In this document: positions 1 through 64,000 of the stretch, piece after piece | Position numbering within the stretch: the stretch's first letter is position 1 | Layout of the letters: the number at the start of each line of letters is the position of its first letter | Assembly: GCA_965233585.1 (NCBI GenBank) | Contig: CBDDTI010000745.1 | Span: 1-64,000, forward strand | Direction of reading: 5' to 3' | DNA from: a bacterium | Lineage (GTDB): Bacteria > SAR324 > NAC60-12 | Length of the DNA stretch: 64,000 nucleotides | The notes under the pieces: generated by a model | The model's input: the letters and a program-made list of their open reading frames with translations, nothing else | Database searches by the model: none | What the model was told of the DNA's origin: nothing | Made by a program: the position numbers and the translations under genes

Positions 1-120
1 CCCGTTACATTTTTTATTGCAAAAGACCAAACAATTTTCTCACGTGCTACCGGCATCAGAGACTGGAACAGCCCAGAAATGAATCAATTCTATCAATACT
101 ACCTTAAACAATCCCCATAA
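1..120 (+). CDS. 3' end of probable TlpA/thioredoxin-like disulfide reductase (partial)
   Basis: Frame 1 reads PVTFFIAKDQTIFSRATGIRDWNSPE...*, matching the TlpA C-terminal P-x-T...G-x-RDW-x-S pattern. Confidence 0.6.
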   Translation, partial: PVTFFIAKDQTIFSRATGIRDWNSPEMNQFYQYYLKQSP

Positions 121-230
121 GCATCGTTTGTTTTAGAAAGATTTTGTTTTAGAAAAATGATGATAGGAAAACCTCTAAAATGAGATGACTCTTTTTTAAA
201 AAGTCATTAACTACTCCCAGACATAGACAG

Positions 231-536
231 ATGAAAGTTGTTTACATTGTGATTTTAAAGTATACGGTGAAGTTTGAAGAATTATCAGACTTAATTCCCC
301 AACATCGGCTTTTTCTACAACCATACTATGATGACCAAACTATTTTATTCTCTGGTCCTTTAGTAGATCGGACTGGTGGCATGGTTGTTTTACGTTCCCC
401 TAACAAAGAATGGGTCAAAAATCTTTTTTCACAAGACCCTTTTGCCAAACATCATGTAGCAACTTATGAATTTTTAGAGCTAGAGGTCAAAGCATCTCAA
501 ACTTTTTTAGACCACTGGCTACTTTGCCAAAACTAA
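231..536 (+). CDS. YciI family protein
   Basis: ~100 aa; H..FL, SGP..DRTGG and DPF motifs. Confidence 0.8.
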   Translation: MKVVYIVILKYTVKFEELSDLIPQHRLFLQPYYDDQTILFSGPLVDRTGGMVVLRSPNKEWVKNLFSQDPFAKHHVATYEFLELEVKASQTFLDHWLLCQN

Positions 537-539
537 ACT

Positions 540-2150
540 ATGCAGATTTCACATCGCTTATTTTTCATTTTATATCTAGTTGCTGTGTCCTTTTTTCTCA
601 TCTCGGGGATTCAGGGATCAATGCTTTTAGATTGGGACGAAAACATTTACGCAGAAGCATCAAAGCAAATGTTGATTCGTCAAGACTACCTGAACATTTA
701 CATCAATGATGCTCCATTTGCAGAAAAGCCCCCGTTCTTTTTTTGGATGCAAGCTGTCAGCTATCATCTTTTTGGCGTGAATGAATTTTCTGCAAGATTG
801 CCTTCAGCATTTGTTGGAATTTTGATGGCATTTGTCTTAATTTACTTTGGAAAAAAATTGGTTTCTTTCAAATTAGGTGTGTTTTGGAGTCTTATTTTTA
901 CAACCTCACTTTTAACTTCTATTCTTGCCAAATCTGCTGTGATAGATCACACCTTCAATTTTTTCATCACTATTGGGGCATTCTCTCTTTATTTTTATGA
1001 CCAATCTTGGAAGTTTCAAAAATGGAAATGGCTTTTTGTGGCATCAGTCGCCATGGGGCTTGCAGTACTGACCAAAGGACCATTAGGCGGGGTTATCCCT
1101 TTAGTGGCTTTTCTTTCTTACAAAGTGTTTGACAGATCATCTAAAATTTTATTGTCTCATTTTTTATTTTGTGCTGGCATCTCTTTAAGTATTGCAACAT
1201 GTTGGTATTGGATTAACTGGTTTGTATATGGTTCTGAGTTTCTTCAAAGATTTATTGAGTTTCAAATCAAGCTATTTTCACAGTCTTTAGAAGGGCATCA
1301 AGGACCATTTTATTATCATATATTGGTTGCAATTTTGGGATTTGCACCGTGGAGCTTTTTTTTACTTGGATTTCAAAAGAAAATGATTTGCAAAGGTTTT
1401 AGTATGAGAGGAATGATGATTCTTTGTTTAGGTTGGGTCGCATTTGTTCTACTCTTATTTTCATTTGTTCAAACTAAATTACCTCACTATTCTGCATCTA
1501 TTTACATTCCTCTTTCATTCATTGCTGCTTTGATTTTATATCAATATGATGAAAAATTGATGACCATCAAAAAAAGAAGAATGATGTTAGGACTTGCCTT
1601 TTTTGCTTTGATTTTCACTGCTTTCCCATTTGTATTTTTGCAATATGCTCAAGATTATCAAATTCAACTTGCAACGAAAATTGAAAACATACAAACCCAT
1701 TTGATTTACGTATTAAGTATCGTAGTTTTTTGTTTATTTATCACTGCAATCATATTACTCAAACATGAAGAATTAAAAAAAATGTGTGTTGTAATTTTTT
1801 GTGCAATCTTTCTTTTTACATTCAATGTATGGCATTTTTTATTACCAGTTTATGCAACATTAACACAGAAAAATATGATTGATTTAGTCAAAGAAGGTCA
1901 TCAGAAAGGAAAGTTAGTTTTTTACAGATATGTTTCATTTGCAGCTTTGTTTTATGGGGAAAAACCTATTGAGATGCTACATACATATAAATTTGAAGGG
2001 AATCCAAATGTTTTAAATCAAAAAAGAGATTTTGATATTTTTGTGTTAACATCTTCTGAACATGCAACCAAACTTCAACAAGAACACCCTCTTGTCAAAC
2101 CATACAAAAAGGTTGGGAATTGGTTTATGGGAATCATTGACCAGAAATAA
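540..2150 (+). CDS. ArnT/PMT-like membrane glycosyltransferase
   Basis: DWDE..YAEAS, EKPP, ARLPS, LTKGP and TKLPHY motifs; many TM helices. Confidence 0.85.
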   Translation: MQISHRLFFILYLVAVSFFLISGIQGSMLLDWDENIYAEASKQMLIRQDYLNIYINDAPFAEKPPFFFWMQAVSYHLFGVNEFSARLPSAFVGILMAFVLIYFGKKLVSFKLGVFWSLIFTTSLLTSILAKSAVIDHTFNFFITIGAFSLYFYDQSWKFQKWKWLFVASVAMGLAVLTKGPLGGVIPLVAFLSYKVFDRSSKILLSHFLFCAGISLSIATCWYWINWFVYGSEFLQRFIEFQIKLFSQSLEGHQGPFYYHILVAILGFAPWSFFLLGFQKKMICKGFSMRGMMILCLGWVAFVLLLFSFVQTKLPHYSASIYIPLSFIAALILYQYDEKLMTIKKRRMMLGLAFFALIFTAFPFVFLQYAQDYQIQLATKIENIQTHLIYVLSIVVFCLFITAIILLKHEELKKMCVVIFCAIFLFTFNVWHFLLPVYATLTQKNMIDLVKEGHQKGKLVFYRYVSFAALFYGEKPIEMLHTYKFEGNPNVLNQKRDFDIFVLTSSEHATKLQQEHPLVKPYKKVGNWFMGIIDQK

Positions 2151-2220
2151 AAAATTTAGGGAGGTAGGAAAGAGAAAATTTGATTTCCTTTTTTAAAATT
2201 ACATTCAAATTGAGTGATTC

Positions 2221-2949
2221 CTAGCTCTGCATTAGATGATGGGTTGCAATCGCAACAGTTGCAGAAACATTGAGAGAAGCAACATTGGGATTGCCCTCAA
2301 TTTTGGCTAACAAATCACATTGCTTTTTGACTAAGGGACGCAGTCCTTTTCCCTCATTGCCAACAACTACAATCATAGGGACATCTAACTTAATTTGCTC
2401 TAGGTTCATGGGAGAATTGACGTCTAAACCCACAATCCAAAATCCTTGTTTTTGACAATTTTGCAAAGTTCTGGAAAGGTTGGAGACTCCTATCACAGGA
2501 TAAAATTCTGCAACACCACAAGAGACTTTGCTGACAGTGGGAGACAATCCTGTAAAACGAGCATGGCAAGTGATTAAGCCTGTCACATTGAAGAATCCGC
2601 AAGTACGAATGATTGCACCAATATTTTGAGGGTCTTCAAGTTGGTCTAATGCAAAGAATAATGTTTTTTCTGCTTGTTTTGAAATAAAACTGGGTGGCAA
2701 CAGGCTCAGCTCTCCACACTCTAAGATAGAATTGGGGGCTGATTTTTGGTGAGAAAGACTTTTTAGAACTTGCCCAGAGTCCCACAGTACAGGAATATTT
2801 TGAGAGACTGCAAGCGATGCAAGATACTGGAGACGTTGGGAAGGGTGGTTTGATTTTTTAAGAATGAGACGATAGCACTTTCTTCGTTTAGCAAGTAACG
2901 CTTGTTCAATAGAAAAAAAGTTATCAAGCTTTTGGACTTGTTTGTGCAT
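2221..2949 (-). CDS. SPOUT RNA methyltransferase, TrmH/RlmB family
   Basis: DPQNIGAIIRT, GNEGKGL and SLNVS motifs. Confidence 0.85.
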   Translation of the reverse strand: MHKQVQKLDNFFSIEQALLAKRRKCYRLILKKSNHPSQRLQYLASLAVSQNIPVLWDSGQVLKSLSHQKSAPNSILECGELSLLPPSFISKQAEKTLFFALDQLEDPQNIGAIIRTCGFFNVTGLITCHARFTGLSPTVSKVSCGVAEFYPVIGVSNLSRTLQNCQKQGFWIVGLDVNSPMNLEQIKLDVPMIVVVGNEGKGLRPLVKKQCDLLAKIEGNPNVASLNVSATVAIATHHLMQS

Positions 2950-3021
2950 AAGTTATCAATTTTAGGGACATTTCAATGAATGTTAAAATGACATTTTTTA
3001 TTCTTTCATTTGCTTTAGATC

Positions 3022-4254
3022 ATGCCTGAATCAGATAGACGTTTTCATTCATTAGACATTGATCTTGATAAAATCACTCATCAAATCAATGATGACATTC
3101 AAACGACCCAAAAATTAATTTCCAGTTTTAAAAAACAAGCCTTTATTCAACGAAGTTTTGATGTCATGAGAAAAAGTGACTCAGCCGTCGTCGCCACTGG
3201 AAAAAACATTCACGACATTCACCCAAGCCAGATTTCAGCACGTTACTGTAGCAAACTTAAAAAAGACCCAGAAGATATGGTCACAAGGCTAGAGTTAATC
3301 AACCTAGTTTTAAAAGGAGCAAAGCCTAAATACAAGGAATATTACACTCTGTTCATTCAGGCAACTGCGGCAACGACCATGTCTGAAATCAGCAAAGAAG
3401 CTGTTGGAATCGTGTTGCATCTGCAAGACAAAGTCTTCAGTTTGTTGCTTGAACAATGTCAAGAACATCTTGAATGGTTGCAGGGAAAGTTACAAGAAAA
3501 CAGCAATGACAGTAGTCGTGTCCAAGCAGTCGTACAGATTCGTAAAGAGATAGAAAAAGTGGTTCATAGCCAATATGGATTCAATGTGATTTTGAAACAA
3601 CTTCAAAATGGTCTCAAATCATGGCGTGAACGTCCGGGATTGTCCCTGAATCGTCAAGCTGTGGTCAATGTAAAAGACTTACAGCTTGAGGCGATGGAAC
3701 AAGGTCAAAAAATGACTCAAGAAGAGTTTAAAACAAGGTTCAAAATTCCAAGCGAAATTGCTTTAGTGAGTCGTTATAGCATGTTACTTCATGAACAAGC
3801 CAACAAGATGGTTCATCTCTTCACTGTTTTAAAAGCGGACTCCAGCTATCCTTTCTTTATTATGGGACGTATTAACATGGTGACGCTGAATATCTGTGTA
3901 GAAAATTATCGTGCAACCAAAGACCCTGTTGCTCTTAAAAAGATTCATTTAGAATTTAAAAATGTTTATCAACTTTATTCTAAAGCAGTCAAGATGATTC
4001 CCCCCACTACTAAGTCTCCAACAGATTTTACAGTCTTGACTGAGTTTGGAAATCTTGTGCATTACTACTTCCAAGTTTCTCAACTGGTGATAGGCAAACT
4101 TCCAGCAGGAGAAGGATTTAAGAATGTGCTAAAAACAGCAATCAAAAAAGTACAAATTGCACAAGAGTCTGGTCAGGTAGATAAGCTGATTCGTGACCTG
4201 CACTCTGATTTATCAGGTTTAACTTCTTCCCAAATCCAAGATGGGGATTTGTAA
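3022..4254 (+). CDS. hypothetical protein (predicted helical)
   Basis: 410-aa ORF filling the gap between genes; no motif recognised. Confidence 0.6.
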   Translation: MPESDRRFHSLDIDLDKITHQINDDIQTTQKLISSFKKQAFIQRSFDVMRKSDSAVVATGKNIHDIHPSQISARYCSKLKKDPEDMVTRLELINLVLKGAKPKYKEYYTLFIQATAATTMSEISKEAVGIVLHLQDKVFSLLLEQCQEHLEWLQGKLQENSNDSSRVQAVVQIRKEIEKVVHSQYGFNVILKQLQNGLKSWRERPGLSLNRQAVVNVKDLQLEAMEQGQKMTQEEFKTRFKIPSEIALVSRYSMLLHEQANKMVHLFTVLKADSSYPFFIMGRINMVTLNICVENYRATKDPVALKKIHLEFKNVYQLYSKAVKMIPPTTKSPTDFTVLTEFGNLVHYYFQVSQLVIGKLPAGEGFKNVLKTAIKKVQIAQESGQVDKLIRDLHSDLSGLTSSQIQDGDL

Positions 4255-4269
4255 AAATCCCTAACTTTG

Positions 4270-5247
4270 TCATTCACTTTGTAAGAGTCCTTTAAAAAAG
4301 AGTCCATATTCTGAGTCAAAATGCTCTTGCAACAGACCAAAGTACTGGTTCCAAGGTGGTTTAGGCAAACGTTCTCTGCTTTGATAATAAATCATTAAGT
4401 GGCTATCCTTCCAAGATTCTCTTAAAAACGCTTTTAATTCAGAATGATCACTCAATCCCTCCAAGACAAGCACTGCAGATGCGTATGTTTTAGAGCAAAA
4501 TTGAAACTTACGTAAGATCACATCTTCTTTACCATTGGCTAAATCTTGTTCCAGCTGGGACGTCCCTTTGAAGTCTATTTTAATCCACTTAGCAAGCCCT
4601 GCAAGTAATACCCTAACAGAGTCTTCCATCTGGTTTGAATCATCAAGGGCAATACCAAGACCTAAATCCTGTGCCAGTGTGATTGCAGTTGGCACATAAT
4701 CGGGGGTCAGATTCTCGCTAATCTCAATGTACAAACCACGCCGTGCTTCAGGAAACCAGTCTAATAATTGCTTTAATGCTTTGGGATAGTTGAGGTAAAT
4801 GGCATCAATGTTTTGTGTAAATGTTGTGGAAGCAAAATATTTTTTTAAAGCATGAGCATGACCTTTCAAAAGACGTATAGTTGCCAGTGCGGCAATGATG
4901 GAAGAAAACCGGAGTAACACCAAAGGGATTTCCATTTCCTTTGCTTGCTTTTGAATGATGCCAAAACTATGACCTTTCCTGTCAATCGCAAGCAACTCAA
5001 AACCCCTTGTCGCATGTTCATTGTCAAAAGGAGCAAGCCTGTCAATGGACTCTGCTTTGACAGACATCCACTGCAAATAATTCTTGGCTTTCGTACTCAA
5101 TTTGTCCCATTGTTTAGGGAACAATTCTGCTAAAAACGTGGCGATTGCCTCAGGGAAGCAGGTCAGCGGTTTATCAGGAGGGGCAAGTATAACGGCAGAA
5201 TTGATGAGGTAATCACCTTCCAAAAGGTCAGTAATAGAGACAGGCAT
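4270..5247 (-). CDS. stand-alone EAL-like domain protein (divergent)
   Basis: GFELL, IEISE, IALDD, IKID and VLEG appear in EAL order. Confidence 0.65.
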   Translation of the reverse strand: MPVSITDLLEGDYLINSAVILAPPDKPLTCFPEAIATFLAELFPKQWDKLSTKAKNYLQWMSVKAESIDRLAPFDNEHATRGFELLAIDRKGHSFGIIQKQAKEMEIPLVLLRFSSIIAALATIRLLKGHAHALKKYFASTTFTQNIDAIYLNYPKALKQLLDWFPEARRGLYIEISENLTPDYVPTAITLAQDLGLGIALDDSNQMEDSVRVLLAGLAKWIKIDFKGTSQLEQDLANGKEDVILRKFQFCSKTYASAVLVLEGLSDHSELKAFLRESWKDSHLMIYYQSRERLPKPPWNQYFGLLQEHFDSEYGLFFKGLLQSE

Positions 5248-5385
5248 GAAGAAGGTTATTTTAGGTCAGTTGATGGTCGTGTTGCGTTTGGTCAAGAATG
5301 ACCACAAACACAGCAAGACTAGATGACAGCTTTTGAAAGGCTTTCATTTTTTTTGAGAAAAATAGAAGTTAATGCACAAATTCGG

Positions 5386-6741
5386 TTAAATAGAACTGGA
5401 AGGCAAGTTTGCAAACTTGGTATATTCTCCTTGAAACATCAGCTCAAAGTCTCCTGTGCTTCCATTTCTATGTTTAGCAATGATGATTTCAGCAATGCCT
5501 TTTTTACTAGATTCTTTGTTATAGACTTCGTCACGGTAGATAAATAGGACGAGGTCAGCATCTTGTTCTAATGCTCCTGACTCCCGCAAATCTGACATGA
5601 CGGGGTGTTTGTCTGCACGTCTTTCCAAATCCCTGTTCAGTTGTGAAAGAGCAATGACAGGAATGTCAAATTCTTTGGCAATTTGTTTCAGGTTGCGTGA
5701 AATATGGGCGATTTCTTGTTCCCTTGAAAAAGAACGTCCGCTAGTGTGCATGAGTTGTAGATAATCCACAACAATCGTCCCCATTTTTTCATATTCTTGT
5801 TCCTGCTGAATCCTTCTTAACACAGAGCGAATATGAGTGGTAGAAATGTCTGATGTATCATCAATCCAAAGAGGCATGTCTAACAGATGTGAGGTCTCTT
5901 CTGACAATCTATGCCAATGTTCATCTTCCAAATTCCCAGACTTCAGTAAATGATTATTGACCAGAGCATTGGAACATAAGATTCGCATAGCAATTTGTTC
6001 CTTTGGCATCTCTAAACTAAAAAAGATGACAGGTAGCTGGGATTGTAGAGACGCATGAGTGGCAAGACTTAAAGCAAAAGCAGTTTTTCCCATGGCAGGT
6101 CTTGCGGCAATGATGATTAAATCCCCTTGGTGCAAGCCGTGCGTGATTTCATCAAATTGAGTAAAGCCTGTTGGTAGTCCTTGGGTGTGTTCAGGAGTTT
6201 TACTAATTTTCTCAAGTTTTTCAATAACTTCTAAGAAAACATCTTTGATAGGGTGAAAGGTAGTGCTGACTGGGTTTTGACCCAATTCATGCAAACGTTC
6301 TATGGCAAGTGCCAATTTGGTGTCAAACCCTTCTGGTGTCTCTTGTCCCTTTTCTGCAATGTCTTGTGCTGTGACAATGAGCTTACGAAGCTGTCCTTTC
6401 TCACGGACTGCTTGGGCATAGCTCAACACATTTTCAACAACAGGAGTAGATTGAATCAGCTGGTAGATATAATCGCCTCCTCCCACTTTATCCAAGAGTT
6501 GATGGTCTCTTAAAAGAGTTGACAACGCCACCTCGTCAATGGGAGAACTACGTTCGTCAAGAACCAGCATCATCTTATAGATTTCAGTATTAGCAGGAGA
6601 GAAGAAGTCTTCGGGTTGCAAAATAGAAACGACTTCAGGAAAAACACCATTATTTAAAATGACTGCTCCCAGAACTGCTTTTTCTGCACCGGGGTCGTGA
6701 GGTAGAAACGACTGTGAGGAACTCTCATCAGAGTTTGCCAT
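5386..6741 (-). CDS. dnaB: replicative DNA helicase
   Basis: AARPAMGKT, DYLQLM, LSQLNR, DLRESGALEQDAD. Confidence 0.97.
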   Translation of the reverse strand: MANSDESSSQSFLPHDPGAEKAVLGAVILNNGVFPEVVSILQPEDFFSPANTEIYKMMLVLDERSSPIDEVALSTLLRDHQLLDKVGGGDYIYQLIQSTPVVENVLSYAQAVREKGQLRKLIVTAQDIAEKGQETPEGFDTKLALAIERLHELGQNPVSTTFHPIKDVFLEVIEKLEKISKTPEHTQGLPTGFTQFDEITHGLHQGDLIIIAARPAMGKTAFALSLATHASLQSQLPVIFFSLEMPKEQIAMRILCSNALVNNHLLKSGNLEDEHWHRLSEETSHLLDMPLWIDDTSDISTTHIRSVLRRIQQEQEYEKMGTIVVDYLQLMHTSGRSFSREQEIAHISRNLKQIAKEFDIPVIALSQLNRDLERRADKHPVMSDLRESGALEQDADLVLFIYRDEVYNKESSKKGIAEIIIAKHRNGSTGDFELMFQGEYTKFANLPSSSI

Positions 6742-6756
6742 AAGAGCTTTTTGAAT

Positions 6757-7290
6757 CTAGCTACTCTGACGTTCTTCTTGTTCCTGACCTTCCTCTACTA
6801 GCTCCATTTCAGCAGGGTCAGTGACAACTTCAGCTGGCTCTTCCTTCTTTTCTTCAACAACATGTACAGTCACCTGTGCTTTGACTTGTGTATGCAGTTT
6901 CAGAGGCACAGTGTGTGTTCCGATGTTTTTGATGGGAGCATGGCTGAGAATGTTGCGACGTGTGAGGTCAAACCCTTCTTTTTGTAGAATCTCTTCAAGG
7001 TCTCTATTGGTCACAGAACCAAAAAGTTTTCCATTCTCACCAGCAATTTTGGCGATCGTCAACTCTACCTGAGACAGCTTGTCTGACAGAGACTGAGCCT
7101 GATTGACTGCATCTTGACGAAGTTTTTCCAAATACTGAAGCTGGTGCAAAAACTGTTTGTTTCTTGAACCTGAGACAGCAATCGCTTTGTTTTGTGGAAT
7201 CAAATAATTTCTTGCATACCCCGGCTTGACATCAACTTGGTCACCTAACGAGCCGAGATTTGCAACATCTTGAGTTAAGACAATTTTCAT
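6757..7290 (-). CDS. rplI: 50S ribosomal protein L9
   Basis: VKPGYARNYLIP, GKLFGSVT; acidic C-terminal tail. Confidence 0.97.
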   Translation of the reverse strand: MKIVLTQDVANLGSLGDQVDVKPGYARNYLIPQNKAIAVSGSRNKQFLHQLQYLEKLRQDAVNQAQSLSDKLSQVELTIAKIAGENGKLFGSVTNRDLEEILQKEGFDLTRRNILSHAPIKNIGTHTVPLKLHTQVKAQVTVHVVEEKKEEPAEVVTDPAEMELVEEGQEQEERQSS

Positions 7291-7311
7291 AACTAAACTT
7301 TTTGTTTCAAA

Positions 7312-7566
7312 TTAACTTTCTGGTGGAACGTATCCTTCAACGCATGAAATTAGCCCAAGATTCCTTGCTCTCTTGACAGCCAAAGCCAGCATACGTTGGT
7401 ATGATGCAGACACTCCTGAAATCCTTCTAGGCACAATCTTGCCACATTTGGTCATGTAGCTCTTCAGCAACTCTACATCTTTGTAATCAATCCGAGTGAT
7501 GCCTGCCTCTTTGAAGGGGCAGTATTTACGTCTTGTGATAACCCTTCTTTTTCTACGATAAGCCAT
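7312..7566 (-). CDS. rpsR: 30S ribosomal protein S18
   Basis: [23 protein letters not shown]. Confidence 0.96.
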
Positions 7567-7587
7567 GAATCTCCTTTGATAAAATTT

Positions 7588-7941
7588 TTAAGACTGAAGA
7601 ACCACCTCTTCTTTGGGTTGACTCAAACCCAAGAAAAATTCTGATTCTTTTTCAATGTCATCTACGGCGTGAATGTGAAAACGCAAAATGGAATCTGAGT
7701 AGCGAAAATGCTTGCCTAATTGGTCAACCATCTCACCGTTTCCTGTCAGATAAAACAGGTGGTAAACTCCATGGGTTTTCTTTTGAATTTGGTAAGCCAG
7801 ACGCCTTCTGCCCCAAAGATGATACTTTTGTAAATCCCCCCCGTAACGTTTGACGACTTCTTTGGCTTGTTCCAACGTCCGTTCAAGCTCTTCTTCTGAG
7901 AGTTCTGCGATTGTCACAACAACTGTTTCATAACCTTTCAT
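7588..7941 (-). CDS. rpsF: 30S ribosomal protein S6
   Basis: YET.., WGRRRLAYQIQK; synteny with rpsR-rplI. Confidence 0.95.
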   Translation of the reverse strand: MKGYETVVVTIAELSEEELERTLEQAKEVVKRYGGDLQKYHLWGRRRLAYQIQKKTHGVYHLFYLTGNGEMVDQLGKHFRYSDSILRFHIHAVDDIEKESEFFLGLSQPKEEVVLQS

Positions 7942-7953
7942 AAATCCTTTTTC

Positions 7954-9051
7954 CTAAAGTGAGACATTAAATCTAAAGTGAATGACGTCACCATCGTTCA
8001 CCACGTAATCTTTACCTTCCAAACGTTTCAACCCAGATTCCTTGACTGCATGTTCTGACTGTAACCTGTTAATCTCGTCAAAGTGATAAACTTCTGCACG
8101 AATGAACCCTTTTTGGAAGTCTGTGTGAATCTTGCCTGCCGCTTGGGGTGCCGTTGTGCCTTTGACTAAATTCCAAGCTCGGACTTCTTTTTTTCCTGCA
8201 GTAAAAAACATAATCTGATTTAACAGGCGATGACAAGACCTGATGAACAAAGACAGACTGGTTTGTTGCAACCCCAAGTCTTCCATAAATTCTTGAATCT
8301 CTTCAGGTGTCAAATCTGCTAATTCAGACTCTATCTTTGCACAAACTCTTGTAAACTCTACGTCATCATTTTGAGCCGCATTTTTCAGCTGTGCTTCATA
8401 CTCACAAGGGTTTTCAATGCTGTCTTCTGCAATGTTTGCCGCATAAAGAGCAGGTTTGAATGTAATCAGTTGACTTTCTTGGAGCGTTTCAAGTGATTCT
8501 TGGTCGCATTGAAAAGAACGTGCATCTTTGCCTTCGTTCAAGTGGTTGACCAATCTTTCACAAAGTTCTATTTCTTGGGCAAAAGAGGGGTCTCCTTTGA
8601 TACGTTTCCGTGCTTTTTCTATCCGCTTCTCTAAAATCTGAATATCAGAAAGAATCAGTTCTGTTTTGATGATGTCAAGGTCTTCTAGCGGATTAGTTCT
8701 TCCCTCCACATGAACGATGTTGGGGTCATCAAAACACCTCACCAGATACACGATGGCATCAACCTCGCGAATGTGTCCCAAGAATTGATTACCCAAGCCT
8801 TCTCCCTGACTTGCTCCTTTCACCAAACCTGCAATGTCCACCACCTTCAAAAAACTGTGTACGACTTCTTCAGGCTCAAACAATTCTGACAATCTGTCAA
8901 GCCTTGCATCTGGAATTGGCACTAAACCGACATTGGGGTCAATCGTACAAAACGGATAATTAGAAGCCTCTGCTTGAATTTTAGTTAAGGCACGGAACAA
9001 CGTTGACTTGCCAACATTGGGCAAACCCACAATGCCAATCTCTAATCCCAT
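7954..9051 (-). CDS. ychF: redox-regulated ATPase YchF
   Basis: GIVGLPNVGKST, NYPFCTIDPN, GEGLGNQFL, FIRAEV. Confidence 0.97.
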   Translation of the reverse strand: MGLEIGIVGLPNVGKSTLFRALTKIQAEASNYPFCTIDPNVGLVPIPDARLDRLSELFEPEEVVHSFLKVVDIAGLVKGASQGEGLGNQFLGHIREVDAIVYLVRCFDDPNIVHVEGRTNPLEDLDIIKTELILSDIQILEKRIEKARKRIKGDPSFAQEIELCERLVNHLNEGKDARSFQCDQESLETLQESQLITFKPALYAANIAEDSIENPCEYEAQLKNAAQNDDVEFTRVCAKIESELADLTPEEIQEFMEDLGLQQTSLSLFIRSCHRLLNQIMFFTAGKKEVRAWNLVKGTTAPQAAGKIHTDFQKGFIRAEVYHFDEINRLQSEHAVKESGLKRLEGKDYVVNDGDVIHFRFNVSL

Positions 9052-9153
9052 AGCACAGAAAAAATGCGTTTAGATGTCCTCAAAATGCTTTAACAATATC
9101 AATGCGGTGTCAGTTCAATCTTTTAACTTCCAATTTTTCAATCGTTCTTTAAT

Positions 9154-9684
9154 TCAATGCTTTTCTAAAAAATTAGAAAAATGCTCATCAACTTGGGGTT
9201 TCAGCTCTTCAAGTGCTGTCAATTCGTCTTTGGTGTAATTAGAAAGGACAAAGTCTGAAACAGATTGTTTTTGTTTTGGGCGACCAATGCCAATTCTCAT
9301 GCGGCAGAAGTCATTATGACCCCATTGTTCAATGATGGAACGCAAGCCGTTATGACCCCCATGCCCTCCTTGTGTACGAAACCTAATCTTGCCTTGTGGC
9401 AAATCAAGGTCATCAGAAATCACAAGCGTCTGGGGAGGTTCTACTTTGAAAAAGCTGGCACATGCCACCACAGCATGACCACTTAAATTCACATACGTCA
9501 TGGGTTTGAGAAAAATAATCTGATGCCCTTGCCAAATGACTTTGACATAATGTGCCTTAAACTTGGTTTGAAACGAACCTGCCCCCGTTTTTTGAGACAA
9601 GTAGTCAACCATCATAAAACCAACATTATGACGATGATACACATGCGCAGGGTCAGGATTGCCCAAACCTACGACCAGCTTCAT
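9154..9684 (-). CDS. pth: peptidyl-tRNA hydrolase
   Basis: VGLGNP, RHNVGF, GGHNGLRS, RIGIGRP. Confidence 0.96.
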   Translation of the reverse strand: MKLVVGLGNPDPAHVYHRHNVGFMMVDYLSQKTGAGSFQTKFKAHYVKVIWQGHQIIFLKPMTYVNLSGHAVVACASFFKVEPPQTLVISDDLDLPQGKIRFRTQGGHGGHNGLRSIIEQWGHNDFCRMRIGIGRPKQKQSVSDFVLSNYTKDELTALEELKPQVDEHFSNFLEKH

Positions 9685-9690
9685 ACTGAC

Positions 9691-10278
9691 CTACTCTTCT
9701 GCTTGTTGGGTTGCCACACGGCGACCGACAATGGCAACGACACTATAGTTTTGTGTCCCCTGAGGTACGACACCTTCAGGATAAGTCAGGTCATGCAAAC
9801 GGGTTGTCTCACGCAAATCTAGGTGAGACACATCAACCTCAATGTGTTCAGGGATTTGGTCTTTATTACAAAAAATCGGCACTTCCCGCACCACCATCTG
9901 CAAGACTCCTCCCTTTTTCTCGCCTACCGACTTTCCAACCACCCGAAGAGGCACTTTGAGTGCCAACCGTTTGCCTTCTGCAGGCAAGACAAAATCCACA
10001 TGATGAATCTGACTTTGGAAGGCAGGTTGTTGAATCTCTTTGATTAACACTTGATAGTCAGTTGCTTGGTCTTGGTCTATCACCTTCAAGTTCAGCAATT
10101 CGTGAAATCCTGTGAATTTTTTTAACACCTGACGGAAGGCATCTTCTTCAAGTGTCAGCAAGCAAGAAAGACCTTGACCATATAAATTTGCTGGAATTTG
10201 ACCACTTTGCCTCAGCTGACGATTGGCAAGTTTTCCTGAATGATGCCGAACATGTGCAGTCAGTTGTGTCTCAGACAT
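9691..10278 (-). CDS. rplY: 50S ribosomal protein L25/Ctc
   Basis: LRQSGQIPANLYG, HVDF, GEKKGG; start moved to the ATG at 10278 after a GGAG SD. Confidence 0.92.
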   Translation of the reverse strand: MSETQLTAHVRHHSGKLANRQLRQSGQIPANLYGQGLSCLLTLEEDAFRQVLKKFTGFHELLNLKVIDQDQATDYQVLIKEIQQPAFQSQIHHVDFVLPAEGKRLALKVPLRVVGKSVGEKKGGVLQMVVREVPIFCNKDQIPEHIEVDVSHLDLRETTRLHDLTYPEGVVPQGTQNYSVVAIVGRRVATQQAEE

Positions 10279-10461
10279 TCCATAAACTCCTAGTAAATAA
10301 TAAAAACCCGTCATTCTCTCACTTCTCAAACATAAAAGTCAACTCTTGTCTGAACCATTACCCCAAAATTCTTTAAAAAATCATCAAAACCAAAGCATGC
10401 TTGATTTTTTGACAGCATTTTTAAGTTTTTTTGAATTTTTAGATGAAAGCATGTCAGGTCA

Positions 10462-10494
10462 AAATCCCCCGCTTTACGACTAAGCAGGGGAAAG
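10462..10494 (-). terminator. probable intrinsic terminator after lipoprotein paralog 1
   Basis: Minus-strand CCCCTGCTT...AAGCGGGGG hairpin followed by T run; a related hairpin follows paralog 2 (~28540-28572). Confidence 0.45.
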
Positions 10495-10611
10495 ACAAGG
10501 GAAGGAGAAAAAAAGGGAACAAGAAGAAAAAAAGAAAGTTTAAAAAGAAAGTTTAAAAAGAAAAAAGTGAAATCACCACCAAAACTCTTTTGAACTCAAT
10601 TTTGAAATTCA

Positions 10612-12381
10612 TCACTTCAGTTTAATCAAGCGAATGACTTCGTTTTTAAATTCAGAGATTTTTTGCATGGTGGGTGGTGTTTGGGTGAGGTCAATGCGAC
10701 CCGTGAAGCCCGTCCCAGAATCATCAACTCCTTCTACTAAAAACTTTTTGTCATCGGTGAACCATGTTTTTTCAAAACTGGTAAAGGTTTTAAATTTGGG
10801 ATTGACAACGATTTCAGTCTCCCCAGCTGACAAATTGGTCAAGTCAATCTTCCACATGCCATAACCTGAATTGTCTGCCTTTTTTGTGAACAGGTAAAGC
10901 TCATCATCAAAAAGACGATAAGAACCCCCATCTTTTTGCCATCTTTTAGGATCCATCTTTGTCCAATCTCCCAAAATGTCTTTGAACTCATAAACAGTCG
11001 TGTCCCCCTTCGGATAAACCTTAAGCAACGTCAGATGTTTGTTAGAATCAGCATAAGCTGTGTAAAACAACATGTCATTTAGTTGGACAAATCGGTTTTC
11101 CTCAGCATAGAAATATAAATAGCCATTTGGTTTGAACTGTGTAAAGTTAAGATCAATGACTGTTGATGTAGAAGCAATTCCATCTGACGCCGTCGCATTA
11201 AGGGTCAGCTTCACCACAGACAAAGTATGTGCGTATTTTGGTTTGTAGTTCCCGTCTGAATCCCAATAATCTAAACGGGTATAATGAAAACGTGAACAAA
11301 GCAGGTTTCCATCAGGAGCAATACCAATTGAGTTGGTAAAGGTTAAATTCCGACTACTTAAACGATCACTGCACCCATATTTTGAAGAGATGCTACTGCT
11401 GTCCGATATGATTTTCCTCAGCTTCTTTTCTTTCACAAATTTGATGTAAGGTTCTCTATCATTACTGTTGTGATAAACAACAGCATCATTTTTTGTGTAA
11501 TGTGTTTGGGCGTAGTCTGGCAATCTGTGTGATTGGGGCAAATAGTCACTGATTGTTGGTCTTTCTGGTGCAAGGTCTAAACGGTACCTTCCATCATAGA
11601 AACTAGCCTCAGAACCTTGTTTGCTTTTCTCAAGATGAAAATAAGATTTAGTGGGAAGTAAATAAACGGAACCAGTGGCTTTGTTCACGAAAGTTGTTTT
11701 ACTCCCTTGCAAACCCTGAACGTAACCCAAGCCCTTTTTGGGTTCCAGGACAAGACCAACCCACTTTGAACCTAAATTTTTCACGTATGTTGGCTCGTAA
11801 GGAATGTTGAGGACTGTGTCAGTGTTGGCGGCTTGGTAGTTTAAGAATAGCTTGTTACCTGAAGCGTCCACCTTGTAAATGCGTTTTTCTTGGCTGACAA
11901 TCGTTGTGGGGGCAATTTTCAAAGGGTCTGTGGCGACGTCACCGCCCCCAATCCCCGCAATAAGATTGCCTGAAGGACTCCAAGCCATCGGAGACTTGAT
12001 AACTTTTTCTTCAATGCCCAGCTTCTTCGCATCGGCAATGTCCAAAAACTTAAAGTCTTTGATGCTCGCAAACTTCTGTTGAGGTTTTGGAATATTTTGG
12101 TCAGGGTTTTGAGGTTTGGAAATATTTTGGTCTGCCCCTTGACTTGGTTTTTCATTATTTGAATCATCTTTGTTAGAGTTTGTGCCAACATCAATGTCTC
12201 CACAAGCAGAGAGTGCAAAAAGAGCCAAAGGAACAAAAAGCCAACGAATGTTAGGGAGTTTGAAGAAGTGTTTGAGGTATTGAAAAAAAACTTGGGGAGG
12301 GGGTGATTTTTGTCTTGACTTTTCTAAAAAGTCGCATGCAATGTTTTTCGCAAAAGTTGCGTCTAATTTTTGCATGGTCAT
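10612..12381 (-). CDS. surface lipoprotein, paralog 1 (uncharacterised, beta-rich)
   Basis: Lipobox LSAC (Cys60); extensive identity blocks shared with 26583..28448. Confidence 0.8.
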   Translation of the reverse strand: MTMQKLDATFAKNIACDFLEKSRQKSPPPQVFFQYLKHFFKLPNIRWLFVPLALFALSACGDIDVGTNSNKDDSNNEKPSQGADQNISKPQNPDQNIPKPQQKFASIKDFKFLDIADAKKLGIEEKVIKSPMAWSPSGNLIAGIGGGDVATDPLKIAPTTIVSQEKRIYKVDASGNKLFLNYQAANTDTVLNIPYEPTYVKNLGSKWVGLVLEPKKGLGYVQGLQGSKTTFVNKATGSVYLLPTKSYFHLEKSKQGSEASFYDGRYRLDLAPERPTISDYLPQSHRLPDYAQTHYTKNDAVVYHNSNDREPYIKFVKEKKLRKIISDSSSISSKYGCSDRLSSRNLTFTNSIGIAPDGNLLCSRFHYTRLDYWDSDGNYKPKYAHTLSVVKLTLNATASDGIASTSTVIDLNFTQFKPNGYLYFYAEENRFVQLNDMLFYTAYADSNKHLTLLKVYPKGDTTVYEFKDILGDWTKMDPKRWQKDGGSYRLFDDELYLFTKKADNSGYGMWKIDLTNLSAGETEIVVNPKFKTFTSFEKTWFTDDKKFLVEGVDDSGTGFTGRIDLTQTPPTMQKISEFKNEVIRLIKLK

Positions 12382-12519
12382 TTCTCCTGATTGCGTTAGA
12401 TTTAAATTAGGTTTAAAAAAACATTCCTAAACACCATGTTTAAGAAGGGAACAATGGTATCAGAAGAAAAGACAAGAGTCTAGTTTTTTTGAAGTCTTTG
12501 GTTTTGGTGGTTTGCTATG

Positions 12520-12786
12520 TTAAGGGTTCAAGACCGTTTTATCACTCATAAAATCTTCCAAAGCCTTGATGACTGCTTCATTTGCCCCTTTGAGTTCTAA
12601 ATCTTTTTTAAGTGTTTGCAGGTCTGACATTCTCAAAACATATTTTTGAGCCTCCCATGCTCTCACACCTGCAACAATTTCATCAATTTCTTCTTGTGGC
12701 GCTTCTACATAGTCACCACCATTTTCTATTGATTCAATCAATGCCCTTTCTTCTTCATCAAAATATTTCATTTTTTCATGATTCAT
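12520..12786 (-). CDS. antitoxin-like small protein (BrnA/CopG-like, orphan)
   Basis: FDEEERALIESIE N-terminus resembles BrnA-type antitoxins; no cognate toxin adjacent. Confidence 0.45.
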   Translation of the reverse strand: MNHEKMKYFDEEERALIESIENGGDYVEAPQEEIDEIVAGVRAWEAQKYVLRMSDLQTLKKDLELKGANEAVIKALEDFMSDKTVLNP

Positions 12787-12801
12787 AATGAGTGATTTAA
12801 G

Positions 12802-12993
12802 TTATAAATTTTTATCCTTTTTCGGCTTAACCAAACACTCTGCAAGAGTCAATTCACTTGTTATGATTGTATCTACTTGATCAAGTATGATAGAAAACAA
12901 ACTTTGTAGATATAAACCCTCTTTTGTTTCCTCTATTGATTAAATAAAAACATTTGTATCAAGATAAAAGTTTCTATTTTTTAATGCTTCCAT
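12802..12993 (-). pseudogene. VapC/PIN-domain toxin pseudogene
   Basis: MEALKNRNFYLDTNVFI*SIEE...TSELTLAECLVKPKKDKNL*; internal TAA at 12940-12942; truncated; overlaps upstream gene stop. Confidence 0.8.
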
Positions 12994-13310
12994 TCATTCC
13001 TTAATTCACGAATATAAAGATCTACTTCTTCAGAAGTTTCAAAACTTCTGCAATGTTTTCCTGCTCCAACCATTGAAACTAAATCATACTTTTTTCTTCT
13101 GCCTCTTCTTTTGTTAATCGCATTTCTTGCCTCCAAAACTAATGGATTGACTACTTTTTTAGATTTTTTAAGACGTTCACGTTGAGTGATACCTTTAACA
13201 ATTTCGGTCATAAAAGATTGCACATCTTGCCCTCGCTCTTTTGCCAAAATCTCAAGTTCTTCATTCACCTCAAAAGGCAATTCAATCGTTTTTGTTACTG
13301 TTTCCATCAT
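12981..13310 (-). CDS. probable antitoxin (ribbon-helix-helix-like N-terminus)
   Basis: TIELPFEVNEELEILAKERG; ends VDLYIRELRNEW; overlaps the PIN gene start; AGGAG SD. Confidence 0.65.
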   Translation of the reverse strand: MMETVTKTIELPFEVNEELEILAKERGQDVQSFMTEIVKGITQRERLKKSKKVVNPLVLEARNAINKRRGRRKKYDLVSMVGAGKHCRSFETSEEVDLYIRELRNEWKH

Positions 13311-13329
13311 TCACTCCTAAAAAATAAAG

Positions 13330-14089
13330 GGCATTGTTAAGTAATAAGTGATAGCTGATTATTCCGTTTTGCCATGAACAAAAGAACAGAATATTGTAAT
13401 GCTTTAAGAGACTTGCTGTAACATTTGGTTTTCCTTCTCATTCTTGCCAAGAAATGTCTCAAGAGAGAATTATACCCTTCTATCGTGTATGTTTCTGCCT
13501 TGGAACATGTATGAATTTCTTTGGGAATGACTTGTTTGTAAGCCTTCCAGTGATCAGTCATCACCTGAAGAGGTTTTGTTTCCTTGACCTTGTCCCATAA
13601 ATGCCTACAGGCTTTTGAGTCTCTGTTTCCAAGCACACAATTGATAAATTGCTTCCCACATCTATCAACAGCAATCCAGAGCCAGCAGTAGTTTTTTTTG
13701 ACTGGATGTAGGTGTGCATTTCATCAATTTCCATAATTTCAATGTCTGTGTCCTTTCTTAATGCCTTGAGCTGTTCGCCAAAACTACAGACCCAATTATA
13801 AACTGAAACATGAGAACAATTCAGCAAACGACCGATTGACCTGAAACCAAGACCCTCCAAATACAACTCTAATGCTCTTCTTTTGATCTGTGGTGAGATT
13901 TGACCACGATAGGACTTGGTATATTGATAGTTGCAGGCATTGCAACGCCTCCTCGGTTTACCATATAAGAAACCATTCTTAACCGTCTTCTCACTTTCAC
14001 ATCTAGGACACGACTTCATTGCTACACCATGACTATCAATTCAATTAAATGAACTTAATATCGCATATCACTTATAGTTTAACAATACC
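13330..14089 (-). mobile_element. IS1-family element, copy 1 (760 bp; insA 13561-14019, insB via -1 frameshift to 13337)
   Basis: TIRs GGTATTGTTAAACTATAAGTGATA / GGCATTGTTAAGTAATAAGTGATA; CPRC..CNAC zinc finger, HTH, A8C slippery site, EIDE..TDHW..IEGYN. Confidence 0.95.
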
Positions 14090-14110
14090 CTAAAAAGAAA
14101 CCTTCTGAAT

Positions 14111-15271
14111 CTAAAATTTCATGGTCACAAGGACGTTGAAAGCTGTTTTTTCAGACTCAAAAAGTTTGATGTTACTGGTTGTTTTTTCCTGATTGACACT
14201 AGCTTGTAAGGAATAAATTGGAGTGAATGTCCATTGCAAGCCTAAATCATGTTTTGTCCCTTTATCTTCCCTTGTTTTTGAAACGATAGGATTTTCTGAT
14301 TTAAATTTCTTTTCAGGTTGTGTGAAAGTATAACCAACATTGATGCCTTTTTTGATTTGCGCCCCGAGTCCAATCGGCAGTTGATTGATGCGATAACTTT
14401 GTGCTTCCCCCTTTGCCTCATACTCAATGTAAGAGGGAGTCACGTTTAAGTTCATGCCAAACTCACCTTTGCCAAAAACAGGAATCTCTAACTTGACAGA
14501 ATAATCATTTCTGGTACCACTTCTCCTTAATTCGGGAAAACGGTCGCCTAACTCATCATCAGGATAGTCATATCTGGTTTGTTTTGCATTCAGCGTGGCA
14601 AACCAAAGTTTTGCTTTCAATCGCTCTGATTCTATGTTGATGTCTTTCTTTTCTCTATCTTCAATGTAGGGGTCGTCCCAATCTGTGGCAGGAGAGAAAA
14701 CAAAGATTTTCCCAACAGATAGGCTAATTTTTTCAGAAAACTGATAGCCAATCGTGGAAAGAAGTCCGACCGCTTCTTCTGCATCTATATTGACCAGAAA
14801 GTTCCAATTTTTAATCCTGTAACCAAGAGAAACAACAGGGAAAGGTTCAGATTTATTGGTGTCGTCATTTTCCAAATTCTCTTCGTCACTGACGATGTTT
14901 TCTTCAGGTTTTTTGGCAGTTTCGTTAGACACAGAAAGACCAAATCCAACACTGCCATACCAACCATCTTTAGGTTTTTCTTTTTTCTTTCCCTTTTTTT
15001 CACCATCTTTGGGACAACCTTCGTCTTGACCGTCTTTTTGACCATCTTTTGTATTGTTTTCATGGTCTGTTTGACAGCCTTCGTATGAATTTTTTGAAGT
15101 CGCATTTTCATGGTCTTCTTCTGACATTTCAGAGATGTTTTGAGTTTCTTGAACCTCATCATTTACGGGGTTTTGGCTTTCTTCCTGTGCAAACAAGTTT
15201 GTACTGACCAGAGACAAGCAAAAGACAAAACCAATTTGCTTGAGGTAACTTTTGACATAATTTTTAAACAT
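14111..15271 (-). CDS. outer-membrane beta-barrel protein (DUF2860-like)
   Basis: Signal peptide, acidic linker, amphipathic strands, WDDPY, terminal Phe. Confidence 0.6.
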   Translation of the reverse strand: MFKNYVKSYLKQIGFVFCLSLVSTNLFAQEESQNPVNDEVQETQNISEMSEEDHENATSKNSYEGCQTDHENNTKDGQKDGQDEGCPKDGEKKGKKKEKPKDGWYGSVGFGLSVSNETAKKPEENIVSDEENLENDDTNKSEPFPVVSLGYRIKNWNFLVNIDAEEAVGLLSTIGYQFSEKISLSVGKIFVFSPATDWDDPYIEDREKKDINIESERLKAKLWFATLNAKQTRYDYPDDELGDRFPELRRSGTRNDYSVKLEIPVFGKGEFGMNLNVTPSYIEYEAKGEAQSYRINQLPIGLGAQIKKGINVGYTFTQPEKKFKSENPIVSKTREDKGTKHDLGLQWTFTPIYSLQASVNQEKTTSNIKLFESEKTAFNVLVTMKF

Positions 15272-15486
15272 AACTTTGACCTTTAAATGAAGTTAATTAT
15301 TTATCATAAAAATATATTATATTTTGATTGCATGAGTGTCAAACTTTTTTTTACAAAAAGTATATCTGAATCAACTGGAAAAGATGCCGCTGATTACCCT
15401 AAAATAGAAAAAGAATCAAGACGGCATTGCCAATTCTGCCAAAGATTGTTTAATTCTATCAAAATAGTCGTCCACCAACGAAACGA

Positions 15487-16236
15487 ATGAAACCGTTGTT
15501 ACTACTGCATCATTGTCATTTAGAGATTCCTTTGAGTCAGCAAATTCAACAAGATTGCTATCAGGTGTTGAACGTTGATGAAAAACGTCAACTTCAGACA
15601 TTCATCAATCCTATTGTTCAAAACCGTTTTTTACTTTCAAGATGTTTGTTGCATCATGGTCTTTCTAAATGTTCTCAAAGACTGCCCCATGAGTGGCGTT
15701 TTGTGAAAAATCAACATGGTAAGCCTGAATTGGAAGGATTCCAAAATCAAACAAACTTTGGAGGTTGTTTAGATTTTAATCTTTCGCACAGCGGGGACTG
15801 GATTGCACTGGCTTTTGCTGATGTTAAAGTGGGAGTTGACATTCAAAAAATCAAGCCAGATGTTTCATTCCTCAAGATTGCCAAACGTTTTTTTCATGTG
15901 ACAGAAAGACAGAAACTACAAGCAAGGGGAACACTTCATCAACCGAATGAGTTCTTTAAATTGTGGACTTTAAAAGAAGCCTATTTGAAAGCAGTCGGAA
16001 CAGGGATTGCTGGGGGAATGAGTTCATTTGTTTTTGACGGAAATGAACATGATGGCAAGGGGCATCTATTTTCTCATCATACATGGAAGCTGGGCGAGCA
16101 ATATATGCTTTCACTAGTCTTATTTGACCAAACTTCTCAAATTTCAGTTGTGTTTTGCAATCATCTTGCACAGCCAACATCTTGGAAGCCTCAACTTTCT
16201 AAACAGGACTTATTTGATGAAATTTTTCATCCATAA
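15487..16236 (+). CDS. 4'-phosphopantetheinyl transferase (Sfp type)
   Basis: HGKP, FNLSHSG, VGVDIQ, WTLKEAYLKAVGTG. Confidence 0.92.
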   Translation: MKPLLLLHHCHLEIPLSQQIQQDCYQVLNVDEKRQLQTFINPIVQNRFLLSRCLLHHGLSKCSQRLPHEWRFVKNQHGKPELEGFQNQTNFGGCLDFNLSHSGDWIALAFADVKVGVDIQKIKPDVSFLKIAKRFFHVTERQKLQARGTLHQPNEFFKLWTLKEAYLKAVGTGIAGGMSSFVFDGNEHDGKGHLFSHHTWKLGEQYMLSLVLFDQTSQISVVFCNHLAQPTSWKPQLSKQDLFDEIFHP

Positions 16237-16293
16237 AAAAGGTTGACTTGAAATTATTATTCTTTAAAATATTATTTTTATTTAATTTTAACA

Positions 16294-16905
16294 TTGATGA
16301 GGTATTTGATGATTAAACGTATATTAATGGTTTTTGGGGTGATGACGTTGTTTCAAGTTCATGCAGAAGACAAGGTTTGGTTGGAAATTGCTCAAGTGCC
16401 AACTGGTAGTTACAGTATAGACTTTAAACATGAAGGAGAAAATAAAACCATTAAAAAATTAGGAGAGACGAATCATGATTTGTTTGTCAATTTATCTCCA
16501 AAAATGAGTGAGGGGGAATTTTCTGTTTCCCTGTTTGCTTTGGGCTTTGACCAACTTTTTGAAGCAGATGATGAGATTAAAGCTAAATACGTTGCCAGTA
16601 TTTATGGTTTGGGAACGATTTGGGATTTGGATTTTGTGAAATTTGGTGCAGGTTTGGGTGTAGGAAACTCCCGAATCAAACTAGAGAAAGAGTTACTAGA
16701 AGAAAGTACAAATGAACAGCAATTTCATGCTTTTCTTCAAATCTCTCTGGGTATCATTCCTGACATTGGTGGAATAGGTCGTGGTTTTATCACTTTAGGC
16801 TACCATGCAATTTTTGAAAGAAGTTTTGAATTTAAGAAATTCAATGACACTCAAATTGACATCTCTTCAAACCTACTCTCACTAGGGTTAGGGTATTCCT
16901 ATTAA
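16294..16905 (+). CDS. small outer-membrane beta-barrel protein
   Basis: Signal peptide (VHA|E); GAGLGVG strand; ends LGLGYSY. Confidence 0.6.
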   Translation: MMRYLMIKRILMVFGVMTLFQVHAEDKVWLEIAQVPTGSYSIDFKHEGENKTIKKLGETNHDLFVNLSPKMSEGEFSVSLFALGFDQLFEADDEIKAKYVASIYGLGTIWDLDFVKFGAGLGVGNSRIKLEKELLEESTNEQQFHAFLQISLGIIPDIGGIGRGFITLGYHAIFERSFEFKKFNDTQIDISSNLLSLGLGYSY

Positions 16906-17037
16906 AAAATGACGATGCAATCTTGATTCATCAATGATTTCAAGAATTTTTCTTTCTGCAAACAGCTAATCTTTGATTTTGCTGGTATCTCTTCCTGCTT
17001 TCTGTTACCCTGTCATGTTTTTGTTCAGAACAGAAAC

Positions 17038-18219
17038 ATGAACTCACTTTTTACCCCTCAAGAAAAGCATGCCATCTTGGCTCTTAGTACCATTCTCTTT
17101 TGCAGAATGCTTGGCATTTTCCTTGCCTTACCCGTCTTTAGTCTCATCGCCTTAGATTTGAAAGGAGCAACGCCTCTGCTTGTGGGAATTGCACTGGGAG
17201 GCTATGGCTTAACCCAAGCACTTTTGCAGATGCCGATGGGGTCTTTAAGCGACAAATTTGGCAGGAAGCCTGTGATTGCCTTGGGGCTTGGCATTTTTAC
17301 GATAGGAAGTGCCATTTGTGCCATCTCAGACCATATCTACTTGTTGATTTTAGGCAGGCTTTTACAAGGGGCAGGAGCGATTAGCTCATCTATTTTTGCA
17401 TTGATTGGAGACCTCACCAGAGAAGAGATTAGAGCTAGGGCAAATGCAGGGCTTGGTGCAGGTGTCGGTTTAGCATTTGGTGCAGCATTTTTATTTGGTC
17501 CTTTGATTTCTATTTTTTCAGGACTGTCTGGAATCTTTGGACTGGCAACATTGCTTGGACTCATCAGTCTCGCACTCCTGCTGACTATACCGACACCCCC
17601 CAAACAGCAACACAATTCTGAAACTCAAGGCATTGTGAAGCATCTCAAAGTGCCGTCCTTACAAATCATCAACCTTGGTGCCTTCACGACCAATATGTCC
17701 TTGAGCGTACTGTTTTTTATTGTGCCTTTAGCAATCAAAGATTACGGGTTGGAGAAAGCAGAGTTTTGGAAGATTTACGTGCCAATGTTGTTCCTTGGTG
17801 GAATTGTTATGGTGCTTGGTGCTGCCATTGCAGAAATTAAAAAAGTTTTTAGGCAGGTCATGCTTGTTGGCGCTTCGTTGATTGTTGTTGCGATTTTGTC
17901 ATTTGCCTATGGCACGACCTCACAAATGCCTGTATTTGTTTTAGCAGGTTCATTTTTATTATTTGCAGGATTCAATATTTTTGAGCCTCTTTTTCCTTCC
18001 CTCATCGCCAAAATCGCTCCCACCACCAAAGGCACAGCAAGTGGGATTTATGGATTTTGTCATTTTTCAGGTAGTTTTATTGGAGCGTCCCTTGCTGGTG
18101 CGATGTACCTCAATCACCCTGCCCTCCTTTTCTCTGTATTGATTTTACTAGCCCTCTCATTCTTTTATAAATTATTGGCTTTCCCAAATTTTAATTCTCG
18201 CCAAAAAACAGAGTCTTAA
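17038..18219 (+). CDS. MFS transporter (YajR-like)
   Basis: GSLSDKFGRKP motif A, GRLLQGAGA; ~12 TM. Confidence 0.9.
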   Translation: MNSLFTPQEKHAILALSTILFCRMLGIFLALPVFSLIALDLKGATPLLVGIALGGYGLTQALLQMPMGSLSDKFGRKPVIALGLGIFTIGSAICAISDHIYLLILGRLLQGAGAISSSIFALIGDLTREEIRARANAGLGAGVGLAFGAAFLFGPLISIFSGLSGIFGLATLLGLISLALLLTIPTPPKQQHNSETQGIVKHLKVPSLQIINLGAFTTNMSLSVLFFIVPLAIKDYGLEKAEFWKIYVPMLFLGGIVMVLGAAIAEIKKVFRQVMLVGASLIVVAILSFAYGTTSQMPVFVLAGSFLLFAGFNIFEPLFPSLIAKIAPTTKGTASGIYGFCHFSGSFIGASLAGAMYLNHPALLFSVLILLALSFFYKLLAFPNFNSRQKTES

Positions 18220-19885
18220 CCCCTTCTTTGCTGACAGGTTCAAAATAATCTCTTCTGATTTGTTTCATCTGTGCTTGATGCTGTTTTATTTCTTCTTGGC
18301 TTCTCTGACGGAACGATTGAATGGCTTGCAACAAGTCTTTTTCATTGTGGCATGCCTTCCAAACACCTTGTGGAATCGCTTCAGGAATGGGGTTGTCAAA
18401 TAGACCGTCTTCATCACTCACCACTATCAAAGGGCAGCCTCTTGCTAAAATATCCATGGCTGATGTTCCTCTCCCGCAAGCAACTGCAACATGACACTTG
18501 TCTAAAACTTTGTGAATGTCATCATGCACAAAAGAAAAAGAATCAGGAAGAATCCCTCCAATGGCATCAATGACAGTTTGTTCTGAGAAAAAAAGCGGGT
18601 GAACCTTCATTGAAACGTTAACCCCTGTGACTTCTTTAGGAAATTGTTTGAAAAGGTTGACAAAAATTCTGGCGGTTTTAAGCGAGCTTTGAATCATGCC
18701 TGAAAAAGCAATGAAAATTTGATAAAGCTCATTTTGTGGTTCTTGACGTTCTTGCCAAACCCCAACGTTTCTAATGGCTGGCGTGACGAGCGTTTCAACA
18801 GATGAAACATAAGTTTTGACTATTGGAACAGACTCTTTGCCAATCACTGCAACTATTTTAGGGAGCAGCTTTAAGTCATAATCAGCATGAGATGGCAAGT
18901 GCGGTTCGTAAGTTGAGCCATAAAAACCACGATAACCAATGATGCGACTTTGAGGATAGTATTTTTGAAAACCTGCATTCCAGCCTTTGTCTATGGCTTG
19001 ATTTTCAAACCAGTTGACCGCAGATGAAATAGACACTTGACTTTCTTTGAGTCTTTTAGCAAAACGATGATTTAACAACGCAAAGACTGTAGAGTGGTAA
19101 TGGTCAGAATCAAATAATTCTTTTTTTAGAAGAGTCTGTAAATCAAAGCCTTCAAAAAGCACTTTTGGCACTTTGATCCATAACCTTCTCCAACCATGCA
19201 ACAAGGCATACAAATAGTCAGTCCATTTTAAATAATCATGTTCCAGCAGATACTTCCTTGCTCTCAATTCTTCAAAAAGTTTAGGAAAGTCTTTTGGCAA
19301 AATGTTTCTGAATTTAGGAACAAAACGTAATTGTTGGAGATCCTCATCAGTTAAAAACTTTTGAAAATCTCCGTATCTGTGGTCTGTTACTGATGTGTCC
19401 CACTGAAAGAACGAATCTACTAAAGTGATGGAGTGTGCGAGGTTTTCTTTCCGTCCTGTTTTCTTTGCATGTTTTTTCAAAAGGAAGTAATGCCTTGCAA
19501 GGACAAAATATTGATATTGGTCAACTAAAAACTGAAGAACGCTTTTTTTGAAAGGAGGTAAAACCAGCTTCGTTTGAAACTGTGGAAAATATGTTTTTAG
19601 AATTTGATAAAAGGCTTTGGAGTCAACAAGAATGAGTTCAATTTGGGTCTTTTCTGATTCAAGTTTTTTTAAAAACTTCAGCAAACAAACGAAGCGGAAG
19701 AGACCGCTCATGTGAGGATTACGAGTTGCAGGTTTGGAAAAAAGCCAATCTAAATTGTCTGCAAAATGAAAGGCAAGCTCATCACACCACCTGACAAAAT
19801 CCTGACGACTTGCCATTGCAACCTGATTGAACTGCTGGAGAAGCTTTGGAGGCAAGGCGTGAGATGCTCTTAAATCAAGTTTCAT
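18191..19885 (-). CDS. putative surface-carbohydrate biosynthesis protein (GT-B-like)
   Basis: WFENQAIDK, KVHP and TSAMD..ARG.P motifs typical of GT-B polysaccharide proteins. Confidence 0.5.
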   Translation of the reverse strand: MKLDLRASHALPPKLLQQFNQVAMASRQDFVRWCDELAFHFADNLDWLFSKPATRNPHMSGLFRFVCLLKFLKKLESEKTQIELILVDSKAFYQILKTYFPQFQTKLVLPPFKKSVLQFLVDQYQYFVLARHYFLLKKHAKKTGRKENLAHSITLVDSFFQWDTSVTDHRYGDFQKFLTDEDLQQLRFVPKFRNILPKDFPKLFEELRARKYLLEHDYLKWTDYLYALLHGWRRLWIKVPKVLFEGFDLQTLLKKELFDSDHYHSTVFALLNHRFAKRLKESQVSISSAVNWFENQAIDKGWNAGFQKYYPQSRIIGYRGFYGSTYEPHLPSHADYDLKLLPKIVAVIGKESVPIVKTYVSSVETLVTPAIRNVGVWQERQEPQNELYQIFIAFSGMIQSSLKTARIFVNLFKQFPKEVTGVNVSMKVHPLFFSEQTVIDAIGGILPDSFSFVHDDIHKVLDKCHVAVACGRGTSAMDILARGCPLIVVSDEDGLFDNPIPEAIPQGVWKACHNEKDLLQAIQSFRQRSQEEIKQHQAQMKQIRRDYFEPVSKEGVKTLFFGEN

Positions 19886-19978
19886 GGAATGTGTCAGCTG
19901 TTATGTTTATCAAAGGATTTGCCAACATTGGGGCTGACCAATGCAAACAATAAGAAGTGAACAATAATATTGAGGGAT

Positions 19979-20455
19979 TTAGGATTTGTGTTTGTCAGGA
20001 AACCAAAGTTCTGGTCTGCGTACAGGAGTGACAACAAAAGGGTAATCTTGAATCATGTCTGTATGAATTTCTGGGTCTTCAGGTTGCCAATCATCGGGGT
20101 ATAAAGGGATTTCTCTTTTGGCAACAAGTTTGAGCCGCGAGACAAACTCTTTTTCTCTCTCAAAAAGTTTTTTTAGGAGTTCAATGTTTGTCTTTTTGCT
20201 GTGGAACAAACCATCTAGGCTTTTCAGATTTCTCATCGTGATTGTTAACTCTGCACGGAGGTCAATTTTAACCTCTACTTCTTCAACGAACACTCCGCAT
20301 TTGTGGACACGTCCGCCCGGCATCCGTAATTCTGTGTATTCATAAATGTTGCACTTTGGACAATGTAACCAGACTAGAAAGCCGACCATAGGTTGCTGCG
20401 AGTCAGCGTTTTTTTTGTCTTGTCTCCACTGGTCAAATGAAATAATTTCTGCCAT
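19979..20455 (-). CDS. hypothetical protein with possible Zn ribbon
   Basis: CPKC...HKCG; directly downstream of leuB. Confidence 0.55.
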   Translation of the reverse strand: MAEIISFDQWRQDKKNADSQQPMVGFLVWLHCPKCNIYEYTELRMPGGRVHKCGVFVEEVEVKIDLRAELTITMRNLKSLDGLFHSKKTNIELLKKLFEREKEFVSRLKLVAKREIPLYPDDWQPEDPEIHTDMIQDYPFVVTPVRRPELWFPDKHKS

Positions 20456-20458
20456 CTT

Positions 20459-21529
20459 TTAACCCAATTCTTCTAAAACACGATCGCCCATTTCTACACA
20501 GCCAACTAATTGCTTGCCTTCTGCCATCAAATCAGGGGTTCGGTAGGTTTCCAGAGTCTTGACCACAGCTTTTTGGATTGCCATGTCTGCTTCTATCAAG
20601 TCAAATGAATAGCGGAACATCATACCCACAGAAAGAATGGTTGCTAATGGATTGGCTTGGTCTGTGCCTGCAATGTCAGGGGCAGAGCCGTGAACGGGTT
20701 CATATAAACCTGACTTTATACCTAAACTTGCAGAAGGAAGCATGCCAATAGATCCTGTCAGCATGGCAGCACCATCGCTTAAAATGTCCCCAAACATATT
20801 AGTTGTGACAATCGTGTCAAACTGAGTTGGTTTGCGAATCAACTGCATCGTGGCATTATCCACGTAAAGATGGTTCAAATCCACTTGAGGAAAATTTTTT
20901 GACTCATCAATCACAATTTCTCTCCAAAACTCTGTGGATTCTAAAACATTTGCTTTGTCAACGGAGGTGAGTTTTTTAGAACGTTTCATGGCAATTTGGA
21001 ATCCGATTTTGGCAATCCGTCTAATTTCTGATTCTGAATACTTCAAAGTATTGACCCCAAAGCGTTCGCCATTTTCTGTAAAAATTCCTCTGGGCTGACC
21101 AAAATAAAGCCCTCCTGTCAGTTCTCTGATGACCATAATATCCGTACCACGCACAACATCGTCTTTTAATGTTGAAGAATGGACAAGGTCTCCATAGATT
21201 TTAGCAGGACGCAAATTTGCATAAAGGTCTAATTCTGAACGCAGTTGAAGTAGTGCCGTTTCAGGACGTAAAGAAATGTCCAGTGCCTCCCACTTGGGTC
21301 CTCCCACTGCACCAAACAACACTGCATCAGATTTTAAACACAGCTCAAGACTTTCTTGGGGAAGAGGAGTTTTGTGCCGGTCATAGGCAACACCTCCGAT
21401 AGCCACTTCGTCAAAGTCCACTTCAAGAGTCCACTTCTGGGCAACTTCTTTCATCACCCGTAACGCTTGAGTCGTCACTTCTGGACCAACTCCATCTCCT
21501 AATGCAACAGCAATTTTCTTTTTCATCAC
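20459..21529 (-). CDS. leuB: 3-isopropylmalate dehydrogenase
   Basis: GDGVGPEV, GAVGGPKW, RELTGGLYFG, NMFGDILSD, EPVHGSAPDIAG. Confidence 0.97.
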   Translation of the reverse strand: MMKKKIAVALGDGVGPEVTTQALRVMKEVAQKWTLEVDFDEVAIGGVAYDRHKTPLPQESLELCLKSDAVLFGAVGGPKWEALDISLRPETALLQLRSELDLYANLRPAKIYGDLVHSSTLKDDVVRGTDIMVIRELTGGLYFGQPRGIFTENGERFGVNTLKYSESEIRRIAKIGFQIAMKRSKKLTSVDKANVLESTEFWREIVIDESKNFPQVDLNHLYVDNATMQLIRKPTQFDTIVTTNMFGDILSDGAAMLTGSIGMLPSASLGIKSGLYEPVHGSAPDIAGTDQANPLATILSVGMMFRYSFDLIEADMAIQKAVVKTLETYRTPDLMAEGKQLVGCVEMGDRVLEELG

Positions 21530-21607
21530 TTCATTTTTGTAACTTCATTAAATTTAAAACGGTTTGAGTCTGCCCGACCTTTCCCAAGTGGCGTCAAGCG
21601 AGTGACT

Positions 21608-23854
21608 CTATTTTGAACGCATTTGATAAACTCCGTCCCAAGTTGTTGGGGGAGTTTCAAGATACTCTTTGCATCTACTGATAAAAACCCTTGAAGGTTG
21701 GTCATCAGGAATAATGGTCAAGCATTTTTGGAATAACCTCAAAGCATTGCCCCAACGTTCATTGCGGTATTCTTCAAGACCTTTCAGGTAGCATTGACGC
21801 AAGGCTTGCATTCTTTTGGGAAGAGACTTTGCACGCCCCAGCAACTCATAAATGACAACAGGTTTTTCCCTCCCTATCACTGTAATCCAGTCTAGCTCAC
21901 GAACTTCTATGCTGTCTTGACACATCTGATAAGTGTCTTCGCTGATAATGATTTGTGACCCATAAATTTTATTCACACCCTCCAGCCTTGATGCAAGGTT
22001 GACAGGGTCTCCCATCACTGTGTAGTCAAAACGAGTGGTTGACCCCAAATTTCCAACAATCACAAGACCTGTATTGAGACCAAACCTGACATGAAGTTCT
22101 GGACGATTGTTAGCACGAAAGGTTTTATTGCACTTTTTCAAGTGTTCTTGCATCTCAAGCGTTGCATAGCAAGCCAGTTTTGCATGATTTTCCAAAGGAA
22201 TAGGCGCCCCCCAAAATGCCATGATGGCATCACCTTCAAATTTATCAATAGTACCGTCCCATTTAGGAATGAAATCCCCTACTTCTGTTAAAAAAACATT
22301 GATGATTTCTACAATCTCGTTTGGTGAGTATTTTTCTGAGATAGAAGAAAACCCTGCAAGGTCGCAGAAAAAGACTGTCACATGTTCAGACTTGCCTCCT
22401 AACTCCAAAAGGTCAGGATTTCTTTCAATCATTTCTACAACTTTGGGCGAAAGGTAATGTTGAAAGGCATTTCTGATGTATCGTTTATCCTTCTCTTGAT
22501 AATACATTTGATACACGACAGTAACCAGAGTATTGAACAAGGTAATGGCAATCACATAGCTGATTGATGCCATCGTATTCCATTCAAAAAACGAATAAAC
22601 ATTGACGAGAATGTAAGTTTGCAAAAACAGGGTGGTGGCTAAAATCCCCAACACACTTCGCTTCAGTGCGATTGTACTGACCAAACCCCCAAACAAAATG
22701 GCTAAGACAGAAACAAGTTGATTCCCCCCCCCATAGGTTAGGTAATTCCCATCTAAAAAGTTTTTAAAGGCAGTGGCATGAATCTCAACCCCGGGATAAA
22801 CATTGTCTGTTGGTACTGCACGAATATCCTTACTGCCCATATCGGTAATTCCAAAAAACAATGCCAGACCCTTTAACTGTTGTTTGGGAATGTTCTTTTT
22901 CAGAACATCGTATGCTGAATAGTGAGGGAAAAACTTTTGCCTGCCATAAAACCTTAACCAAATCTCTCCAGTTGGCAGAACAGGGAAGGTATAGTCTCCA
23001 ACTGAAATTTTCACTAAATCTCCCAGAGAAAAATAAGTAAAAACAGACTCAACTTCATTGGGTTTAGAAATATATTGACGGAAGGTTTGCAATGCTAAGG
23101 AGGGATACATCTTGCCCCCATAAGGCATGACGAGAGGCACATGGCGAATGTTCCCGTCAAGCGCATCAGGATAAACTGAGAAAAAACCAGAAAGTTGTTG
23201 TTGGTTAATAAGTCTTGTCAAATTATGCTGGATAGAGGGTTGAGGAGATAAATTGACAGACTTGATTTCAGAGTCAAAAATGAGATTGGTTGCAGAGAGG
23301 TTGTTAAATTCTTTGGGAATGTATGTTGTGGGTTGACTCTGTTCGTCAAAGAAATAACCTAAAACGATACGATTTGATTTCTTAACGATACGTTCTAATT
23401 TTGCGTCCCCATCAATGAGTCTTTGAGAGTTTTTCTGAAGTTGGACAAGCTCGTTTTCAAGAGTTGGATATTTTTGGTTGATTTGTTTGCTGAAGTGGGA
23501 AAGGGCTTTGAATCCTTGTTGAAAAGTCTGGTCTGGTTCTGAAAACAAGATGTCCAGACCAACTGCTTTGACTTCATAATACTCTGTTAAATTCTCCAAA
23601 ATCTGTGCAATCGTTCCACGGTTCCAGGGCCAGCGTCCAAGTTTTGCGATGGACGTGGAATCTATGGCAACAATCCCAACAGAATCAGGACTGGAGGGGG
23701 CAGGCTGAAGCCTGAGCAACATGTCAGCGGCTTTGCTGTCAAGCCAACTCAGGACGTTGTGATACCCCGACCATTGAGAAAAGATATACAGACTGAGACA
23801 AACACCCACAGTACAAACCTGAAAGACAATGAGTGTGATGTTTTTTGTCGTCAA
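21608..23854 (-). CDS. CHASE2-domain class III adenylate cyclase
   Basis: LGRWPWNR, YPGVEIHA, 3 TM, FCDLAGFS, DKFEGDA, YTVMGDPVNLASRLEG. Confidence 0.92.
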   Translation of the reverse strand: MTTKNITLIVFQVCTVGVCLSLYIFSQWSGYHNVLSWLDSKAADMLLRLQPAPSSPDSVGIVAIDSTSIAKLGRWPWNRGTIAQILENLTEYYEVKAVGLDILFSEPDQTFQQGFKALSHFSKQINQKYPTLENELVQLQKNSQRLIDGDAKLERIVKKSNRIVLGYFFDEQSQPTTYIPKEFNNLSATNLIFDSEIKSVNLSPQPSIQHNLTRLINQQQLSGFFSVYPDALDGNIRHVPLVMPYGGKMYPSLALQTFRQYISKPNEVESVFTYFSLGDLVKISVGDYTFPVLPTGEIWLRFYGRQKFFPHYSAYDVLKKNIPKQQLKGLALFFGITDMGSKDIRAVPTDNVYPGVEIHATAFKNFLDGNYLTYGGGNQLVSVLAILFGGLVSTIALKRSVLGILATTLFLQTYILVNVYSFFEWNTMASISYVIAITLFNTLVTVVYQMYYQEKDKRYIRNAFQHYLSPKVVEMIERNPDLLELGGKSEHVTVFFCDLAGFSSISEKYSPNEIVEIINVFLTEVGDFIPKWDGTIDKFEGDAIMAFWGAPIPLENHAKLACYATLEMQEHLKKCNKTFRANNRPELHVRFGLNTGLVIVGNLGSTTRFDYTVMGDPVNLASRLEGVNKIYGSQIIISEDTYQMCQDSIEVRELDWITVIGREKPVVIYELLGRAKSLPKRMQALRQCYLKGLEEYRNERWGNALRLFQKCLTIIPDDQPSRVFISRCKEYLETPPTTWDGVYQMRSK

Positions 23855-23870
23855 TTTCTGATGTGCGATT

Positions 23871-24806
23871 CTAAAGTTGGAGCTTCAAACTTGAATCTTT
23901 TTTTGCAGGAACAGGGTCAGGAACTTTGGGAGTTTCTGGGATTTTTGGAGCTTCAGGAACTTTAGAAGTTTCCACTTCTGGAATCTCTGCAACTTGAGTT
24001 TGGGGAGAAGTATTAGCCCCCCCAGAGTTGGTTTGTCCTTGGGAATTGCCTTCCTGTTGTGAATTTTCATTGCCGTCTTGTTGTTGGTTTTCTTGATTGC
24101 CAGAACTTCCTTGATTTTGAGAAGTGGCTTGAACATCAGCAACAGGAGAGTCTTGATAAATTTTTTCTATATTCACAGGTTTGTCATCACTCAGGGACTG
24201 GCTGACACTTTTGACAGTGTCTTCTTCCAAATCTACCGAAGGAAGAGGCTTTTGACCCTGTGTTGCAAGAGACAGCTGATTGGCTTTCACTGAAACTGCA
24301 ACGTTAGGGAACTGTGGACTCTTCAATTCTACTTCTCCTTCCAAACATAACACAGAAGTTTTTTGGTCTGATGTATTGACCCAAAACTCTGTTCCTTTGA
24401 CGCCAATGATGCTTCCCCTAGTGCGGACTTGAAACCTTTGCCTGTCTGAGGACAATGCTTTTTTGACCAAAAATTTAGCCTTCCCAAGCCATAAATCTAC
24501 AATGGACTTTTCTTTTTTCACCTCACGTACAACAAACAAGGAGTTAGAGTACAACAACACACGGTCTCCTGTCTCCAAAAAGTTCAAACCGACTGTCGCA
24601 GTTGGTCCTATCCGTAATTTATCTCCAAGAGCTAACCTAATCCCCGCCTTAGGAATTTGATTCCATTTGTAAAGATAAGTTTTTCCTGCCCTTGAAATTT
24701 GCACACTACCTTTGGGATAGACAAATTTCATTTGTACTGTTCCAAATGCTAACATCGGGAAAATGACCATCATCCCGACAACGACCGCTTGTTTTAAAGA
24801 TTTCAT
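23871..24806 (-). CDS. periplasmic FecR-domain protein
   Basis: Signal peptide; FQVRT...IGVKGTEF; CLEGEV; Q/N- and P-rich tail. Confidence 0.85.
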   Translation of the reverse strand: MKSLKQAVVVGMMVIFPMLAFGTVQMKFVYPKGSVQISRAGKTYLYKWNQIPKAGIRLALGDKLRIGPTATVGLNFLETGDRVLLYSNSLFVVREVKKEKSIVDLWLGKAKFLVKKALSSDRQRFQVRTRGSIIGVKGTEFWVNTSDQKTSVLCLEGEVELKSPQFPNVAVSVKANQLSLATQGQKPLPSVDLEEDTVKSVSQSLSDDKPVNIEKIYQDSPVADVQATSQNQGSSGNQENQQQDGNENSQQEGNSQGQTNSGGANTSPQTQVAEIPEVETSKVPEAPKIPETPKVPDPVPAKKDSSLKLQL

Positions 24807-24859
24807 AAATGCTCCTTATAGGTTAATTCAAGCCGATTGATTCAAAACCCTTGAATGAT

Positions 24860-26380
24860 TTAAAAACGATAAATAACATCAAAACGAAGTAAAGTGGATT
24901 CAGATTCCTTTCTTTCACCTGATAAAGTCAAGTTAGTCCCTTTAGATGTTTGTGATGCCCCAACAAGAAAAATGAAATTATCGCTAAACAAGTAGGTATT
25001 TGCAAGTTCTAAAGTTAATGAATCATCTTTAACAGGGTCTTCTAAAACGTTTTTTTTCTCAAGATAGTTACTTTCAAGGTAGCTGAGCGAGGCTTGAGCG
25101 TAGTTTTGGAAGGGGAGTGGAAAGTCAAGCGATGCTTTGAGTGTGGCAGTGTTTTGCTTCTCCAGCTTCCCTTTGGCATTTTTAGAAGTGTAGCTTGACT
25201 GAAGAGTTGTTCTGAAATTGGTCTTGGTGGGTGGGAAAGCCCATTGCAAAGAGACAGTGCTTTTGTCTCCTGCACGGTCGTTTTTTTCAGAGACTTCTTC
25301 TTCACTTTCAAAGCCTTGTTGTGCGTATCTTGTCTGTACCTTCCATTGATGCTTTAGCACTGTTCCTTTGACAGAGTTTGCAACAAAGGTCTCAGAATTT
25401 GTTTGCTTCTCCTGAGACTTGCCTTGTTCAACAGATAAGTATCCAAAGTCTAAATCCCATGAAAGAGACCCTGTCTTCATTTTTTGGAAAGAATATTGAA
25501 ATTGGTAGTATATGAAGTCATAGGGTTGAGCTTCTTCTTTGGAAAACTGACGTTGTAGTGCAAGCAAGCTGACTTCTTGTTGTAACCATAAATCCCAACG
25601 AAAATCCATTTTCAGTAATGCTTTGCTAGCCGCTGCCATTTGGGGTTCTTCAGAGTTCAGGTCTTCTGTCTTGTCTTTCAAAGCACCATTGATGTTAGAA
25701 TGCTGTTCTGCCCCAACTCCCAACAAAATATCCCAATTCTTTGGCTTCTTGTTTTCATCTTCTTTTTGGTCAGCTGATGCTTTCTTCCTCCTGAACAGAA
25801 AATCAAAATCTTGCATGTAACGTTCTGTCTCAACTGTGACCTTATAAACTTTTGCCTCCTCTTGCTTTAAAACTATTCTGTAATTAAAACTTGTCCACGT
25901 TACAGATTCAGCTAAAGGAATGGGGTCGTTGTTGACTGAAATTTTTTGAATGGCTTCAAAGCTAACGGCTTCAAAAGCGACTTTGACTACGTTTTGATCT
26001 ACTATGGGTTGGTCTCCAAACTGGGGGGTGATGACAAGAATGTCTCCTTTGGGGGCTTCAGGCTTCCTCTGGGAAACTTCCATCAATGTACTGTTGAGCT
26101 TATTTTTGAATGTGCTAGAACGTCTCTTTTTTCTGATAGCAGCTGCTTTCCGTTCCACAAACCTTCCCCGATTTGTAATCTGTTTTTGCCTCCTTTGTGC
26201 TGCACTGGAAGAGTTTTGTGCAAACAACATGGGTTGTTCAAAGTAACCTTGAGCCAAGCGAGATATGTCGTTGCCAAAAGACGCAAAGGGACTCACCGCA
26301 CACAAAAAAATGAGAAGATTTTTAAAACTGAAGACTTTTACAATCATACAACGACAATACAGGTCAAATTGAACCACCAA
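24860..26380 (-). CDS. probable outer-membrane beta-barrel protein
   Basis: Signal-like N-terminus, amphipathic strands, ends VIYRF. Confidence 0.6.
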   Translation of the reverse strand: MVVQFDLYCRCMIVKVFSFKNLLIFLCAVSPFASFGNDISRLAQGYFEQPMLFAQNSSSAAQRRQKQITNRGRFVERKAAAIRKKRRSSTFKNKLNSTLMEVSQRKPEAPKGDILVITPQFGDQPIVDQNVVKVAFEAVSFEAIQKISVNNDPIPLAESVTWTSFNYRIVLKQEEAKVYKVTVETERYMQDFDFLFRRKKASADQKEDENKKPKNWDILLGVGAEQHSNINGALKDKTEDLNSEEPQMAAASKALLKMDFRWDLWLQQEVSLLALQRQFSKEEAQPYDFIYYQFQYSFQKMKTGSLSWDLDFGYLSVEQGKSQEKQTNSETFVANSVKGTVLKHQWKVQTRYAQQGFESEEEVSEKNDRAGDKSTVSLQWAFPPTKTNFRTTLQSSYTSKNAKGKLEKQNTATLKASLDFPLPFQNYAQASLSYLESNYLEKKNVLEDPVKDDSLTLELANTYLFSDNFIFLVGASQTSKGTNLTLSGERKESESTLLRFDVIYRF

Positions 26381-26582
26381 ATATTATAGCAAATCACCTA
26401 CCAAAAAGCCATTTTAGAACCTAAAAGATTTCCTTTTTTTCAAAACTTTAAAAAACTTTAAAAAATATTGCGTTTTCATTGACGCCTGATATAATAATTA
26501 TCTTTGAAATAAAAAACACAATTCTAGTCATTGTGTTTGGGAGTGTTTTTTAAATCAGACCTTAACCTTAAGGAGAATTTTC

Positions 26583-28448
26583 ATGCGAAGATTAGGTAAA
26601 AATTTAGCAAATGTCATTGTAGATGATTTTTTCAAAAAGTCAAAAATTGCTTCTTCAGGATTTTCAAGAAAAAGTCTTGGTTACTTCTTTAAAATTCGTT
26701 TCTTTAAAATTCGTTTGATGCGTTGGCTTTTTGTCCCTTTGGTTTTTCTTGTTCTTTCTGCCTGTGGAAATGATGGCAAGACCGATGAAGATGCTCAAAA
26801 TGCTGTGCAAGATGAATCCAATGACCAAAAACCGAATGCAGGACAAAAGTTTGCAAGCATCAAAGACTTTAAGTTTTTAGACCTGACTGACGCGTCAAGT
26901 CTGGGTATTGCAGACAAAGGCGTTCAGTTACCGATTGCACGGAGTTTGTCAAAGAACAAAGTTGCAAGTCTTGAACATGGCAACTTTCCAGCAGATTCTT
27001 TGAACGTTGCAGAAAGTGTGACGCCAGATTCAAAGACTGTCAGCCAAGAAAAACGTATTTACAAAGTGGACATTTTAGGCAACAAGTTCTTTCTAAATTA
27101 CCAAGCTGAAGACCTTGACGCAGTCCTTAACCTTCCTTACGAGCCAGTAGATTTACAACCGCTTGACGACACATGGACTGCCATTCGTTTTAAGCCGACC
27201 AACCTTCAGGACTGGGAAGAAAGCGATTACAGGGAATGGGACTACATCAGAAGAGAAAAAGATGAAGTAGTGTTTGTAAACAAAACTGATGGGTCTGTTT
27301 ATTTATTGGAAAAAGTCACAGAGGACGTTCCCCAGCTTCTTTCTAATTTAGAAAAAGCAACACAGCGAGTTTCTCAGATTCTTTGGAATTTTAAACAAGG
27401 GGCGGAACACAGCTTTTATGCTGTCAATGATTTAATGCCTAAAAGGTCAATGTTCCGTCTGGACTTCTCAAAAGAAACACCAACACTTGAAAACATTCTA
27501 CCAAAATCACACAAAGTGTTTTCCTACGGAAAGCACTTTTACACCATTTACACCAAAAACGATGCTGTCATTTATCCAAATACGAGTGACGGAAAGCTCT
27601 ACATCAAATTTGTAAAAGAAAATGCTTTGAGGTCAATCTCTTCAAAAGCTTCTGCAGCTGATTCGGGACGCTTTAACACAGACCCCAAATATGGGTGTGG
27701 TCTTGTTGATTTATTACGTTTGGCTGAATTTACTGCAACTTCCCCTGATGGACACTTGCTTTGCGCACGAGTTCATTCTGCTAATTTAAGCTATCGGGAT
27801 TCAGAGGGTAGAAAACTCAAATTTGCTCACACCTTGTCTGTGGTGAAGCTGACCCTTGATGCCTCCGCACGTGATGGCATTGCCTCCACTGAAACCGTCG
27901 TTGACTTTAATCTCAACCAGCTCAACCCAGATGATTACCTAGGAGTACTTGATGAGCATAACCGATTTATTCAACTGGAACGTATGTTGTTTCGCACCGT
28001 TTATAATGCTACTCGTTCCAAACATCTGACGTTGCTCAAAGTGTATCCCAAAGGAGACACCAATGTTTATGAGTTCAAAGACATTTCAGGAGATTGGACA
28101 AAGATGGACCCAAGAAGCTGGCAAAAAGACGGGGGGTCTTATCGTCAATTTGACAATGAACTGTACATCTTCACCAAAAGAGCAGATGGTTCAGGTTATG
28201 GCATGTGGAAGCTAGACTTGAACGATTTGTCTGCTGGAGCAGAAGAGATTTTTGGTAACCCCAAGTTTGAAACTTTCACCAGTTTCAAAAGAACATGGTT
28301 CACTGATGACAAAAAATTTTTAGTAGAGGGGGTTGACAGCAACGGCAGGAGCTTCACAGGACGCATAGATTTAAAACCCATCAAACCCGCCATGCAACAC
28401 ATCTCTGAATTTCAAAATGAAGTCATTCGCTTAATCAAACTCAATTAA
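26583..28448 (+). CDS. surface lipoprotein, paralog 2
   Basis: AAGGAG SD; lipobox LSAC (Cys61); paralogous to 10612..12381. Confidence 0.8.
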   Translation: MRRLGKNLANVIVDDFFKKSKIASSGFSRKSLGYFFKIRFFKIRLMRWLFVPLVFLVLSACGNDGKTDEDAQNAVQDESNDQKPNAGQKFASIKDFKFLDLTDASSLGIADKGVQLPIARSLSKNKVASLEHGNFPADSLNVAESVTPDSKTVSQEKRIYKVDILGNKFFLNYQAEDLDAVLNLPYEPVDLQPLDDTWTAIRFKPTNLQDWEESDYREWDYIRREKDEVVFVNKTDGSVYLLEKVTEDVPQLLSNLEKATQRVSQILWNFKQGAEHSFYAVNDLMPKRSMFRLDFSKETPTLENILPKSHKVFSYGKHFYTIYTKNDAVIYPNTSDGKLYIKFVKENALRSISSKASAADSGRFNTDPKYGCGLVDLLRLAEFTATSPDGHLLCARVHSANLSYRDSEGRKLKFAHTLSVVKLTLDASARDGIASTETVVDFNLNQLNPDDYLGVLDEHNRFIQLERMLFRTVYNATRSKHLTLLKVYPKGDTNVYEFKDISGDWTKMDPRSWQKDGGSYRQFDNELYIFTKRADGSGYGMWKLDLNDLSAGAEEIFGNPKFETFTSFKRTWFTDDKKFLVEGVDSNGRSFTGRIDLKPIKPAMQHISEFQNEVIRLIKLN

Positions 28449-28690
28449 TTTGAGTCAAAGACTCGGCTTAAAATAATCTAGCTTGAGCTTAAAATAATCT
28501 GGCTCAAAAATTTTTTTCAATTTGTTTTCTCCTTAAAACTTCCCCTTGCTTGCTTTTAAACAAGTGGGGGGTTGTTCTCTCTAACATTCTTCAATTTGGT
28601 GAAAAACTAGACTCTTGTCTTTCTTTTTGATGCCTCACCTACTTTCTAGCACTATGTTTAGTTGTGTTTAGAAGTCTTTTTGAACCTGAT

Positions 28691-28718
28691 TTGATTTTGT
28701 AAAATTTACAACTATAAT
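28691..28718 (+). promoter_or_regulatory. sigma70-like promoter with palindromic operator (former TA promoter)
   Basis: TTGATT-16-TATAAT; spacer holds the perfect palindrome TTGTAAA-A-TTTACAA. Confidence 0.6.
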
Positions 28719-28741
28719 GGCTTTGTTGAATAACTTTATTT

Positions 28742-29501
28742 GGTATTGTTAAACTATAAGTGATATGCGATATTAAGTTCATTTAATTGAATTGATAGTC
28801 ATGGTGTAGCAATGAAGTTGTGTCCTAGATGTGAAAGTGAGAAGACGGTTAAGAATGGTTTCTTATATGGTAAACCGAGGAGGCGTTGCAATGCCTGCAA
28901 CTATCAATATACCAAGTCCTATCGTGGTCAAATCTCACCACAGATCAAAAGAAGAGCATTAGAGTTGTATTTGGAGGGTCTTGGTTTCAGGTCAATCGGT
29001 CGTTTGCTGAATTGTTCTCATGTTTCAGTTTATAATTGGGTCTGTAGTTTTGGCGAACAGCTCAAGGCATTAAGAAAGGACACAGACATTGAAATTATGG
29101 AAATTGATGAAATGCACACCTACATCCAGTCAAAAAAAACTACTGCTGGCTCTGGATTGCTGTTGATAGATGTGGGAAGCAATTTATCAATTGTGTGCTT
29201 GGAAACAGAGACTCAAAAGCCTGTAGGCATTTATGGGACAAGGTCAAGGAAACAAAACCTCTTCAGGTGATGACTGATCACTGGAAGGCTTACAAACAAG
29301 TCATTCCCAAAGAAATTCATACATGTTCCAAGGCAGAAACATACACGGTAGAAGAGTATAATTCTCTCTTGAGACATTTCTTGGCAAGAATGAGAAGGAA
29401 AACCAAATGTTACAGCAAGTCTCTTAAAGCATTACAATATTCTGTTCTTTTGTTCATGGCAAAACGGAATAATCAGCTATCACTTATTACTTAACAATGC
29501 C
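28742..29501 (+). mobile_element. IS1-family element, copy 2 (insA 28812-29270; fused insAB to 29494)
   Basis: Same TIRs and ORFs as copy 1 in inverted orientation; A8C at 29132-29140. Confidence 0.95.
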
Positions 29502-29540
29502 GTTTTTAGAACTACTTTTGAGCATGAGCAATGTCTTTTT

Positions 29541-30743
29541 TCAAGGAATGATGTTTAATTGGCGTCCAACTTTGGCAAAGGCATTGACTGCTTGCTCTAA
29601 ATGCTGCTTTTCGTGAATGGCAGAAATTTGCACCCGCACACGAGCTTGCCCCATTGGAACAACAGGGTAAGAAAATCCAATCACATAAACACCCTCTAGC
29701 AAAAGATGTTCTGCCATTTGTGATGCAAGCTCTGCATCTTGACACATGACAGGAATGATAGGGTGTTCGCCCTCCAAAAGATGAAAGCCTAGTTTGGTCA
29801 TCTCACTGCGAAAATAGGTGGCATTGTCTTTGAGCTTTTGACGCAATGCTTGTCCTTGAGACTCCAATAGGTCAAAGACCTTCAAAGTGGCACAAGCAAT
29901 AGAAGGAGCAAGAGAATTGGAAAAAAGATAAGGTCTCGCACGTTGTCTAAGCCATTCTATGACTTCTTTTCTCCCTGCAATGTATCCCCCTGATGCACCA
30001 CCAAGAGCCTTACCAAACGTTCCTGAAACAAGGTCAACTTGGTCTATCACATCAAAAAGTGCTGGCGTTCCTTTCCCCCCTTTGCCAATAAAACCCACTG
30101 CATGAGAGTCATCAACCATCACCATCGCCTCATATTTTTCTGCAAGACGACAAAGTTGGTCTAACTTGGCAAAACTACCATCCATTGAAAACACCCCGTC
30201 AGTCACAATGAGTTTAATTTTGACACCATGCAATGTTTCAAGCTGTTGTTCTAAGGCGTTCATGTCATTGTTTGCATAACGACAACGTTTGGCTTTGCAT
30301 AATCTGATGCCGTCAATCAAACTGGCATGATTTAACGCATCGCTTAAAATTGCATCATGTTCTGTCAATAATGCTTCAAAAATACCTGCATTTGCGTCAA
30401 AGCATGATGAAAATAAAATCGCATCATCAACTTCTAAAAAGTCTGCAATCTTTTTTTCCAGCAAGACGTGAGGGCTTTGCGTTCCACAAATGAATCTGAC
30501 AGACGCCAGACCAAACCCATAGCGATTCATGCCTTCTATTGACGCATCAATCACTTCTTGCCTTTCTGCAAATCCTAAATAATTATTTGCACAAAAATTA
30601 AGAGCTTTGCCTACGTTCGTTTCAATCTCTATCCGTTGTGGAGAAGAAATTTCTCGCTCCGCTTTATACAATCCTGTGTCTTTGAGATTCTGAAGTTCCT
30701 TTTGTAATTTGGTCTGTAAATGTTGATACCCTAGATTTTTCAT
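29541..30743 (-). CDS. kbl: glycine C-acetyltransferase (2-amino-3-ketobutyrate CoA ligase)
   Basis: NFCANNYLG, SVRFICGT, DGVFSMDG, GTFGKALGGASGG, RPYLFSN. Confidence 0.95.
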   Translation of the reverse strand: MKNLGYQHLQTKLQKELQNLKDTGLYKAEREISSPQRIEIETNVGKALNFCANNYLGFAERQEVIDASIEGMNRYGFGLASVRFICGTQSPHVLLEKKIADFLEVDDAILFSSCFDANAGIFEALLTEHDAILSDALNHASLIDGIRLCKAKRCRYANNDMNALEQQLETLHGVKIKLIVTDGVFSMDGSFAKLDQLCRLAEKYEAMVMVDDSHAVGFIGKGGKGTPALFDVIDQVDLVSGTFGKALGGASGGYIAGRKEVIEWLRQRARPYLFSNSLAPSIACATLKVFDLLESQGQALRQKLKDNATYFRSEMTKLGFHLLEGEHPIIPVMCQDAELASQMAEHLLLEGVYVIGFSYPVVPMGQARVRVQISAIHEKQHLEQAVNAFAKVGRQLNIIP

Positions 30744-30943
30744 TGATTTTTAAGTTAAAGGTTTTTGGTGAAAAGTTGACTTTGAGTTCCTGTTAATGGC
30801 TCAAAATGGCAACATCAATGTCAAGGCATTGAAAATCCTGATTTGAGTCATAACGTTTACAATGATTTGAAGAGATTGGTAAACTAACAGGTTTTGCCAA
30901 AGTACAGAATTTAAACCAATCACTTTAGATTAGCAACAAACTT

Positions 30944-32656
30944 ATGAAATGGACTCAGAGCTTCATCACCACTTTTCGTGAATTTCCCCATGACGCAGAG
31001 ATTACGTCACATCGTTGGCTAGCCCGTGCAGGTCTCATCTCTAAACATGCCTCAGGTTTATACACCTTTTCTCCGTTATTTTTCCGTGTTGTGCAGAAAG
31101 TTGCAAAAATTGTAGAAGAAGAAATGAATCAAGCAGGCGCTTTGCAAATGACTGTTCCTTTGGTGCAGTCTTCAAGTTTTTGGGAAAAAAGCGGCAGATT
31201 GCCTGTTTATCAACAATCTAAAATCTTGTTTGAATTACAAGACAGGCATGGGACAGATTACTGCCTTTCTCCAACAGCAGAAGAAGCCTTTGCTGATTAT
31301 GTCAATCGCAGTATCTCCAGCTATAAACAACTGCCAATCACGCTTTATCAACAAAATGAAAAGTTTCGTGATGAATTTCGCCCACGCTTTGGACTTTTAA
31401 GAAGCCGTCAATTTATTATGAAAGATGCTTACAGCTTTGACTTAGACGAGGCAGGACTTGACTTGAGCTATCAGAAAATGCGGGAGGCGTATCAGAAAAT
31501 TTTTGACCGATGCGGTTTGAATTACATCATTGTACAAGCAGATTCTGGAGCTATTGGAGGCACGGGGTCAGAAGAGTTTCTTGCCCCTGCAGATTGTGGA
31601 GAAGACATGTTGCTTTATTGTGAAGGTTATGCGGCAAATGTAGAAAAAGCTGTTGCGAGTCCCCCAGCACCTTCTTATGTGCTTGAATCGGTGGAGTCCA
31701 AATTGGTTGAAACACCTGCCGTGACAACGATTGAAGGTTTAACAAAATGCCTTGATGTGCCAGCAGACCAAATCATCAAATCAGTTGTGTATCAAGTCAT
31801 TTACGAAGACAGCAAGGAGGTTGTGGTGGCTTTGATTCGTGGAGATTTACAGGTCAACGATGTCAAACTTCTTAATTTTTTGAATGCACTGGAGATAGAA
31901 TTTTTTGAAAAGGACAAGCTCCCTGAAATATTTGGGGCATCAGCAGGATTTATTGGTCCTATTGGACTGCCCGAGAATGTCCGCATTGTTGCAGATCATT
32001 CTATTGCAAATCTCAAAAATGCTGTTTGTGCTGTGTGTCGTGATGACGTGCATCAAGTAGGAGTAGAGGCAGGAAGAGATTTTCCAATGCCTGAATTGAC
32101 AGATTTATTGCTGGCTCAAGCTGGCTTCACCTCACCCAACAATCAACCTTTAAAAGCCACAAAAGGCATAGAACTTGGGCATATTTTTAAACTTGGCACC
32201 AAGTACTCTGATGCACTACAAGCAGGTGTACAGGTAAACAACCAATTCCGCCCTTTTGTGATGGGGTGTTATGGCATTGGTACAACACGCATTGCTAGTG
32301 CCTTCATTGAACAAAACCACGATGAGCATGGAATTATCTGGAATACAACCTTTGCTCCTTACCAAGTCGTTTTGATTCCAATCAAATTCCAAGATGATGC
32401 AGTAGCTCAAGTGGCTCTTGCACTTTATCAAGAACTGAAACAACACAATGTAGAAGTATTACTTGATGACCGTGATGTCTCTGCAGGCATCAAGTTTAAA
32501 GATTCTGATATGTTAGGCTTTCCAATCCAAATCGTCTTAGGTCAGGGATTAAAAAACAACAAAGTAGAATTGAAAATCAGAAAAACAGGACAAAAACAAG
32601 AAGTGTTACTTTCAGATGCTACCAGCCAGACTTTGGAAGTGTTGAAGTCATTGTAA
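30944..32656 (+). CDS. proS: proline--tRNA ligase
   Basis: KFRDEFRPRFGLLR, MKDAYSF, GIELGHIFKLG, MGCYGIG; editing insertion present. Confidence 0.97.
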   Translation: MKWTQSFITTFREFPHDAEITSHRWLARAGLISKHASGLYTFSPLFFRVVQKVAKIVEEEMNQAGALQMTVPLVQSSSFWEKSGRLPVYQQSKILFELQDRHGTDYCLSPTAEEAFADYVNRSISSYKQLPITLYQQNEKFRDEFRPRFGLLRSRQFIMKDAYSFDLDEAGLDLSYQKMREAYQKIFDRCGLNYIIVQADSGAIGGTGSEEFLAPADCGEDMLLYCEGYAANVEKAVASPPAPSYVLESVESKLVETPAVTTIEGLTKCLDVPADQIIKSVVYQVIYEDSKEVVVALIRGDLQVNDVKLLNFLNALEIEFFEKDKLPEIFGASAGFIGPIGLPENVRIVADHSIANLKNAVCAVCRDDVHQVGVEAGRDFPMPELTDLLLAQAGFTSPNNQPLKATKGIELGHIFKLGTKYSDALQAGVQVNNQFRPFVMGCYGIGTTRIASAFIEQNHDEHGIIWNTTFAPYQVVLIPIKFQDDAVAQVALALYQELKQHNVEVLLDDRDVSAGIKFKDSDMLGFPIQIVLGQGLKNNKVELKIRKTGQKQEVLLSDATSQTLEVLKSL

Positions 32657-32752
32657 GAACACTCATTCGTCATTTCAAACTAACAACACTTGACTTGAGA
32701 AAAAACCAATCAGCTAGACGCTTTGCATTGTCCCTGACAATGACAAAGACGT

Positions 32753-34930
32753 TTAGGAATGAGCAGGTAGTTCAATGCGGAAGTTTGAACCACCTGTTTG
32801 GACAGGGTTGTAGCGAATAAAGCCAAGGTGGTCTGATACAATTTGAAGCACGATTGCCAGCCCTAGACCTGTCCCATTTTCCTTGCCTGTGACATAAGGT
32901 TCAAAAATTTTATTACGCATTGCAACAGGCACTCCTGTTCCGTTATCTTCCACCTCAATCATTGCCATACTCAAATCTTTGTCAAAGCGTGTTCTCAAAT
33001 AAATGTCCCCTGTATCCACGATAGAAGCAGCGGCATTGTCAATCAAGTTCACTAATGCTTGTTTCAACTGTTCCGCATCAATATTCAAATCAGGAAGGCT
33101 TTCATCAGTTTCAATATGCAACTGAATATTTTTTGGAAAAACGTTTGAGAAAAAGTTTGCAGTTGCATGAATCACAGCATTTAAATCTCCTTTTTGTAAA
33201 ATACATTCAGGCGTTCTTGCAAATTTAGAAAACTCATCAACCATCATTTGCAGTTGATTGACTTCTTGAACAACCATAGTGCAATAACGTTTCAAAGTAG
33301 TCGCATCTTGAACTTGGGTTGAGTATTTACGTTGAATGTATTCTGCAGAAAGGCGAATGGGAGTGAGAGGATTTTTGATTTCATGGGCAATGCGTCTGGC
33401 AACATCACGCCATGCTTTAACCCTCTCAAGCCTTTGGATTTCAGACAAATTTTCGCAAACATACACACAACCCAAAAAATCTTTATCTTCGTGAGAATCT
33501 GCTAGCTTCAGGCAAGTGATTGTCAAATGCAAAGGTTGTTTGTCTGGATTGAGAACCAAATCTTGACGGTGGTGGTTTGACCTATCATCAAAGTTTCTCA
33601 TGGATTCAAGTTGAACAAAAACCTCCTGATTCAATGCACTTTCCAGTGATTGACCGACTTGAAAGTCTGCTTGAAAAAATTCTTTTGCCGCACGATTGGC
33701 GGTGGTCACAATTCCATCAGGTTGCATAGAGATGACCCCAGATTCTATGTGTTCAAGAGTGAGTTCAATGAAATGCAGGTTTTCTTTGAGGCGTAAGCGA
33801 TGGGCAAGAAGCTCCGCACTCATAAAGTTAAACGATGTGATGAGTCTTTCAAAATCTGTGTTGCTGTATGAATTTTTGTCTAATCGCAGTTGATACCCAA
33901 GCCCTTCTTCTTTGAGCAATTCCTTAGTCGCTTCTGACAAACGTTCAATAGGATAGACAAAACGTTTGGCAAGATAAAATGCAAACCATGTCGCACCAAA
34001 CAAAAGCAAGGCTGTCATAAATAAGAAGCCGCTGGTGTAATACACTCTCAAAAAACGTTTAGATTTTTGCAGTGATTCAGATTTGGAATATTGCTCATCA
34101 AGAATCCACAATGATTGTGCAACTTCAGGGGAAGACTCTCCAAAGGTTTCTATAATTTTTTGAGAGTATTGAGAGATGAGAAAATAACGAAAGATAAGCC
34201 GTGTGTGTGATTTTTGAGCCAAAAATAACCAGCCTTGTTGTTGTAGTTTTGATTTTTCTTGGGTAGATAAAGGTGACCATTCACGCTCTAACGATTCTGA
34301 TTTAGTCCGTTTGGCAATCAACTCATGCTGAAGACTATAAAAAGCAATTCCCTTAATTTGAAATTGTTGAATCACCTCATTCAATTCTTCCAACATAAAA
34401 GACTCATTTCTCATGTCAACAACTTGTGCCTGATTTTTGAGTAACTGAAACATGGTGAAGCTGTATCCCGAAGAAATGCTTTGCGATTGAGTACGTGCCT
34501 GTTCGTATTGATGATTCAACCAGTTATCCAGAAAATAAAAGTTAAAGCCTGATGCTAAAAAATGAGCAATGATGGCAGGGACAGAAATGAAAATGAAAGC
34601 AAAAGTTAAGTTAGCTTTGAAGCTCCTTTTACGACTGGATAAGTCAAAACGAAGTTTGATGATGTTTCGTAGAAATGAATAAAATGCAAAAAAGGCAAAC
34701 AGAAAATTGAGATTGAGGGTGACAAAATGCCCGATACTTTCTTCGGCATCATCAGGGGTGATTTGACCTAATTCTATTTGGTAGAAAATGAAAAAGAGAA
34801 TGAAGACAAGGAAGAAAGTTGCCTTGAGAATGCGTTGATATTCTCTGCGGGAGAGTAAGAAGAGGTTTTGAATCCTTATAACAACAGAACGGAATTGTAA
34901 GAGAACAAAAGAGAGTAGAAAATGTAGCAA
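32753..34930 (-). CDS. NtrY-like HAMP/PAS sensor histidine kinase
   Basis: AWRDVARRIAHEIKNPLTPI, NLIDNA, DNGTG, GTGLGL. Confidence 0.9.
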   Translation of the reverse strand: MLHFLLSFVLLQFRSVVIRIQNLFLLSRREYQRILKATFFLVFILFFIFYQIELGQITPDDAEESIGHFVTLNLNFLFAFFAFYSFLRNIIKLRFDLSSRKRSFKANLTFAFIFISVPAIIAHFLASGFNFYFLDNWLNHQYEQARTQSQSISSGYSFTMFQLLKNQAQVVDMRNESFMLEELNEVIQQFQIKGIAFYSLQHELIAKRTKSESLEREWSPLSTQEKSKLQQQGWLFLAQKSHTRLIFRYFLISQYSQKIIETFGESSPEVAQSLWILDEQYSKSESLQKSKRFLRVYYTSGFLFMTALLLFGATWFAFYLAKRFVYPIERLSEATKELLKEEGLGYQLRLDKNSYSNTDFERLITSFNFMSAELLAHRLRLKENLHFIELTLEHIESGVISMQPDGIVTTANRAAKEFFQADFQVGQSLESALNQEVFVQLESMRNFDDRSNHHRQDLVLNPDKQPLHLTITCLKLADSHEDKDFLGCVYVCENLSEIQRLERVKAWRDVARRIAHEIKNPLTPIRLSAEYIQRKYSTQVQDATTLKRYCTMVVQEVNQLQMMVDEFSKFARTPECILQKGDLNAVIHATANFFSNVFPKNIQLHIETDESLPDLNIDAEQLKQALVNLIDNAAASIVDTGDIYLRTRFDKDLSMAMIEVEDNGTGVPVAMRNKIFEPYVTGKENGTGLGLAIVLQIVSDHLGFIRYNPVQTGGSNFRIELPAHS

Positions 34931-34933
34931 AGA

Positions 34934-35395
34934 TTATTGTGTGATGAGGGTCTGGTAATAATTTGACTGATCTTTTTTCTCATCTGCAATGGTGTATTCC
35001 TCACTGTGCTTGACCAACAACTGTGAGGCATGAAAGGTCTCACCGTCCCATTTTCCCTCTACAACAACACCTTGACCTTCTTTGAACATATCAGGCTTTG
35101 CCCCCTGATATTTGACAGGAATTAACAAAGAAGTACTTACAACCTGTGAAGGGACAGGCATTTGGTCGGTGATTTGAAATGATAAATTTAAAGTACGAGG
35201 TTCCCACTGAATGCTGCCTTGTTCTACCAAAGCACCAACGCGAATGGTTTGCGATTTTAATGTTGTACCCTTTTCAATCAACTCTGCTGGTGTATAAAAA
35301 AACACAGTTTTTTCCTCAAGAGTTTGCAAGGATAATGCTATGATGGCTAGAAAAATAATACTGCCACCAATCAAAAATTTATAAGTTGTTTTCAT
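34934..35395 (-). CDS. ccmE: cytochrome c maturation heme chaperone
   Basis: FFYTP, IRVGALV, PDMFKEGQGVVVEG, KHSEEY (HxxxY). Confidence 0.93.
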   Translation of the reverse strand: MKTTYKFLIGGSIIFLAIIALSLQTLEEKTVFFYTPAELIEKGTTLKSQTIRVGALVEQGSIQWEPRTLNLSFQITDQMPVPSQVVSTSLLIPVKYQGAKPDMFKEGQGVVVEGKWDGETFHASQLLVKHSEEYTIADEKKDQSNYYQTLITQ

Positions 35396-35507
35396 TGTTT
35401 GATTTGGAATATTTATAACGTAGCTTTTTCACTCTGACCACATAAACTAAAACAGTCAATATCCAAATGCCATAACATGCAATAACATACTCTACATTTC
35501 CACTCAT
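35379..35507 (-). CDS. ccmD: heme exporter protein CcmD (42 aa, absent from the ORF track)
   Basis: MSGNVEYVIACYGIWILTVLVYVVRVKKLR...; single TM with YV..YG and basic tail, between ccmC and ccmE. Confidence 0.75.
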   Translation of the reverse strand: MSGNVEYVIACYGIWILTVLVYVVRVKKLRYKYSKSNNENNL

Positions 35508-35533
35508 AACGTTTATCCAAAAAATTCCATTTC

Positions 35534-36223
35534 TTAGTCTAATTTTGTTTGAAGTTGTGCTAATTGACGATGATATTTGTCTTTGATCTGTTCTGTTTGT
35601 AGCCTTAAAACTAGTAAATAAGCATACAGAATAAACATGGCAAGCACACTAGCAACGAGAGGGTAAAGCAGTTCAGGGGGCATAGCAGGTTTTTCAGCCT
35701 TGAATAATGTAGAGGGTTGATGCAGAGTTCTCCACCATTCCACCGATTTATGAATGATAGGAATGTCAAGAAACCCAATGATTCCGACAACTGATGCTAA
35801 TTTTGCCTCCACATGCCTTTCTGTTGAAAATGCACGAAGCAAGAAATATCCACAGAAAATCAAAAATAACAACAATGTTGTTGTCAAACGTGCGTCCCAA
35901 ACCCAATAAGTTCCCCATGTCGGTTTGCCCCAGATAGCCCCTGTAACCAATGTCAATCCGCAGAAAATTAAACCAATTTCTGCAGAAGATTTTGCAACAT
36001 AATCAAAGCCAAAACTTCTCTTCCACAAATACATGAAGCTATAAACAAAAGTGACGAAAAATGCCAAGTAAGTGACAAAAACCGATGGGACATGCAAATA
36101 CATAATTTTTTGAACAAATCCCATTTCAAGATTCAAAGGAGTCCATAAGAAAATCCATAAGGAACAACCTATCAAAGAAACCAGCGAGGCTAATTCAAGG
36201 GGGACAATCCAACGTTTCATCAA
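35534..36223 (-). CDS. ccmC: heme exporter protein CcmC
   Basis: YLHVP, WGKPTWGTYWVWDARLT, WWRTLHQ. Confidence 0.95.
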   Translation of the reverse strand: MMKRWIVPLELASLVSLIGCSLWIFLWTPLNLEMGFVQKIMYLHVPSVFVTYLAFFVTFVYSFMYLWKRSFGFDYVAKSSAEIGLIFCGLTLVTGAIWGKPTWGTYWVWDARLTTTLLLFLIFCGYFLLRAFSTERHVEAKLASVVGIIGFLDIPIIHKSVEWWRTLHQPSTLFKAEKPAMPPELLYPLVASVLAMFILYAYLLVLRLQTEQIKDKYHRQLAQLQTKLD

Positions 36224-37650
36224 TCTAAATATTTTTTAAGGAGTTGATTAATAGTTGTAGGGTTGGCTTGCCCTCGTGAGGCTTTCATCACTTGACCTAC
36301 AAAAAAGCCAAACACTTTAGTTTTACCCTCACGATATTGTGTCAGTTGGTCAGGAAATTGAGCAATGATGTCTTGCACCATTTTTGACAACTCGTCTTCA
36401 TTGCTGACTTGTTCCAAGCCTTTGTCCTTTGCAATCTTACTTGCAGACTGCTTGTTTCCTAGCATTTCTGTCAACACCACCTTTGCTGCAGACGAACTAA
36501 TTTTCCCTTGTTCAATCATTTGCAAAAGCTCGCTTAAACGTTCAAAACTAAGCACCTTGTCCAAATCTTCAGATTCAGGAGATGCCACATGAGTTAAGAC
36601 TTGAAGTGTCCAGTTGTATGCTAGTTTGGCAGATGTTCCACTATTGACCAAATTTTCAAAATAATTAGAAACATAACGTTGTTTTGCAAGAGATTCTGCA
36701 TCTTCAAACTTCATTTTGTATTGATTGACAAACCGTTCCATTCGTTTGTCAGGTAGTTCAGGCAAAGACTTTTCAATAGACTCCAACCAGTCTTGCTCAA
36801 TGGTAACAACAGGCAAATCGGGGTCTGGAAAATAGCGATAATCGTGAGAGTCTTCTTTGCGTCTCATCATGTAGGTCATCTTTTTACTCTCATTCCAAAG
36901 ACGAGTCTCTTGCAGAACCTGACCCCCAGAGTTTAAAATGTCTTCCTGCCTAACAATTTCATAGTCTAGTGCTTGTTGTAAGAAGCGGAAAGAATTGAGG
37001 TTTTTGATTTCTACACGTGTACCAAAAGCTGTCTCTCCAACAGGACGCAACGAGATATTGGCGTCACAACGCAAATTCCCCTTCTCCATGTTCGCATCAG
37101 AAATTCCCAAATACACCACGAGCGAACGGACTTTTTCCATGTACAATCTTGCCTCTAGTGGAGTTTGCAAGACGGGGTTACTCACAATTTCCAAAAGTGG
37201 AGAACCCGCACGATTGAGGTCAATCAAACTCTGTCTTCCACTGGGGTCGTGAACCAACTTGCCTGCATCTTCTTCCATGTGAATATGGTGCAGGCTAATC
37301 TCTTTGGCTTGCTGATTAGGATAAATAGTGACTTGACCACCAATGCAGATAGGTCGCTCATCTTGAGAAATTTGATAACCTTTGGGAAGGTCGGGGTAAA
37401 AATAATGCTTGCGTGCAAATTGAGAGCGACGGTTGATGGCGCTTTTGGTAGCTAGCCCCAAAAGCATAGCTGATTCTACAACTTTTTCATTGAGAACAGG
37501 CAAAGTACCGGGTAACCCATAACAATATTCTGATGTATTGGTATTGGGTTCATGGCTAAATTCTGAAGGTGCAGTAGAAAAGATTTTGGAGTGTAACGAC
37601 AACTGCACATGAATTTCCAGCCCGATGACAGGCTCAAAATTAACAGGCAT
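36220..37650 (-). CDS. gatB: Asp/Glu-tRNA amidotransferase subunit B
   Basis: IGLEIHVQL, YFYPDLPKGYQISQ, DYRYFPDPDL, FFVGQVMK. Confidence 0.97.
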   Translation of the reverse strand: MPVNFEPVIGLEIHVQLSLHSKIFSTAPSEFSHEPNTNTSEYCYGLPGTLPVLNEKVVESAMLLGLATKSAINRRSQFARKHYFYPDLPKGYQISQDERPICIGGQVTIYPNQQAKEISLHHIHMEEDAGKLVHDPSGRQSLIDLNRAGSPLLEIVSNPVLQTPLEARLYMEKVRSLVVYLGISDANMEKGNLRCDANISLRPVGETAFGTRVEIKNLNSFRFLQQALDYEIVRQEDILNSGGQVLQETRLWNESKKMTYMMRRKEDSHDYRYFPDPDLPVVTIEQDWLESIEKSLPELPDKRMERFVNQYKMKFEDAESLAKQRYVSNYFENLVNSGTSAKLAYNWTLQVLTHVASPESEDLDKVLSFERLSELLQMIEQGKISSSAAKVVLTEMLGNKQSASKIAKDKGLEQVSNEDELSKMVQDIIAQFPDQLTQYREGKTKVFGFFVGQVMKASRGQANPTTINQLLKKYLD

Positions 37651-37696
37651 AGATGAAGAATGGAGAATCAAACGAGTTAAACTGAAATAGACAGAG

Positions 37697-38659
37697 TCAT
37701 GTCATTGAATGGTTTTGAGCATACTGCTCCAATTTTTCCAAATCACGGCTAAAAAGTCTAATCCCTTCTGCAATTTTATCGTTTGCCATAGCGTCCTCAT
37801 TGATTGCCCAACGAAACGTCTCTTCATCAAAAGACAGCCTTTCTAGTGATTTGTCACATTGGTCTGAACTTAAACGTTGTGGCAAGTGTTCACTGGTATT
37901 TTGGAGTTCTTCTAGCAAAGTAGGGCTAATAGTCAGATAATCGCAACCTGCAAGCTCTGTGATTTGAGAAGTACTGCGGAAACTTGCCCCCATGATGATT
38001 GTTGGATAATCACACGTTTTGTAATAATTGTGAATTTGTTTGACTCTCTCTACACCGGGGTCAGAAACTGGGTCGTATTGAAAACTCTCATCATGCCTCT
38101 TATGCCAGTCCAAAATCCTTCCAACAAAAGGTGAAATCAGAAAAACTCCAGACTCTGCACAAGCCACAGCTTGCGCAAGATGAAACAAAAGCGTTAAATT
38201 GCAATGAATGCCCTCACTTTCCAGTTGTTTTGCAGCCTGAATGCCTTCCCACGTTGCCGCAATTTTGATTAAAATACGTTCTTGCTCAACACCCCTTTCT
38301 TTGTAAAGATCAATCAGCCTTCTCGCTCTCAGATAAGTTTGTTTGGCATCAAATGAAAGCCTTGCATCAACCTCCGTTGAGACTCGCCCGGGTATATGCT
38401 TCAAGATTTCCACGCCAAAAGTGACGCTTGCTTGGTCTAAAACATTTTTGAGGTATGCTTCTTGACCTCCTCCTTGCTGATCTGCCCACTCAACAGCCTG
38501 AGTCAGTAAAGGAGCATATTCGGGCATCTGTGACGCTTTGTAAATCAGGCTTGGGTTCGTTGTTGCATCTTGAGGTTTGTATGCCTCAATCGCTTGAATA
38601 TCCCCAGTATCTGCGACAACAACCGTTATTTGCTTCAGCTGTTCAAGTTGACTCTTCAT
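37697..38659 (-). CDS. tal: transaldolase
   Basis: [36 protein letters not shown]; the ORF-track N-extension runs into tRNA-Asn, so true start is 38659. Confidence 0.96.
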
Positions 38660-38715
38660 ACACCCCAAAGAAAGGGAAAAAGCAGGACAAAGAAGTTGAT
38701 TTGATTTGAAAGGAG

Positions 38716-38791
38716 TGGCTCCCCAACGCGGACTCGAACCACGGACCCAGTGGTTAACAGCCACTTGCTCTACCAACTGAGCTATTGGGGA
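38716..38791 (-). tRNA. tRNA-Asn(GTT)
   Basis: 76-nt cloverleaf, CT-GTT-AA loop, encoded CCA. Confidence 0.95.
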
Positions 38792-38808
38792 ACTCAATGA
38801 AACGCAGG

Positions 38809-38837
38809 ATTATACGAAAACGTCTTCCGTAAGTCAA
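38809..38837 (-). promoter_or_regulatory. sigma70 promoter for tRNA-Asn/tal
   Basis: TTGACT-17-TATAAT. Confidence 0.7.
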
Positions 38838-38845
38838 GGATTTTT

Positions 38846-39337
38846 TTACTTGCGACGATGCCCCTCAATCATTTTTTTAAATTTTTGTAAATTAGCCCAA
38901 AAATGGACATCTTGAGTGGGGGAAAGCATTGGTGATTCTGCATCAGGAAGTGATTTTGTCTCAGGAGTATGAAGAATCAGGTGACGCAGTTGATTCAGTC
39001 CTTTGCTAAATTCTTCAAATTCTTGTGAATCTTCTGTTAGTTTTTCAGATTTTTTGCAGGGTTGATGGGATTGAATCAATTTTTTTAGGTTTTGTAATTG
39101 GAGGTCAAAACGGTCATATTTTTTTTCTGCCACCTCAGTCGTGTTCCTTCTTTTTGAAGGATTATGGCAACGAATCAAAGCCTTGAGATTTTGCAACCGA
39201 TTATAAAAAACAACGTGTTCTTCGTCTGAGTTTTCAAGGTCATCGGGGGGCCAGCTTGCAAGAAAACAGGTCTCATGCAATGCCATTCCCAGATCACCGA
39301 GCGACTCTAAAAAATCTTCTTGTTGGGGGTTCGTCAT
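38846..39337 (-). CDS. hypothetical protein with four internal helical repeats
   Basis: F...L..LK.LI..H.P repeated four times; the ORF-track start lies inside tRNA-Ala, so likely start is ATG 39337. Confidence 0.6.
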   Translation of the reverse strand: MTNPQQEDFLESLGDLGMALHETCFLASWPPDDLENSDEEHVVFYNRLQNLKALIRCHNPSKRRNTTEVAEKKYDRFDLQLQNLKKLIQSHQPCKKSEKLTEDSQEFEEFSKGLNQLRHLILHTPETKSLPDAESPMLSPTQDVHFWANLQKFKKMIEGHRRK

Positions 39338-39343
39338 AAGAAG

Positions 39344-39419
39344 TGGTGGAGACGAGGGGGATCGAACCCCTGACCTCAACGCTGCCAGCGTTGCGCTCTC
39401 CCAGCTGAGCTACGCCCCC
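39344..39419 (-). tRNA. tRNA-Ala(GGC)
   Basis: GGGGGCGTAGCTCAGCTGGGAGAGCG..CTGGCAG..CCACCA. Confidence 0.95.
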
Positions 39420-39447
39420 CAATCAAAATGAAACAAAGGTAAAAAAT

Positions 39448-39523
39448 TGGTACTCCCAAGGGGATTTGAACCCCTGTTGCCGCCGTGAAAGGGCGATGTC
39501 CTAGGCCTCTAGACGATGGGAGC
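39448..39523 (-). tRNA. tRNA-Glu(TTC)
   Basis: GCTCCCATCGTCTAGAGGCCTAGGAC..CTTTCAC..ACCA. Confidence 0.95.
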
Positions 39524-39553
39524 ATGTCTTGTAAGGAATAAGAAAAGCCAAAT

Positions 39554-39582
39554 ATTCTAGCTGACAACAATTTGGCTGTCAA
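39554..39582 (-). promoter_or_regulatory. sigma70 promoter for tRNA-Glu/Ala
   Basis: TTGACA-17-TAGAAT. Confidence 0.7.
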
Positions 39583-39614
39583 GCAAAAATCTAAATTAGC
39601 TTTCCTTGTGGAAT

Positions 39615-40046
39615 TTAGTGAGAAGAATTAACAAGTTCTGTGTGAGAAAAAAAATAATGAATCTCAATCTTTGCATTTTCAAGGCTATCAGACCCATGCA
39701 CTGTGTTTTCTTCAATACTCTCTGCATATTGCCTACGAATTGTCCCTTCTTCCGCATCTTTAGGATTAGTTGCCCCCATGATTTGACGATTTTTGGAAAC
39801 AGCTTCTTCTCCCTCTAAAACCAATGCAACAATCGGCTTTGATGACATCATCGTTGTCAAGTCGTCAAAAAAGGGACGTTCCCGATGCACTGCATAAAAT
39901 CCTGCTGCTTCTTTTTTGGAAAGATGAATCATCTTCATTGCAACAATTCTCAATCCATTCTCTTCAAACTTTGACAAAATTCTCCCAACAAAATGACGTT
40001 TCACTCCATCAGGTTTAATCAACGATAACGTTTGCTCTAATGCCAT
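39615..40046 (-). CDS. ndk: nucleoside diphosphate kinase
   Basis: [27 protein letters not shown]. Confidence 0.97.
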
Positions 40047-40170
40047 CACCTATTCCTCTAATAAATTGTAAATAAAAACCCGCCATTTTCTCAAAACCCA
40101 TTATGAAAAGCAAGGGTTAAGATGACTTTTCAAGACTAAGTTTCAAACTTTCCCCTCACCTTGCGTTTAA

Positions 40171-40255
40171 GTCATGGTTGACCTTGGAAACCATCATTGC
40201 TCACCTTGATCCGCAATCTCTACACAACCGTCATTGCGGACTTCCTCCGCAATCT
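40171..40255. repeat. palindromic REP-like repeat cluster 1
   Basis: GTCATTGCGGA..TCCGCAATCT and CATTGCTCACCTTGATCCGCAATCTC units. Confidence 0.75.
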
Positions 40256-40301
40256 TGGTTTTTTCTCTTAACTTCTTCATTTTCAATTCCCCTCCACTGA
40301 A

Positions 40302-41071
40302 GGGCAGTGTTCACTCGGTATTGCATTGTGAGAGTGAATTTGAGGAGTGGAGATGAGAAGTTGTCATCATTGTGCAAGTAAGAGTTATATAAAGAATGGT
40401 TGTTACAAAGGAGTACAGAGAGATGTTTGCCAATCTTGTGGGAGGTCATTCAGTTCAAATGGATTGAGGAGACCACTAGAGACGAAGCGTCAAGCTTTAG
40501 AAATGTCTGTCAATAGTGTAGGCATCAGAAAGATAGCTCGTTTTGTGCAGGTATCTCCAACTTCAGTTCTCAACTGGATCAAAAAAGCCAGAGTGTCTCA
40601 AGTCGCCAAAGGAGCAGCAAGTTTCAAAGAGCAAGTAGATAGTATAGAGATGGATGACATCTATACTTTTGTTCAAAAAAAAGCCAAAGAGTAGCCGTTT
40701 GGACAGCCTATTCTCGTCAAGAACAATGTGTGATTGCCTTTGTGGTAGGCAAAGGATTGGCAGCTGCCCAAAAGTTGTATGCACTAGTCAAAGAACAGCG
40801 ACCTAGAATGAAGACGATCTATACCGATGCCAACTCATGCCATCAAGTGGCATTTGCTCAATGACAAATTCCAGAGAACCACGAAATAGGCAAGAGAAAT
40901 ACTCATCTCATTGAATCTTCTAATTCTTCCATCAGAGATAACCTAGCTCGCTTGATGAGAAAATCTAAACGACATTCTAAAACTTTTGACATGCTGAATC
41001 ACACTCTCCAACTCTTCTTTGACTATAAAAGGTTTCAAAAACATGATACCAATACCAAGTGAACACTGCCC
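40302..41071 (+). mobile_element. second, distinct IS1-family element, inactivated (in-frame TGA in insB at 40862)
   Basis: 22-bp TIR GGGCAGTGTTCACT(C/T)GGTATTG; insA-like 40347-40694; A-run frameshift; insB frame VWTAYSR..IYTDAN..*..THLIESSNSSIR. Confidence 0.85.
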
Positions 41072-41109
41072 AAAGGGACGGGGTGTTTCAATTCCCCTCT
41101 CTTTTTTCT

Positions 41110-41214
41110 GTCATTCCGTGCTTGAAACGGAATCCATCGTCAAACATCGCATGGATTCCTGCTTTCGCAGGAACGACGGCAGTAGAAAGATTGTGGGTCA
41201 AGGTGAGCAATGAC
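41110..41214. repeat. palindromic REP-like repeat cluster 2
   Basis: GTCATTCCGTGCTTGAAACGGAATCC, GGATTCCTGCTTTCGCAGGAAC and GGGTCAAGGTGAGCAATGAC. Confidence 0.8.
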
Positions 41215-41244
41215 GGGAAGTTTGCTTGTTCTGATTCATTTCAA

Positions 41245-43182
41245 TTAACTGACATATTTATCATAAAGTTGTTCTAATTGTTCTTGCAATTTGTCATGAA
41301 CATGATGAGTATGAGAGTTATTGTAAAAATCTTTTCTTAGTTTTTCAAAATCTTTTTCAGGTAAAAATTCACCATGATTAAGTAATCTTTCTAAACGAAA
41401 GTATAAATCTTCATAGTTTGTAGCAACTAGATATTCAGGATACTTTAAAGCATATTGATTGGTTGTCATTCCAAAAAAGTCGTAGATAAAAGTAGGTTTT
41501 CCATAACTCAAAAACTCATCAATTAAAGATGTATAAGCACCTATACAGTAATCAGAAATATAAATTAATTTTTCAGGTGTGATTTCTTCCAAATCCTTGA
41601 CAATTTCAATATTTGGTAAGTGAGTAATAATTTCTACAATATCTTCAAATAATGGATGAGTTAAAACTGATGAATCTTTTCCTTTAATTAAAAAATAATC
41701 ATTCTTAAAACAAAGTGATAGTTTAATAATATCTATGTATATTTTTTTAGATATCCTATATGTAGGACATGCTGTTTTCAATCTATTTTCCTCATCAGAA
41801 AGTGGAAGATTAATACTCAGGCAAGCAATGATGCTTCTATGTTTTTGCTTGATTGCTTGACACCATAAGTTTTCTTCTTGATCTTCGTGACAGAATTTCA
41901 CTGCATCATCTTTTATATTTCCAATGATTATAGATTTTTTTCTGACTAGATATGTGACCTTTCTATTTTGTAAAAAATTTAATACTTCTGGACCTGTCAC
42001 AAAGTGATAATCAACAGTAACATTACCAATAGGGTATGTACGATCTTGAACAGCAATAACAGTAATCTTTTTGAGATATAATGAAAAATATAAAGATGGA
42101 GGAAAGAGGGAATCATAACCTACCAAAGCAAGTTTAACAGATGTCAGTTTTTCTAATGCTGATAAATTGTAACATATAGCTCTAAAGTATTTAAAAAATA
42201 ATATGATTTCAGAAATAGAAAATGTGAAAGCATAGGCAAAACATTTTTTTCTATTTAATAAAAGAATTTTGATAAATTTTAATAATGAAGTAGTAACTCC
42301 TTCTGAATTTAGCTGATTTAAATCAGTATATTGTATCTCACAATGATTCTTTTTGTTAAAAGAGTCACATGTTTTTTTAAGAAACTCTTTATAGTTTTCT
42401 ATAGCAATATGCAAAATATTATTAGGATAGAAATGAGATTGATCATCTTGATTATAGTAAAAAAATTTATTGTACAAATGACCATATGAAATTCCTTTGT
42501 GAGGGAAGTATATTATTTTATAATGAGAGTATTCCTTGCTATTTTTTGGCAAACTTAAATGATCTCTTTTTTGATTTAAAATAACTTTTGATGAAGAAAA
42601 TTTTCTTACAAAAATTTTATTCAAAATAAAAAATATTACATACAATTTTTTAAAAAAATAAACTAAACCCGTACATATAAAATAAATATAATTGATAAAA
42701 TTAAGACTGTGTACAAAATATCTTTTTTGTACTAAATAGGTATATCTTTGATAAGGATAGAAGATAAAAGGATTTATCTTCTCAGTATCTTGCAGATAAT
42801 GAATAAATAAGGATATTTTACAAAAATCCTTAATCACATCCCATGTTATATCTAAAAAAGAGCTTCGCATGATTTTATTTTCTAAGTCTATTCTAAAAAA
42901 AGATGCGATAGATTTATAAATAAAATGTGTTGTAACATGGTGATCCATTAAATAAGTTATATAATGATGACCGTGTTGATTTAATCCTCCATAATGATAC
43001 CTCATTAAATCTGAATGAATGGGATAAAAGTTCTTAACTTTATCTAATATGAAGAAAGTAGATTTTAAAATGTGATAATAATAAATTTTATAACCACGTA
43101 GTGATAAATAAAGAATAAACCAAATGGATATCCAATCAGCTTGATAAAAAACAGCAACTCTTTGATTTTTCTTTTGTTTCAT
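41245..43182 (-). CDS. AT-rich putative polysaccharide-biosynthesis protein
   Basis: 645 aa, I/K/Y/F-rich; C-terminal GT-B-like IGAYTSLIDEFLSYGKP. Confidence 0.5.
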   Translation of the reverse strand: MKQKKNQRVAVFYQADWISIWFILYLSLRGYKIYYYHILKSTFFILDKVKNFYPIHSDLMRYHYGGLNQHGHHYITYLMDHHVTTHFIYKSIASFFRIDLENKIMRSSFLDITWDVIKDFCKISLFIHYLQDTEKINPFIFYPYQRYTYLVQKRYFVHSLNFINYIYFICTGLVYFFKKLYVIFFILNKIFVRKFSSSKVILNQKRDHLSLPKNSKEYSHYKIIYFPHKGISYGHLYNKFFYYNQDDQSHFYPNNILHIAIENYKEFLKKTCDSFNKKNHCEIQYTDLNQLNSEGVTTSLLKFIKILLLNRKKCFAYAFTFSISEIILFFKYFRAICYNLSALEKLTSVKLALVGYDSLFPPSLYFSLYLKKITVIAVQDRTYPIGNVTVDYHFVTGPEVLNFLQNRKVTYLVRKKSIIIGNIKDDAVKFCHEDQEENLWCQAIKQKHRSIIACLSINLPLSDEENRLKTACPTYRISKKIYIDIIKLSLCFKNDYFLIKGKDSSVLTHPLFEDIVEIITHLPNIEIVKDLEEITPEKLIYISDYCIGAYTSLIDEFLSYGKPTFIYDFFGMTTNQYALKYPEYLVATNYEDLYFRLERLLNHGEFLPEKDFEKLRKDFYNNSHTHHVHDKLQEQLEQLYDKYVS

Positions 43183-43704
43183 AAAAACTTCTATGATTTA
43201 AAAATAATTAAACTCCTCGCTTGCTTTGAGTATCAAAGCAAATAAAATAGTTGATATTTTTGAAATTATTCAAAATTGAAGAATTGACATGAGGGTTACT
43301 TTGTTAGGTATTCTAGGATGCAGGAACATGAGAAACTTTTATTAACAGAAGAAACATTCAATGTAGATAACCCTGACCCTAAACTTTTGGATTGATTTTA
43401 CTTTAGACGTGTAGAATGGACAAGGATCAATTAAAGTTGACGAAGGACACCGGCATATTGCATCATTAGAAGGATCATTTGGTAAAACCAAAACCATGCC
43501 CTGTCTATATTTGATACAGATTACAATCTTCAAAAAAAACTTATTTTCAAAAGCTGACCTGCTTGTTTCTTTGACTTTTCGCTCAAACCATTAAAAATAA
43601 TTAAAAAAGATGATTTTAAAAGTTGCATTTGTTTTTCAAGGTTTGCTAGAATTATAATCTTGTTTTTGTTCATTCTGATTAACCATTTATCAAAGGAGAT
43701 TTTT

Positions 43705-44935
43705 ATGTTAGAACAAATCAAATCCATTCAAGATTCTTTTGTCAGGGGGTGTTTTTTATGACAAATCAATCGTTTTCTTGACACTTCTGGTCTTGGCAGG
43801 TTGTGTGCCACCTGCTGAAGAAAGTGAGGAGGAAAACACTCAAAATCAAGCCATGTGCGAGGTTGCCTCTGACAATTCTATTACAACAGGTGAGGAACTG
43901 GTTGCCAATTTCACTTGCAAAGTCTCAACCATTTATCAAGGTAAGAAGTTAGACATCGCTTATGATGAAAGTTTGACTTCCTTGAAGCTGGTCGTGTCAA
44001 AAGGAGAAGAAACAGAAGAAACGGTTGGGCAAGGTGGAGAACTGGCTTACATTTTACCCAGACAAGAACAATTTCAAGCCAAGCTGAAGTTGACAGGAGT
44101 CACAGCAGGCACAGGGCAACTGCAATTCAAAATCTTGAGAGAAGAATCAAACTGGGATTTTACAGTGATACAAGGGGGACCAGAAGGATTGACGCTGGGC
44201 GCTGCAGTCACCTCAACTGCTTTTACTAAGATGCAAGACACAGCAGGCAAAGCCTACGGACGTTCCGTGATGAGACTAGACACTTCTCAAACCCTAGTTT
44301 CTAATGACGAGGCAGTTTGCGAAGATACTCCTTTGAATGCCTTGCTTGTCTCATCAGATGACTTTGTCACCTGTGAAAAAGTGTTTGTTCAAAAAGGCGT
44401 TAGAACCAGTCATCTTATCATTCCCAAACAAACTTGGGGCTTGAACAAAACTTACAAAGTGGCAGTCAAAACGGCTGGCGGTGCTTCTGCTTTCAATCGC
44501 TCTGGCAACCCTGTGTCCTTCACCACTAACAATGCCAATCACAACACTACCGCTCACATCACAGGCTTTGATGTTGGGCAAAGACCTAAAGTGTTGAGAA
44601 ATCACTTCCACTTAGAAAAAGATGGAGAGCTTTGGTATTACATCAACAAAGGAGACCTTGTGCCAAGGTATGACGCCAGTGAGTGTCGGACAATCAACTA
44701 CAAGGCGGCAGATGATACACAGTTCAAAAATCTTAATAGTGGTAATTCTGCTGATAGAGATTTTGCTCGAGCTGTTTTTGGAAATACAAGTCGTTTTTAC
44801 ATTGGCAGTTTTACCGGTGGTTTTAATGTTTTACGGAATCACAGTAACGGTGTAATAACAAGATTCAGTACAGGTACTATCGCTCCCTCAGACATCCATT
44901 ATTTCTGTTCTATGAAAATTCCAGAACGTGCTTAA
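43705..44935 (+). CDS. lipoprotein with C-terminal C-type-lectin-like domain; 5' end frameshifted or TTG start at 43739
   Basis: Lipobox LAGC; C-terminus G.LWYY...A.EC...FYIG...YFC; AGGAG+ATG at 43705 is out of frame by +1. Confidence 0.65.
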
Positions 44936-44963
44936 ACGTTTTCGTTTCTTTTTCCTTCCCCTT

Positions 44964-45254
44964 CGTCATTGCGGGCTTGACCCGCAATCTCAAACTTTCT
45001 CATTTTAAAAAAGGGGGCGTCCTGCTCCCTTTGTCTTCTTGCCTTTGTTTTCAAACACCATTCCGAGACTTCTACTTGGTCATTGCTCATCTTGACCCGC
45101 AATCTCAAGAGCGTTTGACGGGAGTTGTCATTCGGAGCGAAAGCAGGAATCCATGCTTGGTTTGGTGATAGATTCCGTGTCAAGCACGGAATGACTAGGG
45201 GAATCGTCATGCTCACGTTGTTCTTTAGTCATTGCGGTTTAAACCCGCAATCTC
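44964..45254. repeat. palindromic REP-like repeat cluster 3
   Basis: CGTCATTGCGGGCTTGACCCGCAATCTC, GTCATTCGGAGCGAAAGCAGGAATCC, GATTCCGTGTCAAGCACGGAATGAC and others. Confidence 0.85.
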
Positions 45255-45341
45255 AAACTTTCATCTTTCCAAAAGCCATATTTTCAAAAGGCACACCTGT
45301 TGCTAATGTTATTCTTATTTCTTTTTTTGGCTAGATAGACC

Positions 45342-45590
45342 ATGTGTAAGTCAGACAAAACATGTAAAGTGTTGCTGGAACTCCCCCAAATCACGTTGAA
45401 GCATCTGGACACTTTTGCCAAAGAGCAGGGCATGTCCCGTGCTGAATGTCTTCAATCACTCTTAGACTCACATCAGCAAAAAACTTCTTCACAAGCTGAT
45501 AGAACTTTACTTGATGACCTCAAAAAGGTGTATGATGGCATCAGACTCTTGAAACATTCCCAAACTCTCCTTGTCCCAAAAACAATATGA
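45342..45590 (+). CDS. ribbon-helix-helix (CopG-like) protein
   Basis: VLLELP...LDTFAKEQGMSRAE. Confidence 0.7.
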   Translation: MCKSDKTCKVLLELPQITLKHLDTFAKEQGMSRAECLQSLLDSHQQKTSSQADRTLLDDLKKVYDGIRLLKHSQTLLVPKTI

Positions 45591-46378
45591 CCCAAACCGC
45601 TTCAACAGACCTCCAACAACGGTATCAACTGGCAATAGAGCTTGGCAGGCAAGCAGGCGAGCTTGCCCTTGATTTATTTACCAGACGGGAGCAACTTCAA
45701 GTGGAAAAGAAAGGAAGGCAAGATTTTGTCTCTGAAGCAGACCGTGCGGTAGAGACCTTGATTCGCCAACAGATTGCCAACTCTTTTCCTGATGATGGCA
45801 TGCTTGGTGAGGAATTTGGCATCACAGAAGGCAAGCAAGGTCTTTGGGTCATTGACCCCATTGATGGCACCACCAATTTTTTAAGGGGTCTTGAACACTG
45901 GAGCGTCTCTATTGCTTATTGGGCAGACCACCAAATCCAAATTGGCGTTGTGAGTTCGCCTTGTTCTGAGAGCCTTTACCATGCTCAAAAGGGGCAAGGA
46001 GCATTTTGCAATCAAACCAAACTGCACGTTTTAGATGACATGTTGCATGAAGATATTTTGATAGGTGCAGGAAGTTTTCATAAGCATTTAGACGAGCTGA
46101 TGCCTTTTTTGAGGCAGTGCAAAAGTAACCTTCGCTGTTTTGGCTCTGCCGCCCTTGCGATTGCACAGACCGCACAAGGTGCCTTAGATGCCTACTACCA
46201 AAAAAGACTCAGAAGCTGGGACGCACTAGCAGGATTACTCATTGCCCGAGAAGCAGGAAGAAAAACCATCGGCTTTGACTCAACAGACTCACTCCAACAA
46301 AAAGAACTTGTGTTGGTCTGTGCAGAAAAACTTTTGCCTCCTTTTCAAGACTGGATTCAAGGGCAGAACATCTTATGA
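45587..46378 (+). CDS. inositol monophosphatase family protein
   Basis: DFVSEAD, GEE, WVIDPIDGTTNF, WDALAG. Confidence 0.92.
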   Translation: MTQTASTDLQQRYQLAIELGRQAGELALDLFTRREQLQVEKKGRQDFVSEADRAVETLIRQQIANSFPDDGMLGEEFGITEGKQGLWVIDPIDGTTNFLRGLEHWSVSIAYWADHQIQIGVVSSPCSESLYHAQKGQGAFCNQTKLHVLDDMLHEDILIGAGSFHKHLDELMPFLRQCKSNLRCFGSAALAIAQTAQGALDAYYQKRLRSWDALAGLLIAREAGRKTIGFDSTDSLQQKELVLVCAEKLLPPFQDWIQGQNIL

Positions 46379-49113
46379 AGTGGCTCACAACCTTTTTGCG
46401 TGTTGTCACTCTCATTTACCTCATTTTTGGATTCTCTCATAGTTTAGCAAATGAGCTGATTACCCGTCATTTTTTCAAACTCCCCGGAGACACTCCTCAA
46501 CAGGCAGACTTTAGCCTAGATGCCCAACATCTCATCACCCTATCGGGTCTTCACACCCTTGAAGTTCGTCAAACTTCAAACAGCGAAGTCCTTTTAAACA
46601 TTCCCACAGGAAGTCACCAAGCCTTGACATTTCTGCAACACCCATCACAGCCCCTTCTCATCACAGGCGGAGCAGACCAAACTATCAAAATATGGAGTAT
46701 GGACTCTGGGCAAGAGTTCACCACACTGCGGGGACATTTAGGCGCTGTGCAAGCACTGGACATCACTCCTGATGGAGAATTTTTAATTTCAGGCAGTGCC
46801 GATGGGACAATCATCGTCTGGAATCTTGAAAGGCTGAGCCCTCAATTTTCAATATCCCAAGCTCACCAACAACAAATTTCAACCCTTGCTCTCTCCCCTG
46901 ATGGAAAGTTGTTTGCCAGCGGAGGAGCTGATGATGCAGTCAGGCTTTGGAGACTAGAAAGAAAGGAATTGCTAGCTGAATTTTTGGAACATGAGAAGTC
47001 AGTCAATGAGGTGCAGTTTCACCCCAATGGACAGCTGATAGGAAGTGTGTCAGATGACGGAACTGTCAAACTTTGGGATTGGAGGAAGACACAATCTGAT
47101 GCCTCTTTCAATCCTCATCAAGAAGCTATGGCATCACTGCAATTTGACAGTTCTGGTCGTTTAATCTTGTTGGGATCAAAAAATGGAGTGATTAGCCTGT
47201 GGGATTTGAACGAACAACAAAGCGCTTTAACCCTCAATTTAGGCAATAGAGACATGCTCATGTCTCGTATGGATTCGCAAGGTTATTATGTCCTTGCACT
47301 CACCACCGTTGGCATCGTGCAAGTTTGGGAGTTAAGCCAATCTGTGGTGGCTGGTCAATTCCAACCGCATCAGAGAGATGTGTTAGCCATGGACTTTACG
47401 TCTAATGGACGTTACTTAATCACCTCTTCGCTAGACAGAAGCATTCGCTTTTGGAACGTCCAAGAACAAACAGAAGTCAGGTCTTATGAGCTGAACAATC
47501 TTGTTGCCTTTTCCGTGGCGATTGCACCAAATAACAGAACCTTTGCAACAGGCAATCAAGATGGAAGTGTCAGGCTGTGGGACACACAAGAAGGCAGGTC
47601 TTTGGCTTCACTCAAACGGCATAAATCACCAGTTATCTCCTTAGATTATCACCCCAGCGGCGAGGCAGTCGTTTCTGTTTCTAAAGACCATCGTTGGGTC
47701 GTCTGGGATTTAAAAAAGAAGTATCAAACCAAAGAGATTAAAGAGAAAAATCTGACCTTTGTCCGCTTTGACCCCAAAGGAGATGAATTTTTAATCGGCT
47801 ATGACAGTGGGGATTTACAAGTTTGGAGCTTTCCGCAAGGTGCTTTAAAGCAGGAGTTGAAATTGAGTCAGTCTGCCATCTCTTCTTTTCAATTCCACCC
47901 TAACGAACCTTTGCTTGCCATTGGAGACGTTGGGGGACAAATCCATTTAGTCCAAAAAAAAGAGTCCTACCAAAAAGTGTATTCCATCAGCGCCCATTAT
48001 CAAGCAGTGAGTGGTGTCTTTTTCACAGGAGATGAGCAATCTTTGATTTCTGTGTCTCAAGACAAATCTGCACGTGCTTGGAATTTTAGAAATGGAAATC
48101 TGATTCGTGGACTGCGTGATGAAGAGTCAACGATTATGCTTGGCACATCTCACAAAGACTTGATTGCTTTTGCCACATCCAAACCTGAAGTCACCTTGTT
48201 ACGTTATTCTGGCAATGCTCAAACCAGTTCCAGTACGCCTTTAAGTTCTTTGGGTAGTTCTTTGCCTGTTTTAGCCAACGAAGCACCATTGATTCCCTTG
48301 CAACAGGGTCAAGACGTTCGCAACTTACTGAATGCCGTTTTGGCTAAAAATCAAAATTGCTATGAGATTTCTAATCTTGAAGAACTCGTCTTTCAAGGAT
48401 TGTTAGACTATCCCAATGATTTGGGGTTGTATCATGGATTACTGCAGATTGCTCTTGTCAGGAACGACATGCAACTGCTTTTTTTAGCAGTGAAATTTGG
48501 ACAGCATGCCGACTTTGATGCAACGTTGTATGACTATTCGCAAGAAGTGGACATCAGACTGCAATTTGAAAAATGGCGTCATTTGTGGGACCAAAGCACC
48601 TCAAGGCGTGAAGACCGCTTTGAAACTTCTTTGATCAGTTGCTCTTCAAGCTCCATGCTTCAGCTAGATTCCCCCTTGACCTTGTTGGATTTACCGCATG
48701 AGTTTATTGAAAAAGTGATGACGACCCCACGCTTGATAGACTTTCAAGATTTTCAAGGTCTTTCAGGAGTAGAGTTTATCAACCGACTTTTTTCACAAAT
48801 AGAATCCAGTTTAAAACGTGAGGTCGGCTTCCCTAAATCCCGCGTGTCTCTCAATGCACAAATCAAAACACCTTCTGTCCCAACAGGGGTGCTATTCCTG
48901 AGCTTTCCCAAAACACAATTTTTTGGAAACCCCTTGAGTTTTGAATTTCAAATCCGTAACTCGCAAAATCAATGGCTCACCTACACTTCTGACCAAGATA
49001 AACAAAAACGGATTCTCCTGCCTGTTGACAACTACTATCTCAAACTCAATGGCAAACTGGTCAAAACGTTTCAAATCAAGCAAAATGAAGAACACATCAT
49101 CAGTGATGAATAG
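46375..49113 (+). CDS. secreted WD40-repeat protein
   Basis: Signal peptide; many GH..V...SG..D.TI..W repeats; unique C-terminal region. Confidence 0.9.
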   Translation: MKWLTTFLRVVTLIYLIFGFSHSLANELITRHFFKLPGDTPQQADFSLDAQHLITLSGLHTLEVRQTSNSEVLLNIPTGSHQALTFLQHPSQPLLITGGADQTIKIWSMDSGQEFTTLRGHLGAVQALDITPDGEFLISGSADGTIIVWNLERLSPQFSISQAHQQQISTLALSPDGKLFASGGADDAVRLWRLERKELLAEFLEHEKSVNEVQFHPNGQLIGSVSDDGTVKLWDWRKTQSDASFNPHQEAMASLQFDSSGRLILLGSKNGVISLWDLNEQQSALTLNLGNRDMLMSRMDSQGYYVLALTTVGIVQVWELSQSVVAGQFQPHQRDVLAMDFTSNGRYLITSSLDRSIRFWNVQEQTEVRSYELNNLVAFSVAIAPNNRTFATGNQDGSVRLWDTQEGRSLASLKRHKSPVISLDYHPSGEAVVSVSKDHRWVVWDLKKKYQTKEIKEKNLTFVRFDPKGDEFLIGYDSGDLQVWSFPQGALKQELKLSQSAISSFQFHPNEPLLAIGDVGGQIHLVQKKESYQKVYSISAHYQAVSGVFFTGDEQSLISVSQDKSARAWNFRNGNLIRGLRDEESTIMLGTSHKDLIAFATSKPEVTLLRYSGNAQTSSSTPLSSLGSSLPVLANEAPLIPLQQGQDVRNLLNAVLAKNQNCYEISNLEELVFQGLLDYPNDLGLYHGLLQIALVRNDMQLLFLAVKFGQHADFDATLYDYSQEVDIRLQFEKWRHLWDQSTSRREDRFETSLISCSSSSMLQLDSPLTLLDLPHEFIEKVMTTPRLIDFQDFQGLSGVEFINRLFSQIESSLKREVGFPKSRVSLNAQIKTPSVPTGVLFLSFPKTQFFGNPLSFEFQIRNSQNQWLTYTSDQDKQKRILLPVDNYYLKLNGKLVKTFQIKQNEEHIISDE

Positions 49114-49148
49114 TCGTCAAGCAAAGTAGCTTTCAAAACACTCCTTTA

Positions 49149-49309
49149 GTCATGGCTGACCTTGTCCGCAATCTCTTCTTTTTTCCCAAACGACTTTTGT
49201 TTTTTGAGATTCCGTGTCAAGTGCTGAATCTATCTTAAACCAAGCACAGATTCCTGCTTTCGCAGGAATAACGGCAGTATAGAGGTTAGGGAGCAAGGTG
49301 AGCCATGAC
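49149..49309. repeat. palindromic REP-like repeat cluster 4
   Basis: GTCATGGCTGACCTTGTCCGCAATCTC, GATTCCTGCTTTCGCAGGAAT, AAGGTGAGCCATGAC. Confidence 0.75.
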
Positions 49310-49446
49310 GAAAGGCAAAATTTTCAAGTGGGAGGGGTTAAACTTACAAGAATAGTTGAAGTTTTTTTGCATTAGTGATATTGTTTACATTTTTTGTAAG
49401 ATCTTTTGGACAATTTATTGAAACACACTCACTCACAAAACTTGCT

Positions 49447-51378
49447 ATGACAGAACTATACACACCATCAAAAGAAACAAGGGAACGTGCCTATCTCAAT
49501 GCCCAAGACTATGAAAGGCTTTATGAGGAGTCTATCCACAATCCTGAACAATTTTGGAAGAAACAAGCAGAGCGATTAGACTGGTTCAAGATGCCTAGTC
49601 AGGTGACGAATTGCGACTACACCAAAGCACAAGTGGAATGGTTTGCAGATGGTCAGCTGAATGTGTCTTACAACTGCTTAGATCGGCATCTTGCCAAGAG
49701 GGGAAATCAAGCGGCTTTGATTTGGGAGGGGGACACACCGCATGAATCCTTCACTTACACTTACCGTCAGTTGCACCGTGAAGTCTGCCGTTTTGCCAAC
49801 GTTCTCAAACGTTTCAAAGTGGGTAAAGGCGACCGTGTTGTGCTGTATATGCCTATGATTCCAGAACTTGCCATTGCCTGTTTGGCGTGTACTCGCATTG
49901 GTGCAATTCATTCTGTGGTTTTTGGGGGCTTTAGTGCAGAGTCTTTAAGGAATCGTATTTTAGATTGTCAGCCTAAATTGGTGATTACAGCAGATGGAGG
50001 CTTTCGTGGTGGTGGAACAATTCCACTCAAAGACTGGTGTGATGAAGCGTTGAAAAACTTGACTGACATCACCGTGATTGTTGTGAAGAGAACAAACCAA
50101 TCGGTTCAGATTGACCCTGCACGTGACCACTGGTGGCATACAGAAATTCAATCACCTGCCATCTCTAATCAATGTCCCCCTGAAGTGATGAATGCGGAAG
50201 ACCCCTTGTTCATTCTTTATACATCAGGTTCAACAGGCACTCCTAAAGGAGTCTTGCATACCACAGGAGGCTATTTGCTGTACACCAGTCTTACGCATCA
50301 CTACGTTTTCAATTATGAAGAAGGAGACACTTATTGGTGTACAGCAGACATTGGTTGGATTACAGGGCATTCTTACGTGTTGTATGGACCGCTTGCCAAT
50401 GGTGCAACGACTTTGATGTTTGAAGGCGTGCCTCAATATCCCAAATGGGATCGTTTTTGGAAGGTGGTAGAAAAGCACAACGTCAACATCTTCTACACGG
50501 CACCTACTGCGATACGTGCCATTGCCAGACATGGCGATGAACTGGTCAACAACTGCAACCTGACTTCATTGAAAATCTTGGGGACTGTCGGAGAACCGAT
50601 TAATCCAGAAATTTGGCGTTGGTATTATCAGATTGTGGGTCAAGGAAACTTGCCGATTGTAGATACTTGGTGGCAAACCGAAACAGGTGGATTTATGATT
50701 ACTCCGCTACCTGGTGCCATTCCTACCAAGCCCGGGTCTGCCACGAAGCCTTTCTTTGGCGTCCAACCTGTTGTCTTAGACCACGAAGGCAAAGAAATAG
50801 AAGGCGTTGCAGAGGGGAATTTGTGCATTAAGCAGTCTTGGCCCGGGCAGATGCGTACCGTTTATGGAGACCATCAACGATTTTACGACACCTACTTTAG
50901 CCAGTTTGCAGGATATTATTTTACTGGAGATGGTTGCAGAAGAGATGAAGATGGTTACTATTGGATTACAGGACGTGTAGATGATGTTCTCAATGTGTCA
51001 GGGCATCGTTTGGGGACTGCTGAAATTGAGTCTGCCATCATCTTACATCAAGACGTTGCAGAGGCAGCAGTCATCGGTGTTGCCCATGAAATCAAAGGTC
51101 AGGGAATTTATGCCTTTGTAACGCTCAATGCGGATGCCGAACCTAGCGAAAGTTTAAAGTCAGAGATCGTTGCCAAAGTGCGTCAAGAGATTGGTCCCAT
51201 TGCCACACTTGATGCCATTCAATGGGCGCCAGGACTGCCAAAGACACGAAGCGGAAAAATCATGAGGCGGATTTTACGAAAAATTGCAAACCACGAAGAA
51301 GCAAGCATTGGCGATACTTCTACCCTTGCAGAACCAGACATCATTGAGCAATTACTGGCAGAGCGGGTCAATTTGTAA
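49447..51378 (+). CDS. acs: acetyl-CoA synthetase
   Basis: [50 protein letters not shown]. Confidence 0.97.
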
Positions 51379-51500
51379 ATGTGGACAAATTGGTCTGGTA
51401 TGACAGTCGTTTGAGTATTTTGAGCCTTCCAAAAGTTTGTTTTCTTCTGGTTTTGCATGGAATTTTTCAACACTTGTGAAGGTTTCAAAAAGAAAAAAAT

Positions 51501-51530
51501 TTGACAAGCAATTTTGGGTTAGTCTATAAT
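51501..51530 (+). promoter_or_regulatory. consensus sigma70 promoter for tRNA pair
   Basis: TTGACA-18-TATAAT followed by a GC-rich discriminator. Confidence 0.75.
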
Positions 51531-51543
51531 GTGCGGTTTTGTT

Positions 51544-51619
51544 GCGGGAGTAGCTCAGTTGGTAGAGCGTCAGCCTTCCAAGCTGAATGTCGCGAGTTCG
51601 AGCCTCGTTTCCCGCTCCA
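51544..51619 (+). tRNA. tRNA-Gly(TCC)
   Basis: GCGGGAGTAGCTCAGTTGGTAGAGC..CTTCCAA..TCCA. Confidence 0.95.
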
Positions 51620-51638
51620 CAAAATCCAATCAATACAA

Positions 51639-51715
<77 letters not shown>

Positions 51716-51837
51716 ATTCCTTCTTTCATTGCTGACCAATTCCATTGCTTTAATTTTCTTTCAAAAGTCTCTCAAACATGGATTTGACTCTCTCTACGTA
51801 AACAAATGAAACTCACACTTCAGCCTTTCTCGTTGTT

Positions 51838-53391
51838 ATGTCATCAGTGATTTCATGGGTTCAAGATGAAGCAGACCGACTTTTAAAAAACTTGCCTAGT
51901 GATGTGCAAACTGTCAGATTCCAAACAGGCTATGGTCCTTCTGGTTTGCCTCATCTTGGGACGTTTGCTGAGGTGGTGCGTACCTGTTTCATTCTCAAAG
52001 CAATCAAGCACAAAGCACCCCACCTTAACACTGAACTGATTGCCTTTTCTGATGACCTTGACGGCTTGCGGTCTGTTCCTGAAAATGTAGAAGGCAAAGC
52101 GCATCTGAAGCAATACATGGGAGTTCCTCTGTCTGCCATTCCTGACCCTTACGGACAGTTTGAATCCTATGCAGACTACATGAATCATCAACTTCAGCTT
52201 TTTTTGGATTCCTTTGGCTTTGAATACACGTTTGTTTCTTCTACCAAAACTTATCAAAGCGGGCTTTTTGACCCCTATTTGCAAAAGATTTTGGAACACT
52301 ATGACCAAATCAAAGAAGTCTTCACACGTCAGATTGCCAAAGACAAACGTGAGGCATGGAGTCCATTCTTTCCCATTTGCGAAGCCTGTGGAAAGATTTA
52401 CACGACCCAAGTCACAAAAGTAGATGCAGACTCAAAGCTCATTCATTATCAATGCACCCAAGACCAATGGAATCCATGCGGTTATGAAGGAGTCATGCCC
52501 CCCGTTGGTGGTAAACTGAAAGTGGGTTGGAAGATTGACTGGGGAATGCGTTGGGCAGCGCTTGGAATCCATTATGAGATGCACGGAAAGGACTTGCTTG
52601 AGTCAGTTCCAGTCAGTGCAAAAGTCTGTCAAATTCTAGGTAAGACACCACCTTTGACGTACAAGTATGAACTCTTTCTTGATGAAGCGGGGCAGAAGAT
52701 TTCTAAAAAAATTGGCAATGGAATCTCTATGACACAATGGTTAAGTTATGCACCGCTTGGGGCATTACTTCACTTTTTATTGGGGAATCCAAACAAACCT
52801 AAAAAAATGGGACTGCCTATTCTACCAAGACTTGTTGATGACTTTTTCCGAAGTACTCAAGACTCTGAAACAGAGTTTTCTGCTTTGTGGTTTCTGAAAC
52901 AATTTGGCAGGGGAGACAAGCCGATTGTGCCTGATGCCCCGCCTAAACTTTCTTATGCACTGCTTGCTAATGTTGCAGAAAGTATTGGGATTCAATCTGC
53001 AGATTTGTTGATGAATTATGTCAAGAGATATGACCCTCAAGCCAGCCCTCAATTTTATCAAGGACTTTGTCAGTGTGTGATTCAATTTGTGCAAGAGTAT
53101 CAAAAAACGCTTCCTGCTGAAGAAGTTTCGTTGGGGGACATAGACACCTCATGGCTTCAAAAAATACGTGATGGTCTGCATGAGATAGATGAGTCAGACT
53201 TTCAAGATGGTGAGCGATTACAAAGTTTTCTCTTTGCCATTGGTCAAGAGGCAACTGCTGATCAAAAAAAGTGGTTTGAATTTTTATACTCTGCTTTGCT
53301 ACATAAAAAATCAGGTCCCAAACTTGGTCCATTCTTGGCAGTATTGGGCAAAGCTGAAGCCATCAAACTTTTTGAAGACGTCCTTCTTTAA
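51838..53391 (+). CDS. lysS: class I lysine--tRNA ligase
   Basis: TGYGPSGLPHLG (HIGH-like), WKIDWGMRW, KISKK, GPKLG. Confidence 0.93.
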   Translation: MSSVISWVQDEADRLLKNLPSDVQTVRFQTGYGPSGLPHLGTFAEVVRTCFILKAIKHKAPHLNTELIAFSDDLDGLRSVPENVEGKAHLKQYMGVPLSAIPDPYGQFESYADYMNHQLQLFLDSFGFEYTFVSSTKTYQSGLFDPYLQKILEHYDQIKEVFTRQIAKDKREAWSPFFPICEACGKIYTTQVTKVDADSKLIHYQCTQDQWNPCGYEGVMPPVGGKLKVGWKIDWGMRWAALGIHYEMHGKDLLESVPVSAKVCQILGKTPPLTYKYELFLDEAGQKISKKIGNGISMTQWLSYAPLGALLHFLLGNPNKPKKMGLPILPRLVDDFFRSTQDSETEFSALWFLKQFGRGDKPIVPDAPPKLSYALLANVAESIGIQSADLLMNYVKRYDPQASPQFYQGLCQCVIQFVQEYQKTLPAEEVSLGDIDTSWLQKIRDGLHEIDESDFQDGERLQSFLFAIGQEATADQKKWFEFLYSALLHKKSGPKLGPFLAVLGKAEAIKLFEDVLL

Positions 53392-53393
53392 GC

Positions 53394-54374
53394 ATGCTCT
53401 CTCCTCCGCCAAAAAAACGTTCTAAACCTAAAACACTTCTCAAAGCAGTGATGATCCTTGCTTTGCCTTTGTTAGGCGGGGTGGCAGGTCACAAAAATTA
53501 CCAATATTTACAACGTAAAGGGTGTTTCCCCCTGCCCCATGATTACGTCAAGATTCAATTACCAGAGAGGGACACGGTGCGATTTCTTGTCTTGGGAGAC
53601 ATTGGCTCTACCGATGGGAAGAATTTGCGTCAAAGACGGATAGCAAATGAGGCATTGAAAGTTTGTAACCAAAAAGGCTGTGATTTCGCACTGCTTTTGG
53701 GGGATAACTTTATGCCCAATGGCATTGAATCTATTGACGACCCTTTAATTGAAGAAACCTTTGACAACATTTATCAGTCCTTTGACATTCCATTTATTGC
53801 CGCTTTGGGAAACCATGACGTCAAAGGCGATGTCTTGTCTCAGGTCATTTACAGCCTAAAAAATCCAAAATGGAAGATGCCCAATTATTTTTATCAATTT
53901 CAGGCAGGGTTGGTCTCGTTTGCCTCTATCAACACCAGTTGCAACATTTGGGCATGGTTGCAGTTGGAGAGCATGGTCAAAAAACACCCAAAAGGCTGGT
54001 CTATCCTCATGGGGCATCACCCGATCTATTCTTCTGGTGTGCATGGAGACAATGAATTGCAAAACATCTGGTTTTGGAATTGGGTGTTAAAAAAACGTTT
54101 TGATTTTTATTTGGCAGGACATAATCATCATTTAGAGCATCTGCAAAAGGAAGGAGACGACACCGAATACATCATCAGCGGTGCGGCATCAAGCAATTAT
54201 GAAAGTTCAAGCAACCGTCAAAGGAACAAAACCTCACAAGCAAACACATTGTTTGCTCATCAGAGCAATGGTTTTATTCACATGCAGGTTTCCCTTGAAA
54301 AAGCAAGAGTAGAATACTATGACCTGACTGGAAAGCTCCTTTATCATTTTGAAAAAAAACGCTCACTCTTTTGA
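53394..54374 (+). CDS. metallophosphoesterase (purple acid phosphatase-like)
   Basis: GDIG, GDNF, GNHD, GHHP, GHNH. Confidence 0.9.
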   Translation: MLSPPPKKRSKPKTLLKAVMILALPLLGGVAGHKNYQYLQRKGCFPLPHDYVKIQLPERDTVRFLVLGDIGSTDGKNLRQRRIANEALKVCNQKGCDFALLLGDNFMPNGIESIDDPLIEETFDNIYQSFDIPFIAALGNHDVKGDVLSQVIYSLKNPKWKMPNYFYQFQAGLVSFASINTSCNIWAWLQLESMVKKHPKGWSILMGHHPIYSSGVHGDNELQNIWFWNWVLKKRFDFYLAGHNHHLEHLQKEGDDTEYIISGAASSNYESSSNRQRNKTSQANTLFAHQSNGFIHMQVSLEKARVEYYDLTGKLLYHFEKKRSLF

Positions 54375-55060
54375 CCAATTCTTCTAAACTCCTTATGTTC
54401 CCCAAAATCAAAGCGGTCATTTATGACATGGACGGCTTGTTGCTTAACACTGAAATTTTTTATTCCCAAGCCTCAAATGCTGTTTTTAGCCGCTACGGCA
54501 AAACCATGAGCGATGAGCTGAAGTCTCGTGTCATTGGAAGACCAACGATGGAGTCTGCCAAATTACTGGTAGAAGAGCTTCAACTTCCTCTTTCACCTGA
54601 AGAATATTTAAAGCAACGCAATGAGATTTTAACAACACTCATGCCAGATGCCCAAGCCATGCCCGGTGCCAAAGAACTCACTCACTTTCTGCATTCGCAA
54701 AACGTCAAGCAGGCTGTGGCAACCAGCACGCAAACGCCTTTCTTTCACATCAAAACTCAAAGTCATCAAGACTGGTTTGCCCTTTTTGACACAATCATTT
54801 GCGGAGACCATCCTGACATCGTTCATGGCAAACCTGCACCTGACATCTTCTTGATTGCTGCAAAACAGTTGGGAATTGCCCCAGAATCCTGCCTTGTTTT
54901 TGAAGATTCCCCTGCAGGTGTCCAAGCTGCCAAGTCTGCAAACATGTCTGTTGTGGCTGTCTTAGAAGACTATGCCAATCCCAAATACTACACACAAGCA
55001 GACCAGATTTTGCATTCCCTAGAAGACTTTGATGCCGCTCAATGGTCTTTGCCAACCTGA
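54371..55060 (+). CDS. HAD-family phosphatase
   Basis: DMDGLLLNTE, GKPAPDIF, FEDSPAG. Confidence 0.92.
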   Translation: MTNSSKLLMFPKIKAVIYDMDGLLLNTEIFYSQASNAVFSRYGKTMSDELKSRVIGRPTMESAKLLVEELQLPLSPEEYLKQRNEILTTLMPDAQAMPGAKELTHFLHSQNVKQAVATSTQTPFFHIKTQSHQDWFALFDTIICGDHPDIVHGKPAPDIFLIAAKQLGIAPESCLVFEDSPAGVQAAKSANMSVVAVLEDYANPKYYTQADQILHSLEDFDAAQWSLPT

Positions 55061-55269
55061 AGCATTGAACAATCTTGCTCAATGCAAAAAAGTAAGGATT
55101 GCATCGGGATTGCCCTCCCTCTGAAAAAATGGCATTTTTTCATGTCATCTGTCCTAATCAATCTGCAGTAAGGAAGCCAAACGTTGACTTCAAAAATCTC
55201 AATTTTGTTTAAGATTCGCAATCGGAATCAAAGTTTGGTATCATGGTCATCTTTGCCTTGATTTAGTCT

Positions 55270-55728
55270 TTGGAGGAAATGATGTCAAAAATTTTATTAC
55301 TTAATGGTCCCAATCTGAATTTACTGGGAAGTCGTGAACCCGAAATTTATGGATATTCTACCCTTGAGGATATTGAGCAATTAGTTGTCAACCTTGCCGA
55401 GAAAGCAGGATTATCTTGTGAGTGTTTTCAGTCTAACCATGAAGGAGTGTTGGTAGATTGGATTCATCAACACCGCACAGGTGAGTTTTTAATTTTCAAC
55501 CCCGGCGCATTTTCTCATACAAGTATTGCGTTGCGTGATGCAATGAGTGCTGTCCAGATTCCATTGATTGAATTGCATCTTTCCAATGTTTACCAACGTG
55601 AGACGTTCCGTCATAAATCTTATTTTGCAGACATTGCAGTAGGAGTATTGGCAGGTTTGGGAGTCAAGGGATATGAGCTTGCTACTCAATTTGCAATAGA
55701 TTGGATTCACCAAAAAGCGAAGCTATGA
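55270..55728 (+). CDS. aroQ: type II 3-dehydroquinate dehydratase
   Basis: [30 protein letters not shown]. Confidence 0.96.
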
Positions 55729-56792
55729 TGCAATCAGTTGTCAAACTTTTGTTAGAAGAGAGGACTCTCCGCATTGTGTTTGCAGTGTCAGGTCTTGCTT
55801 TGGCAATGGCATTGGCTTATGGGTCAGGAAGGCTAGGCGGGCTTTGGGTCAGTGCCAACATTCTCAAACTCCCTCCTCCACAAGCCAAATTGCCTCCTTT
55901 GCCAAATCAATCAAGTCTTTCTGATGTTGGCTTTACTAGCACTTACTTCAAGGATATTGTGGAACAAAATGTTTTTGATGCGGCAATAACTCCAAAAGAA
56001 GAAGTTGCAGAGCCAGAATTGCAAGAAGAAGCACCCCCTACACAAGGGCAAACTGAACAGACTGTTGAAACTTTACAAATCAACTTCCAGCTTTACGGCA
56101 CAGCGATTTTAAGCAATTCCTCTTATGCTTGGCTAGGACAGGATTCACCAAACAATGCCAGCATTTTTTACAAAAATGACTGCTTTTCTGGGGAGCTAGA
56201 TTTTTCTAAAGTCTGTGATGACAGTACATTCAAGCTATCAAAAGTGGAAAAAAACCGTGTAGCAATTCTGGTCAATAGTAAAGAAATTTGGCTTGAACGT
56301 GTTCAGGAAGACCAGCTTGCCTCAGTAGAAAATCTTTCAGAACAAAATGAGGCTAAAGAAAGAGTCAAGCCTGCACAACCCCTGACTTCTGACCCAAATC
56401 CAGCACCCCAAATCCAACCTGAACAAGAAGTTACAACACAAGTAGAAACACCTCAACCACAGACCGACAGCCAACAAGAGATTTTTCAAATCCAACGTGT
56501 TTGGGTTGACGAGCAGTTGGCAAATTTTGGTCAAATTTTACAAGATGCCCGTGTGATTCCAGAGATAAAAGGAGAGACAACGCTCTTTAAATTTGACTGG
56601 ATTAGAGAAGACAGCATGTATTCAAGGCTTGGTCTGCAACAAGGGGACATCATTCTTTCTATCAATGACATCATCATTGACAACATCGCTAAGGCGATGG
56701 GATTACTCAATAAGTTGCAATCAGAACGAGAGATTAAATTAGAAATAGAAAGAGAAGAACAACGCAAGCTGCTGCAGTATTACATCAATTAG
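55725..56792 (+). CDS. gspC: type II secretion system GspC-like protein with PDZ domain
   Basis: N-terminal TM, QLYGT HR domain, [20 protein letters not shown] overlap with aroQ. Confidence 0.75.
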
Positions 56793-56801
56793 GAAAAGGC
56801 G

Positions 56802-57515
56802 ATGCAAACGAAAGAGTCTATTGTCATTTTGACAGGTGCAGGGATTTCTGCAGAATCGGGTATTGCGACTTTTCGTGCGTTGGGTGGTTTATGGGAACAA
56901 GAACCGATTGAAAATGTGGCAACATACGAGGGGTATGAAAAAGATGCTCATCGTGTGCATAGTTTTTACAACAAACGAAGGCAACAGCTACTTGACCCTA
57001 GCATTGCACCAAATGCTGCACATTTTGCACTGGCTAAGCTGGAGCAAGAGTATCAAGGCGCTGTGCTGGTGGTGACACAAAACATTGATGATTTGCATGA
57101 ACGTGCAGGCACACAAAATTTGATCCATATGCACGGAGAGCTTTTGAAGTGCCAATGCGAGCATTGCTTAACTGTCAAAGAAATCAGAGAGGATTGTTTT
57201 CCTGAGACGTCTTGCACCCATTGTGGGGCAACTGGCAAGATTCGTCCTCATATTGTCTGGTTTGGTGAGGAGCCTTTTCAAATGGAAGACATTTATGACG
57301 CCTTTCTCAAGAGTAAGATTTTTGTTTCTATTGGAACATCAGGTCAAGTGTATCCTGCAGCAGGCTTGGCTCACCTTGCCAATCAAAATCAATTCTCACA
57401 AATCATTGAAATCAATTTAGAAGAGTCATCGGTTGCCAATGAATTTAAAGACCGTCGTTATGGTAAGGCAACCGAGCTTGTGCCTCAACTTGTTGATGAA
57501 ATCCTTGCTTCTTGA
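56802..57515 (+). CDS. cobB: NAD-dependent protein deacylase (sirtuin)
   Basis: GAGISAESG, TQNIDDLHERAG, HMHGEL, GTSGQVYPAAG. Confidence 0.95.
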   Translation: MQTKESIVILTGAGISAESGIATFRALGGLWEQEPIENVATYEGYEKDAHRVHSFYNKRRQQLLDPSIAPNAAHFALAKLEQEYQGAVLVVTQNIDDLHERAGTQNLIHMHGELLKCQCEHCLTVKEIREDCFPETSCTHCGATGKIRPHIVWFGEEPFQMEDIYDAFLKSKIFVSIGTSGQVYPAAGLAHLANQNQFSQIIEINLEESSVANEFKDRRYGKATELVPQLVDEILAS

Positions 57516-57528
57516 ATGAGCTTTTTGA

Positions 57529-58770
57529 ATGGACGCTTTACAAGCACTTCGGTCACAAGGCAGAATCCACTTTGCACAGGCTCTTGAAGAACTAGCTGAC
57601 ACCACTGCACAAAGCTACTCCGAAAGTTTATTTTCACACACCAGCCACTCTCCCCTTGAAACAACTCTTCAAGATTCTTTCAAACACTATTTTGACAAAC
57701 ATCTCAACAAACAAGACTCACAAGATGCCTTAAATGAGCTTTGGCAACATCGCACTTTGCAAACGACAACACATGTCACCCTTTCTGAAGGGGCAACTTT
57801 TTTTGCAACGCATTGGCTAGCTTCCTGTGGTCTTGATTCCAAACGTCCTTATCTCATTGCGGCATTTTCTGGCGTGCCTTTTTCTAACCAAGCATGGTCT
57901 GGCTGCCTGAATTATGGGCATCAGACGAGGTTAGAACAGGTTTTAAAGCCAAGTTCTGCCTTTTTCAAAGACTCAAAGCTGGCAGAAAAAAATCGCATGA
58001 AAGATTGCAGTGACAAGAGGCTTTCAATGCTGACTGGTCAAATGCGGGACGCCTTAGTTTACCAAAGTCATCTGCCTGAAAGGTTGTTGCAGATGTCTGA
58101 TGACTTTCAAAATCCTTTGAGTGAGTTTGTGCCACCATTCCAAAGTGAGTTTTTCACAGATTGGGCGATGCAATTTTCTCAAAATTTAACAAGGCATCTT
58201 TTGCCTCAAGTCAGGTCTATTTATTTTGACATTAATCAGGTCATTGCCAATTATTTAGTGCAGGTTTTGACAGACAAATTGCACCCCGTTTGCCTGATGC
58301 TTTATGGTCAAGATTCGTTAAGACATTTGTCAGGAGTGAATCTGTTTTGCTGTCCCAGTCCCAATGGTCAAAAGGTTTTGCAGATTCAAAGGCATCAACT
58401 CCCTCAAACTCCTGATGAGTTATGCGAAAAAATCTTACAAAACCGCTGGTGTCCTGCCCCCTTTTTAGTGTTCTCCGTGCTTACAGGATTGAATCAATTT
58501 TGTTGTTTTGGGGGATTTGAGCAAGTAGAATACTTTGCAAAATTTCAAAAAATCTGGGAATCTTTGGAAGGCATGAAACCTTTGAAGCTGAGACCTCAAC
58601 AAATGTTGACGACTGGACGCTTTGTGGACTCACAAGGTTTGGGAGTCTTTCCAATAGATTTGATTGTCAATGAATCAGTCAAAGCATCGTGGTCTCTGCC
58701 TTCCAAAAAAAGTCCAGTCAGCCTTCTCATGCAACCTATTGTGAAACAACTTCTTGCAACATGTCCCTGA
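57529..58770 (+). CDS. hypothetical enzyme-like protein
   Basis: 413-aa ORF in an operon between cobB and gloB. Confidence 0.6.
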   Translation: MDALQALRSQGRIHFAQALEELADTTAQSYSESLFSHTSHSPLETTLQDSFKHYFDKHLNKQDSQDALNELWQHRTLQTTTHVTLSEGATFFATHWLASCGLDSKRPYLIAAFSGVPFSNQAWSGCLNYGHQTRLEQVLKPSSAFFKDSKLAEKNRMKDCSDKRLSMLTGQMRDALVYQSHLPERLLQMSDDFQNPLSEFVPPFQSEFFTDWAMQFSQNLTRHLLPQVRSIYFDINQVIANYLVQVLTDKLHPVCLMLYGQDSLRHLSGVNLFCCPSPNGQKVLQIQRHQLPQTPDELCEKILQNRWCPAPFLVFSVLTGLNQFCCFGGFEQVEYFAKFQKIWESLEGMKPLKLRPQQMLTTGRFVDSQGLGVFPIDLIVNESVKASWSLPSKKSPVSLLMQPIVKQLLATCP

Positions 58771-59519
58771 AAATTTTACCCATTCCATGTCTAAGCGACA
58801 ATTACGCTTATTTGTTGACTTGCCAACAGACCCATCAAGTCGCAGTGGTCGACCCCAGTGAGGCAAGTCCTGTGCTTGATGCCCTAAAAGGAAGGACACT
58901 TCATGCCATCTGGAACACTCACCATCATTGGGACCACGTCGGTGGGAATGATGAGCTAGTGCAAACGTTTCCTCATGTCAACGTCTATGGATTCCACACA
59001 GACGAAGGCAGGATTCCCCGCCAAAATGTCTTTTTAAAAGATGGTGAAAGGTTTCAATTTGGGACATGGCAAGTAGAAATCTCACACAATCCGGGGCATA
59101 CATCAGGGGCATTAACCTATTACATTGACAACAATGCTTTCACAGGAGACACATTGTTTTCAATAGGTTGTGGTCGTGTGTTTGAAGGGACTTATGAGCA
59201 GATGTATAAATCGTTGAATCATGTGATAGGGGTGCGTGAAGATTCAATGAAAATTTATGCAGGGCATGAATATACCCAAAAAAATCTTGAGTTTGCAAGG
59301 TGGCTTGAACCTGAAAATCAAGACGTCATTCAAGCACTAGCAAGTCTCCGCTTGCCTTGTAGTATGCCTAGCACTTTGGGATACGAAAAACGGGTCAACC
59401 CTTTCTTACGTGTCCAATGTCCCAAGTTGAGGCAAGCTGTGGCAGCCCATGTTCAGCAATATCCCAAAAACAACTTAGAAACCTTTGCCTTAATTAGAAA
59501 ACTAAAAGATAGTTTTTAA
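58761..59519 (+). CDS. gloB: hydroxyacylglutathione hydrolase (glyoxalase II)
   Basis: DNYAYL, THHHWDHVGG, PGHT, GDTLF..GCGR, GHEYT, NPFLR. Confidence 0.93.
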   Translation: MSLKILPIPCLSDNYAYLLTCQQTHQVAVVDPSEASPVLDALKGRTLHAIWNTHHHWDHVGGNDELVQTFPHVNVYGFHTDEGRIPRQNVFLKDGERFQFGTWQVEISHNPGHTSGALTYYIDNNAFTGDTLFSIGCGRVFEGTYEQMYKSLNHVIGVREDSMKIYAGHEYTQKNLEFARWLEPENQDVIQALASLRLPCSMPSTLGYEKRVNPFLRVQCPKLRQAVAAHVQQYPKNNLETFALIRKLKDSF

Positions 59520-59571
59520 GTTGACGTTTCGTGTTTGAACACTTAGACTAAATCATTTTATTAATTTTTTT

Positions 59572-59979
59572 ATGACGGAGGATATGATGAAAATCTGGGG
59601 GAATATAAAAATCTGGCAAAAAATGTTGGTTGTCGCTTTTGGAGCTTTGGCAGCAGGTTGTACTACAAACAGCTTGTCAGGTCAATTTACAGCAGTCTCA
59701 TCATTCAATGTCAGAAATTTGAAGTATGACATTGCAACCGATACGACAACTCAAACCAGAGGAGAATCTTGTTGGTCTTATGTTCTGGGAATCAACATTA
59801 ATAAGACAGACATCAGGTTGCAACGTGCCATAGACATTGCTATCAGAAAAGGTCAAGCTCAAGGAATTGATGGAGACCTCTTGACCAATGTCCGTGTTTA
59901 TAACGAGGTCTCTTCTTATCTTGTTTATTCTTCTGATTGCATCATTGTAGAAGGTGATTTGGTCAAGATTCTGCCTTGA
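59572..59979 (+). CDS. small lipoprotein
   Basis: Lipobox-like AAGC; GESC...IIVEG. Confidence 0.6.
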   Translation: MTEDMMKIWGNIKIWQKMLVVAFGALAAGCTTNSLSGQFTAVSSFNVRNLKYDIATDTTTQTRGESCWSYVLGININKTDIRLQRAIDIAIRKGQAQGIDGDLLTNVRVYNEVSSYLVYSSDCIIVEGDLVKILP

Positions 59980-60364
59980 CTTTCTGCCTAATTCTTTTGG
60001 CAAGTGTCCAATGCAGATAAAAGACCACTGAAGCAATCACAAACACGACAGAAATCACAGCCATTCCTTGCTTTCCTGAACGTTGCTTTTTGACAAGGTC
60101 ATTTTGATATTTTGCAAGTCTCCTGCGGGTGAGTTCCTCACCTGTGGGAAGGTCTTCTTTGTTCTTATCATAATACGTGCGACTTTTGAGGCAATCTTTG
60201 TAATTCTCATCAGATTGGTAGCAACTGTAATCATAAGAACTCATTGCAAAATCAGGAGCTAGCCACTCAATCATTGCCCACGACCCAAACCCTGAAATCA
60301 CCACAAACACCACTACCGACACAAAGCACACTGCTAAAGCATACACTTCTAATAAATTCTTCAT
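59963..60364 (-). CDS. two-TM hypothetical membrane protein
   Basis: YALAVCFV N-terminal TM; C-terminal TM ending LHW. Confidence 0.6.
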   Translation of the reverse strand: MKNLLEVYALAVCFVSVVVFVVISGFGSWAMIEWLAPDFAMSSYDYSCYQSDENYKDCLKSRTYYDKNKEDLPTGEELTRRRLAKYQNDLVKKQRSGKQGMAVISVVFVIASVVFYLHWTLAKRIRQKVKAES

Positions 60365-60427
60365 CGCTTCCTTCCCTTCAAAATTAAATTAAAAATGAAT
60401 TATTTTGATGTTTAAATTAAAATTTTT

Positions 60428-61187
60428 GGCATTGTTAAGTAATAAGTGATAGTTGATTATTCCGTTTTGCCATGAACAAAAGAACAGAATATTGTAATGC
60501 TTTAAGAGACTTGCTGTAACATTTGGTTTTCCTTCTCATTCTTGCCAAGAAATGTCTCAAGAGAGAATTATACCCTTCTATCGTGTATGTTTCTGCCTTG
60601 GAACATGTATGAATTTCTTTGGGAATGACTTGTTTGTAAGCCTTGCAGTGATCAGTCATCACCTGAAGAGGTTTTGTTTCCTTGACCTTGTCCCATAAAT
60701 GCCTACAGGCTTTTGAGTCTCTGTTTCCAAGCACACAATTGATAAATTGCTTCCCACATCTATCAACAGCAATCCAGAGCCAGCAGTAGTTTTTTTTGAC
60801 TGGATGTAGGTGTGCATTTCATCAATTTCCATAATTTCAATGTCTGTGTCCTTTCTTAATGCCTTGAGCTGTTCGCCAAAACTACAGACCCAATTATAAA
60901 CTGAAACATGAGAACAATTCAGCAAACGACCGATTGACCTGAAACCAAGACCCTCCAAATACAACTCTAATGCTCTTCTTTTGATCTGTGGTGAGATTTG
61001 ACCACGATAGGACTTGGTATATTGATAGTTGCAGGCATTGCAACGCCTCCTCGGTTTACCATATAAAAAACCATTCTTAACCATCTTCTCACTTTCACAT
61101 CTAGGACACGACTTCATTGCTACACCATGACTATCAATTCAATTAAATGAACTTAATATCGCATATCACTTATAGTTTAACAATACC
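60428..61187 (-). mobile_element. IS1-family element, copy 3, with perfect 8-bp TSD AAATTTTT
   Basis: Same TIRs and ORFs; flanks 60420-60427 and 61188-61195 are identical. Confidence 0.96.
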
Positions 61188-61283
61188 AAATTTTTCAATG
61201 AAAAATATCAAAACGTTCATGCTTTCCTAAAGAGGAGAAATACACAACAAGTGACCAAAAAGCCAAGCCTACAAACTCTCTCC

Positions 61284-61722
61284 GTCATTCCGCACTTGAT
61301 GCGGAATCTCAAAAAAATAGAGATTGCGGGTCAAGTCCCGCAATGACAAAGAATGTCTTCATTTTTCACGTCATTCCGCACTTGATGCGGAATCTCAAAA
61401 AAATAGAGTTGTTAGAAAAAAGACAAAGAAGATTGCGGGTCAAGGTGAGCCATGACGGGGAATGAGGAAAAGAGCAAACTCCTCTCAGTCATTCCGCACT
61501 TGATGCGTAATTTATCACCAAACCAAGCACAGATTACTACATGACTGGATTCCTGCTTTCGCTCCGAATGACAATAGTTTTCATTGCAGAATTTGATTCA
61601 GAATGTCAAAGCCTCCGTCACTTGAGTGCCTCTCTTTGTCATTCTGCACTTGATGCGGAATCTCAAAACAAGAGAGATTGCGGGTCAGGTCCCGCAATGA
61701 CGGTTTTTAAGGTGAGCCATGA
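61284..61722. repeat. palindromic REP-like repeat cluster 5 (BIME-like)
   Basis: GTCATTCCGCACTTGATGCGGAATCTC-type unit four times, paired with inverted GAGATTGCGGGTCA..CCCGCAATGAC units. Confidence 0.88.
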
Positions 61723-61773
61723 AAAAGACAAGGGGTGCTTGCCATCAGCAAGCAAGGTATGTTTTGACAATGT

Positions 61774-64000
61774 TCAAGGACCAAATGCCCAGACATCGTT
61801 TTGGTAGTTAGAAAAACTTCCACTACTTGAATCAGCTCCTCCTAGCACCCAGATTTTGTCCTTAAAAACAACGTTGGCATGACTCAGACGTGCTGACCAA
61901 CCTGCTGAAGCAGTGACTTTTGTCCAATTTACTCCGTCAGAAGAACTCCAAACATCGTTTTTGTGTCCGCTACCATATCCTCCCAGCACCCAGATTTTGC
62001 CATCAAACACAATACTGCTGTGCCTATCCCTTGCTGACCAACCTGCTGAATTAGTCTCTCTCGTCCAATTCTTTCCATCGGAAGAACTCCAGACATCGTT
62101 TTTGAATCCGCCATCATCTCCTCCCAGCACCCAGATTTTGTTTTTGAAGACAACGCTGGTGTGGGCAAGTCGTTTTGACCAACCTGCTGAATTGGTCTCT
62201 CTTGTCCAAGTTTGTCCATCAGAAGAACTCCAGACATCGTTAAATTTGTTATGGTTCTTCATTCCCCCTAGCACCCAGATTTTGTTTTTGAACACGACAC
62301 TTGTATGACGACTTCGTCCCCAGTTTGCTGAATATTTTGTCCAAATTTGTCCATCAGAAGAGTTCCACACGAAGTTTCTGCCACTATGCCCACCAGTATC
62401 GCCTCCTAGTAACCAGATTTTGTTTTTGAACACGACACTTGTACCAAGATGAAGGTTAGACCGACCTGTTGAACTGGAGACCCTTTGCCAACTCACACCA
62501 TCAGAAGAGTTCCACACATCATTTTTATTATGCCACCCTTCCATGACCCAGATTTTGTTGTTAAAAACGACGCTAGTATGCCCCCAACGGTCTGACCACC
62601 CCTGGTTATTATTGGCTTTGATTTGCTTCCAAGTGTATTTTGAGACGTCAACTGATGGATTGGAAGATTGAGAGATGAGGACGTCATCAAAGTGATTGAC
62701 AATGGTAGAGTGGTTGAAGCTGTCAAAGCGAATGCCTGCATCCTGTCCCCAGCTATTCCATTGATAGTTTAGATCTACTTTGTCAGTGTCGTCTTCACAG
62801 AGGTATTGGTTGTTGACGTACTTTTTGACTTTTTTGGTAGAAAAATCAAATTCCATTTTGAGATGAAACCACTGACCAGAAGCGACTTGACCTTTTTCTC
62901 CACCTTTACAAACGACCTCAATCTGACCGTTGCTTTGACGAGTGATGCCAATGTGTCCTGCCTCTTCTGCTTGGTTCTTTAGTTCTATCCCCCCAAGGTA
63001 GCCATTGCTTCCTGCACTGACGAACTTCATTTTTGCTGAAACGGTGGTTTTTTGTGGGAAGTCAGTGCTGAAGTCTTTACGGATTGCCGCCACCCAGCTT
63101 TGCCTGCCAACCACTCTGAAGTAACGATTCCCTGCAGACTCTTCTACCCGTTGATGTGAAGACCCTAAACCACTGTAGATGATTGCATAGCCGGCTGGTC
63201 GTGTGTTGACACTCACTGATTCAAAGTCTTGGCTATAAATGGCTTGACTATTGGAAGAAGAAGTCGTTGGAAACTGCACCTCATCAATCCAAGTGGCATC
63301 GCTTCCTTCACTGCTAGAGCTGTCTTTCTCGTAGCACCATTTGAAGGTGTGGCTTCCAGCAGAGACATCAAAACTGGCTTGTGTCCAGCCAATCGTGCCA
63401 CTTTTGTATAATTTTTGGCTAGAATCAATGTAAAAGCGGAGCCAGTCCCAATTTTGTTCTGAACTCACTTTGTAGTGAAACTTAATCTGTCCAGCTGAAA
63501 CGGTTTGGGTAGTTTGAACACAAGTTTCTTGGTCGTCACTGATGCTTGATGACTTCAAACTTTTAAAGGTGTTATTTGCACCCCCCATGACCACCGACCA
63601 GTTGCCACTTAAACCATTAGGCTTGTAGCCATTGTCAAAATTCCAAGTGGTGACTTGACCTGAAGAATTAGCTTTGGCAGAAATGGCTTGGTCGTAGCAA
63701 GTCCAGTTTGATGCGGGAGTGTTGCCAGAGGCTTTCACACGGACGCACAGCTTGCCTGATGCGATGGCATCATCACCAAAAGCAAAGGGACTGGTGCAGC
63801 TACTTGGACTTGTGCCACCATTTTTAGAGCATTCATAGCTGTTGCCTGAAGTTTTGTTAAAGGTGAGGCTTCTGCCAGACACAGCAAGGGAAGTTGGTGC
63901 ACTGGGCAGAGTGTTGACAGCAGAGCTTTGTTGGTAAGCACTCCAGTCTCCGTCATCATCTTTGGCTCGGACTCGGAAGGTGTAGCTGGTGGCAGGTTGA
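61774..64000 (-). CDS. large extracellular protein with FN3, beta-sandwich/lectin-like modules and Kelch propeller (5' end outside window)
   Basis: Frame is open to the window edge (PATSYTFRVRAKD..GDWS, FN3); VSSEQNWDWLRFYID; six HTSVVFKNKIWVLGG..NDVWSSSDG Kelch repeats. Confidence 0.85.
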   Translation of the reverse strand, partial: QPATSYTFRVRAKDDDGDWSAYQQSSAVNTLPSAPTSLAVSGRSLTFNKTSGNSYECSKNGGTSPSSCTSPFAFGDDAIASGKLCVRVKASGNTPASNWTCYDQAISAKANSSGQVTTWNFDNGYKPNGLSGNWSVVMGGANNTFKSLKSSSISDDQETCVQTTQTVSAGQIKFHYKVSSEQNWDWLRFYIDSSQKLYKSGTIGWTQASFDVSAGSHTFKWCYEKDSSSSEGSDATWIDEVQFPTTSSSNSQAIYSQDFESVSVNTRPAGYAIIYSGLGSSHQRVEESAGNRYFRVVGRQSWVAAIRKDFSTDFPQKTTVSAKMKFVSAGSNGYLGGIELKNQAEEAGHIGITRQSNGQIEVVCKGGEKGQVASGQWFHLKMEFDFSTKKVKKYVNNQYLCEDDTDKVDLNYQWNSWGQDAGIRFDSFNHSTIVNHFDDVLISQSSNPSVDVSKYTWKQIKANNNQGWSDRWGHTSVVFNNKIWVMEGWHNKNDVWNSSDGVSWQRVSSSTGRSNLHLGTSVVFKNKIWLLGGDTGGHSGRNFVWNSSDGQIWTKYSANWGRSRHTSVVFKNKIWVLGGMKNHNKFNDVWSSSDGQTWTRETNSAGWSKRLAHTSVVFKNKIWVLGGDDGGFKNDVWSSSDGKNWTRETNSAGWSARDRHSSIVFDGKIWVLGGYGSGHKNDVWSSSDGVNWTKVTASAGWSARLSHANVVFKDKIWVLGGADSSSGSFSNYQNDVWAFGP

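Follow-up and report, generated by a model that had tools for sequence, protein, structure and literature searches.

Crossed target-site flanks around an inverted IS1-family pair point to inversion of the 14,652-bp segment between them

The segment of 14,652 bp at 14090..28741, which lies between two inverted copies of an IS1-family element, has very probably been inverted itself, by either of the two routes discussed below. Within the window (the whole stretch of 64,000 nucleotides that was analysed) the 8-bp flanks of the two copies match crosswise. One target, t1, is represented by 13322..13329 (minus strand, beside the IRR of copy 1, in the leader of an antitoxin-like gene) and by 28734..28741 (plus strand, beside the IRL of copy 2), the former being the exact reverse complement of the latter. 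The other target, t2, is represented by 14090..14097 (minus strand, beside the IRL of copy 1) and 29502..29509 (plus strand, beside the IRR of copy 2). These agree at 7/8 positions once the first is reverse-complemented, and the mismatched base, 29502, is the one touching IRR. Most likely the segment flipped in one step, when a single resident IS placed a new copy of itself at a distance of 14.6 kb; we put the probability of this slightly below one half. The swapped flanks are a clean but ordinary, textbook example of IS-driven rearrangement, and the inversion is a trace left by the IS rather than a programmed switch.

Structure and distribution of the element

Copies 1 (13330..14089, minus strand, with its IRL side facing the inverted segment), 2 (28742..29501, plus strand) and 3 (60428..61187, minus strand) each measure 760 bp. 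An earlier note on this DNA had given coordinates and flank sequences for all three, and these hold as stated: copy 3 sits in an exact 8-bp duplication (60420-60427 and 61188-61195), copies 1 and 2 are inverted with neither having a matching flank pair of its own, and the exact match between their left flanks and the 7/8 match between their right flanks were both found again. Two overlapping transposase ORFs occupy 28812..29494 on the plus strand, of which 28812-29270 encodes the zinc finger and HTH part and 29195-29494 the DDE half. A -1 shift at the A8 run at 29132-29139 (IS position 391-398; the run reads A8C) is predicted to give an open frame of 227 aa in both copies 1 and 2. The Pfam model DDE_Tnp_IS1 (PF03400) scores 44.7-45.3 bits against a cut-off of 24.1, HTH_23 (Pfam) likewise exceeds its cut-off, and the N-terminal zinc finger model NF050000 reaches 33.8 bits (cut-off 28). 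NF033558 matches both ORFs in order with 94.8 and 75.1 bits, each half thus scoring below the cut-off of 100 that applies to the whole protein. Comparison of IRL and IRR shows that the termini are imperfect inverted repeats of each other, and the target duplication is short. The DDE domain, zinc finger and HTH, the -1 frameshift layout and the terminal repeats identify the element, as far as its predicted proteins and ends go, as a member of the IS1 family. It is an element distinct from E. coli IS1 and ISCaa4; the best plasmid matches of ORF A are 52% identical.

In the genome as a whole there are 32 full-length copies, besides one with an internal deletion and three partial pieces, located on five contigs with a total of 2.92 Mb. 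The full-length copies are at least 98.9% identical, in about 2.9 Mb, and mark a recent IS1 expansion in this bacterium. Among the 33 copies with two ends, 14 have an exact 8-bp duplication of their own, two have a 7/8 duplication and 17, including copies 1 and 2, have none (one of these 17 shows a 13-bp outer repeat if a duplicated IS end is counted). Copies 1 and 2 form the only reciprocally swapped pair among the 33. The chance probability of one reciprocal pair is 1.5e-5, and any such pair among the 17 unmatched copies was seen in 18/4000 simulations. Single near-matches are cheap because the flanks are AT-rich: a flank match arises by chance with P(exact) = 0.0011 and P(at most 1 mismatch) = 0.014. 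The right flank of copy 2, for example, is also 7/8 identical to the left flank of the distant copy C745:449262, with no reciprocal match. A second adjacent inverted pair, on contig C747, has one exact crossed 8-mer in common, which is a common AT-rich word, and none of five other inverted unmatched pairs has an exact crossed match.

Unmatched copies have their nearest neighbour copy at a median distance of 16 kb, compared with 67 kb (p 0.0014). All adjacent pairs of unmatched copies are inverted (7/7), and unmatched copies are adjacent to one another no more often than by chance (7 against 6.4, P 0.46). An ORF-restoration screen over all combinations of left and right flanks identified no partners.

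The two rejoined targets

Turning the segment back joins 28741 to 13321, upstream of an antitoxin-like ORF of 109 aa (12981..13310, minus strand). This ORF has paralogs elsewhere in the genome and a weak RHH match, below cut-off. Downstream of it lies a broken PIN-domain (vapC-like) fragment (12802..12993, minus strand; 64 codons, with an in-frame stop), to which PF01850 aligns with E 4.4e-4 and 21.3 bits, below the cut-off of 23.6. Two uninterrupted leaders, both upstream of related small genes, can be aligned with the rejoined leader over the point of joining: C745:318772-318882 (76%, 117 nt, E 2e-16) and C747:125672-125593 (76%, 80 nt, E 3e-7). Against the C745 leader the rejoined sequence scores 86.9 bits, whereas the halves as assembled score 28.3 and 72.5 when taken alone; for the C747 leader the values are 56.3 against 38.3 and 31.9 bits. 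At the level of sequence comparison, these alignments show that the two t1 halves belong to one presumptive antitoxin-gene leader, and a split feature is restored on rejoining at t1.

A putative sigma-70-like promoter at 28691..28718 (plus strand; 10/12 match, the best of 7 in 28300-29700) contains a 15-bp palindrome (28697-28711) and currently points into copy 2. After rejoining, its -10 box ends 34 nt upstream of the ATG at 13310. By itself the promoter scan is weak, as the 7 matches compare with 3.5 expected. The rejoined order also makes two lipoprotein-like genes co-directional (gene 1 at 10612..12381, minus strand, 589 aa; gene 2 at 26583..28448, plus strand, 621 aa; 49.8% identical) and converts a 33-nt inverted repeat into a direct repeat. 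Both features back the inversion less than the leader match does. The lipoprotein label follows from a lipobox-like motif recognised by eye, with no family match.

Besides lipoprotein-like gene 2 the segment contains genes for DUF2860, a phosphopantetheinyl transferase, an MFS transporter, leuB (TIGR00169 above cut-off), a CHASE2 cyclase and FecR, as well as unnamed ORFs; leuB, the cyclase module and lipoprotein-like gene 2 had been placed inside it before, and we found them there again. No coding sequence is cut. GC skew, raw as well as at four-fold sites, gave no usable signal.

At t2, an intact DUF2860 gene (14111..15271, minus strand; stop codon 13 bp from t2) and an intact class I/II aminotransferase-fold gene (29541..30743, minus strand), which we take to be kbl-like, converge with 52 bp between them once the segment is turned back. 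No paralogous site spanning the rejoined t2 was found in the genome. A hairpin across the rejoined t2 was considered without a shuffle control and set aside as weak and unconvincing. Both self-contained 7/8 copies, C746:123640 and C746:643729, have their mismatch at the base touching IRR, so that this position is affected in 3/3 of the 7/8 sites, three cases being too few to define the chemistry. At C746:123640 the intact paralog has the left-hand base and the reading frame is restored only by removal of 8 nt; the base beside IRR is therefore not derived from the target. Sequencing contigs of all four runs (see below) also read the mismatched base 29502, and the one at C746:123640 is likewise read in run contigs. 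The t2 mismatch thus reflects a recurring habit of the element and casts no doubt on the 7/8 pair, and a genuine t2 flank pair seems credible. The recurrence of a mismatched base next to IRR offers a modest, testable hint about the way in which the transposase deals with its ends. Our literature search on an extra base beside an IS1 end returned only a title by Machida and Machida 1987; an earlier description is possible.

Assembly and related genomes

The sequencing contigs used for comparison come from four runs (X1-X4), representing two samples of one study. Those of X1 and X2 span the whole inner segment in one contig and all four IS junctions with 0 differences; segment and junctions are partially covered by X3 and X4. 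Internal IS alleles are represented by one majority-allele IS contig per run, which leaves these alleles unphased. Among the joints listed for the four runs (depth 3-8, in contigs that drop rare variants) there is no empty-site or strand-changing joint. The X3 joint 14096>28737 was rejected as a deletion, its short sides fitting the IRL-to-IRL pair at C747:302140/306519, and the other three listed joints were rejected as rearrangements, as cross-mapping of the lipoprotein paralog accounts for them. Flipping a segment between inverted copies keeps the four junctions unchanged, and the run contigs therefore fit either orientation as well as a mixture of both.

It might be argued that each copy keeps its own duplication in the cell and that the assembler was mis-routed through the inverted 760-bp repeat, given that the four IS junctions are the same in both orientations and that the contigs of all four runs break at the IS. 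Nonetheless, an own duplication is joined at 16/33 copies in the assembly; when flanks were joined at random 20,000 times, this happened for 1.1 copies on average and never for more than 7. The assembly is also without N, 10 copies are traversed by contig C745, and nested IS-in-IS arrangements have been resolved. The joining success and the resolved repeats point to spanning information in the assembly, and misassembly is an unlikely source of the swapped flanks.

The relatives compared are 30 genomes at family or order level, none of the same genus. Five protein searches and tblastn, with 34 window proteins against loci L001-L034, revealed no synteny across either junction in these 30 relatives, and orthologs from both sides of a junction occur in none of the loci compared. 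A leuB-family match beside an aminotransferase in locus L002 was dismissed as synteny, being a 33% paralog. IS DNA was seen in 1/30 relatives, as one 114-bp piece. The ancestral gene order is recoverable without a relative.

Mechanism of the inversion

The inversion proposed in the earlier note is upheld, given that the rejoined t1 fits the paralogous leaders, the 7/8 mismatch recurs and the joining of IS flanks beats chance. The note had named recombination between IS copies and intramolecular replicative transposition as possible routes; these are the right candidates, and a firm separation between them is not possible. We give a slight preference to one-step replicative transposition; recombination between two insertions comes second. 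The first step of the preferred route would be a simple insertion into t2, in the gap between the two convergent genes, which left a 7/8 duplication; t2 is probably the older site, because the mismatched base occurs at simple insertions. From there the IS probably transposed replicatively, in trans, into t1 of the same chromosome, a process that duplicates the IS and inverts the DNA between. Copies 1 and 2 show 3 differences, in two clusters towards the ends, and are identical over IS positions 79-606. This core identity is shared by 40/496 copy pairs and for that reason lends modest support to the one-step route. All alleles at the 3 differences are also found in other copies. The one-step route has to assume two subsequent conversions, which counts against it; as a last step, gene conversion with other copies as donors would explain the differences.

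Alternatively, two independent insertions in opposite orientation, at t1 and t2, may have been followed by a RecA-dependent crossover between the 760-bp copies that flipped the segment, with conversion evening out the core. We regard this as a realistic possibility. It gives the same flank pattern as the one-step route, and two independent insertions are plausible, since the 14 exact self-duplications indicate that simple insertions are common. Moreover, recA is intact, and recombination among copies is evident from the 30/66 informative site pairs that fail the four-gamete test. The position of the copy 1/copy 2 differences towards the ends, with an identical core, agrees with such a crossover, as does the chance-level adjacency of unmatched copies. 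The un-inverted parents that this route supposes would each lie 1 step away from a haplotype present among the copies, and their total equals that of the observed pair (0 + 2). A precedent is described as 'hybrid TSDs' in Halobacterium, in the part of that article considered here (PMC7002104). However, recombination needs one extra event and a chance close pair. Copies 1 and 2 also share two minority alleles that occur together in only 3/32 copies, and local replicative hopping would fit this rare core haplotype as well as the 7/7 inverted orientation of adjacent unmatched pairs. One-step transposition is further favoured by the short distance between unmatched copies and their neighbours, by the crossed 8-mer of the C747 pair and by the literature on IS1 and IS26 cited below; the five inverted unmatched pairs that lack an exact crossed match speak against it.

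A selected reversible switch, in which each flip would expose the antitoxin-like and lipoprotein-like genes to read-through, via the IS, from a different upstream promoter, is very unlikely. In the un-inverted order with two IS copies the native promoter would read via the IS to the antitoxin-like gene; as currently arranged, it is the DUF2860 gene that reads that way. The sole terminator-like hairpin found within the IS is on the antisense strand, and excerpts on Halobacterium describe IS-bounded inversions as often present in both orientations (PMC7002104). But the PIN toxin gene is broken, and promoter and gene are parted by the IS whichever way the segment lies; both points argue against a selected switch. 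The segment is bounded by plain, full IS copies, and a scan of 23 ORFs within it and beside it gave no match to a recombinase family. Continued flipping, which the earlier note had suggested, may occur slowly with the help of RecA, as recA is intact. The joint proposition that the transposase sometimes processes the right end one base off (giving a 7-bp duplication plus a non-target base at IRR) and that the segment still flips, swapping the IS read-through promoters of the antitoxin-like and lipoprotein-like genes, is improbable. Arrival of the IS-segment-IS unit from elsewhere as a composite transposon is barely conceivable. Inverted IS copies do bracket a cargo-sized segment, but the outer flanks 13322-13329 and 29502-29509 form no direct repeat, the matches are crossed from inside to outside, and the t1 leader is divided between inside and outside. 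In addition, the cargo has a host-like GC content and carries the genome's single leuB match.

Comparison with known systems

Inversions with crossed flanks have already been published, as the cited parts of the articles on IS26 and on the Halobacterium 'hybrid TSDs' make clear, and the window holds a further instance. Its significance beyond the host genome is small: it offers a clean record of a single IS-driven rearrangement. For missing duplications in general, recombination between copies and adjacent deletions are given as frequent causes in the section cited (PMC11708052).

In the cited passages, He et al. 2015 (PMC4471558) take crosswise 8-bp flanks of inverted IS26 copies to reflect one-step intramolecular transposition, and they add that IS1-family members appear to transpose replicatively. 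The window resembles the IS26/Tn4401 case described there in its inverted IS pair with crosswise 8-bp flanks and inverted DNA between, and the genome in that about half of the copies have unmatched flanks. Unlike in that study, the element is a chromosomal member of the IS1 family and both duplications survive; many copies here also keep their own duplication, unlike the IS26 copies reported in those passages.

In Halobacterium salinarum a 23.8-kb IS-bounded inversion is described with both orientations in long reads, in the excerpt cited (PMC7002104). As with the 'hybrid TSDs' of that excerpt, two crossed duplications surround an inverted IS pair and split features confirm the arrangement. 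The differences are that the elements there are archaeal ISH elements with reads available, whereas in the window it is a gene leader that has been split and any mixing of orientations is hypothetical.

The cited text on E. coli IS1 describes intrachromosomal transposition as mainly replicative (PMC12428005), and ISCaa4 is listed as an IS1 member with two ORFs and 226 aa (PMC3196728). As far as these two sources go, the present element is similar in having two ORFs, a -1 frameshift at an A-run, a zinc finger, HTH and DDE domain, a fused product (predicted at 227 aa here) and short direct repeats. It differs from both in its A8C run and in the mismatched base beside IRR at 3 sites.

Insertion-element copies and their flanks

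Three target duplications of the 760-bp IS1-family element (IS) in the source assembly match at seven of eight bases, and in all three, flank comparison places the mismatch at the base adjoining the right inverted repeat (C746:122881-123640, C746:643729-644489 and window 29502; C745, C746 and C747 are large contigs of this assembly). At one of these sites that base is non-target. Among the copies in the assembly, three have part of their right end duplicated, and one is nested within another (C745:395838-396636, C747:2124-2913, C747:306519-307412 and C747:142050-143577). A second adjacent inverted pair, C747:306519-326642, has one exact crossed 8-mer (a flank word matched crosswise between the two copies) in common, and may mark a further inversion of about 18.5 kb.

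Make-up of the assembly

The 742 smaller contigs (9.09 Mb) yielded no IS copies, their tetranucleotide profiles are mostly unlike those of the five large contigs, and long-ORF cover is low: a sample of 60 has a median of 0.30, compared with 0.83-0.86 for the large contigs. On these features, a large share of the 12-Mb assembly is probably foreign to the SAR324 source bacterium.

Other repeats in the window

REP-like palindromic repeats cluster at 40191-41217, 44959-45274, 49176-49312 and 61276-61704, with 40645-41044 also similar to another multi-copy element. Tandem repeats of 141 bp (61837-62601) lie within a 702-aa ORF. A 33-nt repeat (88%) occurs at 12456-12488 and 28602-28634; with the 14.6-kb inversion undone, its two units would point the same way, one on each side of the antitoxin/PIN/88-aa cassette.
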